From positions 1-52,339 of the forward strand of contig CALKJP010000068.1 in NCBI GenBank assembly GCA_937995645.1: DNA of 52,339 nt, read 5' to 3'. Every line of letters begins with the position of its first letter. Position 1 is the stretch's first letter. The position numbers were made by a program, and so were the translations under genes. The DNA comes from an uncultured Bacteroidia bacterium. Its GTDB lineage: Bacteria > Bacteroidota > Bacteroidia > JACCXN01. Under the pieces are notes generated by a model. It was not told the origin of the DNA and did no database searches. It saw nothing but the letters and a program-made list of their open reading frames with translations. Below, piece by piece: positions 1-52,339 of the stretch.

Positions 1-204
1 AAAGAACTTGCTTTGCTTATTAAAGATATTGTGGGTTATAAAGGTGAATTAAGATTTGATACCTCTAAACCTGACGGTACTCCCCGCAAATTAATGGATG
101 TGTCTAAGCTACATTCATTTGGATGGAAGCATAAAATAGAACTTGAACATGGAATAAGAATGGTGTACGAAGATGTAATAGATTATTTAAATGAGCTGGT
201 GTAA
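1..204 (+). CDS. fcl: GDP-L-fucose synthase, C-terminal fragment (gene begins upstream of the window)
   Basis: The frame is open from base 1. The translation ...[47 protein letters not shown] resembles the conserved C-terminus of Fcl/WcaG epimerase-reductases. Confidence 0.8.
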
Positions 205-225
205 TTAATGTATAAATGAGTTAAT

Positions 226-1932
226 ATGCAAATGTATAAATGGCTTATCTCTTTTATTAAGTTTTCTGATAAATTGGGACAAGCATATTACTTTCACGAA
301 TTATTAATTGCTTACTGCCGGCCATTTTCCGTTTTTCGTATTTCATCTTTTTTATTTTTTCTTTTTTTAATTGTCATTAATTCCTTAAAAATAAAAGCCC
401 AGCAATTAGAATTGCCATTAAATAATCAGATAAACGAGAAATTTGAAAAATATCTTCAACATCCTGATAATAATGTTCAAACATCGTTCAAACCTTTAAT
501 TTACTCATTTGTAAAATATGATTCCTTAAAAATAGCTGAAAATGATTATCAAAAACATTTTATAAGAAAAACCTTTTTAGGACGAAAACTTAAGCAAGAA
601 AGTTTAATAGAAGTGAAGAAAGATGATTTTTACTTAAGCATTGATCCTTTAATTAATTTTTCATTAATGAATGATTTGGCAGATTCATCTTTGAGAGCAG
701 ATACTACCAATTTTTATATCAATACCAGAGGAATTTTAGTACAAGGAACCATTAATCAAAAATTTTCATTCGAGAGTTCTTTTTACGAAAACCAAGCATT
801 TTTTCCTGATTATTTGCATCGCTATGTTAAACAATATCGTATAGCGCCAGGGCAGGGTAGAGTAAAAGATTTTAAACGCGGAGGCTTTGATTATGCCATG
901 GCATCGGGGTACTTTTCTTATACACCTTTTAATACGGATAATTTCAAATGGAATATCCGCGCCGGACACGGCAAAAATTTTGTTGGCGAAGGTTATCGTT
1001 CTTTATTACTTTCTGATAATGCGTTTAATTATCCTTATGTTAAAAGTACGCTCGAATATGGAAAGTTTCAATATGTAAACACTTATGCAGTATTGCAAAG
1101 TTTAGAACGCACCAGAGTTTCTACAATTACAGAAAATTTGTTTTATAGAAAAAAAGCAACTTTTCATTATTTAGGTTTTAATCCTCACAAACGAATACAT
1201 ATTGGATTATTTGAAGGAATTATGTGGCAAATGCAGGATACCAATTCTGTTAAACCATTTGAGCCTACATTCGCTATGCCGATTATTTTTGCTAATTCTC
1301 TCCGATATGGTTTAAACGATGAGCACAATGCAATAGTTGGTCTTAATCTAAAATTTAAAGCACATAAAAAAATTACACTATACAGCCAATTAGTTTCTGA
1401 TGATTTTGAGAGCAGTAGATTTGCTTATCAGGCTGGAATAAAAGTTTTTGAGCTGCCTAAAAATCTTTTTATACAGTTGGAGTATAATAATATTAAACCT
1501 TTTACCTATTCGCATGCCATTCCATTGCAAAGCTACACGCATTATAATCAATCGCTCACACATCCATTAGGGGCAAATTTTAACGAGTTGCTATTAAGAA
1601 CTAGTTATAGTTTTAAAGATTTATTTATTCAATATCGTTATTCGCTTGCTCATATTGATAAAGATAATCAGGGTGGAAATTTTGGAAACGATATTTTTAA
1701 ATCGAATTACACCTCTGTACAAAATGATTTGTTTGCAAGACCAATAACCACCATATTAACCATTCAGGAAATAAGAGCAGGATATATCATTAATCGTAAA
1801 ACCAATATGCAACTTGCCGGCAGTTTATTTTTACGAACCGAGAATGCTATTCCGCTTGCTCCTATTCATAATTCATTTATTTATTCTATTTCGTTAAGTA
1901 CCAATTTAGCCAACTTTTATTACGATTTTTAA
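226..1932 (+). CDS. outer-membrane beta-barrel protein, RemB-like / capsule-assembly Wzi-like family (paralogue 1)
   Basis: 568-aa ORF with a signal-like hydrophobic segment ending ...SLKIKAQQ. The block GHGKNFVGEGYRSLLLSDNAFNYPYVK is shared with ORF 3043..4593. The C-terminus ...NFYYDF is typical of OM barrels. The family name is recalled from Bacteroidota annotations. The start codon is uncertain. Confidence 0.55.
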   Translation: MQMYKWLISFIKFSDKLGQAYYFHELLIAYCRPFSVFRISSFLFFLFLIVINSLKIKAQQLELPLNNQINEKFEKYLQHPDNNVQTSFKPLIYSFVKYDSLKIAENDYQKHFIRKTFLGRKLKQESLIEVKKDDFYLSIDPLINFSLMNDLADSSLRADTTNFYINTRGILVQGTINQKFSFESSFYENQAFFPDYLHRYVKQYRIAPGQGRVKDFKRGGFDYAMASGYFSYTPFNTDNFKWNIRAGHGKNFVGEGYRSLLLSDNAFNYPYVKSTLEYGKFQYVNTYAVLQSLERTRVSTITENLFYRKKATFHYLGFNPHKRIHIGLFEGIMWQMQDTNSVKPFEPTFAMPIIFANSLRYGLNDEHNAIVGLNLKFKAHKKITLYSQLVSDDFESSRFAYQAGIKVFELPKNLFIQLEYNNIKPFTYSHAIPLQSYTHYNQSLTHPLGANFNELLLRTSYSFKDLFIQYRYSLAHIDKDNQGGNFGNDIFKSNYTSVQNDLFARPITTILTIQEIRAGYIINRKTNMQLAGSLFLRTENAIPLAPIHNSFIYSISLSTNLANFYYDF

Positions 1933-1981
1933 CCTATTTTATGATAAAAGCTTTTAATTATATTTGCTTGCTGTTTGAAGA

Positions 1982-3037
1982 TTGGAAAAATTAATCATTA
2001 TACTTGTTTTTATCACCTCATTTTTGGTGGTGCTTTTATCAACACCTGCTTTGATAAAAGTGGCACTAATGAAGCGATTGTTTGATGAACCTGACCAAGA
2101 TCGCAAACTCCATGAGCGCAGAATACCTACTATTGGAGGTATTATAATTTTTGCTGCAACCATATTTTCTTTTTCATTATGGTATAGAGGTGGCACACCT
2201 AATCTATTACAATATCTGGTTGCTACCGGCTTGTTATTATTTTTTGTAGGGGTTAAAGACGATATAATTGGTACAGCTCCCGTAAAAAAACTACTGGCAC
2301 ATTTTATTGCAGCAGGTATTTTGGTATTAATGGCTGATGTAAGAATAACCTCCTTGCATGGTTTATTTGGGATACGCGAAATTCCAGAATGGGCAAGTAT
2401 AGGGTTGTCGGTTTTTGCATATATTGTTATAGTAAATGCCTTTAATTTAATTGATGGAGTAGATGGATTAGCTAGTGGAGTAGGAGCCATTGCTTCCTTT
2501 ATATTTGCATGGTTTTTTTATTCACAGGGAAGTTTTGTAATGGCATCGCTGGCATTGTCGTTATGTGGTGCTCTGCTTGGTTTTTTAATATTTAATTTCT
2601 CGCCTGCCAAAATATTCATGGGCGATTCAGGTTCTTTAACCATAGGATTGTTTATGTCAATTCTTGCTGTTAGATTGGTAGAATTTCCTTTAAATTTAAT
2701 GCATCACGATTATAAACTTGTTTCTAAGCCAATTTTAGCATTAGCTATTTTAGCATATCCATTAGTAGATACCTTTCGAGTTTTTCTTTATCGTACAATA
2801 AAAGGACAATCTCCTTTTACAGCCGACAGAAATCATTATCACCATCGTTTTCAGCGAGCAGGATTTAGCGATAAACAAACCGTATTAGTAATATACCTTT
2901 ATTCTATCATTATGCCTTTGTTAACCATTTTGCTTCAAAAATTAGATGGAACAAGTACTTTTTTTATAGTTTTTTCCGCTGCCTTTATCTTATTAGAATT
3001 ATCCCTGTTTATAGGTGAAAAATTGCTTAAAAAATAG
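1982..3037 (+). CDS. undecaprenyl-phosphate sugar-1-phosphate transferase, MraY/WecA (glycosyltransferase 4) family
   Basis: 351-aa polytopic membrane ORF with a TTG start. Family motifs KDDIIG, NAFNLIDGVDGLASG and FMGDSGSL are present. Confidence 0.85.
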   Translation: MEKLIIILVFITSFLVVLLSTPALIKVALMKRLFDEPDQDRKLHERRIPTIGGIIIFAATIFSFSLWYRGGTPNLLQYLVATGLLLFFVGVKDDIIGTAPVKKLLAHFIAAGILVLMADVRITSLHGLFGIREIPEWASIGLSVFAYIVIVNAFNLIDGVDGLASGVGAIASFIFAWFFYSQGSFVMASLALSLCGALLGFLIFNFSPAKIFMGDSGSLTIGLFMSILAVRLVEFPLNLMHHDYKLVSKPILALAILAYPLVDTFRVFLYRTIKGQSPFTADRNHYHHRFQRAGFSDKQTVLVIYLYSIIMPLLTILLQKLDGTSTFFIVFSAAFILLELSLFIGEKLLKK

Positions 3038-3042
3038 TAAGA

Positions 3043-4593
3043 ATGAGTCATAGCAAGAATTATATTTTGTTTTCTTTTATAATTCTTTGTTCAAACATCG
3101 TTTTTGCTCAGGCTATTCAAATTCCTTTAGATAATTCATATTACCATCGTTTTGATAAAGTGTTATATACTGTAGGGACCGATTTTCATCCACAGGTAAA
3201 ACCTTATTATCAAAATCAGTTAAATCAGATAAGTGGCTACGATAGTTTGTATCGTTATTTTTTTAATCCTAAATCAAGCAAGCAATCAGATTCAGTAAAA
3301 AATCAGCTTCACATCATTGCCAATCCAATTATAAATGCGCAGCTTGGTAATGAAAACTGGCAGGAGCTAAGTATGGGAATTAATGCAACTTTACAATATA
3401 AAAATGTAATAGGAGCAGGATTACAGTATAATTATGGTAACAGTTTATTTCCGCATTTTTTAGACACCTTTATTCAACAAAAAAACATAGTGCCGGGGCA
3501 AGGTTATGCATTTGTAAAAAACGGAAGATACACCTATCAAAATACCGCCGCATATCTCACCTATCAGCCATCCAACTATTTTTTATTTGAATTAGGAAAT
3601 GGCAAACATTTTATTGGCGATGGCTATCGTTCGCTCATGTTATCAGACAATGCTAATAATAATCCTTATTTTAAGATAAATACCAAGGTTTGGAAACTGC
3701 AATACACCAATTTATTTATGCAGTTAGATGATGTGCGCTTTAGCAATGGCAATCGAGCCGATTTTAAAAAGAAATATGCAGCAATGCATTACTTAAGCTG
3801 GAATTTAAACAAGCATTTAAATATTGGTTTTTTTGAATCCATTGTTTTTGAAACGCGCGACAGTACCGCAGCTTTTTATTACGATGTAAATTATTTAAAC
3901 CCCGTAATTTTTTACCGCCCGGTAGAATATTCCATTGGTTCGGGCGATAATGCCTTAATGGGTGTAAATGTGCGCTATCGTTTGTTTAATTGGCTTGTAG
4001 TTTACGGGCAAGCTGTTATTGATGAATTTTTATTGAAAGAAATCCGTGCACGTAATGGCTGGTGGGCAAATAAATATGCCTTACAAGTTGGTATGAAATG
4101 GATGGATTTATTCAGTATTAAAAATTTGTCTTTTCAATCTGAATACAATTTTGTGCGCCCTTTTACCTATACACATGGCAGCATATTACAAAATTACGGA
4201 CACTTTAATCAACCGTTGGCACACCCACAGGGCGCTAATTTTGAAGAAAACGTAATGATATTAAGCTATTATTACAAACGATTAGGCGTAGAATTAAAAT
4301 GGGTTAGAGTTTTTTATGGCGATGACGAAGCCACTATTTATTTCGGTAGAGATATTTATCGATCTTATCTCGAACGTCCAGCAGAATATGGCAATTATAT
4401 GGGGCAAGGCATTGCGACTAATTTAAACTGTTTAGATTTTAAAGTAGATTATTTAATTGTGCCAAGCATGCGCCTTTCACTATTTGCAGCTTATTCAAAC
4501 CGACAATTAAAAAATATCTATAACAATCAAAACGTACATTTTATAATCGGAGGCGTTTGTACGGCTATTGGTAACAAGTATTATGATTTTTAA
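3043..4593 (+). CDS. outer-membrane beta-barrel protein, RemB-like / Wzi-like family (paralogue 2)
   Basis: 516 aa with signal peptide ...IVFAQA. The blocks GNGKHFIGDGYRSLMLSDNANNNPYFK, ...RPFTYTHG..., ...HPQGANF... and the ending ...NKYYDF are colinear with ORF 226..1932. Confidence 0.55.
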   Translation: MSHSKNYILFSFIILCSNIVFAQAIQIPLDNSYYHRFDKVLYTVGTDFHPQVKPYYQNQLNQISGYDSLYRYFFNPKSSKQSDSVKNQLHIIANPIINAQLGNENWQELSMGINATLQYKNVIGAGLQYNYGNSLFPHFLDTFIQQKNIVPGQGYAFVKNGRYTYQNTAAYLTYQPSNYFLFELGNGKHFIGDGYRSLMLSDNANNNPYFKINTKVWKLQYTNLFMQLDDVRFSNGNRADFKKKYAAMHYLSWNLNKHLNIGFFESIVFETRDSTAAFYYDVNYLNPVIFYRPVEYSIGSGDNALMGVNVRYRLFNWLVVYGQAVIDEFLLKEIRARNGWWANKYALQVGMKWMDLFSIKNLSFQSEYNFVRPFTYTHGSILQNYGHFNQPLAHPQGANFEENVMILSYYYKRLGVELKWVRVFYGDDEATIYFGRDIYRSYLERPAEYGNYMGQGIATNLNCLDFKVDYLIVPSMRLSLFAAYSNRQLKNIYNNQNVHFIIGGVCTAIGNKYYDF

Positions 4594-4683
4594 CTTTAGA
4601 AATAATATTAATTAAAAGTTTTACTGTCTTTTTATTTTTGCCAATTCAAAAAAAAACAGACCTTTGCAAAGTTTTTTATACAC

Positions 4684-5580
4684 GTGCCGTCTGTAAAAAC
4701 ATATACGCAATCCAAAGAAGTGAATATAGCTTCCCGCCTTTCTGATTACATTAAATTAGCAAAACCGCGATTAGCATCCTTAGTGGTATTTTCTGCAGTA
4801 ATCAGTTATTTGTATGCAGCTTCCGAAATTAACTGGAACAAAGCTTTATTATTAGCCATTGGCGGTTTTTTAGTAACAGGAGCTTCAAATGCCATCAATC
4901 AAATTATTGAAAAAGATACTGATAAATTAATGTTGCGCACGCAAAATCGCCCTTTACCTCAGGAGCGAATAACTGTTGCTGAAGCATGGTTAGTTGCTGT
5001 TATAATGGCGACTATTGGTACTTTTATATTATACAAATATCTTAATCCGCTATGTGCCTATTATGGTTTTGGCGCACTGGTAGTTTATACGCTCATATAC
5101 ACACCGCTAAAAAAAGTAAGTCCACTAGCTGTATTTGTAGGTGCATTTCCGGGTGCGGTACCTCCTATGTTGGGATGGGTTGCCGAAACAGGTAAATTTG
5201 GTTTGCAGCCTGGTTTGTTATTTGCCATTCAGTTTATATGGCAGTTCCCACATTTTTGGTCAATAGCATGGGTTTTAGATGAAGATTATCAAAAAGCAGG
5301 ATTTAAATTGTTGCCTTCAGCGAGTGGCAGAGGCAAAGCAAGCGCTTATCAAATTTTATTTTACTCTATGGGTTTAATACCTATAGGATTAATGCCATAC
5401 ATTTTTGGTATGAGTGGTATTGTTTCAGCTGTTATTGTTACAATTTGCGGAGTTTTATTTACATGGCAATCGTTTAAACTTTTAAAGACTTGCGATGTTA
5501 AAGATGCATCACGTTTAATGTTTGCATCGTTTATATATTTACCCATTGTTCAAATTGCGCTTTGGTTAGATAAACTTTAA
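4684..5580 (+). CDS. cyoE: protoheme IX farnesyltransferase (heme O synthase)
   Basis: 298-aa UbiA-type membrane protein with a GTG start. It has the motif NQIIEKDTDKLMLRTQNRPLP and is the first gene of a cytochrome oxidase accessory operon. Confidence 0.9.
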   Translation: MPSVKTYTQSKEVNIASRLSDYIKLAKPRLASLVVFSAVISYLYAASEINWNKALLLAIGGFLVTGASNAINQIIEKDTDKLMLRTQNRPLPQERITVAEAWLVAVIMATIGTFILYKYLNPLCAYYGFGALVVYTLIYTPLKKVSPLAVFVGAFPGAVPPMLGWVAETGKFGLQPGLLFAIQFIWQFPHFWSIAWVLDEDYQKAGFKLLPSASGRGKASAYQILFYSMGLIPIGLMPYIFGMSGIVSAVIVTICGVLFTWQSFKLLKTCDVKDASRLMFASFIYLPIVQIALWLDKL

Positions 5581-5585
5581 AAAAT

Positions 5586-6176
5586 ATGGAAACAGTTTCT
5601 GGCTATACTCCCGATGAATTAAAGGAGATAAAAATTAGAACCAAAAAAATGTTGGTTTGGGTTGGTATTGCAAGTATTGTTATGCTATTTGCCGCCTTAA
5701 CCAGTGCAATTATTTTACGAAAAGCAGAAGGTAATTGGCTTGAATTTCCGATTCCTCCTATTTTTTATTTCAGCACAGCTGTAATTATAATAAGTAGTAT
5801 AACCATGATAATGGCATTAAATGCTGCAAAAAAAGATAATCAGCAGGGTATTAAAATGTGGTTATGGGGCACACTATTGTTGGGATTGTTATTTTCATAT
5901 ATGCAATATTTGGGGTGGGGAGAATTAATCGAAAATGGAGTGTATTTTGCAGGAAATCAGAGTAATCCGGCAGGTTCGTTTTTTTATGTACTAACAGGAT
6001 TACATGTTTTACACCTTTTAGGAGGAATCATCAATCTTGTAATAGTAATATTTAAAGCCCAAAAAGGTAAATATAATTCTTCTGAATATCTTGGAATTCA
6101 GCTTGTTGGTATTTATTGGCATTTTTTGGATATTTTATGGGTATATTTATTACTGTTTTTAATTTTTATTCATTAA
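5586..6176 (+). CDS. cytochrome c oxidase subunit III
   Basis: 196-aa multi-TM ORF ending with the subunit III signature ...GIYWHFLDILWVYLLLFL. Confidence 0.85.
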   Translation: METVSGYTPDELKEIKIRTKKMLVWVGIASIVMLFAALTSAIILRKAEGNWLEFPIPPIFYFSTAVIIISSITMIMALNAAKKDNQQGIKMWLWGTLLLGLLFSYMQYLGWGELIENGVYFAGNQSNPAGSFFYVLTGLHVLHLLGGIINLVIVIFKAQKGKYNSSEYLGIQLVGIYWHFLDILWVYLLLFLIFIH

Positions 6177-6219
6177 AATTGCAGCGATAATTTCAAAAAA
6201 AATATAAACCTTAATTAAT

Positions 6220-7092
6220 ATGTCAGCAACTACACATGTAGAAACAGGTAAAGCTTGGGGAGGAGCTTATCGTTCTCCATACGGAATCAGTTATGGAAAA
6301 ATGATGATGTGGTTCTTCTTGCTTTCAGATGCCTTAACATTTACCGGCTTTTTAACAGCATATGGTTTTATGCGTCATAAGTATCAGGATATTTGGCCTG
6401 TTGCAGGTGATGTGTTTACCCATTTCCCATTTGTTGATGGACACATAGAATTAGCCTATGTTGGATTGATGACCTTTATCTTAATTATGAGTTCTGTAAC
6501 TATGGTATTAGCCGTAGAGGCAGGACACCGTTTGGATAAAAACGGAGTAATTAAATGGATGATTTTAACCATTATCGGAGGGTTCATTTTCTTAGGTTCT
6601 CAGGCTTATGAGTGGTATCATTTTATACATGGAACTGAGCATGGCGCTTATGTAACACCAATGGGTGATGTGTTCCATATTGTTAAAGCCGATGAGCATG
6701 GTCATGCAGAAATGCTGAAAGAATGGGAAGAAGGAGCAGCTATTAAACCGGCTACCGTTCGTTTGTTTGATGGCTGGCAAGATAATCCGGGATTAATTAA
6801 AGGTGCAGATGCTGAAAAAATGCTTGCAGAGGCCAGATGGATTCAAGGTGCAAACCTTAAAGAAAACGAATATGGCCATCCCTTGTTTGGAGATTTCTTT
6901 TTCTTTATTACAGGTTTTCACGGTTTCCACGTATTTAGTGGGGTTGTAATTAATATTGTTATATTAATCGGAGTTATGTTAGGAATTTATCACAAGCGCG
7001 GGCACTATGAAATGGTTGAAAAAACAGGACTTTATTGGCATTTCGTTGACTTGGTTTGGGTATTTGTATTTACATTCTTCTATTTATTATAA
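6220..7092 (+). CDS. cytochrome c oxidase subunit III family protein (long form with a hydrophilic loop)
   Basis: 290 aa, ending ...GLYWHFVDLVWVFVFTFFYLL. It contains a roughly 90-aa His/Glu-rich soluble segment (HGTEHGAYVTPMGDVFHIVKADEHGHAEMLKEWEEG...). Confidence 0.8.
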   Translation: MSATTHVETGKAWGGAYRSPYGISYGKMMMWFFLLSDALTFTGFLTAYGFMRHKYQDIWPVAGDVFTHFPFVDGHIELAYVGLMTFILIMSSVTMVLAVEAGHRLDKNGVIKWMILTIIGGFIFLGSQAYEWYHFIHGTEHGAYVTPMGDVFHIVKADEHGHAEMLKEWEEGAAIKPATVRLFDGWQDNPGLIKGADAEKMLAEARWIQGANLKENEYGHPLFGDFFFFITGFHGFHVFSGVVINIVILIGVMLGIYHKRGHYEMVEKTGLYWHFVDLVWVFVFTFFYLL

Positions 7093-7124
7093 CAAATAAA
7101 TTCTAACTTTTAAAAACTATCAAT

Positions 7125-7493
7125 ATGCACAGAGATGATATAATTGAACCGGCATTAGAACATATACATGGAGAAGAAGAAGGAAAAAAGAAGCGAGCCG
7201 TAATTTGGAAAATATTTTGGTTATTATTAGTAGTAACAATAGTAGAAGTAGGTTTAGGTTTTAAATTTTCAAGAGTTCCTGATGCCAAACCTTTTTTACT
7301 TATTACATTTATTACCCTTACAATTGTAAAAGCATTTTACATTGTAATGTCATATATGCATTTAGGCGATGAAAAGAAAAATTTCCGTTGGACAGTTTTA
7401 GCTCCATTTATTTTATTTGCATTATACTTAATTTTTATCGTATTAACAGAAGCTATTTATAGTTTTAAAATGGACCAGAATTTTAACTGGTAA
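7125..7493 (+). CDS. cytochrome c oxidase subunit IV family small membrane protein
   Basis: 122 aa with three predicted TM helices (IFWLLLVVTIVEV..., ...FITLTIVKAFYIVMSYMHL...). Position and size fit caa3-type subunit IV. The ATG of the next gene overlaps its stop. Confidence 0.6.
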   Translation: MHRDDIIEPALEHIHGEEEGKKKRAVIWKIFWLLLVVTIVEVGLGFKFSRVPDAKPFLLITFITLTIVKAFYIVMSYMHLGDEKKNFRWTVLAPFILFALYLIFIVLTEAIYSFKMDQNFNW

Positions 7494-8212
7494 TGAGCAA
7501 TAATTCTGACAGTACTTTTAAAAGCAGCAGGACTCGTAATTTAATAATTCTACTTACCATCCTGCTGTTTCCTACTTTACTCTACTTCTTTTTAGCAACA
7601 GGTAAACATAATTTCATCTCATTGCCAATTTATGGCGAAAGAGAGCTTGTAACTAAAATTATAGATGGTAAAGAAGTTTCGGATACTATCTACCATACCA
7701 TCCCCGATTTTAAATTCGTTAATCAAAATGGAGATACCATTACAAAAAAGGATTTGGAAGGAAAAATTTATGTAGCTAATTATTTCTTTGCTACATGTCC
7801 GACTATTTGTCCCAAAATGGCGGTTAATTTAAAATACATTCAGGATCGTTTTATTGAAACCCCTGATGTAATGATTATTTCTCATACAGTAAATCCGGAG
7901 CATGATAGCGTACCGGTTTTAGCCGAATATGCTAAAACTGTTCATGCGAACAATGAGCGCTGGTTTTTTGTTACTGGTAATAAAGAAGATCTTTATCGAC
8001 TTGCCTTAGAGGGTTATCTATTAAATGCAAGTGAAGATGTATTAGCTCCCGGAGGTTTTTTACATTCAGAACAAGTGGTGCTGGTTGATAAAGAAGGAAG
8101 AATTAGAGGATTTTACGATGGTACAAGTATTTCTGAAATTAAAAAAAATCTTATTGACGATATTAAACTGCTAATTGCAGACTATATGAAACCAAGAAAG
8201 GAAAAGAAATAA
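7493..8212 (+). CDS. SCO1/SenC family copper chaperone
   Basis: 239 aa with an N-terminal TM anchor. It has a thioredoxin-like core with the CPTICP (CxxxC) motif and a downstream conserved His (ISHTVNPEHD). Confidence 0.85.
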   Translation: MSNNSDSTFKSSRTRNLIILLTILLFPTLLYFFLATGKHNFISLPIYGERELVTKIIDGKEVSDTIYHTIPDFKFVNQNGDTITKKDLEGKIYVANYFFATCPTICPKMAVNLKYIQDRFIETPDVMIISHTVNPEHDSVPVLAEYAKTVHANNERWFFVTGNKEDLYRLALEGYLLNASEDVLAPGGFLHSEQVVLVDKEGRIRGFYDGTSISEIKKNLIDDIKLLIADYMKPRKEKK

Positions 8213-8736
8213 TGGCAACACTTCAGAAAAAAAATCTAACACCATTTATTATTGCAGTATCAATTATTATTCCTATAGCTGTTGCTGTATTATTTTTTGC
8301 TCCTAAATTAGATATAGGCTCTAAGCTTACTTTTTTACCGGCCTTAAATGCATTCTTAAACGGCACTACCTCTGTTTTGTTAATTGCTGCATTTATTGCC
8401 ATAAAAAATAAAAATATTGAATTGCACCGCAAACTAATGCTAAGTGCTATAGGATTATCAGTTTTATTTTTATTATCATACATAACCTATCACGCTACTT
8501 CAGAGCCTACCATATATGGCGGTGAAGGGGCTTTAAAATCAATTTACTACTTTGTGCTTATTTCTCATATTATTTTGGCTGCAGTTATTGTGCCACTAGT
8601 GTTGATTTCTTTTGTGCGAGCTTTAAGCGAAAAATTCGATAAGCATCGTAAAATTGCCCGAATTACCCTACCTTTGTGGTTATATGTTACCATTACCGGA
8701 GTAATAGTTTATTTGATGATAGCTCCTTATTATTAA
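8212..8736 (+). CDS. DUF420 family membrane protein
   Basis: 174 aa with 4-5 TM helices and the motifs ...IELHRKLMLSA... and ...FDKHRKIARITLPLWLYV.... Its start overlaps the SCO1 stop (ATAATG). Confidence 0.7.
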   Translation: MATLQKKNLTPFIIAVSIIIPIAVAVLFFAPKLDIGSKLTFLPALNAFLNGTTSVLLIAAFIAIKNKNIELHRKLMLSAIGLSVLFLLSYITYHATSEPTIYGGEGALKSIYYFVLISHIILAAVIVPLVLISFVRALSEKFDKHRKIARITLPLWLYVTITGVIVYLMIAPYY

Positions 8737-8740
8737 TTTA

Positions 8741-8962
8741 ATGAAAAAAAATTTTTTCATACTATTTTTTTTACTTGCACTTATTTTAGTTGCAGATTCT
8801 GCTTTTGCACAATGTGCCATGTGTAAAGCAACTATCGAAACCGATGCCAGTGATGTAGGGAAAGGAGTTAATAATGCTATTTTATACATCATGGTTATTC
8901 CATATTTGCTTTTGGGGCTTATTGTAATAGTGTTTTACAGAAAAAAAATTTTTAAGAGTTAG
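8741..8962 (+). CDS. small exported/membrane protein with a CxxC motif
   Basis: 73 aa: signal peptide ...ADSAFAQ, then CAMCKATIETD, then a C-terminal TM helix ILYIMVIPYLLLGLIVIVFY. It is the last gene of the cox accessory operon. Confidence 0.45.
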   Translation: MKKNFFILFFLLALILVADSAFAQCAMCKATIETDASDVGKGVNNAILYIMVIPYLLLGLIVIVFYRKKIFKS

Positions 8963-8980
8963 TTATTGTTCTTTAAAAAA

Positions 8981-9127
8981 ACTTATCAAGAGGGGTGGAG
9001 AGATTGGCTCTATGAAACCCCGGCAAAGTGAAATCCCCCCATTGAGAAGGGATTTAGGATTATGCAGAGCAAGTCATAATCCACACCAGTGCCAAATCCT
9101 GTCCGCCTCAGGTGGATAAAGATAAGT
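8981..9127 (+). promoter_or_regulatory. SAM-I (S-box) riboswitch aptamer in the metH leader
   Basis: ACTTATCAAGAGGGGTGGAGAGATTGGCTCTATGAAACCCCGGCAA...AGTGCCAAATCCTGTC...GGATAAAGATAAGT matches the S-box core CUUAUCAAGAG-GGUGGAGGGA-UGGCCC-AUGAA-CC-GGCAA...GUGCCAA-UCC...AAAGAUGAG. The P1 (CTTATC/GATAAG) and P2 (GAG/CTC) pairs covary with it. Confidence 0.85.
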
Positions 9128-9162
9128 CGGAAAAAGATTTTAATGTTATAACAACAATTTAT

Positions 9163-9195
9163 AAGTCCCATCCGATTACGGTTGGGACTTTTGGT
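9163..9195 (+). terminator. putative riboswitch expression-platform hairpin (terminator-like)
   Basis: AAGTCCCA (9163-9170) pairs with TGGGACTT (9183-9190) and is followed by TTGGTTATT, just before the metH ATG at 9200. The U-tract is weak. Confidence 0.45.
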
Positions 9196-9199
9196 TATT

Positions 9200-12100
9200 A
9201 TGGATATCAAAAAAGATTTACAACAACGCATTTTAGTAATTGATGGTGCCATGGGCACCATGATACAGCGCTATAAATTACAAGAAGCAGATTACCGCGG
9301 AGAGCGTTTTAAAAACTGGCATAGCGATTTAAAAGGTAACAATGATTTACTTGTACTAACACAACCCGATATAATTAAAGAAATACATAAGCAATACATA
9401 TTAGCAGGTGCCGATATTATTGAAACTAACACCTTTAACGCACAAAAAATTTCATTAGCTGATTACCACATGGAAAATCTTGCTTATGAAATAAATCTGG
9501 AAGCCGCAAAAATTGCTAAACAAGCAGTAAATGAAGTTAAGAAAGAAAATATTTATATTGCAGGAGCCATTGGGCCAACTAACAGAACTTTGTCTCTCTC
9601 GCCCGATGTAAATAATCCCGGATATCGCGCCATAAAATGGGATGAATTAGTTGAGGCATATATCGAACAGGTAAACGGGTTAGTAGATGGCGGTGTAGAT
9701 TTGCTACTTGTAGAAACTATTTTTGATACTTTGAACGCGAAAGCAGCATTGTTTGCCATACAATCAGTATTTGAACAAAAAAACATGGAACTTCCGATAA
9801 TGATTTCGGGAACCATTACCGATGCCAGCGGAAGAACATTAAGCGGACAAACAGTTGAAGCATTTTTAAATTCGGTATCGCATGCAAATATTTTAAGTAT
9901 TGGTTTAAACTGTGCATTAGGAGCAAAAGATATGCGTCCTTACTTAAAAGAACTTTCAGAAAAAGCGCCATATTATATCAGTGCCTATCCCAATGCCGGT
10001 TTACCCAATCAGTTTGGAGAATATGATGAAACACCACATGACATGGCATGTCAAATTCACGATTTTTTAGAAAGTGGATTTGTAAATATTGTAGGCGGTT
10101 GTTGCGGAACAACGCCCGAACATATTGCACACATTGCAGAACATGCTCGCAATGCCAAACCAAGAGTAATACCTCAAATTGAACCCTATCTACGATTAAG
10201 CGGATTAGAAGCCGTAACATTAAGACCCGACAGTAATTTTATGAATATTGGAGAACGAACTAATGTTACCGGTTCTAAAAAATTTGCACGATTAATTCTC
10301 GAAGGAAAATATGATGAAGCACTTTCTGTTGCAAGAGAACAGGTAGAAGGCGGTGCACAGGTAATTGATATTTGCATGGATGAAGGGATGTTGGATGCTG
10401 TAGAAGCTATGACTACTTTTTTAAACTTAATTGCAGCAGAGCCTGATATATCGCGTGTTCCAATAATGATTGATTCATCAAAATTTCATGTAATTGAAGC
10501 CGGATTAAAATGTATTCAGGGGAAAGGAATTGTCAATTCAATTTCATTAAAAGAAGGTGAAGAAGAATTTATTCGTCAGGCTAAGCTGGTAAAAAAATAT
10601 GGTGCTGCAACCGTAGTAATGGCTTTTGATGAACAAGGACAGGCAGATACTTTGCAGCGCAGAATTGATATTTGCAAACGTGCTTATAATATATTGGTAA
10701 ATAAAGTTAAGTTTCCTCCGCAGGATATTATTTTCGACCCTAATATATTTCCAGTTGCGACAGGAATGGAAGAGCATCGCAAAAACGCTGTTGATTATTT
10801 TGAAGCTACACGTTGGATAAAACAAAATTTACCACTAGCAAAAGTTAGCGGTGGAGTGAGTAATGTTTCATTTTCGTTTAGAGGAAATGATTATGTAAGA
10901 GAAGCCATTCATTCGGCATTTTTATTTCATGGAATTAAAGCAGGAATGGATATGGGCATAGTTAATCCTTCGCAATTACAAGTGTATGATGAAATAGAGA
11001 AAGAATTGTTGGAATTGGTAGAAGATGTTTTGCTGGATAGAAAAGACGATGCTACAGAAAAATTAATTGCTTATGCAGAAAAAATAAAATCTCAAAAATA
11101 TAATACAAAGGATAAAGAAGAAGAAAAAAATGCATGGAGAAATTTATCGCTTCAAGAACGCATTACACATTCATTAGTAAAAGGTATTGATGAATATGTA
11201 GAAGTGGATATGCTTGAGGCATTAAGTGTTTATTCCGCACCATTAGAAATTATAGAAGGACCTTTAATGACCGGAATGAATGTGGTAGGAGACTTGTTTG
11301 GAAGCGGAAAAATGTTTTTACCACAGGTAGTTAAAAGTGCACGCGTAATGAAAAAAGCAGTAGCTTTTTTGCAACCATATATTGAGGAGGCGAAGAATAA
11401 GGTTGAAGAAGTGCACATAACACACCCCCTAACTCCCTCTATAGAGGGGGAAATAAATAATAGTGTAAATGTTTCTCATGAGGAGAAAATAAAAAGTAGT
11501 ATGGATAATTTTCAAAAAGGAGAAGAAAATGCTATTACAAACAATGATAAAGATTTGAGCAATAAAACTCCCCTCTTGAGAGGGGCCGGGGGTGTGTCAA
11601 AAAGAAAAATAATTCCATACAATCCAAAATTAAAAAAACTCGCAAGAGAATTAAGAAATAACCCTACTCAATCTGAAAAAATACTATGGAAAAAACTAAA
11701 AGGTAAATATGCCGGAAAATATGATTTTCATAGACAAAAACCCTTAGATAATTATATTGTTGATTTTTTCTGTTATGAATTGCAATTGGTGATTGAATTA
11801 GACGGAAAAACACATCACATTCAAGAGGTTTATGAAAAAGACATCGAGAAAGAAAATAAATTGAATGAATTAGGTTTGAATGTTCTTCGTTTAAAAGATG
11901 AACAAATAGCTACTCAACTTCCCGTTGTATTAAGATTTATTGATGCATATATAGAGTGTTACGAAAAAGGTGATTTAAGTGAATTGATGGGAGATAATTT
12001 GCCTTTAAATTGTTTGACGGGGAATGAAATTAACACACCCCCTACCCCCCTCTCAAGAGGGGGCAATATAACTACCCTTACAAATGGCCGGAATACAATT

Positions 12101-13723
12101 ATCCTCACAAAAGAAGGGAATACAGCTTCCATCTTAGAAGATGAGACTGAAACTCCAATTGCAAACAAGGGAATTGTAACACCATTATCAGAAGGAGTAT
12201 CAGAAACTTCTGCCTCAATCAAAGAAAATGAAACTCCCCTCTTGAGAGGGGCCGGGGGTGTGTCAAAAAACACTGCCGGTAAAATTTTATTAGCTACCGT
12301 AAAAGGCGATGTTCACGATATAGGCAAAAACATTGTGGCAGTAGTATTGGGTTGCAATAATTATGAAATAATTGATTTGGGAGTAATGGTTCCTGCAGAA
12401 AAAATTCTGGAAACAGCCCGAAAAGAAAACGTTGATATTATTGGTTTAAGCGGATTAATAACACCTTCGTTAGACGAAATGGTTTATGTAGCCAAAGAAA
12501 TGGAGCGGCAAAATTTTAATATTCCGTTGTTAATTGGTGGCGCAACTACCTCTAAAGTACATACCGCAGTTAAAATAGAACCTAATTATACAAAAGGACC
12601 TGTAGTACATGTGTTAGATGCTTCACGCTCAGTACCTGTTGCGGGCAGTTTATTAAATAACGAAAAAGAAGAATTTGTTAAGGGCGTAAAAGATGAATAT
12701 GCTAAAATGCGTGAACACTACAGTAAACATAAAGATTCAAAAAACTATATAAGCTTAGTAAATGCACGCAAAAATAAATTTCCTATTGTTTGGAATCAAA
12801 ACGATGTTATAACACCAAAAAAAATAGGGGTAACAGTTTTTGACCATATAGATTTATCAGTTTTAAAAAATTATATTGATTGGACACCCTTTTTCCAAAC
12901 ATGGGAGCTTGCCGGAAAATTCCCGAAAATATTAGAAGACGAAATTGTAGGAGCTGAAGCAAAAAAACTTTATGCAGATGCAGGTAAAATGTTAAATAAA
13001 ATAATTTCCGAAAAATGGATTTCTGCAAAAGCTGTTATTGGCTTATTCCCGGCTAATACCGTAAACGATGATGATATTGAAATTTATGCAGACGAAAACA
13101 GAAATGAAGTAATTGCCATCAATCATAATTTACGTCAACAAACACAAAAAGCTCAGGGAGCATATAACATGTGCCTTGCTGATTTTATAGCGCCTAAAGA
13201 AAGTGGTATAAAAGATTATATGGGAGCTTTTGTGGTAACAGCCGGAATAGGTATTGAAAAATGGATTGAAAAATTTGAAAGAGAACATGATGATTACAGC
13301 AGTATATTACTAAAAGCCTTAGCAGATAGATTAGCCGAAGCACTGGCAGAATATATGCACGAGCAGGTAAGAAAAGAATACTGGGGTTATGCAAGCAATG
13401 AAAATTTGGATAATGAATCGTTAATTAAAGAAAAATATCAAGGCATACGTCCTGCTCCGGGCTATCCGGCATGCCCCGACCACACAGAGAAAATAACACT
13501 GTTTAAGTTATTAAATGCAGAAAAAAATACAGGTGTTAAATTAACCGAAAGTTTAGCCATGTATCCGGCAGCATCGGTTAGTGGCTGGTATTTTGCACAT
13601 CCGCAATCGCAATATTTTGGTATCGGAAAAATAGAAAAAGATCAGGTATCAGATATTGCAAAAAGAAAAAACAAATCTTTAGACGAAATGGAGCGTTGGT
13701 TATCTTCTAATCTAAATTATTAA
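9200..13723 (+). CDS. metH: cobalamin-dependent methionine synthase carrying a roughly 286-codon in-frame insertion
   Basis: All MetH modules are present and colinear: Hcy-binding ([13 protein letters not shown]), pterin-binding ([15 protein letters not shown]), cap ([17 protein letters not shown]), B12-binding ([13 protein letters not shown], DxHxxG) and the AdoMet activation domain ([11 protein letters not shown]). The ORF track starts at TTG 9182; ATG 9200 ([16 protein letters not shown]) is more likely. Confidence 0.95.
11420..11450 (+). repeat. GC-rich palindromic unit R1 (forward type)
   Basis: ACACACCCCCTAACTCCCTCTATAGAGGGGG, containing the perfect palindrome CCCTCTATAGAGGG. Confidence 0.8.
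11567..11597 (-). repeat. GC-rich palindromic unit R2 (reverse type)
   Basis: ACTCCCCTCTTGAGAGGGGCCGGGGGTGTGT. Its reverse complement aligns with R1 and R3. It lies within a 39-nt stretch identical to the one around R4. Confidence 0.85.
12033..12063 (+). repeat. GC-rich palindromic unit R3 (forward type)
   Basis: ACACACCCCCTACCCCCCTCTCAAGAGGGGG. Confidence 0.85.
12233..12263 (-). repeat. GC-rich palindromic unit R4 (reverse type)
   Basis: ACTCCCCTCTTGAGAGGGGCCGGGGGTGTGT, identical to R2. The shared flank AAACT...GTCAAAAA extends the identity to 39 nt. Confidence 0.85.
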
Positions 13724-13726
13724 ACT

Positions 13727-14653
13727 TTATTTTAGTTTAAGCACATCCCCTATTTTAGGCTGATAATCGAAGGGTAAATTGTTTAGTTTATATAAGCGTT
13801 TTAGTTTTATTCCATGCATTTGAGAAATGCTTCGCATGGTTTCTCCTTTGGTGATAGTGTGTGTTGCTACATCGCCTTTTCTTCGTTTGGGTTGTAAGTA
13901 AATTAATTCTCCTTCTTTACAAATATCAGATTTTTCTAAATCATTGTATTTGTAAATTTGCCATAATCCCATTTCGTATCTGTGAGCAATTTTATAGTAG
14001 GTGTCACCTTTTTGTGCTACAATATAGCGTATGTTGTTTTTAGTGGAAAATTCATAGTTTTTTCTTTCAGGTTTTTTAGAACTTATACTGCTTTTAGCAT
14101 GAAGCGATTTAGGCAACTCATCTAACTTATCAAATAGATACAGCTCATTTTTTTCAATAATTTCAATTAATAATTCGGCATATTTGGGGTGTGTAGCATA
14201 GCCTGCTTTCTTTAATCCATAAGCCCATCCTTTGTAATCTGTTATTTTCAAGTCAAAAAGTTCTGCATACCATTTTCTTCCTTTTAAAAAAAGAGAATGA
14301 TCTCTGTATGATTCATCCGCATCGCTGTATTTTCTAAAGCATTCGTTTTTTTCATCATCATCTTGTATAAAGGTTGGTCCATCCCATTCTTTATGACATT
14401 TAATTCCAAAATGATTTTTTGCATATTTTGCAAGCGGACTATTACCATCGCCCGATTCTAATATGCCTTGAGCTAATTTAATACTGGCTGGGATATTAAA
14501 CTCCAACATTTCGCGTATGGCTATATCTTTATATTTTTGAATATATTCCTCTCTGGATATGCGCGTTTCAGAAGGCTGTGCAATTACACTTATAGGCAAT
14601 TTAAATGTAATTAAAAATAATAAGATGATGATATATATAGTATTTAAGCGCAT
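13727..14653 (-). CDS. secreted peptidoglycan hydrolase: glucosaminidase domain plus two LysM domains
   Basis: 308 aa with a signal peptide. Glucosaminidase block SIKLAQGILESGDGNSPLAKYAKNHFGIKC. Two C-terminal LysM repeats (YIVAQKGDTYYKIAHRYEMGLWQIYKYN..., HTITKGETMRSISQMHGIKLKRLYKLN...). Confidence 0.85.
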   Translation of the reverse strand: MRLNTIYIIILLFLITFKLPISVIAQPSETRISREEYIQKYKDIAIREMLEFNIPASIKLAQGILESGDGNSPLAKYAKNHFGIKCHKEWDGPTFIQDDDEKNECFRKYSDADESYRDHSLFLKGRKWYAELFDLKITDYKGWAYGLKKAGYATHPKYAELLIEIIEKNELYLFDKLDELPKSLHAKSSISSKKPERKNYEFSTKNNIRYIVAQKGDTYYKIAHRYEMGLWQIYKYNDLEKSDICKEGELIYLQPKRRKGDVATHTITKGETMRSISQMHGIKLKRLYKLNNLPFDYQPKIGDVLKLK

Positions 14654-14742
14654 GTTTTAATAACAACTTAGGACAAAAATAGCGGTTAAATATTTTGTTT
14701 TTACCTCTTATCAATTGAGTTTTTAACATGTAGTCGTGAAAA

Positions 14743-14773
14743 CAGATAAGCCTCCTTTAAGGAGGCTTATCTG
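14743..14773 (-). terminator. rho-independent terminator hairpin
   Basis: CAGATAAGCCTCC-TTTAA-GGAGGCTTATCTG, a perfect 13-bp stem immediately after the stop of ORF 14775..15194. TTTTC follows on the minus strand. Confidence 0.65.
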
Positions 14774-14774
14774 G

Positions 14775-15194
14775 CTAGTTATTGGCTTTTTTTCTTGCTT
14801 TTTTTGCTTCTTTTTCTTTTTGCTTAGCTTTCTTTTCCAGCTTTTTCTTCTTCTTCTCTTCTTTTTCCTTTTTCTTTTCTTTTTTTTCTTTTTTAGCTTC
14901 TTTCTTTTCTTTCTTGTCTTTTTTATCCTGTTTTTTTTCTTTCTTCTTCTTTTTCTCTTTTTTCTTTTCCTTTTTTTCCTTCTTCTCTTTCTTTTCTTTT
15001 TTCTCCTGTTCTTTTTTCTTTTTCTCGGCCTTTTCTTTTTCTTCCTGTTCTTTTTTTAGTTGTTCAGGTGTTTTTTGTTGCACATTTTTTCCTTGGCTTT
15101 GCCCTTGAGTGGGGGCATTCCCTGTTTGTTTGTTTTGTGCCATTCCTGCAAGGCTAAAACAAATAAGGCTAATTATTAAGATGATTTTTTGCAT
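14775..15194 (-). CDS. secreted low-complexity Lys/Glu-rich protein
   Basis: 139 aa: signal peptide MQKIILIISLICFSLAGMAQ, a Q/G-rich linker, then about 95 residues that are almost only K and E (KKEKKEKKEKKEKKKEKKKKKEKK...). The two plus-strand ORFs here are antisense artefacts. Confidence 0.6.
   Translation of the reverse strand: MQKIILIISLICFSLAGMAQNKQTGNAPTQGQSQGKNVQQKTPEQLKKEQEEKEKAEKKKKEQEKKEKKEKKEKKEKKKEKKKKKEKKQDKKDKKEKKEAKKEKKEKKKEKEEKKKKKLEKKAKQKEKEAKKARKKANN
14786..15060. repeat. long homopurine/homopyrimidine tract (coding for the K/E repeat)
   Basis: The plus strand is almost entirely C/T for about 270 nt (cttttt/cttctt-type units). Confidence 0.8.
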
Positions 15195-15251
15195 GTTAGA
15201 TTATTTATTATTTCAAATATACATTTTTAAAAATAGAAGTTAAATTTAAAT

Positions 15252-16325
15252 TTAAAATTTAAGACTAAATTTTTGTGCTAATTCCTTAAGGTCGTTTACA
15301 ACAGGTTCTAATAAGGGTATTCCGTTTTTTAATCGTTCTTGCTGCATTTCCATTTCGGGTTCACCGGGAATGATGACTCGTTTATTGCCTTCTGAAACTT
15401 TTGCATTTTTAAAAGTTCGTATCCAATTATCCATGTGCGTTTTAAATTCTGCTCCATCACGAAATGCATCAATGCGCATAGCTCCAAAAAAGTGACCTAA
15501 TCCTTTACCCACAGAATTTTCACTTGGTTTTAAAAATGCGACAAATGGGGGTACCCAAGGGCCGTAATTTGCTCCCGATAAAACAGCTGAAAAAATATCA
15601 ACAACAGCTCCTAATCCATATCCTTTATGACTTCCATGTTCCCTGTCGCCACCTAAAGGTAAAAGCGCGCCTCCTTCTTTTGCAGCATTGGCATTTGTTG
15701 TTGTAACACCGTTTTTATCTTGAACCCATCCTAATGGTGCATTCATATTTTTTCTTTGTAAAATTTCCAGTTTGCCATTTGCAGCGGTAGTTGTAGCCAT
15801 ATCTAAAACAAATGGTGATTCTTTTCCCGCGGGTATTGCAATAGAAATAGGATTGGTACCTAATAAGCGCTCGGTTGAAAATGTTGGAGCAACCAATGGC
15901 GATGCGTTGGTCATTGAAATACCAATCATATCATGTTCTAAAGCCATCATAGCGTGATATCCGGCAATGCCATAGTGATTGGAATTTTCTACGGCAACCC
16001 AACCAGTACCTACTTGTTTTGCTTTTTCAATAGCAATTTTCATGGCAAAGGGCGCTGCTACAAGGCCTAATGCAGCATCAGCATCTACTACTGCTGTTGA
16101 TGGGCTTTCGTGAATTATTTTAAGCTGAGGTGCAGTATTTATTCTTTTTGCTTCCCATAATCTTACATAACCGCTTAGACGAGCAATACCATGCGAATCA
16201 ATTCCTCTTAAATCGGCACTCAGTAATACTTCTGTTGCAATCGCTGCATCAGAATTGCTGCATCCCATTTTTTGAAATATGTTGCAGGTGAAAGTTCTTA
16301 ATTCTTCGTAGCTATAGTGCTGCAT
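15252..16325 (-). CDS. Ldh_2 family (malate/L-lactate/ureidoglycolate-type) NAD(P)H oxidoreductase
   Basis: 357 aa with family motifs [25 protein letters not shown] and GSHKGYGLG. Confidence 0.85.
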
Positions 16326-16370
16326 GGATATTTTGATTTAATTTTGCAAACCTATCAATATTCTTGCAGC

Positions 16371-17090
16371 TTGAAAAAAGTAAAAGCATTTTTTAAAAAA
16401 CTTTTTAACTGGTGCTTAAAGGCAGCATTGGTGTTTTTAATATCTTCTGTTTTAGTAACTATTTTGTACAGATGGTTGCCTGTTTATGCAACTCCCTTAA
16501 TGTTTATCAGAAGTTTTGAGCAATTGATAGATGGAGCAGATTTGAAATGGAAGAAAAACTGGGAGAATAAAGAAAATATTTCACCTTATTTACAATTAGC
16601 AGTTGTTGCTTCTGAAGATCAAAATTTTTTAAAACACCATGGGTTCGATTTTAAAGCTATTGAAAAAGCCATGGAACATAATAAAAAGAAAGGTAGAAAA
16701 ACTACTCGTGGAGCAAGTACCATTAGTCAGCAAACTGCAAAAAATGTTTTTTTGTGGCCTCAGCGTAGTTGGATTCGTAAAGGCTTTGAAGTTTATTTTA
16801 CTTTTTTAATTGAACTTTTTTGGAATAAAGAACGCATACTGGAAGTGTATTTAAATGTGATTGAAATGGGCGATGGCATATATGGTGCAGAAGCGGCATC
16901 GCAAATTTATTTTAAAAAATCTGCTAAAAAATTAACAAAAGAAGAGGCTGCACTATTAGCTGCAATTTTACCTAATCCTAGAAAATATTCGGCAGTAAAT
17001 CCTTCGTCATACATCAGAGGTCGGCAGCAGTGGATTTTAAAGCAAATGCGCAATTTTGGCGGAAAACTCGATTTTGAAAACTATAATTAA
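16371..17090 (+). CDS. mtgA: monofunctional biosynthetic peptidoglycan transglycosylase
   Basis: GT51 motifs [27 protein letters not shown] and the N-terminal TM helix [16 protein letters not shown]. The ORF-track start at 16317 overlaps the divergent gene, so the TTG at 16371 ([10 protein letters not shown]) is chosen. The start remains uncertain. Confidence 0.8.
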
Positions 17091-18190
17091 TATACAATTT
17101 CAGGATTGCCTAATACCGATAAAATTGCTTTTGCTTTTAACAGGCATTCTTCATATTCTTTTTCTGCATCGGAATGTATGGTAATGGCGCTACCTACCAT
17201 AAACGATAAATAACCGGTGTCAGCATTGTATTGAATACTACGAATAACTACATTTAAATCAAAATCGCCATTAGGCATCATAATTCCAACCGAACCGGAA
17301 TACATCCCTCTTTTGCTTGATTCGAATTCATCAATCAGTTTCATAGCGCTTATTTTAGGAGCACCAGTCATAGAACCCATAGGAAAAGTTGCTCTTAAAA
17401 GTTTTTCAAACGAAACGCCATCTTTTATAATACATGAGACGGTTGAAATCATTTGATGCCATTGCGGAAAGCTGTAAATGCCAAATAATTCATCTACTTT
17501 TACGCTACCTTTTTTAGCAATACGCGACAAATCATTTCGCACTAAATCAACTATCATTACATTTTCGCTTTGTTCTTTACTGCTGTTTTTTAACTCTTCT
17601 TTTAAACGCATATCTTCATCATTAGTCAGTCCTCTTTTAATAGTTCCTTTAATTGGTTGCGATAGCAATTTGTTGTTGGTTTTCTTTAAGAAACGCTCAG
17701 GTGAGGCGCACAACAAATACTTGCTTTGATGTTTTACAAAACATGAAAAAGGCATGGGAGAAATTTCTATCAGTTTTTGATATAACTCAAATGGATTGAT
17801 TTTTACATCTTCTGCAAAAAATTCCATGCAAAAATTTACCTCATAAATATTGCCTTGTTGAATATGTTGTTTTAAGATATTTACTTTTTCGATGTATAAA
17901 TTTTTGCTTTCTCGTGTTTTTATTGATTTTAAAGGAGAATGAGATGTTTTTTCTAAAGATAGATTATGTGTTTTAGTTAAGTTGATTCGATGAATTTTGT
18001 CATCCCATTTTATTCCGTCAAAATTAGTCGAATGTAATTTTTCAAATTTATTTTTTATGTCGTAAGGAATTAAAAGCAGCTCTAAGTTTTCCTGATTGTG
18101 AGGAATAAAACTATTCCATACGCTACAATCAGGAATATGCAGAATCGTGGATTTATCTTTAGTAGAATAAAATAATGCCATTAACTGCAA
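17087..18190 (-). CDS. pabB: aminodeoxychorismate synthase component I / chorismate-binding enzyme
   Basis: 367 aa. C-terminal chorismate-binding motifs [32 protein letters not shown] and [16 protein letters not shown]. Confidence 0.75.
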
Positions 18191-18209
18191 AGGTAATTAA
18201 TACCAGCAA

Positions 18210-18620
18210 TTAATTGCGTTCGTATTTTTCGCCTCTTTGTTCCGGTTTATAGGAAATAAAAAAGTTAATCCACACCATGCGCGAAAGGCGAAACATAATA
18301 GGCGAAAAGGCAAACAAACCCAGCATGTTTATTATTAAATAATGCAAGGTGTTAAATTCATATTTAAACAACAAAGAAAAAACATAATAAGCCACAAATA
18401 CAGCCACACTAAAAGCAACTGTTAATGCATAGCTTACATACATGGCACCGTAAAAGAAACCGGGTTCTTGTTCGTATTTTAATCCACAATGAGCACAATG
18501 AGAATGTGATTTCATAAAACCGGCTTTACAAGGAGATTTATTTATAAATACATTGGTTTCATGGCATCTTGGACAGCGATTTTTAAAAATGCTGTAAAAC
18601 ATATTCCCTTTTGGTATCAT
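18210..18620 (-). CDS. DUF983 family membrane protein
   Basis: 136 aa. Zinc-ribbon-like CPRC...CAHCG followed by EQEPGFFYGAMYVSYAL and TM helices. Confidence 0.7.
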   Translation of the reverse strand: MIPKGNMFYSIFKNRCPRCHETNVFINKSPCKAGFMKSHSHCAHCGLKYEQEPGFFYGAMYVSYALTVAFSVAVFVAYYVFSLLFKYEFNTLHYLIINMLGLFAFSPIMFRLSRMVWINFFISYKPEQRGEKYERN

Positions 18621-18733
18621 ACTTATCTTTTTGCAAAGTTATATTTTAAAAAATATTAGATATGTAACAAAAGTTACACGAAAATGGTTTTAAAGTCTAT
18701 TGATTTCAATATTTAGAGCTAAATTTGCATCCT

Positions 18734-20674
18734 ATGTTATCAGTTAGCAATATTACGGTTGAATTTGGAGGATTTACATTATTCTCCGATATATCATTTT
18801 TAATTAATAAAGGCGATAGAATAGGACTTGTAGGAAAAAATGGAGCAGGTAAATCTACCATGCTGAAAATAATTGCCGGAGTTCAAAAACCGAGCAATGG
18901 CTCTGTTGCCATGCAAAATAATCTGGCGATTGGTTATCTGCCGCAAGAAATGTCGCATCAGTCAGGTAAAACAGTGTTTGATGAAGCTGCTACCGCTTTC
19001 GATGAAATTAAAAATTTACAAAAACGCCTAGAAGAAATTAATGAAGAACTTTTAATGCGCACCGATTACGAAACAGATGATTACATGAATCTTATTCAGG
19101 AATTAACCGATCTGAATGAACGCTTTTCTATGATAGATGGTTTTTCGGTACATGCAGAAACCGAAAAAATATTATTAGGATTAGGGTTTAAGAGAACCGA
19201 TTTCGACCGTCAGACAACCGAGTTTAGCGGAGGTTGGCGCATGCGTATTGAGCTTGCAAAAATCCTGTTAAAAAAGCCGGATGTAATTTTATTAGATGAG
19301 CCCACCAATCACTTAGATATAGAATCTATTCAGTGGTTGGAAGAGTTTTTAGGTTCTTATTTTGGAGCGGTTGTTCTTATCTCACACGATAAAGCCTTTT
19401 TAGATAACATTACCAATAGAACAATAGAAATAGTTAACGGAAAAATTTACGATTACAAAGCAAATTATAGCCGATTTGTTGAATTGCGTCAGGAGCGAAT
19501 AGCTGTGCAATTAGCAGAGCAGCGTAATCAGGAAAAGTTTATTGAACATACCGAAAAACTTATTGATAAGTTTAGAGCAAAAAACAGTAAGGCATCCTTT
19601 GCCCAAAGCTTAATAAAGAAGCTCGACAGGATAGAAAAAGTAGAAGTGGATGACGAAGAAAGTGCGAGTATTTATTTCCGTTTTCCTCCTGCACCGCGCT
19701 CAGGTAAAGTTGTGGTAGAAGCCAGAAATGCAGCTAAACATTATGGAGAAAAGAAAATATTTTCAGATGTAAATTTCTTTATAGAACGAGGCTCTAAAGT
19801 AGCTTTTGTAGGAAGAAACGGAGAAGGGAAATCTACCTTATCTAAAATTATTGTGGGTAAAGAAACCGGAGAAGGCGAAATAATTATAGGGCATAATGTA
19901 GATATAGGATACTATGCACAAAATCAATCCGACACACTGGATGGTGAAAGAACAGTATTGCAAACCTTAGACGATGTTGCCGTTGGTGATATTCGCAAAG
20001 GTTTAAGAAATTTATTAGGTGCATTTTTGTTTAGTGGCGATGATGTAGATAAAAAAGTTAAAGTATTATCAGGAGGAGAAAAATCACGCCTTGCCATGTG
20101 TAAATTATTACTTCATCCTTATAATTTATTGGTGCTGGATGAGCCTACCAATCACCTCGATATGCGCTCAAAAGATGTATTGAAAAATGCATTAAAAGAA
20201 TATGATGGAACCTTAATTGTAGTTTCGCACGATCGCGATTTTCTTCAAGGATTAACCGACAAAGTTTATGAATTCAGCAATGGAAAAGTAAAAGAATACA
20301 TAGGCGATGTGTACGAATACTTAAAAATGCGTAAGGTAGAAGATTTTAATCAGTTGGAATTAACGCTTAAAGAAGAAAAGAAAAAGAAAGAAGAAGCATC
20401 GGTTACATCTATTGCCAATGAGCAGAATGATAAGAAACAAAAAGATGCCGAACTGAGAAAATTACAAAACGAAGTTTCAAAAATTGAAAAGGAAATTGAA
20501 CGATTAGAAAAAGAAATTGCACAGGCAGATAATAAACTTCAAAATCCGGATAATTATCAGCAATTAGTAAACGATAGCGCATTTTTTAATACATACAATA
20601 TGTTAAAAGAAAATCTGTCCGAGCAAATCAAACGATGGGAAGATATTCAGCTTCAGCTTGAAATGCAAAAATAA
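18734..20674 (+). CDS. ABC-F family ATPase (two ABC domains plus a C-terminal coiled coil)
   Basis: Two Walker A motifs (GKNGAGKST, GRNGEGKST), two signature motifs (FSGGWRMR, LSGGEKSR) and two Walker B motifs (ILLDEPTNHLD, LVLDEPTNHLD), with no TM domain. ATG 18734 is preferred over TTG 18725. Confidence 0.9.
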   Translation: MLSVSNITVEFGGFTLFSDISFLINKGDRIGLVGKNGAGKSTMLKIIAGVQKPSNGSVAMQNNLAIGYLPQEMSHQSGKTVFDEAATAFDEIKNLQKRLEEINEELLMRTDYETDDYMNLIQELTDLNERFSMIDGFSVHAETEKILLGLGFKRTDFDRQTTEFSGGWRMRIELAKILLKKPDVILLDEPTNHLDIESIQWLEEFLGSYFGAVVLISHDKAFLDNITNRTIEIVNGKIYDYKANYSRFVELRQERIAVQLAEQRNQEKFIEHTEKLIDKFRAKNSKASFAQSLIKKLDRIEKVEVDDEESASIYFRFPPAPRSGKVVVEARNAAKHYGEKKIFSDVNFFIERGSKVAFVGRNGEGKSTLSKIIVGKETGEGEIIIGHNVDIGYYAQNQSDTLDGERTVLQTLDDVAVGDIRKGLRNLLGAFLFSGDDVDKKVKVLSGGEKSRLAMCKLLLHPYNLLVLDEPTNHLDMRSKDVLKNALKEYDGTLIVVSHDRDFLQGLTDKVYEFSNGKVKEYIGDVYEYLKMRKVEDFNQLELTLKEEKKKKEEASVTSIANEQNDKKQKDAELRKLQNEVSKIEKEIERLEKEIAQADNKLQNPDNYQQLVNDSAFFNTYNMLKENLSEQIKRWEDIQLQLEMQK

Positions 20675-20759
20675 ATTACCCTTTTAAAAGCATTATTTGC
20701 CAATCAGCACAAAATCCTTCCATTAATCGAATTGATGTATGTTGCTTTTATCGGTAATG

Positions 20760-20767
20760 TATATTTG
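20760..20767 (+). promoter_or_regulatory. Bacteroidota-type -7 promoter box (TAnnTTTG)
   Basis: TATATTTG lies 19 nt upstream of the tolC-like ATG (20786). Confidence 0.4.
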
Positions 20768-20785
20768 CTTTAATAATTTAATCCT

Positions 20786-22201
20786 ATGCGTAAATTTGTT
20801 TTAATTATACATTTTCTTTTAACTTTTTCTGTCCATGCTCAACAATTATGGGATTTAAAAAAATGTATAGATTTTGCCCTTGAGAATAATCTTCAAATAA
20901 AACAAAGTCGTCTTAATCAAAATCTTTCAGAACAAAATTATTTACGAAGCAAAGTAGCCACCTTACCAACATTAAATGCATTTGCCTCACACAATTATAA
21001 CTTTGGAAGAACTATTGATCCTTTTACTAATCAGTTTGCTACACAAACCGTACAATCTAATGCATTTTCTATAAGTGCCAACTGGATTTTGTTTAATGGC
21101 TTTCAAACTATTAATGCCATCCGTCAGAACAATTACAACTTACTGGCAAATAAATATGATTTAGAAAAAGTTAAAAACGATATAGCACTAGCAGTTATAT
21201 CAGCATACCTAAATGTACTGTACCTCGAAGAACAATTACAAATAGCAGAGCAACAAGTTTTGCTTTCTCAAAAACAAGTAGAACGAATCAACTTATTATT
21301 CAATACAGGCGCAGTAGCAAAAGGCTCCATCCTCGATATGCAGGCGCAGTTAGCTAATGATGAATTACAAAAAATTACTATACAAAATCAGTTAGACATT
21401 GCATATCTTACACTTATGCAGTTAATGGAATTAAATACACAGGAACGTATTAAAATTGTAAAGCCACAAACGGTACTCCCTTTAGAAAATTCCTTAAATA
21501 TGCCACCATCCGGAATTTATCAGGCTGCAATAAATAATCAACCCGATATAAAAGCTGCCGAAATAAGAGTAAACAGCGCAAATATGGGAGTAATGTCGGC
21601 AAGAGGAACTTATACGCCACGTTTAACACTTTCTGCATCGTATGGAACAGGTTTTTCAGGTTTACGAAAAGAAGTAATCGGAAGTCCTATTTTAACAGGT
21701 TTTGATACCGTTGGCTTTACTACTGCTATGGATTATGTACTTGTTCCAAATTATACCTTTGATACACGCGTTACTCCATTTAATCGTCAGCTACTAGATA
21801 ATCAAAACAGAACTATTGGAGTAAATTTAGTAATACCAATATTTAATGGCCTGCAAGCACGTTTAGCAACATCAAATGCAAAAATTCAGCGTAGCAATGC
21901 AGAACTTGCTTTGGAAACCGTAAAACGCCAGTTGGAAAAAACAATACAACAAGCACATGCTGATGCGGTGGCTGCATATAAAAAATATGTGGCCACTGAA
22001 AAATCAGTAAATGCATTAACTGAAGCTTTTACTTACGTTGAGCAACGTTTTAATGTTGGAGCAGTAAATGCCATTGAATATAATGATGCTAAAAATCGCC
22101 TTGCCAGAGCACAAGCAGAACTTTTACAATCAAAATTTGATTATACGTTTAAAGTTAAAATATTAGATTTTTACCAAGGGAAACCCTTAGGATTTAATTA
22201 A
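20786..22201 (+). CDS. TolC family outer-membrane efflux protein
   Basis: 471 aa with a signal peptide (...FSVHAQQ). It has the two-repeat OEP architecture: LKKCIDFALENNLQIKQS... and a second repeat ...AVNAIEYNDAKNRLARAQAELLQSKFDY. Confidence 0.85.
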   Translation: MRKFVLIIHFLLTFSVHAQQLWDLKKCIDFALENNLQIKQSRLNQNLSEQNYLRSKVATLPTLNAFASHNYNFGRTIDPFTNQFATQTVQSNAFSISANWILFNGFQTINAIRQNNYNLLANKYDLEKVKNDIALAVISAYLNVLYLEEQLQIAEQQVLLSQKQVERINLLFNTGAVAKGSILDMQAQLANDELQKITIQNQLDIAYLTLMQLMELNTQERIKIVKPQTVLPLENSLNMPPSGIYQAAINNQPDIKAAEIRVNSANMGVMSARGTYTPRLTLSASYGTGFSGLRKEVIGSPILTGFDTVGFTTAMDYVLVPNYTFDTRVTPFNRQLLDNQNRTIGVNLVIPIFNGLQARLATSNAKIQRSNAELALETVKRQLEKTIQQAHADAVAAYKKYVATEKSVNALTEAFTYVEQRFNVGAVNAIEYNDAKNRLARAQAELLQSKFDYTFKVKILDFYQGKPLGFN

Positions 22202-22214
22202 TAAATGTTTAAAA

Positions 22215-23528
22215 ATGAAAATTAAGAAAAAACATATTTACTTGGGAGTTTCAATTTTGCTTTTGCTGATATTTGCGATTTACAAAGGTATGCAAGGACC
22301 AAAAGCATTTGATGTTACAACAGAGAAAGCGCAAAATAGAATAATAGTTGAAACAGTAATAGCAAACGGTAAAGTACAACCAGAGGTACAAGTAAAAATA
22401 AGCTCAGATGTTTCCGGACAAATAATAGAGTTAAATGTTAAAGAAGGCGACCAGGTTAAAAAAGGAGATATACTTGTTAAAATTAATCCTGATTTATATT
22501 TATCCGTACGCGATAGATTAGCAGCGGCATTAAATACGGCAAAAGCCAACGTTGCAAATGCTAAAGCACGTTTAGCTCAAAGCAAAGCCCAATTTATAAA
22601 TGCAGAAGCAACATTTAACAGAAACAAAACCTTGCATCAGCAGGGTGCCATTTCAGTAGCAGAATTTGATGCAGCAAAATCGCAATATGAAGTTGCTAAA
22701 GCAGAAGTAGAAGCTGCCGAACAAAATGTTATTGCTGCAGAGTATAATTTAAAAAGTGCCGAAGCCTCACTAAATGAAGCAAATGATAATTTGCAAAGAA
22801 CAACTATTACAGCTCCGGTTGATGGAACAGTTTCTATGTTAAATGTAGAGAAAGGCGAAAGAGTAGTGGGAACAACGCAAATGGCCGGTACTGAATTAAT
22901 GCGTATAGCAAATCTTACAGAAATGGAAGTAAAAGTTGATGTAAACGAAAACGATATAGTTCGAATTAAATTAGGCGATACTGCTGATGTAGAAATTGAT
23001 GCCTATTTAGGAAGAAAGTTTAAAGGCGTAGTTAGGGAAATTGCTAATTCAGCAAAAGTAACAGGGCTTTCGGCAGATCAGGTAACCAATTTTGAAGTAA
23101 AAGTTCGAATTTTAAGAAATTCGTATGAAGATTTAATTAACAAAGAAAAACCTCATTTATCACCATTTCGTCCGGGTATGACGGCTTCGGTAGAAATAAA
23201 AACCAGTTATGTAGATAATGCCTTAAGTGTACCGATACAATCGGTTACAACCAGAGAAGATACAGCAAAAATTAAACAAAATAAAGTATCACCGGATGAA
23301 TTAAATCGTGAAAACAGTTTTGAATGTGTTTTTGTATATCAGGATGGTAAAGCCGTGATGAAAAAAGTTAAAACCGGAATTCAAGATAGTAAATACATTC
23401 AACTGCTGTCAGGCATTGAAGTTGGAGAAGAAGTTATTACAGGGCCATATACCACTGTTTCTAAACAATTGAAAGACGGAGATAAAGTTGTGGTAAAAGA
23501 TGATGTTCAGGAAAATAAAAATAAATAA
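22215..23528 (+). CDS. efflux transporter periplasmic adaptor (HlyD/MacA-like membrane-fusion protein)
   Basis: 437 aa: N-terminal TM anchor, lipoyl-like GQIIELNVKEGDQVKKGDILVKI, a long coiled-coil segment, then ITAPVDGTVSMLNVEKGE. Confidence 0.85.
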   Translation: MKIKKKHIYLGVSILLLLIFAIYKGMQGPKAFDVTTEKAQNRIIVETVIANGKVQPEVQVKISSDVSGQIIELNVKEGDQVKKGDILVKINPDLYLSVRDRLAAALNTAKANVANAKARLAQSKAQFINAEATFNRNKTLHQQGAISVAEFDAAKSQYEVAKAEVEAAEQNVIAAEYNLKSAEASLNEANDNLQRTTITAPVDGTVSMLNVEKGERVVGTTQMAGTELMRIANLTEMEVKVDVNENDIVRIKLGDTADVEIDAYLGRKFKGVVREIANSAKVTGLSADQVTNFEVKVRILRNSYEDLINKEKPHLSPFRPGMTASVEIKTSYVDNALSVPIQSVTTREDTAKIKQNKVSPDELNRENSFECVFVYQDGKAVMKKVKTGIQDSKYIQLLSGIEVGEEVITGPYTTVSKQLKDGDKVVVKDDVQENKNK

Positions 23529-23549
23529 ATTAATGTTTAAACATTAATA

Positions 23550-24242
23550 ATGAAAGCTCCTTTAATTTTATGTATTGAAACGGCTACAAAAATGTGTTCC
23601 GTAGCACTGTTTAAGGGAGAAGAATTATTATCGCTTAAAGAGCATGGCGGAACCTATTCCCATGCAGAAAATCTTACTGTATTTATTGAGCAGGTTGTTG
23701 TTAAAGCAAATGTGTCCTTGCTACAAATTGATGCCATTGCCATAAGCAAAGGTCCGGGTTCTTATACCGGTTTAAGAATAGGTGTTTCTACTGTAAAGGG
23801 ATTGGCATTTGCGCTTCAAAAACCTATTATTGCTGTTGATACCTTATTATCAATGGCAAACCTGGCAGTAAAAGAATATAAAGGGGAGAGGCTCTATTTA
23901 TGTCCAATGATAGATGCCAGAAGAATGGAAGTGTATTGTGCTATTTATGATAAATATTTAAATGTGATAAAACCAGTTTCGGCAGAAATTATAACAGAAC
24001 ATATTTTTGATAAAATTGTAGGTGATAAAAAAGTAATTTTATTTGGCGATGGCGCTCAAAAGTGCAAAGAAGTTTTTAAGAATAAAAACAATTATATTTT
24101 TACACAACAGGAATTTATTTCAGCAAAAGGTTTAATACATGCTGCACTTGAAAAATGGAAACAAAAAGAGTTTGAAGATGTAGCTTACTTTGAGCCTTTT
24201 TATCTTAAGGATTTTGTTTCAACACATATAAATATTAAATAA
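23550..24242 (+). CDS. tsaB: tRNA t6A biosynthesis protein TsaB
   Basis: 230 aa. ILCIETATKMCSVAL and GPGSYTGLRIGVSTVKGLAFAL are typical of YeaZ/TsaB. Confidence 0.85.
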   Translation: MKAPLILCIETATKMCSVALFKGEELLSLKEHGGTYSHAENLTVFIEQVVVKANVSLLQIDAIAISKGPGSYTGLRIGVSTVKGLAFALQKPIIAVDTLLSMANLAVKEYKGERLYLCPMIDARRMEVYCAIYDKYLNVIKPVSAEIITEHIFDKIVGDKKVILFGDGAQKCKEVFKNKNNYIFTQQEFISAKGLIHAALEKWKQKEFEDVAYFEPFYLKDFVSTHINIK

Positions 24243-24269
24243 AAAACTCCCGATTTTCGGGAGTTTTTT
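24243..24269. terminator. bidirectional rho-independent terminator between tsaB and recQ
   Basis: AAAACTCCCG-ATTTT-CGGGAGTTTT, flanked by A-run and T-run. Confidence 0.7.
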
Positions 24270-24284
24270 AGAGATTTTGAGGAT

Positions 24285-26489
24285 TTAATTCCCCATTTCG
24301 CTCATAAACTTAATGTGCATCAATCGGATTTCTTCGGGCAAATAATCATTTTCTCCAAGTGCTTTTAATGCTTCGTCAACATCAAAATGTTCGGTTTCGC
24401 GAATGTATTCGTAAATTTCTTCTTGTTTGTCTTCATCAATTACTTCGTCAATAAAATACTTAATATTTACCTTAGTTCCGGAATGAACAATGCTTTCAAT
24501 TTCGTTTAGCAATTCGTCCATCTCAATACCTTTTGCTTCGGCAATTGCATCTAAAGGAACTTTTCTGTCAATACTTTGAATGATATAAACTTTTAAACCT
24601 GATTTGTTTACCGGTGATTTAACTACTAAATCTTGCGGACGTTCAATCTCATTTTCTTCTACATATTTAGCAATTAATTCTATAAACGGCTTACCAAATT
24701 TAGCTGCTTTGCCAGCACCTACCCCTGAAATGTTTTTTAATTCATCTAGCGTAATTGGGTAAGAAGTGGCCATTTCTTCCAAAGATGTATCTTGGAAAAT
24801 AACGTAAGGAGGTAGGTTTTCCTTTTTTGCTACTTTTTTTCGTAAATCTTTTAGCATGTTAAATAATGCCTCGTCAGCAGTTCCTCCACCACCGGATGAA
24901 GGTTGCGATACTTCTTCATCATCGTTAGTTTTATCAAAATCCTGTTCTTTGGCTACCATAACCTGATACGGTTTTTTAATAAATTCCTTACCTGTTTTAC
25001 TTACTTTAAGTAAACCGTAGTTTTCTATGTCTTTAGTTATTAAACCCATTATTAAGCAATGACGGATAATGGTATTCCAAAATTTTTCATCCTGATCTGC
25101 TCCTTCACCAAATACATCCAGTTCATCGTGCTTATACGATTTAATAGCTGAAGAACTTTGTCCAAGTAAAACATTAACAATGTGTTTTGCCTTGAATTTT
25201 TCTTTTACGGCTAAAATCGTCTGCAATAATAACAAAATTTCTTCTTGAGCTTCAAATTTTGGTTTTGGATTTCTGCAATTATCGCAATTACCTCCACATT
25301 TAGAATCGTCAAATTCTTCGCCAAAATAATGTAAGAGCATTTTTCTACGGCACATGCTCGATTCGGCATACGATACTACATCTTGCAATAATTGTTTGCC
25401 AATTTCTTGTTCGGCAACCGGTTTGCCGTTTAAGAATTTTTCTAATTTTTCAATATCATCGTAGCTGTAAAAAGTTATACAGTTTCCTTCTCCGCCATCG
25501 CGTCCGGCACGTCCGGTTTCTTGATAATAACCTTCCAGGCTTTTTGGAATGTCGTGGTGTATTACATATCGTACATCCGGTTTGTCAATTCCCATTCCAA
25601 AGGCAATGGTAGCTACTATAACATGTATTTCTTCCATTAAAAATTGGTCTTGAGTTTTGGCACGTGTAGCAGCATCTAATCCTGCATGATACGGTAATGC
25701 TTTTATACCATTTACCTGCAAAAACTCAGCTAATTCTTCTACTTTTTTACGGCTTAAGCAATATATAATGCCCGATTTGCCTTCTTGCTGGCGGATGTAT
25801 TTAACAATGTCTTTAACTACATTATCACCTTTTGGGCGAATTTCATAGTATAAATTTTCGCGGTTAAATGATGATTTAAATAAATCAGCATCTATCATTC
25901 CTAGATTTTTCTGAATATCCTGCTGAACTTTAGGTGTAGCAGTAGCTGTTAATGCTATTACAGGGCGTTTACCTATTTGTTCCATAATAGGACGAAGTCT
26001 GCGATATTCAGGCCGGAAGTCATGCCCCCATTCTGAAATACAATGCGCTTCATCTATGGCATAGAAGGATATTTTTATCTCCGATAAAAATTCTACATTT
26101 TCCTGTTTGTTTAATGATTCAGGAGCTACATATAATAGTTTAGTTTTTCCGGAAAGAATGTCTTTTTTTACCTGTGCTATTTCGCCTTTATTAAGTGATG
26201 AATTTAAAAAGTGTGCTACTCCGTCTTCAGCACTAAATCCTCTAATAGCATCTACCTGATTTTTCATTAAGGCGATTAATGGCGATACCACAATAGCAGT
26301 TCCTTCGCAGATTAATGCAGGTAATTGATAGCATAATGATTTGCCGCCTCCGGTAGGCATTATTACAAAGGTGTCCCTTCCTTCTAATAAATTGGCGATA
26401 ATTGCTTCCTGATTTCCTTTAAATTTGCTAAACCCAAAATACTTTTGCAGTGATTCTGTAAGTGAGTTGGTTTCAATCTCTTCTATCAT
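24285..26489 (-). CDS. recQ: ATP-dependent DNA helicase RecQ
   Basis: 734 aa: GFSKFKGNQEAII, Walker A MPTGGGKS, DEAHCISEWGHDFRPEY, a Zn-binding CRRKMLLHYFGE...CGGNCDNC, and a C-terminal HRDC-like region. Confidence 0.95.
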   Translation of the reverse strand: MIEEIETNSLTESLQKYFGFSKFKGNQEAIIANLLEGRDTFVIMPTGGGKSLCYQLPALICEGTAIVVSPLIALMKNQVDAIRGFSAEDGVAHFLNSSLNKGEIAQVKKDILSGKTKLLYVAPESLNKQENVEFLSEIKISFYAIDEAHCISEWGHDFRPEYRRLRPIMEQIGKRPVIALTATATPKVQQDIQKNLGMIDADLFKSSFNRENLYYEIRPKGDNVVKDIVKYIRQQEGKSGIIYCLSRKKVEELAEFLQVNGIKALPYHAGLDAATRAKTQDQFLMEEIHVIVATIAFGMGIDKPDVRYVIHHDIPKSLEGYYQETGRAGRDGGEGNCITFYSYDDIEKLEKFLNGKPVAEQEIGKQLLQDVVSYAESSMCRRKMLLHYFGEEFDDSKCGGNCDNCRNPKPKFEAQEEILLLLQTILAVKEKFKAKHIVNVLLGQSSSAIKSYKHDELDVFGEGADQDEKFWNTIIRHCLIMGLITKDIENYGLLKVSKTGKEFIKKPYQVMVAKEQDFDKTNDDEEVSQPSSGGGGTADEALFNMLKDLRKKVAKKENLPPYVIFQDTSLEEMATSYPITLDELKNISGVGAGKAAKFGKPFIELIAKYVEENEIERPQDLVVKSPVNKSGLKVYIIQSIDRKVPLDAIAEAKGIEMDELLNEIESIVHSGTKVNIKYFIDEVIDEDKQEEIYEYIRETEHFDVDEALKALGENDYLPEEIRLMHIKFMSEMGN

Positions 26490-26658
26490 TTTTATCCCTT
26501 TTTTAAAATTTGCACTCTAAAGATATAATAAAAATTCCGTAATAATCACACAAATTATATAGCTTTAACAAAAAAAAATACCAAAATATATTTTTGTTCG
26601 ATAAATAAATTTTTAAATTATTGTTTAATACTATTTGTTTATTAATTTTCAAATTAAA

Positions 26659-27621
26659 ATGAGTCCTGATAAAATAATAGAAAGTGCAAAAAAAACAATA
26701 GCACTCGAACAATCAGCCATAGCAGGTCTTACAAATTACATAAATGATGAATTTGCCGCTTGTGTAACGCATATTTATAACAGCAAAGGAAGAGTAATTG
26801 TAACAGGCATTGGCAAAAGCGCCATAATTGCAACTAAAATTGTAGCTACATTAAATTCTACCGGAACTCCAGCCATATTCATGCATGCAGCAGATGCTAT
26901 TCATGGCGATTTGGGAACCATACAAAAGGATGATGTGGTTATATGTATTTCTAAAAGCGGAAACACTCCCGAAATAAAAGTATTGGTTCCACTCTTAAAA
27001 AACTTTGGGAATAAACTTATTGCTTTAGTTGGTAATACAGATTCTTATTTAGCTAAACAAGCTGATTTTGTTTTAAATTGTACTGTACCTCAAGAAGCTT
27101 GTCCTAATAATTTGGCCCCTACATCTAGTACTACGGCTCAATTGGTAATAGGCGATGCGCTTGCAATTTGCTTATTAGAATGCAGAGGATTTACCAGCGA
27201 AGATTTTGCTAAGTATCATCCGGGTGGTTCGCTGGGTAAACGACTGTATTTAAAGGTAGGCGATTTGATAGTTAATAATGAAGTTCCAAAGGTGAATGTT
27301 GATGCCGGAATAAGAGAGGTAATTATGGAAATTTCTTCTAAACGTTTAGGAACCACTGCGGTGTTAAAAAATGGTGAACTTATTGGTATTATTACTGATG
27401 GAGATTTAAGAAGAATGATTGAAAAGACTACCGATTTAACCGGAATTACTGCAAAAGAAATTATGACTGCTAATCCTAAATGCATTGATAAATCAGAGCT
27501 GGCTGTAAATGCATTGCAAATGTTTCAAAAATATAATATCACCCAGTTAGTAGTTACCGATAAGGGTTCTTATTCAGGCATTTTACATTTTCATGATTTG
27601 TTAAGAGAAGGAATTATATAA
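26659..27621 (+). CDS. kpsF: arabinose-5-phosphate isomerase (SIS plus tandem CBS), KpsF/GutQ family
   Basis: The SIS motif GIGKSAIIATKIVATLNSTGTPA and C-terminal CBS pairs are present. ATG 26659 (MSPDKIIE) is preferred over the upstream ORF-track start. Confidence 0.9.
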   Translation: MSPDKIIESAKKTIALEQSAIAGLTNYINDEFAACVTHIYNSKGRVIVTGIGKSAIIATKIVATLNSTGTPAIFMHAADAIHGDLGTIQKDDVVICISKSGNTPEIKVLVPLLKNFGNKLIALVGNTDSYLAKQADFVLNCTVPQEACPNNLAPTSSTTAQLVIGDALAICLLECRGFTSEDFAKYHPGGSLGKRLYLKVGDLIVNNEVPKVNVDAGIREVIMEISSKRLGTTAVLKNGELIGIITDGDLRRMIEKTTDLTGITAKEIMTANPKCIDKSELAVNALQMFQKYNITQLVVTDKGSYSGILHFHDLLREGII

Positions 27622-28334
27622 TGCAAATTGCTGTTGTTATACCTGCTTATAATGAAGAACAATCTATTGCTATGGTTGTAGAAAGCGTGCATCAGGCAGC
27701 AGCAAAATTTAATTTATTACTAACTCCGGTTGTAGTTAACGATTGTTCTAAAGATGCAACAGGCGAAATAATATCAAAAATCAATTGTGTAGCAATTCAT
27801 CTTCCCGTAAATCTTGGTATAGGAGGAGCTGTGCAAACGGGCATGAAATATGCATTTGAAAATAAGTTTGACTATGCTGTGCAAATGGATGGCGATGGTC
27901 AACATCCGGCTGAAGAATTAATAAAACTGATAGAGTGTGCTAATAACGAAAATGCAGATGTGGTGATTGGTTCTCGCTTTATTTCCGGAGAAGGTTTTCA
28001 GTCATCATATATGCGAAGGATTGGAATAAGATTTTTTTCTAAACTAATAAAGGTACTGACCGGTTATAAAATAGCTGATACTACTTCCGGTTATCGTTTA
28101 TTTAATCGAAAGGCATTAGCATTAATTGATGAATATTATCCAGATGAATACCCGGAGCCGGAAGCCATTATTTATTTCTCAAAAAGCAATTTAAAGGTAG
28201 TAGAAACACCTGTGAAAATGCAGGAAAGGCAAGGTGGCGTTTCTTCCATAGGTTTTTATGCATCGGTATATTATATGTTTAAAGTTTCACTCGCTTTAAT
28301 TTTTACTTACATTAGATTATATAAAAGAAACTAG
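27621..28334 (+). CDS. glycosyltransferase family 2 (polyprenol-phosphate sugar transferase-like)
   Basis: 237 aa. IAVVIPAYNEEQSI, VVNDCSKDAT and QMDGDGQHP (DxD-type), with a C-terminal TM helix. Confidence 0.85.
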   Translation: MQIAVVIPAYNEEQSIAMVVESVHQAAAKFNLLLTPVVVNDCSKDATGEIISKINCVAIHLPVNLGIGGAVQTGMKYAFENKFDYAVQMDGDGQHPAEELIKLIECANNENADVVIGSRFISGEGFQSSYMRRIGIRFFSKLIKVLTGYKIADTTSGYRLFNRKALALIDEYYPDEYPEPEAIIYFSKSNLKVVETPVKMQERQGGVSSIGFYASVYYMFKVSLALIFTYIRLYKRN

Positions 28335-28336
28335 TT

Positions 28337-28684
28337 ATGGATAGAATACAGATATTGGCCATATTGGCAAGTTTAGGGTTCTTGCTTTACATAGCACGAT
28401 TAATAGTAAAAGGAAAATTGCGCGAAGAATATGCAATCATTTGGATTGTTTGTACAATTATTTTGGTAATATTTTCTGTTTGGAGAAATGGATTGGAAGT
28501 TTTCTCTAGAATACTGGGAATATATGAAGCCCCCAATATGGTTTTTACAGGTGCAATTTTTGTAATTATGATTTACTTGTTACATCTTTCAATTGTATTA
28601 TCAAAATTGCAAGAGCAAAATAAAAAACTTGCGCAAGAATTGGCTTTGCTTAAAGAAAAACTTTTACATCAAGCTAAGGCATAA
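28337..28684 (+). CDS. DUF2304-like small membrane protein (usual partner of the preceding GT2)
   Basis: 115 aa with three TM helices and a coiled C-terminus, 3 nt after the GT2 stop. Confidence 0.6.
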   Translation: MDRIQILAILASLGFLLYIARLIVKGKLREEYAIIWIVCTIILVIFSVWRNGLEVFSRILGIYEAPNMVFTGAIFVIMIYLLHLSIVLSKLQEQNKKLAQELALLKEKLLHQAKA

Positions 28685-29487
28685 ATTAGCAATTTGCCTT
28701 TGGTAAGTACAGCCAATTTATTTTTATTTACCTTCACCATTTTTATTTCATTTGAAGGAATATCGGGCAGTGGAATGATTTTTTCTTGAAGTGTTTTAGT
28801 ATTGTATTGAATAAATTTTTCCCCATCAAAAAGTAAAAGATTATTTTCAAAAACTTGCATATTTACAAGGTTTTTCTTTGGAATAGTTTTTAAATAAGTG
28901 CCATAAATATCAAATATAAGGATGCCCGATAAAGGATTGTAAACATATAGCCAGTTTCCTTCTTCCATCATCCATTCCGGGTTTAGACGAGTGCCTATTA
29001 TCTGGGCTAAATTTCCGGTTTGATGTGTTATTTTAAAATGTTGATCAACACGGGTTAATTGAAATTGTAAGCGGTCGTATAACCAAAGCCCGCTGTTGTA
29101 TGATGCGCAAACAGCGGAAGTTTGCTCCATTTGTAATTTTTGTAGCCATACAGTTTCACCGTTTTGTGCAATCATGTTATCTAAAAAAATAATAGCAGGT
29201 AAATCTTCAAAAAACACTACTATTTTTAAAGGATTTCTTGCATCTACCGATGTAATTTTTCCTAAACTTTTATCGCTAAACCTATTTTTTAAAAAGCCGG
29301 TAGAATCATACATCAGAATTTCATTTTTATTGTATAGGTAAAAATTTCCAATGTTGTCGCTGGTAAAGGCATCTGCTTTTGTATCAATTGTGTTGATTAA
29401 ACGATACGGGGAGGTCTGTGCAAGCAAATGTGTTTGAATAAGCATTGCAATAAAAAAAATGATGCCTTGGAAATTATTTTTTTTCAA
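28669..29487 (-). CDS. hypothetical secreted protein
   Basis: 272 aa with signal peptide ...IQTHLLAQT. The beta-rich repetitive pattern is possibly propeller-like. It has a 4-nt overlap with the upstream GH3 gene. Confidence 0.5.
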   Translation of the reverse strand: MKKNNFQGIIFFIAMLIQTHLLAQTSPYRLINTIDTKADAFTSDNIGNFYLYNKNEILMYDSTGFLKNRFSDKSLGKITSVDARNPLKIVVFFEDLPAIIFLDNMIAQNGETVWLQKLQMEQTSAVCASYNSGLWLYDRLQFQLTRVDQHFKITHQTGNLAQIIGTRLNPEWMMEEGNWLYVYNPLSGILIFDIYGTYLKTIPKKNLVNMQVFENNLLLFDGEKFIQYNTKTLQEKIIPLPDIPSNEIKMVKVNKNKLAVLTKGKLLIYALA

Positions 29488-30992
29488 TTGATAAATGATT
29501 TTATTTCGTCAATATAATCACGATTGTTCGATAGGCGCGGAACTTTATGCTGTCCGCCTAATTTACCTTTATGTTTGAGCCAGTTTTTAAACGTATCTTT
29601 AGGTACGCTTATTATTTTAGGTTCTTTTAAGATATAGTTGTTATATCGTTTAGCTTCGTAATCGGAATTGATACGTTTAAGTTCATTATCTAAGATGATT
29701 TTAAATTCGTCTAAATTGTGTGGTGGATTTTCAAATTCAATTAACCATTCGTGTCCTCCACTTCCTTCATTCATATATATGGGTGCAGCGGTGTAATCAT
29801 TTATGCTTGCATTAGTTTGTTTGCATGCTTCTGCAAGTGCTTTATCGGCATTTTCTACCATTAATTCTTCTCCAAAAGCATTAATAAAATGCTTGGTGCG
29901 TCCTGTAATTCTTATTCTGAAAGGGTAGAGGTGGGTAAATTTTATGGTATCTCCTAAAATGTATCTCCATAAGCCTCCATTGGTAGAAATTACCAGTGCG
30001 TAAGAAGTGTTTAATTCTACTTCGTCTAATTGCAAGGTTTTAGGAAATTCTTTTCCTAATTCTGATAAAGGCATAAATTCATAAAAAATGCCATAATCCA
30101 GCATGAGCAATAAATCGCCACTATTGGGAATATCTTCAATTCCAAAGAAACCTTCCGATGCATTGTAGGTTTCTAAATATTGCATTTTATCGCTTGGTAT
30201 TAATTGCTTAAATTGTTCGCGATAAGGTGTAAAGCTAACACCTCCATGCATAAACAATTCAAGATTAGGCCATACTTCCAACAGATTTTTTTTGCCGGTT
30301 TTTTCCAAAATCTTTTTTGCCAAAACCAAAGTCCACGAAGGTACACCTGCTATGTTTGTTATATTTTCTTTTGATGTAATTTCTGCCATTTTTTCCAGTT
30401 TCTCATCCCAGTTTTCCATTAATGCAACTGATAATTCCGGTGAACGGAAAAACTGTGCCCAGGCAGGCATATTATGCATGATAATGGCAGATAAATCACC
30501 ATAACTTTGTTCTTCGTTAAACTCATTAATTCGTTGGCTGCCTCCCATCATGAGTGATTTACCGCTAAATATTTTCGAGTCGGGAAAGTTGTTATAATGG
30601 ATAGAAAGCATATCCGTTCCGCCTTTGTAATGGCATTCTTCCAGCGATTCGGAGCTTATAGGAATGAATTTGCTTTTGTCATTTGTAGTACCTGATGATT
30701 TTGCAAACCATTTTATTTCTGATGGCCACAATAAATTTTGTTCGCCTTTTTTTAAGCGCTCTACATAATGTTTCAGGTTTTCATAATCCTGAACTGGTAC
30801 GCGCTCTTTAAACTGCTCAATGGTTTCAATACTTTGGTAATTGTATTGTTTTCCCCATTCGGTATCTTTTGCAGAGGTGATTAGTTTTTCAAACCATTCG
30901 TTTTGCACTTCAATTGGGTGTTTGCGAAATAATTCAATTTGATGGATGCGTTTTTTTATGAACCAGGATACTATGGAATTGATGATAATCAT
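29484..30992 (-). CDS. GH3 family (acyl-acid amido synthetase-like, adenylate-forming) protein
   Basis: 502 aa. FAKSSGTTNDKSKFIP (the SSGTT P-loop of GH3 enzymes) and YNASEGFFG. Confidence 0.8.
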   Translation of the reverse strand: MIIINSIVSWFIKKRIHQIELFRKHPIEVQNEWFEKLITSAKDTEWGKQYNYQSIETIEQFKERVPVQDYENLKHYVERLKKGEQNLLWPSEIKWFAKSSGTTNDKSKFIPISSESLEECHYKGGTDMLSIHYNNFPDSKIFSGKSLMMGGSQRINEFNEEQSYGDLSAIIMHNMPAWAQFFRSPELSVALMENWDEKLEKMAEITSKENITNIAGVPSWTLVLAKKILEKTGKKNLLEVWPNLELFMHGGVSFTPYREQFKQLIPSDKMQYLETYNASEGFFGIEDIPNSGDLLLMLDYGIFYEFMPLSELGKEFPKTLQLDEVELNTSYALVISTNGGLWRYILGDTIKFTHLYPFRIRITGRTKHFINAFGEELMVENADKALAEACKQTNASINDYTAAPIYMNEGSGGHEWLIEFENPPHNLDEFKIILDNELKRINSDYEAKRYNNYILKEPKIISVPKDTFKNWLKHKGKLGGQHKVPRLSNNRDYIDEIKSFIN

Positions 30993-30999
30993 GAAAAAA

Positions 31000-32589
31000 T
31001 TACTTCTTAAATTTTTGGCTTATTTCTGCTAAAGATAATGCATTAAATGTAAATTTTTTAGTCAGCCCTGCTTTTCGGGAAGAACAAACACCATAATATA
31101 AATCGTGATAGCCGGCTTTTTCGTGTGCATCAGGATTAATGCTAATCATTACGCCTTTTTCCATGGCATAATAAATGTGTTTCCAATCTATATCCAGTCG
31201 GTATGGGTGAGCATTTAGTTCAATAACTACATTGTTTGCTGCGCAGGCATCAATTATTTTTTTATGATTTATCGGATAGCCTTCGCGATATAAAAGCAAT
31301 CGCCCTGTCATGTGCCCAAGTATGGTGGTGTATGGATTTTCAATAGCTTTTATTAAACGATGCATGGCTTTTTCTTCGTTCATTTTTAAGTTGGAATGAA
31401 CCGATGCAATTACAAAATCAAAACTTTTTAATATATCTTCTTCGTAATCCAACTCGCCATTTGAAAGAATGTCTGATTCAATGCCTTTGAAAATTTTAAA
31501 CTGAGCTAATTCTTTATTTAATCGCTCAATTTCCTGATGTTGTTCACAAATTCTTTCAGGGTTTAATCCGTTTGCATAATAAGCGCTTTGCGAGTGGTCG
31601 CTAATTCCTAAATATTCATATCCCAATTCTTTGCAATATTCTGCCATTTCGCGAAGCGTGTTTTTACCATCGCTGTAATTAGTATGTACATGTATTATTC
31701 CTTTTAAATCTTCCGGTTTTACAATCTCAGAATTTTGATTTTTTTCTGCCCATTTTAATTCATCTTTCCCTTCTCGCATTTCAGGAATGATAAATGGGAT
31801 GTTTAGTTTCTGATAAATTTCTTTTTCATCTGCAACTTGCTGTGAAGTATATTTTATTAAGTTCAAATGTTCTTTTGCAGCGCTTGTTTCAAATAGTTGG
31901 GTAGCAAATGTTTCTTTGCTGCTTTTAATAATTTTAACAGGAATAGTATGCGGATTATTAAAATTAGTTAATTCAACTTCTTTATCTGAAATATATAAAA
32001 GTTCAATTTGAGAAACAATGTTGCAACATCGTCTTACATCTCCTGTTATCTCTGCTTGAGAGGCTCCGTTTTTAAGCAGATAATCTTTTGCAGCTAATGC
32101 AATTTTTTCAGCGGTGGCAAAATGAAATTTTCCGCTGTTATGTAATTTAAACTCTATGCTTTTCTTTACTTGTTCTTGTGTTTTAGCGCCAAAACCTTTT
32201 AATTCAACTAAACGGTTTTCGTAGCAAGCATATAATAGTTCTCCCACGCTTTCTATACCCAGTTCATGCCATATAGTAGCTACTTTTTTAGGTCCAATAC
32301 CTTTTATCTGCATCATTTCAATAACTCCTTGTGGTGTTTTTTTTAGGAGTTCTTCCAACTCTTTAAAACTATTGTGATGTGTTAAAGCGAAAATTTTAGT
32401 AGCTATACTTTTCCCGATTCCTTCAATTTGTTCCAGTTCTTTTTCAGAAAGGGGGGCTAATTCGGTTTCAAGTTTTTCTATTTTATAAACGGCATTGTGG
32501 TACGATTTTAAGCGAAAACTGTTTTCGCCATGCAGCTCAAGCAGGTTGGCATAAAGACTGAGAAGTTCAGCTATTTCTTCGTTATTCAT
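31000..32589 (-). CDS. PolX-family protein with an intact PHP domain and a degenerate polymerase palm
   Basis: N-terminal 8-kDa/HhH part (ELHGENSFRLKSYHNAVYKI, IEGIGKSIATKI, IKGIGPKKVA). PHP motifs are HVHTNYSDG, ISDHS and NPDAH. The palm motif reads GDVRRCCNIVSQIELLY instead of GSxRR....DxDxL. Confidence 0.8.
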   Translation of the reverse strand: MNNEEIAELLSLYANLLELHGENSFRLKSYHNAVYKIEKLETELAPLSEKELEQIEGIGKSIATKIFALTHHNSFKELEELLKKTPQGVIEMMQIKGIGPKKVATIWHELGIESVGELLYACYENRLVELKGFGAKTQEQVKKSIEFKLHNSGKFHFATAEKIALAAKDYLLKNGASQAEITGDVRRCCNIVSQIELLYISDKEVELTNFNNPHTIPVKIIKSSKETFATQLFETSAAKEHLNLIKYTSQQVADEKEIYQKLNIPFIIPEMREGKDELKWAEKNQNSEIVKPEDLKGIIHVHTNYSDGKNTLREMAEYCKELGYEYLGISDHSQSAYYANGLNPERICEQHQEIERLNKELAQFKIFKGIESDILSNGELDYEEDILKSFDFVIASVHSNLKMNEEKAMHRLIKAIENPYTTILGHMTGRLLLYREGYPINHKKIIDACAANNVVIELNAHPYRLDIDWKHIYYAMEKGVMISINPDAHEKAGYHDLYYGVCSSRKAGLTKKFTFNALSLAEISQKFKK

Positions 32590-32621
32590 GAGTAAGTAAT
32601 TGTTGCAACTAATGTAAAAAT

Positions 32622-32655
32622 AAAAAGGGAGATAAATTAATTTATCTCCCTTTTT
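32622..32655 (-). terminator. rho-independent terminator after sppA
   Basis: AAAAAGGGAGATAAA-TTAA-TTTATCTCCCTTTTT, a perfect 10-bp stem with U-runs on both strands. Confidence 0.6.
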
Positions 32656-32671
32656 AAGTATGTAAAAAAAA

Positions 32672-34441
32672 TTAATGAATTTCTACTTCATAAGGCATAC
32701 GCGCCTGTATTCCGGAATATTTTTTTAAGCGGTCTAATGTTATGTAATATTTTGCATTTTCGCCCAAAAAATGTTTTATTATGGCTTCTTCTACTGAACT
32801 TGTTCCTTTGCTAAATAGTTCTTCTAATGGGTCTTTTTGTTTAGGTAAAGCAAGTAATTTGTAGTTTTCTAAACCGGCTTTTTGTGCTGCAATTTCTATG
32901 GCAGTTTCTAATCCTCCCAATACATCTACCAAGCCAATTCTTTTAGCATCAACACCACTCCAAACTCTTCCCTGTCCTATTTGATCAACTTGTTCTTTAG
33001 TAAGTTTTCTACCCTCAGCTACACGGGTAATAAAAACATCGTACACATGCTCTACGCTTTTCTGAATAATATCTTTTTCACTTGCTGATAATGGTCGGTA
33101 AATGCTTCCAATATCTGCGTGCAGATTGGTTTTTACGGTGTCAAAAGTAATTCCTAATTTGTTATTCATAAATCCTTGTGCGTTAAACAATACGCCAAAT
33201 ACGCCAATTGAGCCGGTAATGGTGTTGGGTTCTGCAACTATAGTATCGGCAGCACATGAAATATAATATCCGCCTGATGCAGCTACATTGCCCATAGAAA
33301 CAATAAACGGCTTTGCTTGTTTGGCTAATACAACTTCACGCCATATTACTTCCGATGCCAATGCACTACCTCCCGGTGAATTTACGCGCAAAACAATAGC
33401 CTTTACTTTATCATCTAAACGTGCTTCACGAATGGCTTTTGAAATTCTTTCAGAACCAATTTTTTCATCATCGCCTTCACCGCCATCAATTTCACCTACG
33501 GCATATATTACGGCAATTTTATCTTTTGTAAAATCTTTTTTCTTGCTTTCTTTCGCATTGGTATAATCAGCAATGCTTACAGAATTAATTTTATCAACAG
33601 CTTTAGCTTCTGTTTTCTCTTTTAAAATTTCAAGAATTTCATCCTTATAAGCCAATTGGTCTGCAAACTTGTATTTAACCGCATCTTCAGCTTTTTGTAA
33701 AAGCAATTCATCCGCTATTTTATTTAATTCTTCGGCAGAAATATTACGAGATTTTGAAATCCCATCTACCATGTGATTCCATATTGAACCTATGTAAGTC
33801 ATGGTTTGTTCGCGGTTTTCATCGCTCATTTTATCTAAAATAAACGGCTCGATAGCACTTTTAAATTTACCGTGACGAATAATTTGAGGCTCGACTTCTA
33901 ATTTTGCCAGCGCATTTTTAAAAAACATCAATTCTGCGCTTAATCCTTTAAAATCAATAGTTCCCTGCGGATTTAAATAAATTTTATCGGCAACCGAGGC
34001 TAAATAATAAGCTCCTTGTGTATAATATTCACTGTAAGCAAGTATAAATTTTCCGGTATTTTTAAATTCCAGTAATTTGTTGCGAATTTCTTCCACCATA
34101 GCAATTCCGGCAGGTACGGAAGTAATTTCTATATAAATACCTTTTATGTTTTTATCGTTTTTTGCTTTTTCAATATTGTTTAAAATATCGTTTAATCCAA
34201 TAGCCTGCTCTTTAGAAAACATCGCCCCCAAATTTTGAAATGGATTTTTGGAACCTCTGTCGGTTATTGGGCCTTCGAATTTTACTACAAGAATAGAATT
34301 TTCTTTTACCACCACTTCTTTATCAGAGCCTGAAATGGCTACAATGGCGCCAATTATTCCAATAATTAAAAAAATAAAAATTACTGAGGCAATTAAGGTG
34401 CCCAGAAACGATGCAAATACAGTTTTAAAAAATTGTTTCAT
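32672..34441 (-). CDS. sppA: signal peptide peptidase SppA, 67K type
   Basis: 589 aa with an N-terminal TM helix and two ClpP/crotonase-like repeats. The second has MGNVAASGGYYISCAAD. Confidence 0.9.
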   Translation of the reverse strand: MKQFFKTVFASFLGTLIASVIFIFLIIGIIGAIVAISGSDKEVVVKENSILVVKFEGPITDRGSKNPFQNLGAMFSKEQAIGLNDILNNIEKAKNDKNIKGIYIEITSVPAGIAMVEEIRNKLLEFKNTGKFILAYSEYYTQGAYYLASVADKIYLNPQGTIDFKGLSAELMFFKNALAKLEVEPQIIRHGKFKSAIEPFILDKMSDENREQTMTYIGSIWNHMVDGISKSRNISAEELNKIADELLLQKAEDAVKYKFADQLAYKDEILEILKEKTEAKAVDKINSVSIADYTNAKESKKKDFTKDKIAVIYAVGEIDGGEGDDEKIGSERISKAIREARLDDKVKAIVLRVNSPGGSALASEVIWREVVLAKQAKPFIVSMGNVAASGGYYISCAADTIVAEPNTITGSIGVFGVLFNAQGFMNNKLGITFDTVKTNLHADIGSIYRPLSASEKDIIQKSVEHVYDVFITRVAEGRKLTKEQVDQIGQGRVWSGVDAKRIGLVDVLGGLETAIEIAAQKAGLENYKLLALPKQKDPLEELFSKGTSSVEEAIIKHFLGENAKYYITLDRLKKYSGIQARMPYEVEIH

Positions 34442-34532
34442 TGCAAAAAAATTTTAAGTTTACTTTGCAAATATATATTACACATATCTTCTTATTTAAT
34501 TGTTTTACATGAGTGGCACTTTACTGGGATTA

Positions 34533-35027
34533 ATGGAAACAAAAAATAAAATTGAAACACTTTTACTACTTGGGGCAAACATGGGAGATGTGAAAAAAAC
34601 GTTCACTCATGCTATGAATGAATTAAATAAAATTGGACAGATATTTAAAGTCTCATCTTTGTATTGTAGCCCATCCTGGGGTTTTAAAGCGAGCGATTTT
34701 TTAAATCAGGCATTAATTATTGAAACAGAAAAAACTCCAAATGAACTTTTAAATAATATTTTAAATATTGAAAGAGATTTAGGAAGGGTTAGGAAAGGGA
34801 ATGGGTATCAATCACGAATTATTGATATAGATATAATTTTAATAAAAAATATCATTATTAATACAAATGAACTTGTTGTTCCACACCCAAAAATGCAAGA
34901 ACGAAAATTTGTTTTGGTGCCTTGCGCAGAAATTGCACCAGATTGGCAGCACCCTGTTTTAAATTGCTGTATTTTGGATTTATCAATAAAATGTGCAGAT
35001 TCATCAGTTATCACAAAAGTGCTATGA
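34533..35027 (+). CDS. folK: 2-amino-4-hydroxy-6-hydroxymethyldihydropteridine diphosphokinase
   Basis: LLLGANMGD..., RIIDIDIIL and VPHPKMQERKFVLVPCAEI are HPPK motifs. The start at METKNK is chosen, and upstream in-frame starts are possible. The stop overlaps the next ATG (ATGA). Confidence 0.85.
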   Translation: METKNKIETLLLLGANMGDVKKTFTHAMNELNKIGQIFKVSSLYCSPSWGFKASDFLNQALIIETEKTPNELLNNILNIERDLGRVRKGNGYQSRIIDIDIILIKNIIINTNELVVPHPKMQERKFVLVPCAEIAPDWQHPVLNCCILDLSIKCADSSVITKVL

Positions 35028-35641
35028 ATAAAAAATTTATTTGTATAGAAGGAAATATTGGGTCTGGAAAGACCACTCTTTCAAATATGCTGGTGGAACA
35101 TTTTAAAGCGAAATTACTATTAGAAAATTTTGAAGAAAATCCCTATTTAAAAGATTTTTATAAAGATACAAAAAAGTATGCCTTACATGTAGAATTAAGT
35201 TTTTTGGCGGATAGATATCAGCAACAGTTAGCGCATATAAATGAAGATAATGTGATAGTTTCTGATTATCTATTTGATAAAAGTTTGATTTTTGCAGGAA
35301 TTAATCTTCAACCGGCCGAGTTGAAAATTTTTACAGCAGCATTTACAGTAGCCAAGGAATACATAAGGAATCCGGATATTATTATTTTTTTAGATGCTGC
35401 AGAAGATTTGCTTAAGCATAACATTAAAAAAAGAGGAAGAAATTTTGAAGAAAACATACCTACAGCCTATTTACAAAAGGTAACGAATGCTTATCATACA
35501 TATTTTAAAAATAATACTCATCTTTACCCAATAATTTGGGTTAATGTAAATAAATATAATGTAGTAGGTAATGAAAAGCATTTTAATCGTTTGGTAAATA
35601 TGATAAAATCGAAAACCGATAATCTTATACATTACATTTAG
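35024..35641 (+). CDS. deoxynucleoside kinase
   Basis: MNKKFICIEGNIGSGKTTLSNML (P-loop), ENFEENPYLKDFY and a dNK-like core. The N-terminal extension in the ORF track overlaps folK and is rejected. Confidence 0.85.
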   Translation: MNKKFICIEGNIGSGKTTLSNMLVEHFKAKLLLENFEENPYLKDFYKDTKKYALHVELSFLADRYQQQLAHINEDNVIVSDYLFDKSLIFAGINLQPAELKIFTAAFTVAKEYIRNPDIIIFLDAAEDLLKHNIKKRGRNFEENIPTAYLQKVTNAYHTYFKNNTHLYPIIWVNVNKYNVVGNEKHFNRLVNMIKSKTDNLIHYI

Positions 35642-35757
35642 CCAAAATAGCTTAAAAAAGTAATTAAAAATTATATTTATTACACTTTAACTTTTTATAT
35701 ATCAAAAAGTATAACTAATATTGCGCTGTTTTTAATAAAAATCGAAAACTAAAAATT

Positions 35758-37479
35758 ATGATGAAAACTGTTAAAGTTCAACCAATTGCCATGCTCTTTA
35801 TAGCTGGTATTGTAATTACAGGTTGTAATGGTTTGGGTAAAATGGTTAAAAATGCCAACCAAATTAAATATGATGTAACACCAAATCCATTAGAATTACA
35901 TGGCGATAGTGTTGCCGTGAATATTAATGTAAAATATCCTGCAAAATTATTTGCCAAAAAAGCAGCAGTAGAAGCTACTCCCGTATTAAAAGGAACTGGC
36001 GATGAAAAAGCTTTTAAATCAGTTAAGTTTAAAGGAGAAAAATCATCAGCAGAAGGAACGGTTATAAGCTATGCTAATGGAGGGTCATATGCATATTCTG
36101 ATAAAATTCCTTATTCAGCAGATTTAAAAGTATCTGACCTAAAGATTAAAGCCGTTGCTTCTGTAAAATCTAAGTCTAAAGAATTTGCAGAAATTAAAAT
36201 CGGAGAAGGCGTAATAACTACTCCTTTATTAGTAGCAAATGATGATAAACCCACATTAGGGGCAGATAAATTTACAAAAACAGTACCTAGAAATTACACC
36301 GCAGATATTCATTTCTTAATTCAAAGTGCTGAAGTTCGCAGTTCTGAATTAAGCCAGGCAGACATTAAAGGGTTAAAAGACTATTTTAAAACCGGAAAAG
36401 AAAAGAATTACATCTATAAAGGTGTTACTATTCATGCTTATGCATCACCTGATGGTGAAGAATCTTTAAATGCAGGGTTGTCTGAAAATCGAGCAAAAAA
36501 CTCAGCAAGAGTAATAGCCGACCAATTTAAAGCAGCTAAAATTGAAGCTGCTAAAAATGCAGATTTTATTAAAACTGCTAATACCCCTGAAGACTGGGAA
36601 GGCTTTAAAAAGTTAATGAAAGAATCTGATATTAAGGACAAAGAGTTAATTATCCGTGTATTGGAGATGTACAGCGACCCTGTTCAAAGAGAGAAAGAAA
36701 TTAAAAACTTATCTGCTACCTATAAAGAAGTAGCTGATAAAATTCTTCCTCAGTTAAGAAGAGCAATAATTACTATTAATGCAGAAGAGCCTAGCCGAAC
36801 CGATGAACAGATTACTGCATTAGTGAGTTCTAAGCCTGAAGATTTATCTGTAGAAGAAATTCTTTATGCAGCAACATTAACTAATGATTTAGAACAAAAG
36901 TTAAGCATTTACAAAACTGCTCAAAGAATTTATGCTCAAGATTGGAGAGGATTTAACAATGCCGCTTATGTATTAATACTTCAAAATAAATTAAACGATG
37001 CTCAAGCTCAGTTAGATAAAGCAAATTCAATTTCTGCTAATAACCCTATTGTGTTAAATAATTTGGGAGTTGTTGCTCACTTAAAAGGTGATAGAAAAAA
37101 GGCAGAGGAATATTATACCAATTCCTCTGATGCCAACGCAAAATATAACTTAGGTATTATTCAAATTAAAAAAGGTAATTATGCTGCAGCAGTATCAAGC
37201 TTAAATGCTGAAAAATCATATAACCTTGCTTTAGCACAGCTATTAAACGGTAATGCAGATGCAGCCTTATCTACCTTAGATGCTTCTAAAGATAAAGATA
37301 CAGCTCGTGGATATTATTTAAAAGCAATTATTGGTGCACGCAAAGGAGATGTAAACTTAATGGTTAATAACCTTAAAAATTGTATAGCAAAAGATGCTTC
37401 ATATAAAGCAAAAGCTAAAGAAGACATGGAGTTTGCAAAATATAAGTCAAATTCAGAATTTGCCGGAGTAGTAAATTAA
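35758..37479 (+). CDS. lipoprotein with an OmpA-like motif and C-terminal TPR repeats
   Basis: 573 aa. Lipobox ...GIVITGC. IHAYASPDGEESLNAGLSENRAKNSARVIADQF resembles the OmpA C-terminal-like signature. The C-terminal third has TPR-like repeats (NNLGVVAHLKGDRKKAEEYY...). Confidence 0.6.
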   Translation: MMKTVKVQPIAMLFIAGIVITGCNGLGKMVKNANQIKYDVTPNPLELHGDSVAVNINVKYPAKLFAKKAAVEATPVLKGTGDEKAFKSVKFKGEKSSAEGTVISYANGGSYAYSDKIPYSADLKVSDLKIKAVASVKSKSKEFAEIKIGEGVITTPLLVANDDKPTLGADKFTKTVPRNYTADIHFLIQSAEVRSSELSQADIKGLKDYFKTGKEKNYIYKGVTIHAYASPDGEESLNAGLSENRAKNSARVIADQFKAAKIEAAKNADFIKTANTPEDWEGFKKLMKESDIKDKELIIRVLEMYSDPVQREKEIKNLSATYKEVADKILPQLRRAIITINAEEPSRTDEQITALVSSKPEDLSVEEILYAATLTNDLEQKLSIYKTAQRIYAQDWRGFNNAAYVLILQNKLNDAQAQLDKANSISANNPIVLNNLGVVAHLKGDRKKAEEYYTNSSDANAKYNLGIIQIKKGNYAAAVSSLNAEKSYNLALAQLLNGNADAALSTLDASKDKDTARGYYLKAIIGARKGDVNLMVNNLKNCIAKDASYKAKAKEDMEFAKYKSNSEFAGVVN

Positions 37480-37492
37480 AATTCATCATAAT

Positions 37493-37520
37493 AAAAAAGG
37501 CGGGAATCCCCGCCTTTTTT
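37493..37520 (+). terminator. rho-independent terminator
   Basis: AAAAAAGGCGGG-AATC-CCCGCCTTTTTT. Confidence 0.75.
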
Positions 37521-37619
37521 ATTAGTAAGATTTATTAGAAAAAAAATACAAAATATTTTGTATGGTTAACTTATAATTATAATTTCGCACTAATTAAAAA
37601 CCAATTAAAAAATATCAAA

Positions 37620-37844
37620 ATGAAAAAAGTATTATCTATTGTAGCTGCAGTTGTTATAGCTGCTTCTTTTGCTTCTTGCAAAAAGTGTACAACTTGTAAG
37701 TATGATTACACTGCATTTGGAGTAAGCTATACTTACACTTATCCAGAACAATGCGGTAAAAAGAAAGACATTAACAATTTTAAAACTGCATGTAAAAATG
37801 CTGCAGCTTCTTATGGTGCAACTTGTACTTGTACTGACAAATAG
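37620..37844 (+). CDS. small Cys-rich lipoprotein, paralogue 1
   Basis: 74 aa. Lipobox FASC, followed by KKCTTC...CGKKKD...C...C.C. Confidence 0.65.
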   Translation: MKKVLSIVAAVVIAASFASCKKCTTCKYDYTAFGVSYTYTYPEQCGKKKDINNFKTACKNAAASYGATCTCTDK

Positions 37845-37865
37845 TAGAATTTTTTAAAAATGTTG

Positions 37866-37900
37866 GCCCGACTTAATAATTTTAGGTCGGGCTTTTTTTT
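37866..37900 (+). terminator. rho-independent terminator
   Basis: GCCCGAC...GTCGGGC followed by TTTTTTTT. Confidence 0.7.
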
Positions 37901-37915
37901 ATTGGATAAATAAAA

Positions 37916-37923
37916 TATATTTG
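37916..37923 (+). promoter_or_regulatory. Bacteroidota-type -7 promoter box (TAnnTTTG)
   Basis: TATATTTG lies 31 nt upstream of ATG 37954. Confidence 0.45.
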
Positions 37924-37953
37924 TTTATCGTTTAACCAATTAAAAAAAGTAGT

Positions 37954-38178
37954 ATGAAAAAAATTTTCTTGTCATTATTTGTAGTTGCATCATTAGCAAC
38001 TTTTACATCTTGTAAAAAATGTGTTACATGTACTGTAAGCGGTACATTGTTTGGTGTACCAGTTAGTCAGACTGGAGAAGAAAAATGCGGTAAGAAAAAA
38101 GATATTGATGCTGATATTAAAAAGTGTGAATCAGATGCAGCATCAGTTGGATTAAAATGCGAATGTAAAAGAAGTTAA
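37954..38178 (+). CDS. small Cys-rich lipoprotein, paralogue 2
   Basis: 74 aa. FTSCKKCVTC...CGKKKDIDADIKKCESDAASVGLKCEC. Confidence 0.65.
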   Translation: MKKIFLSLFVVASLATFTSCKKCVTCTVSGTLFGVPVSQTGEEKCGKKKDIDADIKKCESDAASVGLKCECKRS

Positions 38179-38189
38179 AAACTAAACTC

Positions 38190-38414
38190 ATGAAAAAGCT
38201 ATTTATAGTTACTTTTGCTTTTATAGCTACTTTGTCATTTACTTCGTGTAAAAAATGTACAACTTGTGGATTTGATTATTCTTTTCAAGGAGTAAATTTT
38301 ACTGATATGAAAGAAGAAGTATGCGGCAAGAAAAAAGAACTCGATAATTATAAAGCTGAGTGCGATGCAACAGCATCTCTGTATGGAGTTAAATGTATCT
38401 GTACAGACAAATAA
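38190..38414 (+). CDS. small Cys-rich lipoprotein, paralogue 3
   Basis: 74 aa, 11 nt after paralogue 2. FTSCKKCTTC...CGKKKELDNYKAECDATASLYGVKCIC. Confidence 0.65.
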   Translation: MKKLFIVTFAFIATLSFTSCKKCTTCGFDYSFQGVNFTDMKEEVCGKKKELDNYKAECDATASLYGVKCICTDK

Positions 38415-38436
38415 TAATTTTCAGTTCATTATTTTT

Positions 38437-38470
38437 AAGCCTTATCTGAATTTAAAGATAAGGCTTTTTT
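38437..38470 (+). terminator. rho-independent terminator
   Basis: AAGCCTTATCT-GAATTTAA-AGATAAGGCTT followed by TTTT. Confidence 0.7.
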
Positions 38471-38487
38471 ATTTGTTTTAAATAAAA

Positions 38488-38495
38488 TACATTTG
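38488..38495 (+). promoter_or_regulatory. Bacteroidota-type -7 promoter box (TAnnTTTG)
   Basis: TACATTTG lies 27 nt upstream of ATG 38523. The surrounding AAATAAAATA(T/C)ATTTG context is shared with the box at 37916. Confidence 0.45.
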
Positions 38496-38522
38496 CTTAA
38501 TTTAATTTTTAAAACAATTAAT

Positions 38523-38744
38523 ATGAAAAAATTAATTTTTACTGTACTTGCAATTTCAGCCATCAGCTTCACTTCTTGCAGAAAATGCACTACCTGCTAT
38601 TATAAGTATAAAACAGGAGGAAGCTGGGAGGTTTATATTTATCCTGAAGAATGCGGCAAGAAAAAAGAAATAGAACAATTTAAAAATGAGTGTAAGGCAA
38701 AATCTGCTTCATTAAATACAACATGTACATGCTCCGACCGGTAA
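38523..38744 (+). CDS. small Cys-rich lipoprotein, paralogue 4
   Basis: 73 aa from MKKLIF. FTSCRKCTTC...CGKKKEIEQFKNECKAKSASLNTTCTC. The ORF-track TTG start at 38493 lies inside the promoter box. Confidence 0.65.
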   Translation: MKKLIFTVLAISAISFTSCRKCTTCYYKYKTGGSWEVYIYPEECGKKKEIEQFKNECKAKSASLNTTCTCSDR

Positions 38745-38767
38745 ATATTATATGAATAAGCTAATGT

Positions 38768-39298
38768 TTATTGAAATTGTTTGAAAATTTCCCACATTAC
38801 AATACCTGCACTAACTGACACGTTTAATGAATGTTTAGTGCCGGTTTGTGGAATTTCAAGAGCAGCATCGCATAAGTATAATAAATTTTCGTCAACTCCG
38901 GAAACTTCATTCCCAAAAACGAATGCGAGTTTCCTTTTTTTTTCGATTATATTAAGTTGATTTAATTTTATACTATTATCAATTTGCTCAACGGCATAAA
39001 TAAAGTAGTTTGATTTTTTTAACTCTTCAAGGGCTTCTTTTGTTTCCTTATAATAATTCCATGTAACGCTATCAGTTGCTCCCAATGCAGTTTTTTGTAT
39101 TTCTTTATTTGGAGGTGTTCCCGTAATTCCACATAAATATATAGCATCAATCGAAAATGCATCGGCTGTTCGGAAAATACTTCCTACATTTAACAAACTA
39201 CGGATATTGTCTAAAACAATAACAACGGGTATCTTTTCTGACGATTTAAATTCTTCGATGGATTTTCTTTTTAAGTCATCAGCACTAAGTTTTTTCAT
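38768..39298 (-). CDS. SpoU/TrmH family RNA 2'-O-methyltransferase
   Basis: 176 aa. LDNIRSLLNVGSIFRTADAF, FVFGNEVSGV and SLNVSVSAGIVMWE are SPOUT motifs. Confidence 0.85.
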   Translation of the reverse strand: MKKLSADDLKRKSIEEFKSSEKIPVVIVLDNIRSLLNVGSIFRTADAFSIDAIYLCGITGTPPNKEIQKTALGATDSVTWNYYKETKEALEELKKSNYFIYAVEQIDNSIKLNQLNIIEKKRKLAFVFGNEVSGVDENLLYLCDAALEIPQTGTKHSLNVSVSAGIVMWEIFKQFQ

Positions 39299-39303
39299 GA
39301 ATT

Positions 39304-39822
39304 TTATAATTTAAAATAGTTATTGATTATTTTAATGGCATTATGTAAGCGACATTCTCCCATTCCTTTAATCTCTGCGAAATTAAAGCCTCTTGTTATT
39401 AATTCATTTTTATAAACGTTGAAAAAATACTTTCTCCTATGCGGATTTTCTCTAATGCCATCATTTATCCAAGGTAAGTCGGGATGCGTAAGTAGATATA
39501 AATCGTATCGCTGCTTTTCTAATTCTTGTATAATAAAATCAGGACAAGTTTTATAAATATCTTCTGCCCATACTTTTGCAATAATCAATTCGGTATCAAT
39601 AAAAAGAAATTTATTTGCAATTTTTTCTTTTTCATGCTCTATTTCCAATTGCTTTTTAGCAATTAAAACAATATCGTCAATATTGTATGATCTATTTAAT
39701 GTTGCAACATAGGTTCTGGCATATTCGGGCACCCATTCGGTATTAAAATGTTTTGCAAGTTTTTCTGATAAGTCAGATTTACCTGTAGATTCCGGACCTA
39801 TAAGCGCAATTTTTTTAATCAT
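39304..39822 (-). CDS. NadR-type ribosylnicotinamide kinase-like P-loop ATPase
   Basis: MIKKIALIGPESTGKSDLSEKLAKHFNTEWVPEYARTY matches the NadR C-terminal kinase domain. The gene is adjacent to pnuC. The internal ATG is chosen, which overlaps the pnuC stop by 8 nt. Confidence 0.7.
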   Translation of the reverse strand: MIKKIALIGPESTGKSDLSEKLAKHFNTEWVPEYARTYVATLNRSYNIDDIVLIAKKQLEIEHEKEKIANKFLFIDTELIIAKVWAEDIYKTCPDFIIQELEKQRYDLYLLTHPDLPWINDGIRENPHRRKYFFNVYKNELITRGFNFAEIKGMGECRLHNAIKIINNYFKL

Positions 39823-40417
39823 TTTGTAGTTTGAATTTTTTCTTCCAGCTAAAGTATCCGTAAGTTGCAAGTAAGGTAAATATAATATAAAGCAATCCGG
39901 TTAAATATAAGTTTCTTGATGTGTATAAAAAAAACGATACTAAATCAATTACTATCCAGTAAAGCCAGTTTTCAAGTACTTTTTGTGCTACCATCCAAGT
40001 GGCATATAGACTAAAAACGGTAGTAAATGCATCCATATATGGCGAGGCTGCTTGTGAGTATTTACCAAGCAAATATCCTGTAATAATTGTAGCAATAGAA
40101 GATAGCAGAATATTTATAAAATGATGTTTTAATGGAAGTTGAATAATTCTTTTTTCTGATTTATTTTCTGATTTTTTAAATTTCCATTTATACCAGCCTA
40201 CTACGGCCATTATTAAATAGAAAACTTGTAAAAAAGTTTCGGCATAAAGCTGAGCCTTAATACATAAATAAATATAAATTGATACGCTTAAAAATGCACA
40301 ATACCATGCAATGATAATTTCTTTTGCTGCCAATATAACATAAGCAATACTTAGTAAAACGGCAATGCTTTCTAATATGTTTAATGAATTGACAAATGCA
40401 ATAAGATATGCTTCCAT
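39815..40417 (-). CDS. pnuC: nicotinamide riboside transporter PnuC
   Basis: 200 aa with about 7 TM helices. ...WYCAFLSVSIYIYL..., ...MAVVGWYKWKF... and ...ENWLYWIVIDLVS... are typical of PnuC. Confidence 0.8.
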   Translation of the reverse strand: MEAYLIAFVNSLNILESIAVLLSIAYVILAAKEIIIAWYCAFLSVSIYIYLCIKAQLYAETFLQVFYLIMAVVGWYKWKFKKSENKSEKRIIQLPLKHHFINILLSSIATIITGYLLGKYSQAASPYMDAFTTVFSLYATWMVAQKVLENWLYWIVIDLVSFFLYTSRNLYLTGLLYIIFTLLATYGYFSWKKKFKLQND

Positions 40418-40418
40418 T

Positions 40419-41171
40419 TTATATTACAACAGAAATGGCGGCTTTTATTTGTTTAATTAGTTCAGGCGATTTTTCAGCAGCATTTCCTACTACTACTATA
40501 TCTGCACCTGCATTAAAAGCGTTTATTGCTTTTTCAACTGTATTTATTCCGCCTCCTATAATTAATGGGCAAGAAATGCTGTTTTTTACTTTTGAGATTG
40601 TTTCATTAGAAATGGTATTTTGAGCACCGCTACCGGCATCTAAATAAATAAGTTTTAAGCCTAGCATTTCGCCTGCCATTGCTGTGCATACTGCAATTTC
40701 GGGTTTATCGGAAGGTATAGGTGTAGTGTTGCTAATGTAGGATACGGTAGTAGATTTACCGCTTTCAATTAAAATATAACCGGTTGGTAAAATTTCTATT
40801 CCGCTTGATTTTAAAAATGGAGCAGCCACTATGTGCTGACCAATTAAGTATTCCGGATTTCTTCCCGAAATGAGTGAAAGAAATAAAATTCCATCTGCTT
40901 TTGCGCTTATCTGCATAGAACTTCCGGGGAATAGAATTACCGGAATTATAGTTTGCTTTTTTATTTCGTTTAAAAAATATTCGAAATGAGTTGGTTCATG
41001 CAGTAAACTACCTCCATAAAAAATAAAATCTACATTGCTACTTTTACATATATTAATAGTGTTTGATAGGCTTTCAGAACTTAGTTTATCCGGGTCGATT
41101 AATACAGCCAGTTGCTTTTTGTTTAAAGCAGCCTTGTGTTGAATAGTTTGATATATATTGGATTTATGCAT
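40419..41171 (-). CDS. geranylgeranylglyceryl/heptaprenylglyceryl phosphate synthase family (PcrB/GGGPS) protein
   Basis: 250 aa TIM-barrel protein. AVLIDPDK, FIFYGGS, YLDAGSGA and IIGGGINTVEKAINAFNAGADIVVVGNA. Confidence 0.8.
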   Translation of the reverse strand: MHKSNIYQTIQHKAALNKKQLAVLIDPDKLSSESLSNTINICKSSNVDFIFYGGSLLHEPTHFEYFLNEIKKQTIIPVILFPGSSMQISAKADGILFLSLISGRNPEYLIGQHIVAAPFLKSSGIEILPTGYILIESGKSTTVSYISNTTPIPSDKPEIAVCTAMAGEMLGLKLIYLDAGSGAQNTISNETISKVKNSISCPLIIGGGINTVEKAINAFNAGADIVVVGNAAEKSPELIKQIKAAISVVI

Positions 41172-41829
41172 TATTTGAATCTTGCTTTTTTTCTTCTATT
41201 GCATATACAATGGCATGGTCTGTCCAATGTTTATAAAAGAGTTTCGCCTTTGTTATTAATGTTCCATCTTCAGCTAAAATTTCTCCATAAAAATTATTAG
41301 AACCAATTCCTTTTACCTTTAATTGTTTTGCAAATATGAGACTTTTTTTGCCATGTAATTTATATAACGCTTCTTTTGCTGCCCAGTAAATTGTTGCATA
41401 TAGTTCTTTATCAACTTGTTTGCTAAGTGTTTTATATTCATCTAAACTTAAAAATTTGAAAGCTACTTTTAGCGCTTTGTTACTTATTTTTTCAATATCA
41501 ATACCCACGCGCTTTTCGGAATGAACAATACTGGCTACATAGTTGTTGGTATGCGAAAGTGAAAGGTAAAAATTGCCTTCGGTAAAATGTGGTTTTTTAA
41601 ACTCATCATAATAAATAGAATTAAAATCGCCTGCCAGCTGTCGGCTAAGCCAAATGGCTGTGGCTCTTTCAAGTTTACGTGAAGTAGAAGCGAGTTCATC
41701 AATATATTTTTGTTCTGGTAATGAAATTTCATTGCGTAAAATATTTAGTTTATACATAGGAGGTAGTTTAGCAACTCCCAATTTGCCTTTTTTATTAATA
41801 GGTTCGATGTATATCTCAGTTATTTGCAA
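41164..41829 (-). CDS. 4'-phosphopantetheinyl transferase superfamily protein
   Basis: 221 aa. GIDIEKI and WAAKEALYKLHG motifs. It has an 8-nt overlap with the GGGPS gene. Confidence 0.8.
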   Translation of the reverse strand: MQITEIYIEPINKKGKLGVAKLPPMYKLNILRNEISLPEQKYIDELASTSRKLERATAIWLSRQLAGDFNSIYYDEFKKPHFTEGNFYLSLSHTNNYVASIVHSEKRVGIDIEKISNKALKVAFKFLSLDEYKTLSKQVDKELYATIYWAAKEALYKLHGKKSLIFAKQLKVKGIGSNNFYGEILAEDGTLITKAKLFYKHWTDHAIVYAIEEKKQDSNNA

Positions 41830-41870
41830 ATTAATTCTTTTTATGTGTTTGAAACTACATCATTTATCAG

Positions 41871-41878
41871 TAAATTTG
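41871..41878 (+). promoter_or_regulatory. Bacteroidota-type -7 promoter box (TAnnTTTG)
   Basis: TAAATTTG lies 35 nt upstream of the ahcY ATG. Confidence 0.4.
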
Positions 41879-41912
41879 CTCTATATTAGTTTAATTTAAA
41901 AATAAAATAACA

Positions 41913-43226
41913 ATGTCACAAACAGCAGAACAAACCAAGTATAAAGTTAAAGATATTTCTTTAGCTGAGTGGGGTAGAAAAGAAATCAAATTAGCCGAAG
42001 CCGAAATGCCGGGCTTAATGTCGCTTCGCGAAGAATACGGCAAAAGCAAGCCTTTAGCAGGTGCTCGCATTGCAGGATGTTTGCACATGACTATCCAAAC
42101 AGCCGTTCTTATTGAAACGTTAGTTGAATTAGGAGCTGAAGTTTCATGGTCATCATGTAATATTTTCTCAACACAAGATCATGCTGCTGCTGCAATTGCT
42201 GCCGCAGGAATTCCGGTATTTGCATGGAAGGGAATGAACGAACAGGAATTCGATTGGTGTATCGAACAAACTTTATTTGCGTTTAAAGATGGTAAGGCAT
42301 TAAACATGATTTTAGACGATGGAGGTGATTTAACCAATATGGTATTAGATCGCTATCCGGAATTGGTAAAAGATATTCGTGGTTTATCAGAAGAAACAAC
42401 CACCGGTGTTCACCGTTTATACGAAAGAATGCGTAAAGGAACATTGCCAATTCCGGCAATTAATATTAACGACTCGGTAACAAAATCAAAATTCGACAAC
42501 AAATATGGTTGCCGCGAATCACTGGTAGATGCTATTCGCAGAGCTACCGATTTAATGTTAGCCGGAAAAGTGGCGGTAGTAGCAGGATTTGGCGATGTAG
42601 GTAAAGGTTCTGCCGAATCATTAAAAGATGCAAAAGTAAGAACCATTGTTACCGAAATTGACCCAATTTGTGCATTACAGGCAGCTATGGAAGGTTATGA
42701 AGTTAAAAAAATGATTGATGCCGTTAAAGAAGCTGATATTATTGTTACAGCAACCGGAAATTGCAATATTATTACCGAAAAACATTTCAGATTAATGAAA
42801 CATAATGCCGTAGTTTGTAATATAGGCCATTTTGATAACGAAATAGATATGGCATGGTTAAATAAACATTATGGACATACAAAAGACACTATTAAGCCAC
42901 AAGTAGATAAATATACCATAGACGGTAAAGATATTATTGTTCTTGCAGAAGGACGTTTAGTAAACTTAGGTTGTGCCATGGGACATCCTTCGTTTGTAAT
43001 GTCAAATTCATTTACCAACCAAACTTTGGCTCAAATTGAACTATGGAACAATTATGCCAAATACGAAAATAAAGTTTATACCCTTCCTAAACATTTAGAC
43101 GAAAAAGTAGCTCGTTTACACTTAAAGAAAATTGGTGTTGAAATAGACGAGTTAACTGACGAACAGGCCGAATATATTGGCGTACCTAAAAACGGTCCGT
43201 TTAAAAACGACATGTACAGATACTAA
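41913..43226 (+). CDS. ahcY: adenosylhomocysteinase
   Basis: 437 aa. [30 protein letters not shown], the NAD site [10 protein letters not shown] and HFDNEID. Confidence 0.95.
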
Positions 43227-43249
43227 TTTCACTAACAGTGTTATATTTA

Positions 43250-43281
43250 AAAAACCTCTCCGTTTCGAGAGGTTTTTTTTT
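43250..43281 (+). terminator. rho-independent terminator
   Basis: AAAAACCTCTC-CGTTTC-GAGAGGTTTTTTTTT. Confidence 0.75.
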
Positions 43282-43339
43282 GAAAAAATGTTTATAAAAT
43301 ATAAAAAGCAACCTCAATAGTATTTGTATTTTTACGCTC

Positions 43340-45991
43340 ATGGCAAAAAACAGAGCAGCAATTAAAAGCGCAACAGCCGAAAAGGAAACCCCTTTAATGA
43401 AACAATACAATACAATTAAAGGAAAGTATCCCGATGCGCTATTGCTTTTTCGAGTGGGAGATTTTTATGAAACATTTGGAGAAGATGCCATTAAAGCGGC
43501 AAACATCTTAGGTATTGTTTTAACCAAACGCGCCAATGGTGCTGCATCTTATGTAGAGTTAGCCGGTTTTCCTTATCATTCCTTAGATGCTTATTTGCCT
43601 AAGTTAGTAAGGGCGGGACAACGTGTTGCCATTTGCGAGCAAATGGAAGATCCTAAGATGACTAAAACCATTGTAAAACGAGATGTTACAGAATTAGTTA
43701 CTCCCGGGATTTCATACAATGATAAAGTTTTAGAACACAAAGCAAATAATTTTCTGGCAGTAGTACACTTAGATAAAGACGTGCATGGAGTTGCTTTTTT
43801 AGATGTATCTACCGGAGAATTTTTAATAGCACAGGGAAAAATAGAATACATCGAAAAATTAGTCCATAATTTTCGTCCAAGTGAAATTATATTTCAGAAG
43901 CATAAACGAAAAGAAGTATCTGAAAAATTTTCCGAAAAATTTTATACCTATGGATTAGAAGACTGGGTATTTACCATAGAATTTGCTTACGAAAAATTAT
44001 TAAATCATTTTCGAACCAATTCCTTAAAAGGTTTTGGCATTGAAGATTTACAACAGGCAATAATTGCAGCCGGAGCAGCATTGCATTATTTGTCAGAATC
44101 GCATCAAGATCGAGTTCAGCACATTGCATCTATTTCGCGCATTGAAGAAGATAATTATGTGTGGATTGATAAATTTACTGCACGCAATCTTGAGCTTTTT
44201 TCATCGCACAATCAAGACGCTGTTACATTAATTGATGTAATTGACAATACCGTTTCCCCAATGGGAGCAAGGCTTTTAAAGCGATGGTTAGCTCTGCCAT
44301 TGAAAGAAGTAAATGCTATCAATGAACGCCTGGATGTTGTTCAATATTTTTATGACAACAAGGATTTTGCACAACAACTTTCGCAAATCATACATCAGGC
44401 GGGAGATATGGAGCGTATTATCTCCAAAGTAAGTGTAGGGAGAATTACACCGCGTGAAACCATGCAACTAAAACGCTCGCTGGATGCAGTGGCTCAGATA
44501 AAAGAGTTATGCGAAAAAAGCGGAAATAAGCAGTTGCAGAAAATTGCCGACCAGCTAAATCCCTGCAAAACAGCAATAGAAAAAATTCAAAAGGAGCTAA
44601 TTGCCGAACCGCCTGCCAATATTAATAAAGGAGGATACATTGCACAAGGCGTAAATACAGAACTTGATGAGTTGCGCAATATCGCCTATTCCGGAAAAGA
44701 TTATTTGTTGCAAGTTCAAAAACGCGAAAGCGAACGCACCGGCATACCTTCACTTAAAGTTGCATTTAACAATATTTTTGGTTATTATATCGAAGTAACC
44801 AATGCACATAAAAATAAAGTCCCAACAGATTGGATTCGCAAACAAACACTCGTAAATGCCGAGCGATACATTACCGAAGAATTAAAACAATACGAAGAAA
44901 AAATTCTGGGTGCTGAAGAAAAAATTTTAGCCATTGAGCAAAAAATATTTCAGGAATTAATTGCACATCTTACAGATTTTATTGTGCCTGTTCAGTTAGA
45001 TGCATCACTATTGGCGCGATTAGATTGTTTAATCACTTTTGCCGATAATGCACGAAAAAATAATTACTGTAAACCTGTTGTAAACGATTCAAAAGTATTG
45101 GATATTAAACAAGGGCGCCATCCTGTAATTGAAAAGCAACTGAAAGTAGGCGATAAGTATGTGGCTAACGATGTATTTTTAGATACCGATACGCAACAGA
45201 TAATTATGATTACCGGCCCAAATATGAGTGGTAAATCTGCATTGCTAAGACAAACGGCATTAATAGTTTTATTGGCGCAAATAGGTTCATTTGTACCTGC
45301 TGATGCTGCCACTATTGGAATAGTTGATAAAATTTTTACACGCGTGGGCGCATCCGATAATATTTCTTCAGGAGAATCTACTTTTATGGTAGAAATGAAT
45401 GAAACCGCAAGCATCTTAAATAATATTTCTGACAGAAGTTTGATTTTACTCGATGAGATAGGCAGAGGTACCAGTACCTATGATGGTATTTCTATTGCGT
45501 GGGCAATTGCCGAATATTTACATGAAAATGTCAAAGCACGCCCTAAAACATTATTTGCTACCCATTATCACGAATTGAATGATATGGAGCAAATATTTAC
45601 ACGAATAAAAAATTATAATGTATCGGTTAAGGAAATTAATAACAAAATAATTTTCTTAAGAAAATTAGTCCCTGGCGGCTCAGAGCACAGCTTTGGCATC
45701 CACGTAGCCGAAATGGCAGGAATGCCTTCAATTGTGGTAAAAAGAGCTAAAGAAATTTTAAAACAATTGGAACAAAGTCATTCGCAAGCAGAAATTTTTT
45801 CTTATGAAAACAACAAAAAGAAAAATACCAATCAGGTTTCATCCAACAACTTTCAACTTAGTTTCTTTCAATTAGACGACCCCGTTTTGTCTCAAATTAA
45901 AGAACAAATTATCCATATAGATATTGACAATTTAACACCGGTTGAAGCATTATTAAAGTTGCACGAAATCAAGAAATTAATTGGTGGGTAG
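43340..45991 (+). CDS. mutS: DNA mismatch repair protein MutS
   Basis: 883 aa. [30 protein letters not shown], Walker [23 protein letters not shown] and THYHEL. Confidence 0.95.
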
Positions 45992-46050
45992 AAAAAAATT
46001 GCTTTATTTGTATAACAAATTAAAAAAATAATTAATTTTGCCATCCCAAA

Positions 46051-46144
46051 GCGGAAATAGCTTCCCGAAGTTTCGGGAGTAGAGTACGCAAAGAAAAGCG
46101 GAAATAGCTTCCCGAAGTTTCGGGAGTAGAGCACGCAAAGAAAA
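46051..46144 (+). repeat. two tandem 47-nt units, each a rearranged copy of the 5' third of tRNA-Gly
   Basis: GCGGAAATAGCT-TCCCGAAGTTTCGGGA-GTAGAG(T/C)AC-GCAAAGAAAA occurs twice (46051 and 46098) with one mismatch. The third period, at 46145, is the real tRNA. Confidence 0.85.
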
Positions 46145-46217
46145 GCGGAAATAGCTCAGTTGGTAGAGCACAACCTTGCCAAGGTTGGGGTCGCGAGTTC
46201 GAGTCTCGTTTTCCGCT
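46145..46217 (+). tRNA. tRNA-Gly (anticodon GCC)
   Basis: Hand-folded cloverleaf. Acceptor GCGGAAA/TTTCCGC; D arm GCTC-AGTTGGTA-GAGC; anticodon arm CAACC-TTGCCAA-GGTTG; T arm GCGAG-TTCGAGT-CTCGT. 73 nt with no encoded CCA. Confidence 0.9.
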
Positions 46218-46229
46218 CTTATTAAGTTA

Positions 46230-46260
46230 AAAACCCTCTCGAAAGAGAGGGCTGTTTTTT
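46230..46260 (+). terminator. hairpin with T-run after tRNA-Gly
   Basis: CCCTCTC-GAAA-GAGAGGG followed by CTGTTTTTT. Confidence 0.6.
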
Positions 46261-46275
46261 AAAGAAAAAACAGAA

Positions 46276-46360
46276 GCCCAGGTGGTGGAATTGGTAGACA
46301 CGCAGGACTTAAAATCCTGTGGCCATTGCGGCCGTGCGGGTTCAAGTCCCGCCCCGGGTA
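46276..46360 (+). tRNA. tRNA-Leu (anticodon TAA), class II with a long variable arm
   Basis: Acceptor GCCCAGG; TG; D arm GTGG-AATTGGTAG-ACAC; anticodon arm CAGGA-CTTAAAA-TCCTG; variable arm GGCC-ATTGC-GGCC; T arm GCGGG-TTCAAGT-CCCGC; 3' acceptor CCCGGGT, then A. My fold gives one A:C mismatch and a G:U pair in the acceptor stem. Confidence 0.8.
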
Positions 46361-46364
46361 CACA

Positions 46365-46395
46365 AAAAGCGCTCCGAATTTCGGGGCGCTTTTTT
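46365..46395 (+). terminator. rho-independent terminator after tRNA-Leu
   Basis: GCGCTCCGA-ATT-TCGGGGCGC followed by TTTTTT. Confidence 0.7.
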
Positions 46396-46490
46396 AGTTT
46401 CTTTTATCTTAATCAATGAAATAAGCTTTATGAAAAAATCAAAACGCAAATCCTTTGCGTTCGTGATTTTTTCTTTTGTAAAAAAAGCTT

Positions 46491-48173
46491 ATGGAAAACA
46501 AATCACTTTTTGAAAATCTAAAAGAAATTTCTAGTTACTTAGAAGAACATCCTGATTCTTTAAAAAATAAAGAAAGAATTGATGTTCACCTTCAAAATCT
46601 TAGCGAACCATTAACGGAAATTAAAAGTCAAGTTTTATGTGAAAGCAATCTTCAGGCATTATTATTTTCTATTGTGTTTATCGAAAACTCTTTAAAGGGT
46701 CATTGTGAAATAACGGATATAAGAGAAAGACTAAATTGCTATGATTCGGATATGTTTGAAATAAAGCGTGAAATGGAATGGCTAATTTCAAAGAAGATTA
46801 TCCAGTGCAATATAGTAAATAGAAGAAGTTATTATTCTGGTTACTTAATTCCTCAGGCTCTAATGAAATGTATTCTGAATAATAATGTGTTTATTGATGA
46901 GTATAAGAGAATATGTGATGAAAATGAAAATATATGGATTGAACTTAAGACAATTTTTGATTTAAAAGAAATTGGAGAAATTGATGAATCGCAGTTTTTT
47001 CAAGATTTTGAAAGTATTCTTTTAAAGTATAAAGATAAAAAGTTTAATAGTGCTATTAAAAAAATTAAATTAACAAATATTGAGTATATAGTCCTTGCAA
47101 AAATTTGTTTAGACTGGATTAATAATGAAAAAACCTGTGTAGAAGATGTTATAAAGTTTACATTTGATAGTTATGTAAAACAAATTAATGCACGCACTAA
47201 AATTCTTGGTGCATCTTCAAAATTGTTAAAATATAGATTGATAGAGCCTTACGAAAGCATGTTTGCTAGTAGCAGGTATTATATTTTATCTAATTATGGA
47301 ATAAGAGAGTTTATAGAACCCGAGTTAATTCCTCAAGCAAAAAAAACTACATTTTCTCCAAGTTTAGGCTCTGTAATTGCAAAATCAGTTATTACAGAAA
47401 AAGAATTGTTTTATCCAAATGAGGTTTTGTCTACCATAGAACAAATCAAATTTTCACTTTCTGATAATAACTATAAGCTAATTACCAAGCGTTTAAAAGA
47501 AGTGAATTTACCTCAAAACATTGGTGTGTTATTGTATGGAAAACCAGGTACTGGAAAAACAGAACTGGTTTATCAATTGGCAAAATCTTCACAACGCAAT
47601 ATCTATAAAATTGATGTGTCCAGCATTAGAGATAAATATGTTGGCGAATCAGAAAAGAAAATGAAAGAAGCTTTTCAAGAGTATAGAACTTATATGAAAA
47701 TATGTAATACAACTCCAATTTTATTGTTTAATGAGGCTGATTCAATTATTTCAAAAAGATTAGCACTTAATAGTAGTGTTGATCAAATGAATAATAATAT
47801 TCAAAATATACTTTTGGAAGAGCTTGAAAACTTTAAAGGGATTTTTATTGCTACAACAAATCTGACTAACAATATAGATAAAGCTTTTGAAAGAAGATTT
47901 TTATATAAAGTTGAAATTCCAAATCCTGATATTGAAACTCAGGCTAAAATATGGAAATCAAAATTAAAATTTAATCTTTCTGATGATATAATAAGGGATT
48001 TGTCGCATAATTATGAATTAACAGGTGCTCAAATCGACAATATTGCAAGAAAAAGTATTATTAATTATGTGCTAAATAATACCTATCCTGATTTTGCCTT
48101 ACTGGATAATTGGTGCAGAGAAGAAACTATTAAAAAGTCGGAAATAAACAAAATCGGTTTTTTTAAGAATTAA
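46491..48173 (+). CDS. classical-AAA ATPase with a roughly 330-aa unassigned N-terminal region
   Basis: C-terminal module: Walker A GKPGTGKT (47538..47561), KYVGESEKKMKEAF (pore-loop-like YVG), Walker B-like ILLFNEADS, sensor-1 FIATTN and AFERRF. I recognise no motif in the N-terminus. Confidence 0.8.
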   Translation: MENKSLFENLKEISSYLEEHPDSLKNKERIDVHLQNLSEPLTEIKSQVLCESNLQALLFSIVFIENSLKGHCEITDIRERLNCYDSDMFEIKREMEWLISKKIIQCNIVNRRSYYSGYLIPQALMKCILNNNVFIDEYKRICDENENIWIELKTIFDLKEIGEIDESQFFQDFESILLKYKDKKFNSAIKKIKLTNIEYIVLAKICLDWINNEKTCVEDVIKFTFDSYVKQINARTKILGASSKLLKYRLIEPYESMFASSRYYILSNYGIREFIEPELIPQAKKTTFSPSLGSVIAKSVITEKELFYPNEVLSTIEQIKFSLSDNNYKLITKRLKEVNLPQNIGVLLYGKPGTGKTELVYQLAKSSQRNIYKIDVSSIRDKYVGESEKKMKEAFQEYRTYMKICNTTPILLFNEADSIISKRLALNSSVDQMNNNIQNILLEELENFKGIFIATTNLTNNIDKAFERRFLYKVEIPNPDIETQAKIWKSKLKFNLSDDIIRDLSHNYELTGAQIDNIARKSIINYVLNNTYPDFALLDNWCREETIKKSEINKIGFFKN

Positions 48174-48240
48174 TGTAATTAACTTGACTCATTAGTAAAT
48201 ATCATTTAATTTAATCAAATCATTTTTAATTTATGCAATT

Positions 48241-48489
48241 ATGAAAGAATCAAAAGAATTTAATCAGTTTGGAGAAAAGCTAATGCAAAGAGTTCATGAA
48301 ATAATGGACGAATTTGAATTAAGTAAAGCCAATAAAAATGGATTAGCAATTTTTAATAAAGAAGAACGATTAAAATACGTTAGCGAAGCATTAAAAAATG
48401 AAGACATTAATTTAGATGATGATACCCTGAAGATTTTTATCGAAACAATAGATGAGATTTCTAACAATGAAAGAGAACAATCACAATAA
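48241..48489 (+). CDS. small acidic hypothetical protein (82 aa)
   Basis: D/E-rich, predicted helical, with no signal peptide. It overlaps the next ORF by 23 nt. Confidence 0.5.
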   Translation: MKESKEFNQFGEKLMQRVHEIMDEFELSKANKNGLAIFNKEERLKYVSEALKNEDINLDDDTLKIFIETIDEISNNEREQSQ

Positions 48490-48796
48490 TGATATATCTT
48501 TAGAAAAAACACTTTCAAAAATTGATGATTTAGCTTTGCAACATAATCAAGCAGAAGAAGCATGGTTATTTGAAGACCTGGAATTAAACGCCATTAAAGT
48601 AATCGCTGATTATTGCAGATATAATAATCTTGCAGAAGTTGCCGGTAAAATTGATGAGCTATTTATTAAAGCTGATGAAGATTTAGATGCTTACGAAGAA
48701 TTATTTGCTTTAATTGAGAATACAGAAAATACGTTTACTGTAGATAATTCATATAAACAATTAAGAGATTATTTAATTCAAAAATTTTGGCCATAA
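48467..48796 (+). CDS. small very acidic hypothetical protein (109 aa)
   Basis: Starts MKENNHNN. Rich in D/E (AEEAWLFEDLELN..., DEDLDAYEELFALIENTEN). The stop is 3 nt before the next ATG. The start is uncertain (48452 or 48467). Confidence 0.5.
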   Translation: MKENNHNNDISLEKTLSKIDDLALQHNQAEEAWLFEDLELNAIKVIADYCRYNNLAEVAGKIDELFIKADEDLDAYEELFALIENTENTFTVDNSYKQLRDYLIQKFWP

Positions 48797-48799
48797 ACT

Positions 48800-50854
48800 A
48801 TGACTAAGCTACTTTCAAAATCTAAATATAAGCTTGCAACATCTTGCCCAACTAAGTTATATTACGCAACATTTCCTAAAATTTATCCCAATAGCAACAG
48901 CGATAACGATTTTTTACAAGCATTAGCAGAAGGCGGTTATCAAATTGGTAAGTTAGCAACCTTTAAGTTTAGTTTTTTTGATAAAATATACTCCATTGAA
49001 ACGCTTGATACTAAAGAAGCATTAAAATTAACCAATGAAGCATTAAAGCATGAAAAAGTAATTATATACGAAGCCGCTTTTGTTTTTGAAAATTTACTGG
49101 TAAGAGTGGATGTACTGGTAAAAAAAGGCAATCAGATTACTTTATATGAAGTAAAAGCTAAAAGCTATTCTGAAGATGATGCCGGTTTTATTAATAAAAG
49201 CAAAGGGAATATTAACCCCAAATGGGAACCCTATTTATTTGATATTGCTTACCAAAAATGGGTAGTTTCAAAAGTTTTACCCGAGTATAATTTAAGTGCT
49301 TATTTAACTCTGGTTAACAAAGACCATAAATCTTCGAAAGAGAGCTTAAATAAACTTTTTAAAATAAAAAGAGATATAATAAAGGATGTAGAAAACCCGG
49401 ATAATATTATTAGCAGAAGGGTATTTATTGAAACGCCCGAAAATTTAAAAACGGAAGATTTAGATTTAGACCTATTGATAAATGTAAATGTAGATGATAT
49501 AATTCAGGATATATGGAATAAGAAGCATACCATTGATTTTAAAAATAATCAACTCAATATGCATAGCTACGAGAAGCAACTAAAATTCCTTTCAGAAGCT
49601 TTAATTACAGGTGAAAAAATTGAAGCCACTATAACTTCAAAATGTAAGAGTTGTGAGTTTTATAAATCTCCTTCTGATTTAAAAGAAAATGAAAAAAGCG
49701 GAAGATGGGAGTGTATTAAAAAAGCTTGGAATTTAAAGGATGAACAACAAAGCGAACAATTGCTTTTTAATTTATATAATGGTTTTAGAGGAGAAACGTT
49801 TTTCGAATTATTAAGTCAGAAAAAATATTTTTTAAAGGATGTCTCAGAAGATGATTTACTAAATAAAAATGAGCAAAAACAAAAAGAGAAAGGAGAAGAA
49901 TTACATGATGTGTTTTCATTTACTAATACCGAAAGAAGGGTAACACAATGTTTGGCAGAAAAAAATAAAGACAAAACAGTATATGTTAAAAAACTTGGAC
50001 TTAAAGAGGCGTTAAACGATTTGGAATCAAAATATCCACTTCATTTTATAGATTTTGAAACCATTGCATCTGCCATACCGCATCATAAAGGATTAAGACC
50101 TTATCAAACTATTGCTTTTCAATATTCGCATCATATTTTACATAAAGATGGTCGTGTTGAGCACAAAGGCGAGTGGATTAACTTAAGCAAAGGCACATTC
50201 CCAAGCTTCGATTTTGTTAGAAATTTAAAAAACGAAGTAAACGATGGACATCCTATTTTTAGATATTCCAATCATGAAAATACAGTATTGAATGATATTG
50301 CCGATCAGTTAGAAAATTCTGCTGAAAGAGATAAAAACGAATTAATTGCCTTTATAAAATCTATTACTAACAATAAAGAAGAAAAACACAAAGGCTCCAA
50401 CAGCATGATTGATTTGTGCGATTGGATTAAAAAGTACTATTACAATCCTTTAACCAAAGGCTCAAATAGCATTAAAAAAGTCTTACCTGCTGTAATAGCT
50501 ACATCGCATTTAATAAAAGAAAAATACAGCAAGCCCTATTACAGTAATAATTTTAAAGAAGGTATTATATGGTATCAATTGGATGAAAATAAAAATCCAA
50601 TAGACCCTTACAAATTATTACCCCCATTAAAAACAAGTTTGCAAATAGATTCAGACAATGATGATTTTGAAGACAATGAAGATGGAATTAAAAATATAAA
50701 TAGTGGAGGTCCTGCCATGGCGGCCTATGCCGAAATGCAGTTTGACGATATGGATGATAGCACCTTTAACGAATACAAAAACGCCCTACTCCGCTATTGC
50801 GAATTAGACACCTTAGCCATGGTGATGATTTTTGAGCATTTGAGGGAGGTGTAA
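48800..50854 (+). CDS. two-nuclease fusion: N-terminal Cas4/RecB-like Fe-S PD-(D/E)XK domain plus C-terminal DEDDy-type RNase H-fold (DUF2779-like) domain
   Basis: N-terminus: SKSKYKLATSCPTKLYY, YEAAF, RVDVLVKKGNQITLYEVKAK (D...ExK), then CKSCEF...WEC (with the first Cys this gives a 4-Cys cluster pattern). C-terminus: HFIDFETIASAIP (DxE), YSNHENTVLNDI and YCELDTLAMVMIFEHL (Yx3D). Confidence 0.7.
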   Translation: MTKLLSKSKYKLATSCPTKLYYATFPKIYPNSNSDNDFLQALAEGGYQIGKLATFKFSFFDKIYSIETLDTKEALKLTNEALKHEKVIIYEAAFVFENLLVRVDVLVKKGNQITLYEVKAKSYSEDDAGFINKSKGNINPKWEPYLFDIAYQKWVVSKVLPEYNLSAYLTLVNKDHKSSKESLNKLFKIKRDIIKDVENPDNIISRRVFIETPENLKTEDLDLDLLINVNVDDIIQDIWNKKHTIDFKNNQLNMHSYEKQLKFLSEALITGEKIEATITSKCKSCEFYKSPSDLKENEKSGRWECIKKAWNLKDEQQSEQLLFNLYNGFRGETFFELLSQKKYFLKDVSEDDLLNKNEQKQKEKGEELHDVFSFTNTERRVTQCLAEKNKDKTVYVKKLGLKEALNDLESKYPLHFIDFETIASAIPHHKGLRPYQTIAFQYSHHILHKDGRVEHKGEWINLSKGTFPSFDFVRNLKNEVNDGHPIFRYSNHENTVLNDIADQLENSAERDKNELIAFIKSITNNKEEKHKGSNSMIDLCDWIKKYYYNPLTKGSNSIKKVLPAVIATSHLIKEKYSKPYYSNNFKEGIIWYQLDENKNPIDPYKLLPPLKTSLQIDSDNDDFEDNEDGIKNINSGGPAMAAYAEMQFDDMDDSTFNEYKNALLRYCELDTLAMVMIFEHLREV

Positions 50855-50891
50855 ACAATATCTGGGTTACAAATTATTTAAGAAATAACTT

Positions 50892-51758
50892 ATGAAAAAA
50901 GAAAATATAGAACTAAAAAGAGAAGATATAGATATGCTTAATATAATTAAAAAAGTATTCAATTCAATAAATAATAATGATTGGAATGAACTTCAAAATT
51001 TTTATAACGAATTAATTGAAAATCCTTTATTTAAAAAGAATGCCATTCCGCTTAAAGATATTGATTTTACTATTAATAAAGAAGATTTACAAAGTATTAA
51101 AACTTTTATTCAAAATAATTTTAGTTCTAATGATGGTTCTTATAAAAAACAAAATGGAGAAGATTGGACCCCGCTTGAAAAATTATTTTTTAGTGTTTTA
51201 TGGAAAAATAATCAAGTAACCAGATTTAAACATTTAATTGACGGCATTAAAAACGAATTAGAACGTTCAGAAAAAATGAACAACACACCAAATGAATACA
51301 ATGGTGATAATATACCTGGTGCTGATAATGATTATTTTGAAAGCAATTTTGTGTTTAAACAGTTTGGTAGGTTCTTAGTAAACCCTAACTGTATTCCTAT
51401 TGTAGATCAGCATGTATTGAGAGCTTTTTTATATTATAAAATTACAGATAATGTTGAAAAAAATGTTAACCTGAAATTAGATTTTCAAGATCGAGAAACT
51501 CTTCATCAATATTTAGATATAATAATTGAAGATACAGAAGAATTAACTTTAAGAAAACTACAAATAGAGGCACTAAGCAATACATTAAAGTTAAATAAAA
51601 ACAAAAAGAATTCTTACTATAAACTATATAAAGAATATTTAAAATGGTACAACAAATTAAATTTGAATTGTAAAGAATATAATAGATTAATTGATAAGAC
51701 GTTATTTTTAATTGGTAAAACTTTAAATAAGGATAAAAATGGAAGAAACAATAGGTAA
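50892..51758 (+). CDS. hypothetical protein (288 aa), no family recognised
   Basis: Long ORF on the same strand, 37 nt after the nuclease gene. It is N/K-rich with no TM helix or signal peptide. Confidence 0.5.
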   Translation: MKKENIELKREDIDMLNIIKKVFNSINNNDWNELQNFYNELIENPLFKKNAIPLKDIDFTINKEDLQSIKTFIQNNFSSNDGSYKKQNGEDWTPLEKLFFSVLWKNNQVTRFKHLIDGIKNELERSEKMNNTPNEYNGDNIPGADNDYFESNFVFKQFGRFLVNPNCIPIVDQHVLRAFLYYKITDNVEKNVNLKLDFQDRETLHQYLDIIIEDTEELTLRKLQIEALSNTLKLNKNKKNSYYKLYKEYLKWYNKLNLNCKEYNRLIDKTLFLIGKTLNKDKNGRNNR

Positions 51759-51806
51759 GTGTATTAACCATTTTTAAGCATAAAAATATTGGAAATTTGA
51801 TAAGAA

Positions 51807-52339
51807 ATGAAAAAGTATATAACAAATTTTCATTATAATTTGAACTAGCACTTTGGTTAAGAGATAAAGGATTTGATGTATATTTTGAAAAAAATATTAA
51901 TACTTTAATAAGTAATAAATCGATAGAAGTTTATTCTATTAAAAAAGAAATAGACTTATCAATTAAAAAAATAATAAATGGATTGCATTTATCGAATTAA
52001 AATTTCCTATACATGGTAAAGTTCCTGAGACAGTTTTTGATATAGTTAAAGATTTAGAACTTACGAACAATATACATTGTATGTTTAATAATCAAGGAGA
52101 GGGTGATTCTCTATCTTTTTACCAAATAAAAGTAACAAATGATGTAAAGTTTTTCTCCAATTAAAAAAATGAAAAGAGAAATAACTCTAGGACCTCGAAA
52201 TATTATTCTATATTAAGAGATGAAAAGCCTATTGTAGGAGATTTTACTAAACCAACAGGTGATAATGTGTATACTATTATAGAAAAAAAATTTAACCCAA
52301 ATTTTGCAATAAGAAAACTGGTTATACATCAAAGCACTT
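51807..52339 (+). pseudogene. decayed PD-(D/E)XK-like gene (runs off the window)
   Basis: MKKYITNFHYNLN-TAG(51846)-ALWLRDKGFDVYFEKN...KEIDLSIKK, then a frameshift in an A7 run (51965..51971). It continues WIAFIELKFPIHGKVPETVFDIVKDLE...VKFFSN-TAA(52162)-KNEKR...YSILRDEKPIVGDFTKPTGDNVYTIIEKKFNPNF.... The D...ELK spacing suggests a restriction-endonuclease-like fold. Confidence 0.5.

Follow-up and report, generated by a model that had tools for sequence, protein, structure and literature searches.

A possible WYL-linked AAA ATPase–nuclease defence module in a tRNA-Leu-adjacent operon of an uncultured Bacteroidia bacterium

Results

Layout and borders of the locus

The window analysed here is a stretch of 52,339 nt from an uncultured Bacteroidia bacterium (contig CALKJP010000068.1, assembly GCA_937995645.1). 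Near its 3′ end, five co-directional open reading frames with spacings of 67, -23, 3 and 37 nt directly follow a tRNA-Gly/tRNA-Leu pair (Table 1). A preliminary description had reported these frames and gaps, their position beside the tRNAs, and a turn to AT-richer sequence beyond them; an ORF recheck, ARAGORN and Rfam searches, and windowed base composition bore out all three. G+C is 0.34-0.38 at 42-47 kb, 0.27-0.31 at 47-51 kb and 0.22 at 51-52 kb, a fall from about 0.34 to about 0.27 past the tRNAs, and the tRNA pair forms the left border of the low-G+C block. The five genes are tightly spaced, with no internal terminator among them, and the strong terminator hairpin that separates them from the tRNAs points to a promoter belonging to the operon itself, within 46395-46490. 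The decayed restriction-endonuclease-like gene that had been placed in the AT-rich tail found no support: the frames are broken, and a stitched 167-aa reading, which does contain a D...ELK-like string, has no Pfam or PDB match. The tail shows no similarity to the sister islands described below. Within 40-52 kb no CRISPR repeat array was found, and Cas domains are absent from the neighbouring genes.

Table 1. Positions of the operon genes and adjoining features in the window
Feature	Position (nt)	Strand	Evidence or remarks
tRNA-Gly(gcc)	46145-46218	+	ARAGORN, Rfam
tRNA-Leu(taa)	46276-46361	+	ARAGORN, Rfam
Intrinsic terminator hairpin 3′ of tRNA-Leu	46364-46394	+	Strong; 14-bp stem, T-run; between tRNAs and operon
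Palindrome AACGCAAATCCTTTGCGTT	46443-46461	n/a	30 nt 5′ of AAA550 start codon
AAA550, 560 aa	46491-48173	+	Pfam, AlphaFold model, Foldseek, phmmer, invariant residues
sm1, 82 aa	48241-48489	+	Acidic, pI 4.6; confined to the window's clade
sm2, 109 aa (114 aa from start 48452)	48467-48796	+	Acidic, pI 4.35; overlaps sm1 by 23 nt; confined to the window's clade
DUF2779 dual nuclease, 684 aa	48800-50854	+	PF11074, invariant residues, structure model
p288, 288 aa	50892-51758	+	Basic, pI 8.5; last conserved gene of operon
AT-rich tail (G+C 0.22)	51760-52339	+	Reading frames broken up to contig end

Proteins encoded by the operon

The first gene encodes an ATPase, AAA550, whose C-terminal part is a classical-clade AAA module. 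PF00004 matched residues 346-477 (E 2e-27; 96.7 bits against a cut-off of 21.2), and the Walker A motif (GKPGTGKT, 350-357), pore loop 1 (KYVGESEK, 382-389) and the FERRF segment that holds the arginine fingers (466-470) align in phmmer to VAT, p97 and AFG2. The Walker B motif reads LLF-N414-E415-AD, with Asn in place of the usual Asp, a change that may make the ATPase slow or turn it into a switch. The best Foldseek matches of the AlphaFold model (pLDDT 84), in a whole-model search dominated by the AAA domain, were Rpt/PAN, FtsH/AFG3L2, Vps4 and Msp1. The nearest relatives of the AAA domain are paired with a ClpP-like protease and a metallophosphatase. As first described, the module is preceded by a large N-terminus without a family: residues 1-320 gave neither a Pfam family match nor a PDB sequence match. 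The N-terminal ~300 residues are helical and contain two helix-helix-helix-beta-hairpin units that, judged by secondary structure only, are winged-helix-like.

The 684-aa product of the fourth gene matched PF11074 (DUF2779) over residues 415-557 (E 1e-25; 90.6 bits against a cut-off of 23.3). It had been read as a fusion of a Cas4/RecB-like PD-(D/E)XK nuclease to a DEDDy domain, and its residues agree with that reading. The N-terminal domain has D104, E117-x-K119 and four cysteines (C16, C282, C285, C305), while the C-terminal domain, of the DEDDy RNase H-fold 3′-5′ exonuclease type, has D418, E420, D538, Y666 and D670; all of these are invariant in an alignment of 30 DUF2779 sequences. Foldseek matches of the structure model (pLDDT 89.7, pTM 0.87) were weak and comprised Cas4 (7mi4; probability 0.96, E 0.013), ACE1 (9iab), a DinG exonuclease domain and 3′hExo. 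The PADLOC Cas4 HMM reached E 0.2, a DUF2779 profile search of PDB sequences returned no match, and the NCBIfam model for the Mycoplasma-type UU173 family (NF045869) scored 26.6 bits, below its cut-off of 225.

The Cas4-like/DEDDy fusion is not new, since this architecture has been published (Majorek 2014, PMC3985635; mSphere 2026, PMC13621843), in both cases with domain assignments from HHpred. The 684-aa protein is a full-length representative of the DUF2779 family (family F.17 of the RNase H-like superfamily, with MMSYN1_0389 of JCVI-syn3.0 as an example); it shares the family's two-domain architecture and conserves all catalytic residues. In contrast to the Mycoplasma protein, which has two cysteines, the 684-aa protein retains all four Fe-S cysteines, and unlike the published cases its gene shares an operon with that of an AAA ATPase and is WYL-linked. 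The papers found to mention DUF2779 or PF11074 report no defence assay, and the supplementary tables of one survey paper have no DUF2779 entry.

The remaining products had been described as two small, strongly acidic proteins and a 288-aa protein with no recognisable motif, and both statements hold. p288 drew no family match in Pfam, PADLOC, NCBIfam and PHROGs scans, and has 2 homologues among 5.8 billion proteins, both encoded 3′ of DUF2779 in sister islands. Only two homologues were found for sm1, confined to a small Bacteroidia clade, and 2 for sm2 among 1.84 billion representative proteins; in sister locus L004, sm1 and sm2 form a single 187-aa ORF. Family HMMs detected no diverged homologues of sm1, sm2 or p288 in other AAA-DUF2779 loci. 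These three are lineage-specific accessories.

Inheritance of the block

Sister genomes bear out the proposal that the five frames form a real operon. Gene order is repeated in loci L002/L003 and L004/L005, and dN/dS against L002 is low, at 0.12 for AAA550, 0.12 for sm2, 0.11 for the DUF2779 protein and 0.29 for p288, with dS about that of mutS. The ratio for sm1 is not computable because dS is saturated (dN 0.26); the other four genes are under purifying selection. All five ORFs are real genes. The operon is the first in an accessory block of roughly 10 kb that has been inherited vertically, and since dS of the block against L002 equals that of mutS, this is not a freshly acquired island. Of the tRNA-proximal variable island envisaged earlier, the tRNA border and the low G+C stand. 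In L002 and L004 a WYL gene lies 5-7 kb downstream of the operon, beside a second AAA module. The contig stops at 52339, 580 nt past the operon, which is why the window shows no such gene; we infer its presence in this genome from the sister genomes only. The sister islands also carry a PolIII-finger-like ORF.

These comparisons bear on the idea that the operon is cargo of an integrative island, satellite or conjugative element at tRNA-Leu and serves that element, for example in anti-restriction, recombination or exclusion. Such an origin would suit the tRNA-adjacent position and low G+C, as well as the situation in L004, where a second, integrase-borne island has inserted at tRNA-Leu and a 60-nt 3′ fragment of the tRNA gene adjoins the integrase; DUF2779 is also known from a few plasmids, one of them the conjugative pPAES01. 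We nevertheless regard it as very improbable. The integrase in L004 is part of a different insertion, located left of the tRNA-Leu fragment. Around the block itself, neither the window nor L002 shows an integrase, att repeats or transfer genes, and a search of L002 and L004 for direct repeats of the att type turned up none that were convincing. The dS of the block is that of core genes. DUF2779 was found on only 30 of 72,556 plasmids and 9 of 2.9 million viral contigs, and in none of 50,697 phage genomes; on these counts a phage or plasmid origin for it was rejected. Full-length AAA550 was not found on viral contigs.

Neighbourhoods of AAA550 and DUF2779

Two surveys were made from opposite sides. 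Among 80 reference-genome loci with DUF2779, neighbours within 10 kb included a WYL regulator in 21 and AAA550 in 10, and neither in 59; in the subset with at least 5 kb of flank on both sides (n=40), the counts were 12 for WYL and 6 for AAA550. The usual layout is a WYL gene on the minus strand, then AAA550, 0-4 variable genes and DUF2779 on the plus strand (L006, L013, L023, L044, L045, L065, L078). In the DUF2779 tree, the window's entire clade is AAA- and/or WYL-linked. Among 80 metagenome loci with AAA550, sampled independently of the DUF2779 set, a WYL gene was near AAA550 in 16-17, lying within 500 nt in 13 and often co-operonic. The nucleases near AAA550 were a stand-alone DEDD exonuclease (9 loci), DUF2779 (7) and PDDEXK_4 (3), and a WYL gene or a nuclease was present in 26 of the 80, on partly incomplete contigs. 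The stand-alone DEDD gene directly follows AAA550 or WYL, in some cases with overlapping or abutting stop and start codons. DUF2779 was absent beside all four of the AAA550 homologues picked by hand. Pairing of AAA550 with DUF2779 is facultative, occurring in ~10-15% of DUF2779 loci and ~5-9% of AAA loci.

From the two surveys together, the recurrent unit is an AAA unfoldase, a WYL protein and a nuclease, and variable genes often separate the nuclease gene from the AAA gene. AAA550, WYL and a nuclease constitute a recurrent, cross-phylum and so far undescribed class of gene neighbourhood; the 2014 CARF/WYL paper contains no description of it. A check of co-occurrence, proposed when the operon was first noticed, thus came out in two ways: AAA550 and DUF2779 are found together far beyond this genome, and the five-gene set as a conserved unit fails, with sm1, sm2 and p288 confined to one small Bacteroidia clade. 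The suggestion that homologues would sit in defence islands fared better, as the neighbourhoods in which AAA550 and DUF2779 co-occur hold many known defence genes. In a plain inventory from naive ORF calls, DUF2779 is flanked by PtuA, MADS, ZorD, SngB/C, BrxH, BrxC, McrBC and PD-T4-1, and also by RM enzymes, Pycsar-like genes and many PDC candidates.

It could be argued that there is no joint system, and that AAA550, DUF2779 and the orphans are independent accessory genes gathering in WYL-marked variable islands, the five-gene operon being a lineage-specific juxtaposition. AAA550 and DUF2779 do mostly occur apart, the genes between them vary by clade, AAA550 copies adjacent to DUF2779 resemble the window protein no more closely than solo copies do (199-247 versus 260-299 bits), and WYL regulators of the BrxR type are known general markers of defence islands (PMC9122601). 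We consider this explanation quite unlikely. The two surveys recovered the adjacency independently of each other and across several phyla, with operon-like spacing (47-50 nt in L006/L044; 3-67 nt or overlap in the window), and the arrangement has been under purifying selection since the window, L002 and L004 split. The DEDD fold recurs as a separate gene right after AAA550 or WYL. By a rough estimate for a gene with about one copy per 4-Mb genome, chance would place the two within 5 kb in about 0.5% of cases; the observed share is 9-15%.

Discussion

The recurrence of AAA550 and DUF2779 with WYL regulators, often among anti-phage genes, makes a new defence or DNA-stress module plausible. We tentatively favour a WYL-linked ATPase-nuclease defence-type module as the best reading of the operon, with defence against phages or other mobile DNA as its most likely role. 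Of the defence-type operon originally proposed, this retains the real operon, the absence of a named match and the defence-gene neighbours, and gives up the five-gene set, which is only clade-wide. The WYL protein (HTH-WYL-WCX) would act as a transcriptional switch that answers to a nucleic acid or nucleotide signalling infection or DNA injury, as BrxR, CapW, PafBC and DriD suggest. The DUF2779 protein would be the effector, and its active-site residues predict that the Cas4-like Fe-S PD-(D/E)XK and DEDDy 3′-5′ exonuclease domains attack DNA ends of both polarities. More speculatively, an AAA550 hexamer, with its Cdc48/Vps4-type pore loop and winged-helix-like N-terminal region, might license or restrain the nuclease by remodelling a protein partner, and in this clade that partner could conceivably be the acidic sm1/sm2 pair, as inhibitor or adaptor. 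The partner swaps among AAA relatives, to a ClpP-like protease or a metallophosphatase, fit a defence function, since swappable effectors are typical of defence systems, and the near absence of both families from phages is in keeping with it too. Against this reading stand the facultative pairing, with neither partner at most DUF2779 loci, the vertical inheritance of the block in this clade, the quasi-essential Mycoplasma homologue and the Asn in Walker B. The wider proposition, that AAA550, WYL and a DEDD/PD-(D/E)XK nuclease form an undescribed, widespread, Bacteroidota-centred immune or DNA-surveillance system in which a Cdc48/Vps4-like unfoldase with a natural Walker B Asn and a WYL sensor gate a two-headed exonuclease, is at present doubtful.

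DNA-damage responses are under the WYL regulators PafBC and DriD, which provide a precedent for a different function, a WYL-controlled module for repair of DNA damage or replication stress. Here, the WYL protein would sense ssDNA, as PafBC and DriD do, and induce the genes; the AAA unfoldase would clear proteins stuck on DNA, such as DNA-protein cross-links or stalled complexes, and thereby give the nuclease access; and DUF2779 would trim damaged or cross-linked ends of both polarities. WYL is the commonest neighbour of both AAA550 and DUF2779, both families are virtually absent from phages, and the block is vertically inherited in this clade. The neighbours of DUF2779 on pPAES01 include an SOS-response-associated peptidase and a zincin-like peptidase; in L009 the gene after DUF2779 is PolIII-alpha-like, and the PolIII-finger-like ORF of the sister islands is of similar import. 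Among published matches of the DEDD domain the best is MrfB, an exonuclease of mitomycin-C repair, and the DUF2779 protein of the minimal Mycoplasma JCVI-syn3.0 is quasi-essential (PMC13621843), which points to a housekeeping role in DNA metabolism for at least that subfamily. Repair is the main rival to defence, but appears less likely. The families are spread sporadically over phyla at a flat ~40% identity with variable flanks, many of the neighbours are genuine defence genes, and conserved linkage to recA, uvr, lexA or imuAB was not found in the loci examined. Effector swapping between DEDD exonuclease, PDDEXK_4, DUF2779, Fic, metallophosphatase and ClpP-like proteins would be unusual for such a pathway.

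As first thought, the gene set is unlike any named system. Scans with PADLOC-DB 2.0, NCBIfam, Pfam and PHROGs assigned the five proteins to no named defence system, and PADLOC-DB 2.0 gave only sub-threshold matches to the AAA domain (IetA, TRIP13). The defence-type module that we favour resembles IetAS (Gao et al. 2020), where defence islands encode the classical AAA ATPase IetA beside a hydrolytic effector, the serine protease IetS. The ATPase module has its best PADLOC/NCBIfam match in IetA (PADLOC IetA, E 3e-22 over residues 302-531; NCBIfam IteA, 78.2 bits with a cut-off of 510, confined to the AAA domain). In contrast to IetAS, the N-terminal region of AAA550 is unrelated, the effector is a nuclease, and none of the five proteins has an IetS-type, subtilisin-like (S8) protease domain. 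BREX and CBASS loci regulated by BrxR and CapW (Picton 2022; Blankenchip 2022) have, like a number of distant AAA550 loci, an HTH-WYL-WCX regulator divergent from, or inside, the operon that it presumably controls, in defence-type islands. The genes under the AAA550-linked WYL are neither BREX nor CBASS; WYL is often an operon member between the AAA550 and nuclease genes, and in the window's clade it is 5-7 kb away.

Solo Cas4 and AddB/RecB-type Fe-S nucleases have the D...ExK motif and the 1+3 cysteine pattern of the 684-aa protein, and Cas4 structures are its best fold matches. The DUF2779 locus, however, lacks cas1, cas2, a CRISPR array and a helicase, and the domain is fused to a DEDDy exonuclease. 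Gabija, Septu, PARIS and Lamassu also combine an NTPase and a nuclease effector, to which small partner proteins are added in some cases. Their ATPases (GajA, PtuA, AriA, LmuB) are of the ABC/SMC type and their nucleases of the TOPRIM, HNH or Cap4 type, whereas AAA550 is an unfoldase of the classical AAA clade and has a pore loop for substrate threading; PADLOC gave no significant match of the five proteins to these systems (p288 to GajA, E 0.045, is noise). In CBASS, the classical AAA remodeller Cap6 (TRIP13) regulates an immune effector via small partners such as HORMA, a possible analogy for AAA550 with sm1/sm2. TRIP13 matched AAA550 at the AAA-domain level only (E 1.8e-11), and unlike CBASS the operon gave no match to a cyclase or HORMA protein.

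DUF2779 is a large bacterial family (>3,000 sequence clusters) with two predicted active nuclease domains and one member quasi-essential in a minimal synthetic cell. Its link to an AAA unfoldase and a WYL protein offers concrete, testable hypotheses for all three families, including a compact, clonable three-gene unit. An immune or DNA-surveillance system would give DUF2779 its first function, the JCVI-syn3.0 member included. Were that function defence, a classical AAA protein remodeller with a nuclease would join known architectures built mostly on ABC/SMC or STAND NTPases, and the small set of characterised Bacteroidota defence systems would grow. A WYL-controlled repair module would instead bear on DNA-damage handling in Bacteroidota.

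The palindrome ahead of AAA550 may be a candidate operator or a small hairpin, a suggestion that draws on its presence 5′ of AAA550 in L002 (7644) and L004 (7642) as well. As a general operator, the palindrome GCAAATCCTTTGC was rejected, there being no enrichment 5′ of AAA550/DUF2779 genes outside the three sister islands. In L002, an extra copy at 13491 lies 5′ of the island's next operon.

The five-gene block

The window comprises an entire contig of 52,339 bp from an uncultured Bacteroidia bacterium. The preliminary description placed five co-directional ORFs downstream of mutS and a tRNA-Gly/tRNA-Leu pair, and we recovered exactly the same coordinates and spacing (67, -23, 3 and 37 nt). 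They encode a 560-aa ATPase (AAA550, a name we also use for its family), two small acidic proteins (sm1 and sm2), a 684-aa dual nuclease of the DUF2779 family, and a 288-aa protein (p288). G+C content drops from 0.34-0.38 to 0.27-0.31 in the block and to 0.22 in the final kilobase, and no terminator-like sites were found within the five genes. The decayed restriction enzyme proposed beyond p288 is unconfirmed, since the reading frames there are broken and have no matches. The closest named relative of the window genome is a 'Bacteroidia bacterium' MAG. A SAM riboswitch lies elsewhere in the window (see table).

Coordinates of features in the window and in surveyed loci
Locus	Feature	Position	Remarks
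Window	SAM riboswitch (RF00162)	8980-9128 (+)	67 bits; upstream of 1,513-aa ORF 9182-13723
Window	S-adenosylhomocysteinase	41913-43226	core gene upstream of block
Window	mutS	43340-45991	last core gene before tRNA pair
Window	47-nt tandem repeat	46048-46156	2.3 copies, 98% identical; between mutS and tRNA-Gly, overlapping 5′ end of tRNA-Gly
Window	tRNA-Gly(gcc)	46145-46218	3′ of mutS
Window	tRNA-Leu(taa)	46276-46361	3′ of tRNA-Gly(gcc)
Window	strong terminator hairpin	46364-46394	directly 3′ of tRNA-Leu(taa)
Window	AAA550 gene	46491-48173	560 aa
Window	AAA550 N414 codon	47730-47732	Walker B
Window	sm1	48241-48489	82 aa
Window	sm2	48467-48796	109 aa; 114 aa if start is 48452
Window	DUF2779 gene	48800-50854	684 aa
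Window	p288	50892-51758	288 aa
Window	tail	51760-52339	broken reading frames; no match to anything
L002	partial tRNA-Leu duplicates	7436-7458, 7490-7512	identical to each other
L002	205-aa ORF	13832-14449	PolIII-finger similarity (E 4e-6)
L002	second module	15100-18092
L004	second island	1-7428
L004	joined sm1-sm2 ORF	9436-9999	187 aa
L004	second module	17149-20218
L008	second module	3580-6769
L009	775-aa PHP/PolIII-alpha-like polymerase	12033-14360	Spirochaetales; directly 3′ of DUF2779
L014	Pycsar-like pair	13424-15012
L072	Pycsar-like pair	13054-14583
L095	tandem-AAA operon	8001-11967
L097	tandem-AAA operon	280-4163
L125	AAA550-WYL-DEDD exonuclease	121-4855	compact operon
L163	AAA550-WYL-DEDD exonuclease	2717-6614	compact operon
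L130, L136, L158	AAA550-DEDD exonuclease		
L150	AAA550-WYL-PDDEXK_4		

Measured against the sister locus L002 (~79% DNA identity), dN/dS was 0.12 for both AAA550 and sm2, 0.11 for DUF2779 and 0.29 for p288; sm1 had a saturated dS. Together with a block dS of 0.8-1.1, the same as that of mutS (0.93), these ratios show that the five ORFs are genuine genes and that the block has been inherited vertically alongside the core genome since the window and L002 lineages split.

The same operon is also present in the sister islands L002/L003 (DUF2779 82% identical) and L004/L005 (71%). In L002 it occupies the same mutS/tRNA-Leu site, and the block runs ~6 kb further before core genes resume. This extension, whose layout is repeated in L004, holds more unknown genes, a PolIII-finger-like ORF found in the sister islands, and a second module. 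The products of that module are 88 aa, 348 aa (an AAA/KAP-like ATPase) and 202 aa (DprA/SLOG-like) long, and it is divergent from a gene for a WYL-domain (HTH-WYL-WCX) regulator. The second module recurs in L008, with sizes across loci of 88-113, ~346 and ~202 aa; its DprA/SLOG-like protein matches phrog_768 (E 5e-7), and that family lies near DUF2779 in L008 and L030 as well. Because the window stops 580 nt after p288, any WYL gene of its genome is out of view, and we infer that one is present. A palindrome, CGCAAATCCTTTGCG, precedes the AAA gene by 30 nt in the window, L002 and L004 islands and is found again in L002 upstream of the island's next operon; it is a candidate operator that did not extend to distant loci.

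In L004 the same tRNA-Leu has received another insertion, a second island (nt 1-7428) with genes for a tyrosine integrase, a T5orf172/MUG113 protein and a STAND-like NTPase of 2,023 aa. All three lie to the left of the tRNA-Leu 3′ fragment of 60 nt that bounds the island. The tandem repeat of the window and the partial tRNA-Leu duplicates of L002 may be scars of earlier integration at the tRNA cluster. In searches of mobile DNA, DUF2779 was found in none of 50,697 phage genomes, whereas 9 of 2.9 million viral contigs and 30 of 72,556 plasmids carried it. Viral contigs yielded no AAA550 of full length. That the module is mobile-element cargo is very improbable.

The small proteins and p288 are confined to this clade in our searches. 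sm1 and sm2 (pI 4.6 and 4.35) are overlapping ORFs in the window (48241-48796) and in L002, the split being kept in two genomes, and are joined as one ORF in L004; the split point falls in a weakly conserved linker. An exhaustive HMMER search recovered only two sm2 homologues, both from sister islands. p288 matches no family, and a search of 5.8 billion proteins gave just two homologues, both located directly 3′ of DUF2779 in sister islands.

Linkage of AAA550, WYL regulators and nucleases

Neighbours were clustered at 80 DUF2779 loci from reference genomes. The commonest was a WYL/WCX regulator (21/80; 12 of the 40 loci with at least 5 kb of flank on both sides), followed by AAA550 (10/80; 6/40 within 5 kb). 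The typical layout places WYL on the minus strand and, on the plus strand, AAA550, zero to four variable genes, and DUF2779 (L006, L013, L023, L044, L045, L065 and L078). The AAA550-DUF2779 gap is 47-50 nt in L006 and L044; elsewhere it holds clade-specific genes for an NT5C-like nucleotidase, an LMW-phosphatase-like protein or unknowns, and in the window clade sm1 and sm2 occupy it. On a neighbour-joining tree, the window's entire clade (L002, L004, L006, L008, L009) is linked to AAA550 and/or WYL. Enrichment is also seen in several Bacteroidota sub-clades, and both partners are nearly missing from the proteobacterial/firmicute half. None of four hand-picked AAA550 homologues had DUF2779 nearby.

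The reciprocal survey drew on 80 AAA550 loci from metagenomes, sampled independently. WYL genes were present in 16-17 of these, 13 of them no more than 500 nt away, frequently co-directional and 4-30 nt downstream of the AAA gene. Nine loci had a stand-alone DEDD exonuclease (RNase_T/Rv2179c-like, ~170 aa), seven had DUF2779 and three a PDDEXK_4 nuclease, and Fic and metallophosphatase genes occurred in four each; WYL or a nuclease was present in 26/80, even though many contigs in the sample are truncated. In the group with DEDD exonucleases, some stop and start codons overlap or abut, and a Fic protein and PDDEXK_4 nuclease are at times alongside.

From the two surveys we conclude that the recurrent unit is AAA550 plus WYL plus a nuclease, of which DUF2779 is the version with both nuclease folds fused. 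The five-gene set of the preliminary description is a lineage-specific elaboration of this unit. That linkage reflects co-residence alone, with no joint function, is unlikely.

The ATPase and the nuclease

Residues 346-477 of AAA550 match PF00004 (E 2e-27), and residues 1-320 match no family. In the AlphaFold model (pLDDT 84) the N-terminal region is helical and contains two helix-helix-helix-beta-hairpin units that are probably winged-helix-like; a canonical AAA module comes after it. Foldseek's best fold matches were protein-translocating unfoldases: proteasomal Rpt/PAN, FtsH/AFG3L2, Vps4 and Msp1. Alignment to VAT/p97/AFG2 identified Walker A (GKPGTGKT), arginine fingers (FERRF) and a Cdc48/Vps4-type pore loop 1 (KYVGESEK). 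In Walker B, Asn (N414) replaces Asp (LLF-N-E-AD versus IIFiDEIDSI in VAT/p97), and this Asn is invariant among 40 aligned family members, which may point to altered, switch-like ATPase kinetics. Matches to TRIP13 and to IetA/IteA of the IetAS system are confined to the AAA domain, and the IteA score (78 bits) is below the cut-off of 510. Outside the clade, the AAA domain of AAA550 is closest to those of tandem-AAA proteins of ~840 aa (834-848 aa), which are followed by genes for a ClpP-like protease and a metallophosphatase, in operons that may be another conflict system; these partners fit an unfoldase lineage with exchangeable effectors. The operons of L095 and L097 also hold ankyrin or Thg1-like genes.

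The DUF2779 protein scores 90.6 bits against PF11074, a family of >3,356 clusters distributed across phyla at a flat ~40% identity. Across 30 aligned sequences, C16/C282/C285/C305 and D104/E117-x-K119 are invariant, a Cas4/RecB-like Fe-S PD-(D/E)XK nuclease signature, as are D418/E420/D538/Y666/D670, the DEDDy signature. The predicted structure is confident (pLDDT 89.7, pTM 0.87), and whole-chain Foldseek gave only weak matches, led by Cas4 7mi4 (probability 0.96) and including ACE1 (Cas4-family), the DinG exonuclease domain and 3′hExo. The two-nuclease architecture has been described before: DUF2779 was assigned to the 3′-5′ exonuclease clade, with a DUF83 PD-(D/E)XK partner domain, by Majorek et al. 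(2014; PMC3985635), and a 2026 paper described a Cas4-like plus DEDDy fusion in quasi-essential MMSYN1_0389 (PMC13621843).

Possible functions of the module

Genes, active-site motifs, operon-like spacing and purifying selection are established for this module, as is the recurrent linkage of AAA550, WYL and DEDD/PD-(D/E)XK nucleases, seen from both sides and in surroundings with many defence genes. A defence-type role is our leading, still tentative, reading of it. An NTPase and a nuclease under a WYL regulator are familiar in known defence islands, a logic that the module shares. The WYL protein would regulate the module on a nucleic-acid signal, DUF2779 would degrade DNA from ends of either polarity, and gating of DUF2779 would fall to the AAA unfoldase, which would remodel a protein partner; more speculatively, the acidic sm1/sm2 pair might serve as inhibitor or adaptor and be acted on by the ATPase. 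Ranked next, and rather doubtful, is a WYL-controlled DNA-damage/repair module, in favour of which are the quasi-essential Mycoplasma DUF2779, the MrfB-like exonuclease domain, SRAP and PolIII-like neighbours, and vertical inheritance in the window clade.

The claim that the set matches no named system holds for PADLOC-DB 2.0 and NCBIfam, and the searchable literature contained no gene-context or defence claim for DUF2779/PF11074. A classical AAA unfoldase together with WYL and a DEDD/Cas4-like nuclease appears to be an undescribed combination.

Bearing on the defence-type reading, we scanned the nearest two genes to the left and to the right of DUF2779 at the 80 loci. Pfam identified WYL/WCX, ADP-ribosylglycohydrolase, ResIII, PDDEXK_4, AbiEii-type AAA_21, SMC_N, McrBC, BrxC, Eco57I, HpaII, SLATT and HipA, intermixed with housekeeping genes; PADLOC identified PtuA, MADS, RM enzymes of types IIG and I, ZorD, SngB/C, BrxH, PD-T4-1 and numerous PDC candidates. 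This enrichment is qualitative. In two Bacteroidota genomes (L014 and L072), a Pycsar-like pair of a PycTM effector and a nucleotide cyclase-like gene lies directly 3′ of a DUF2779-WYL pair. In a Spirochaetales locus, the gene directly 3′ of DUF2779 encodes a PHP/PolIII-alpha-like polymerase.
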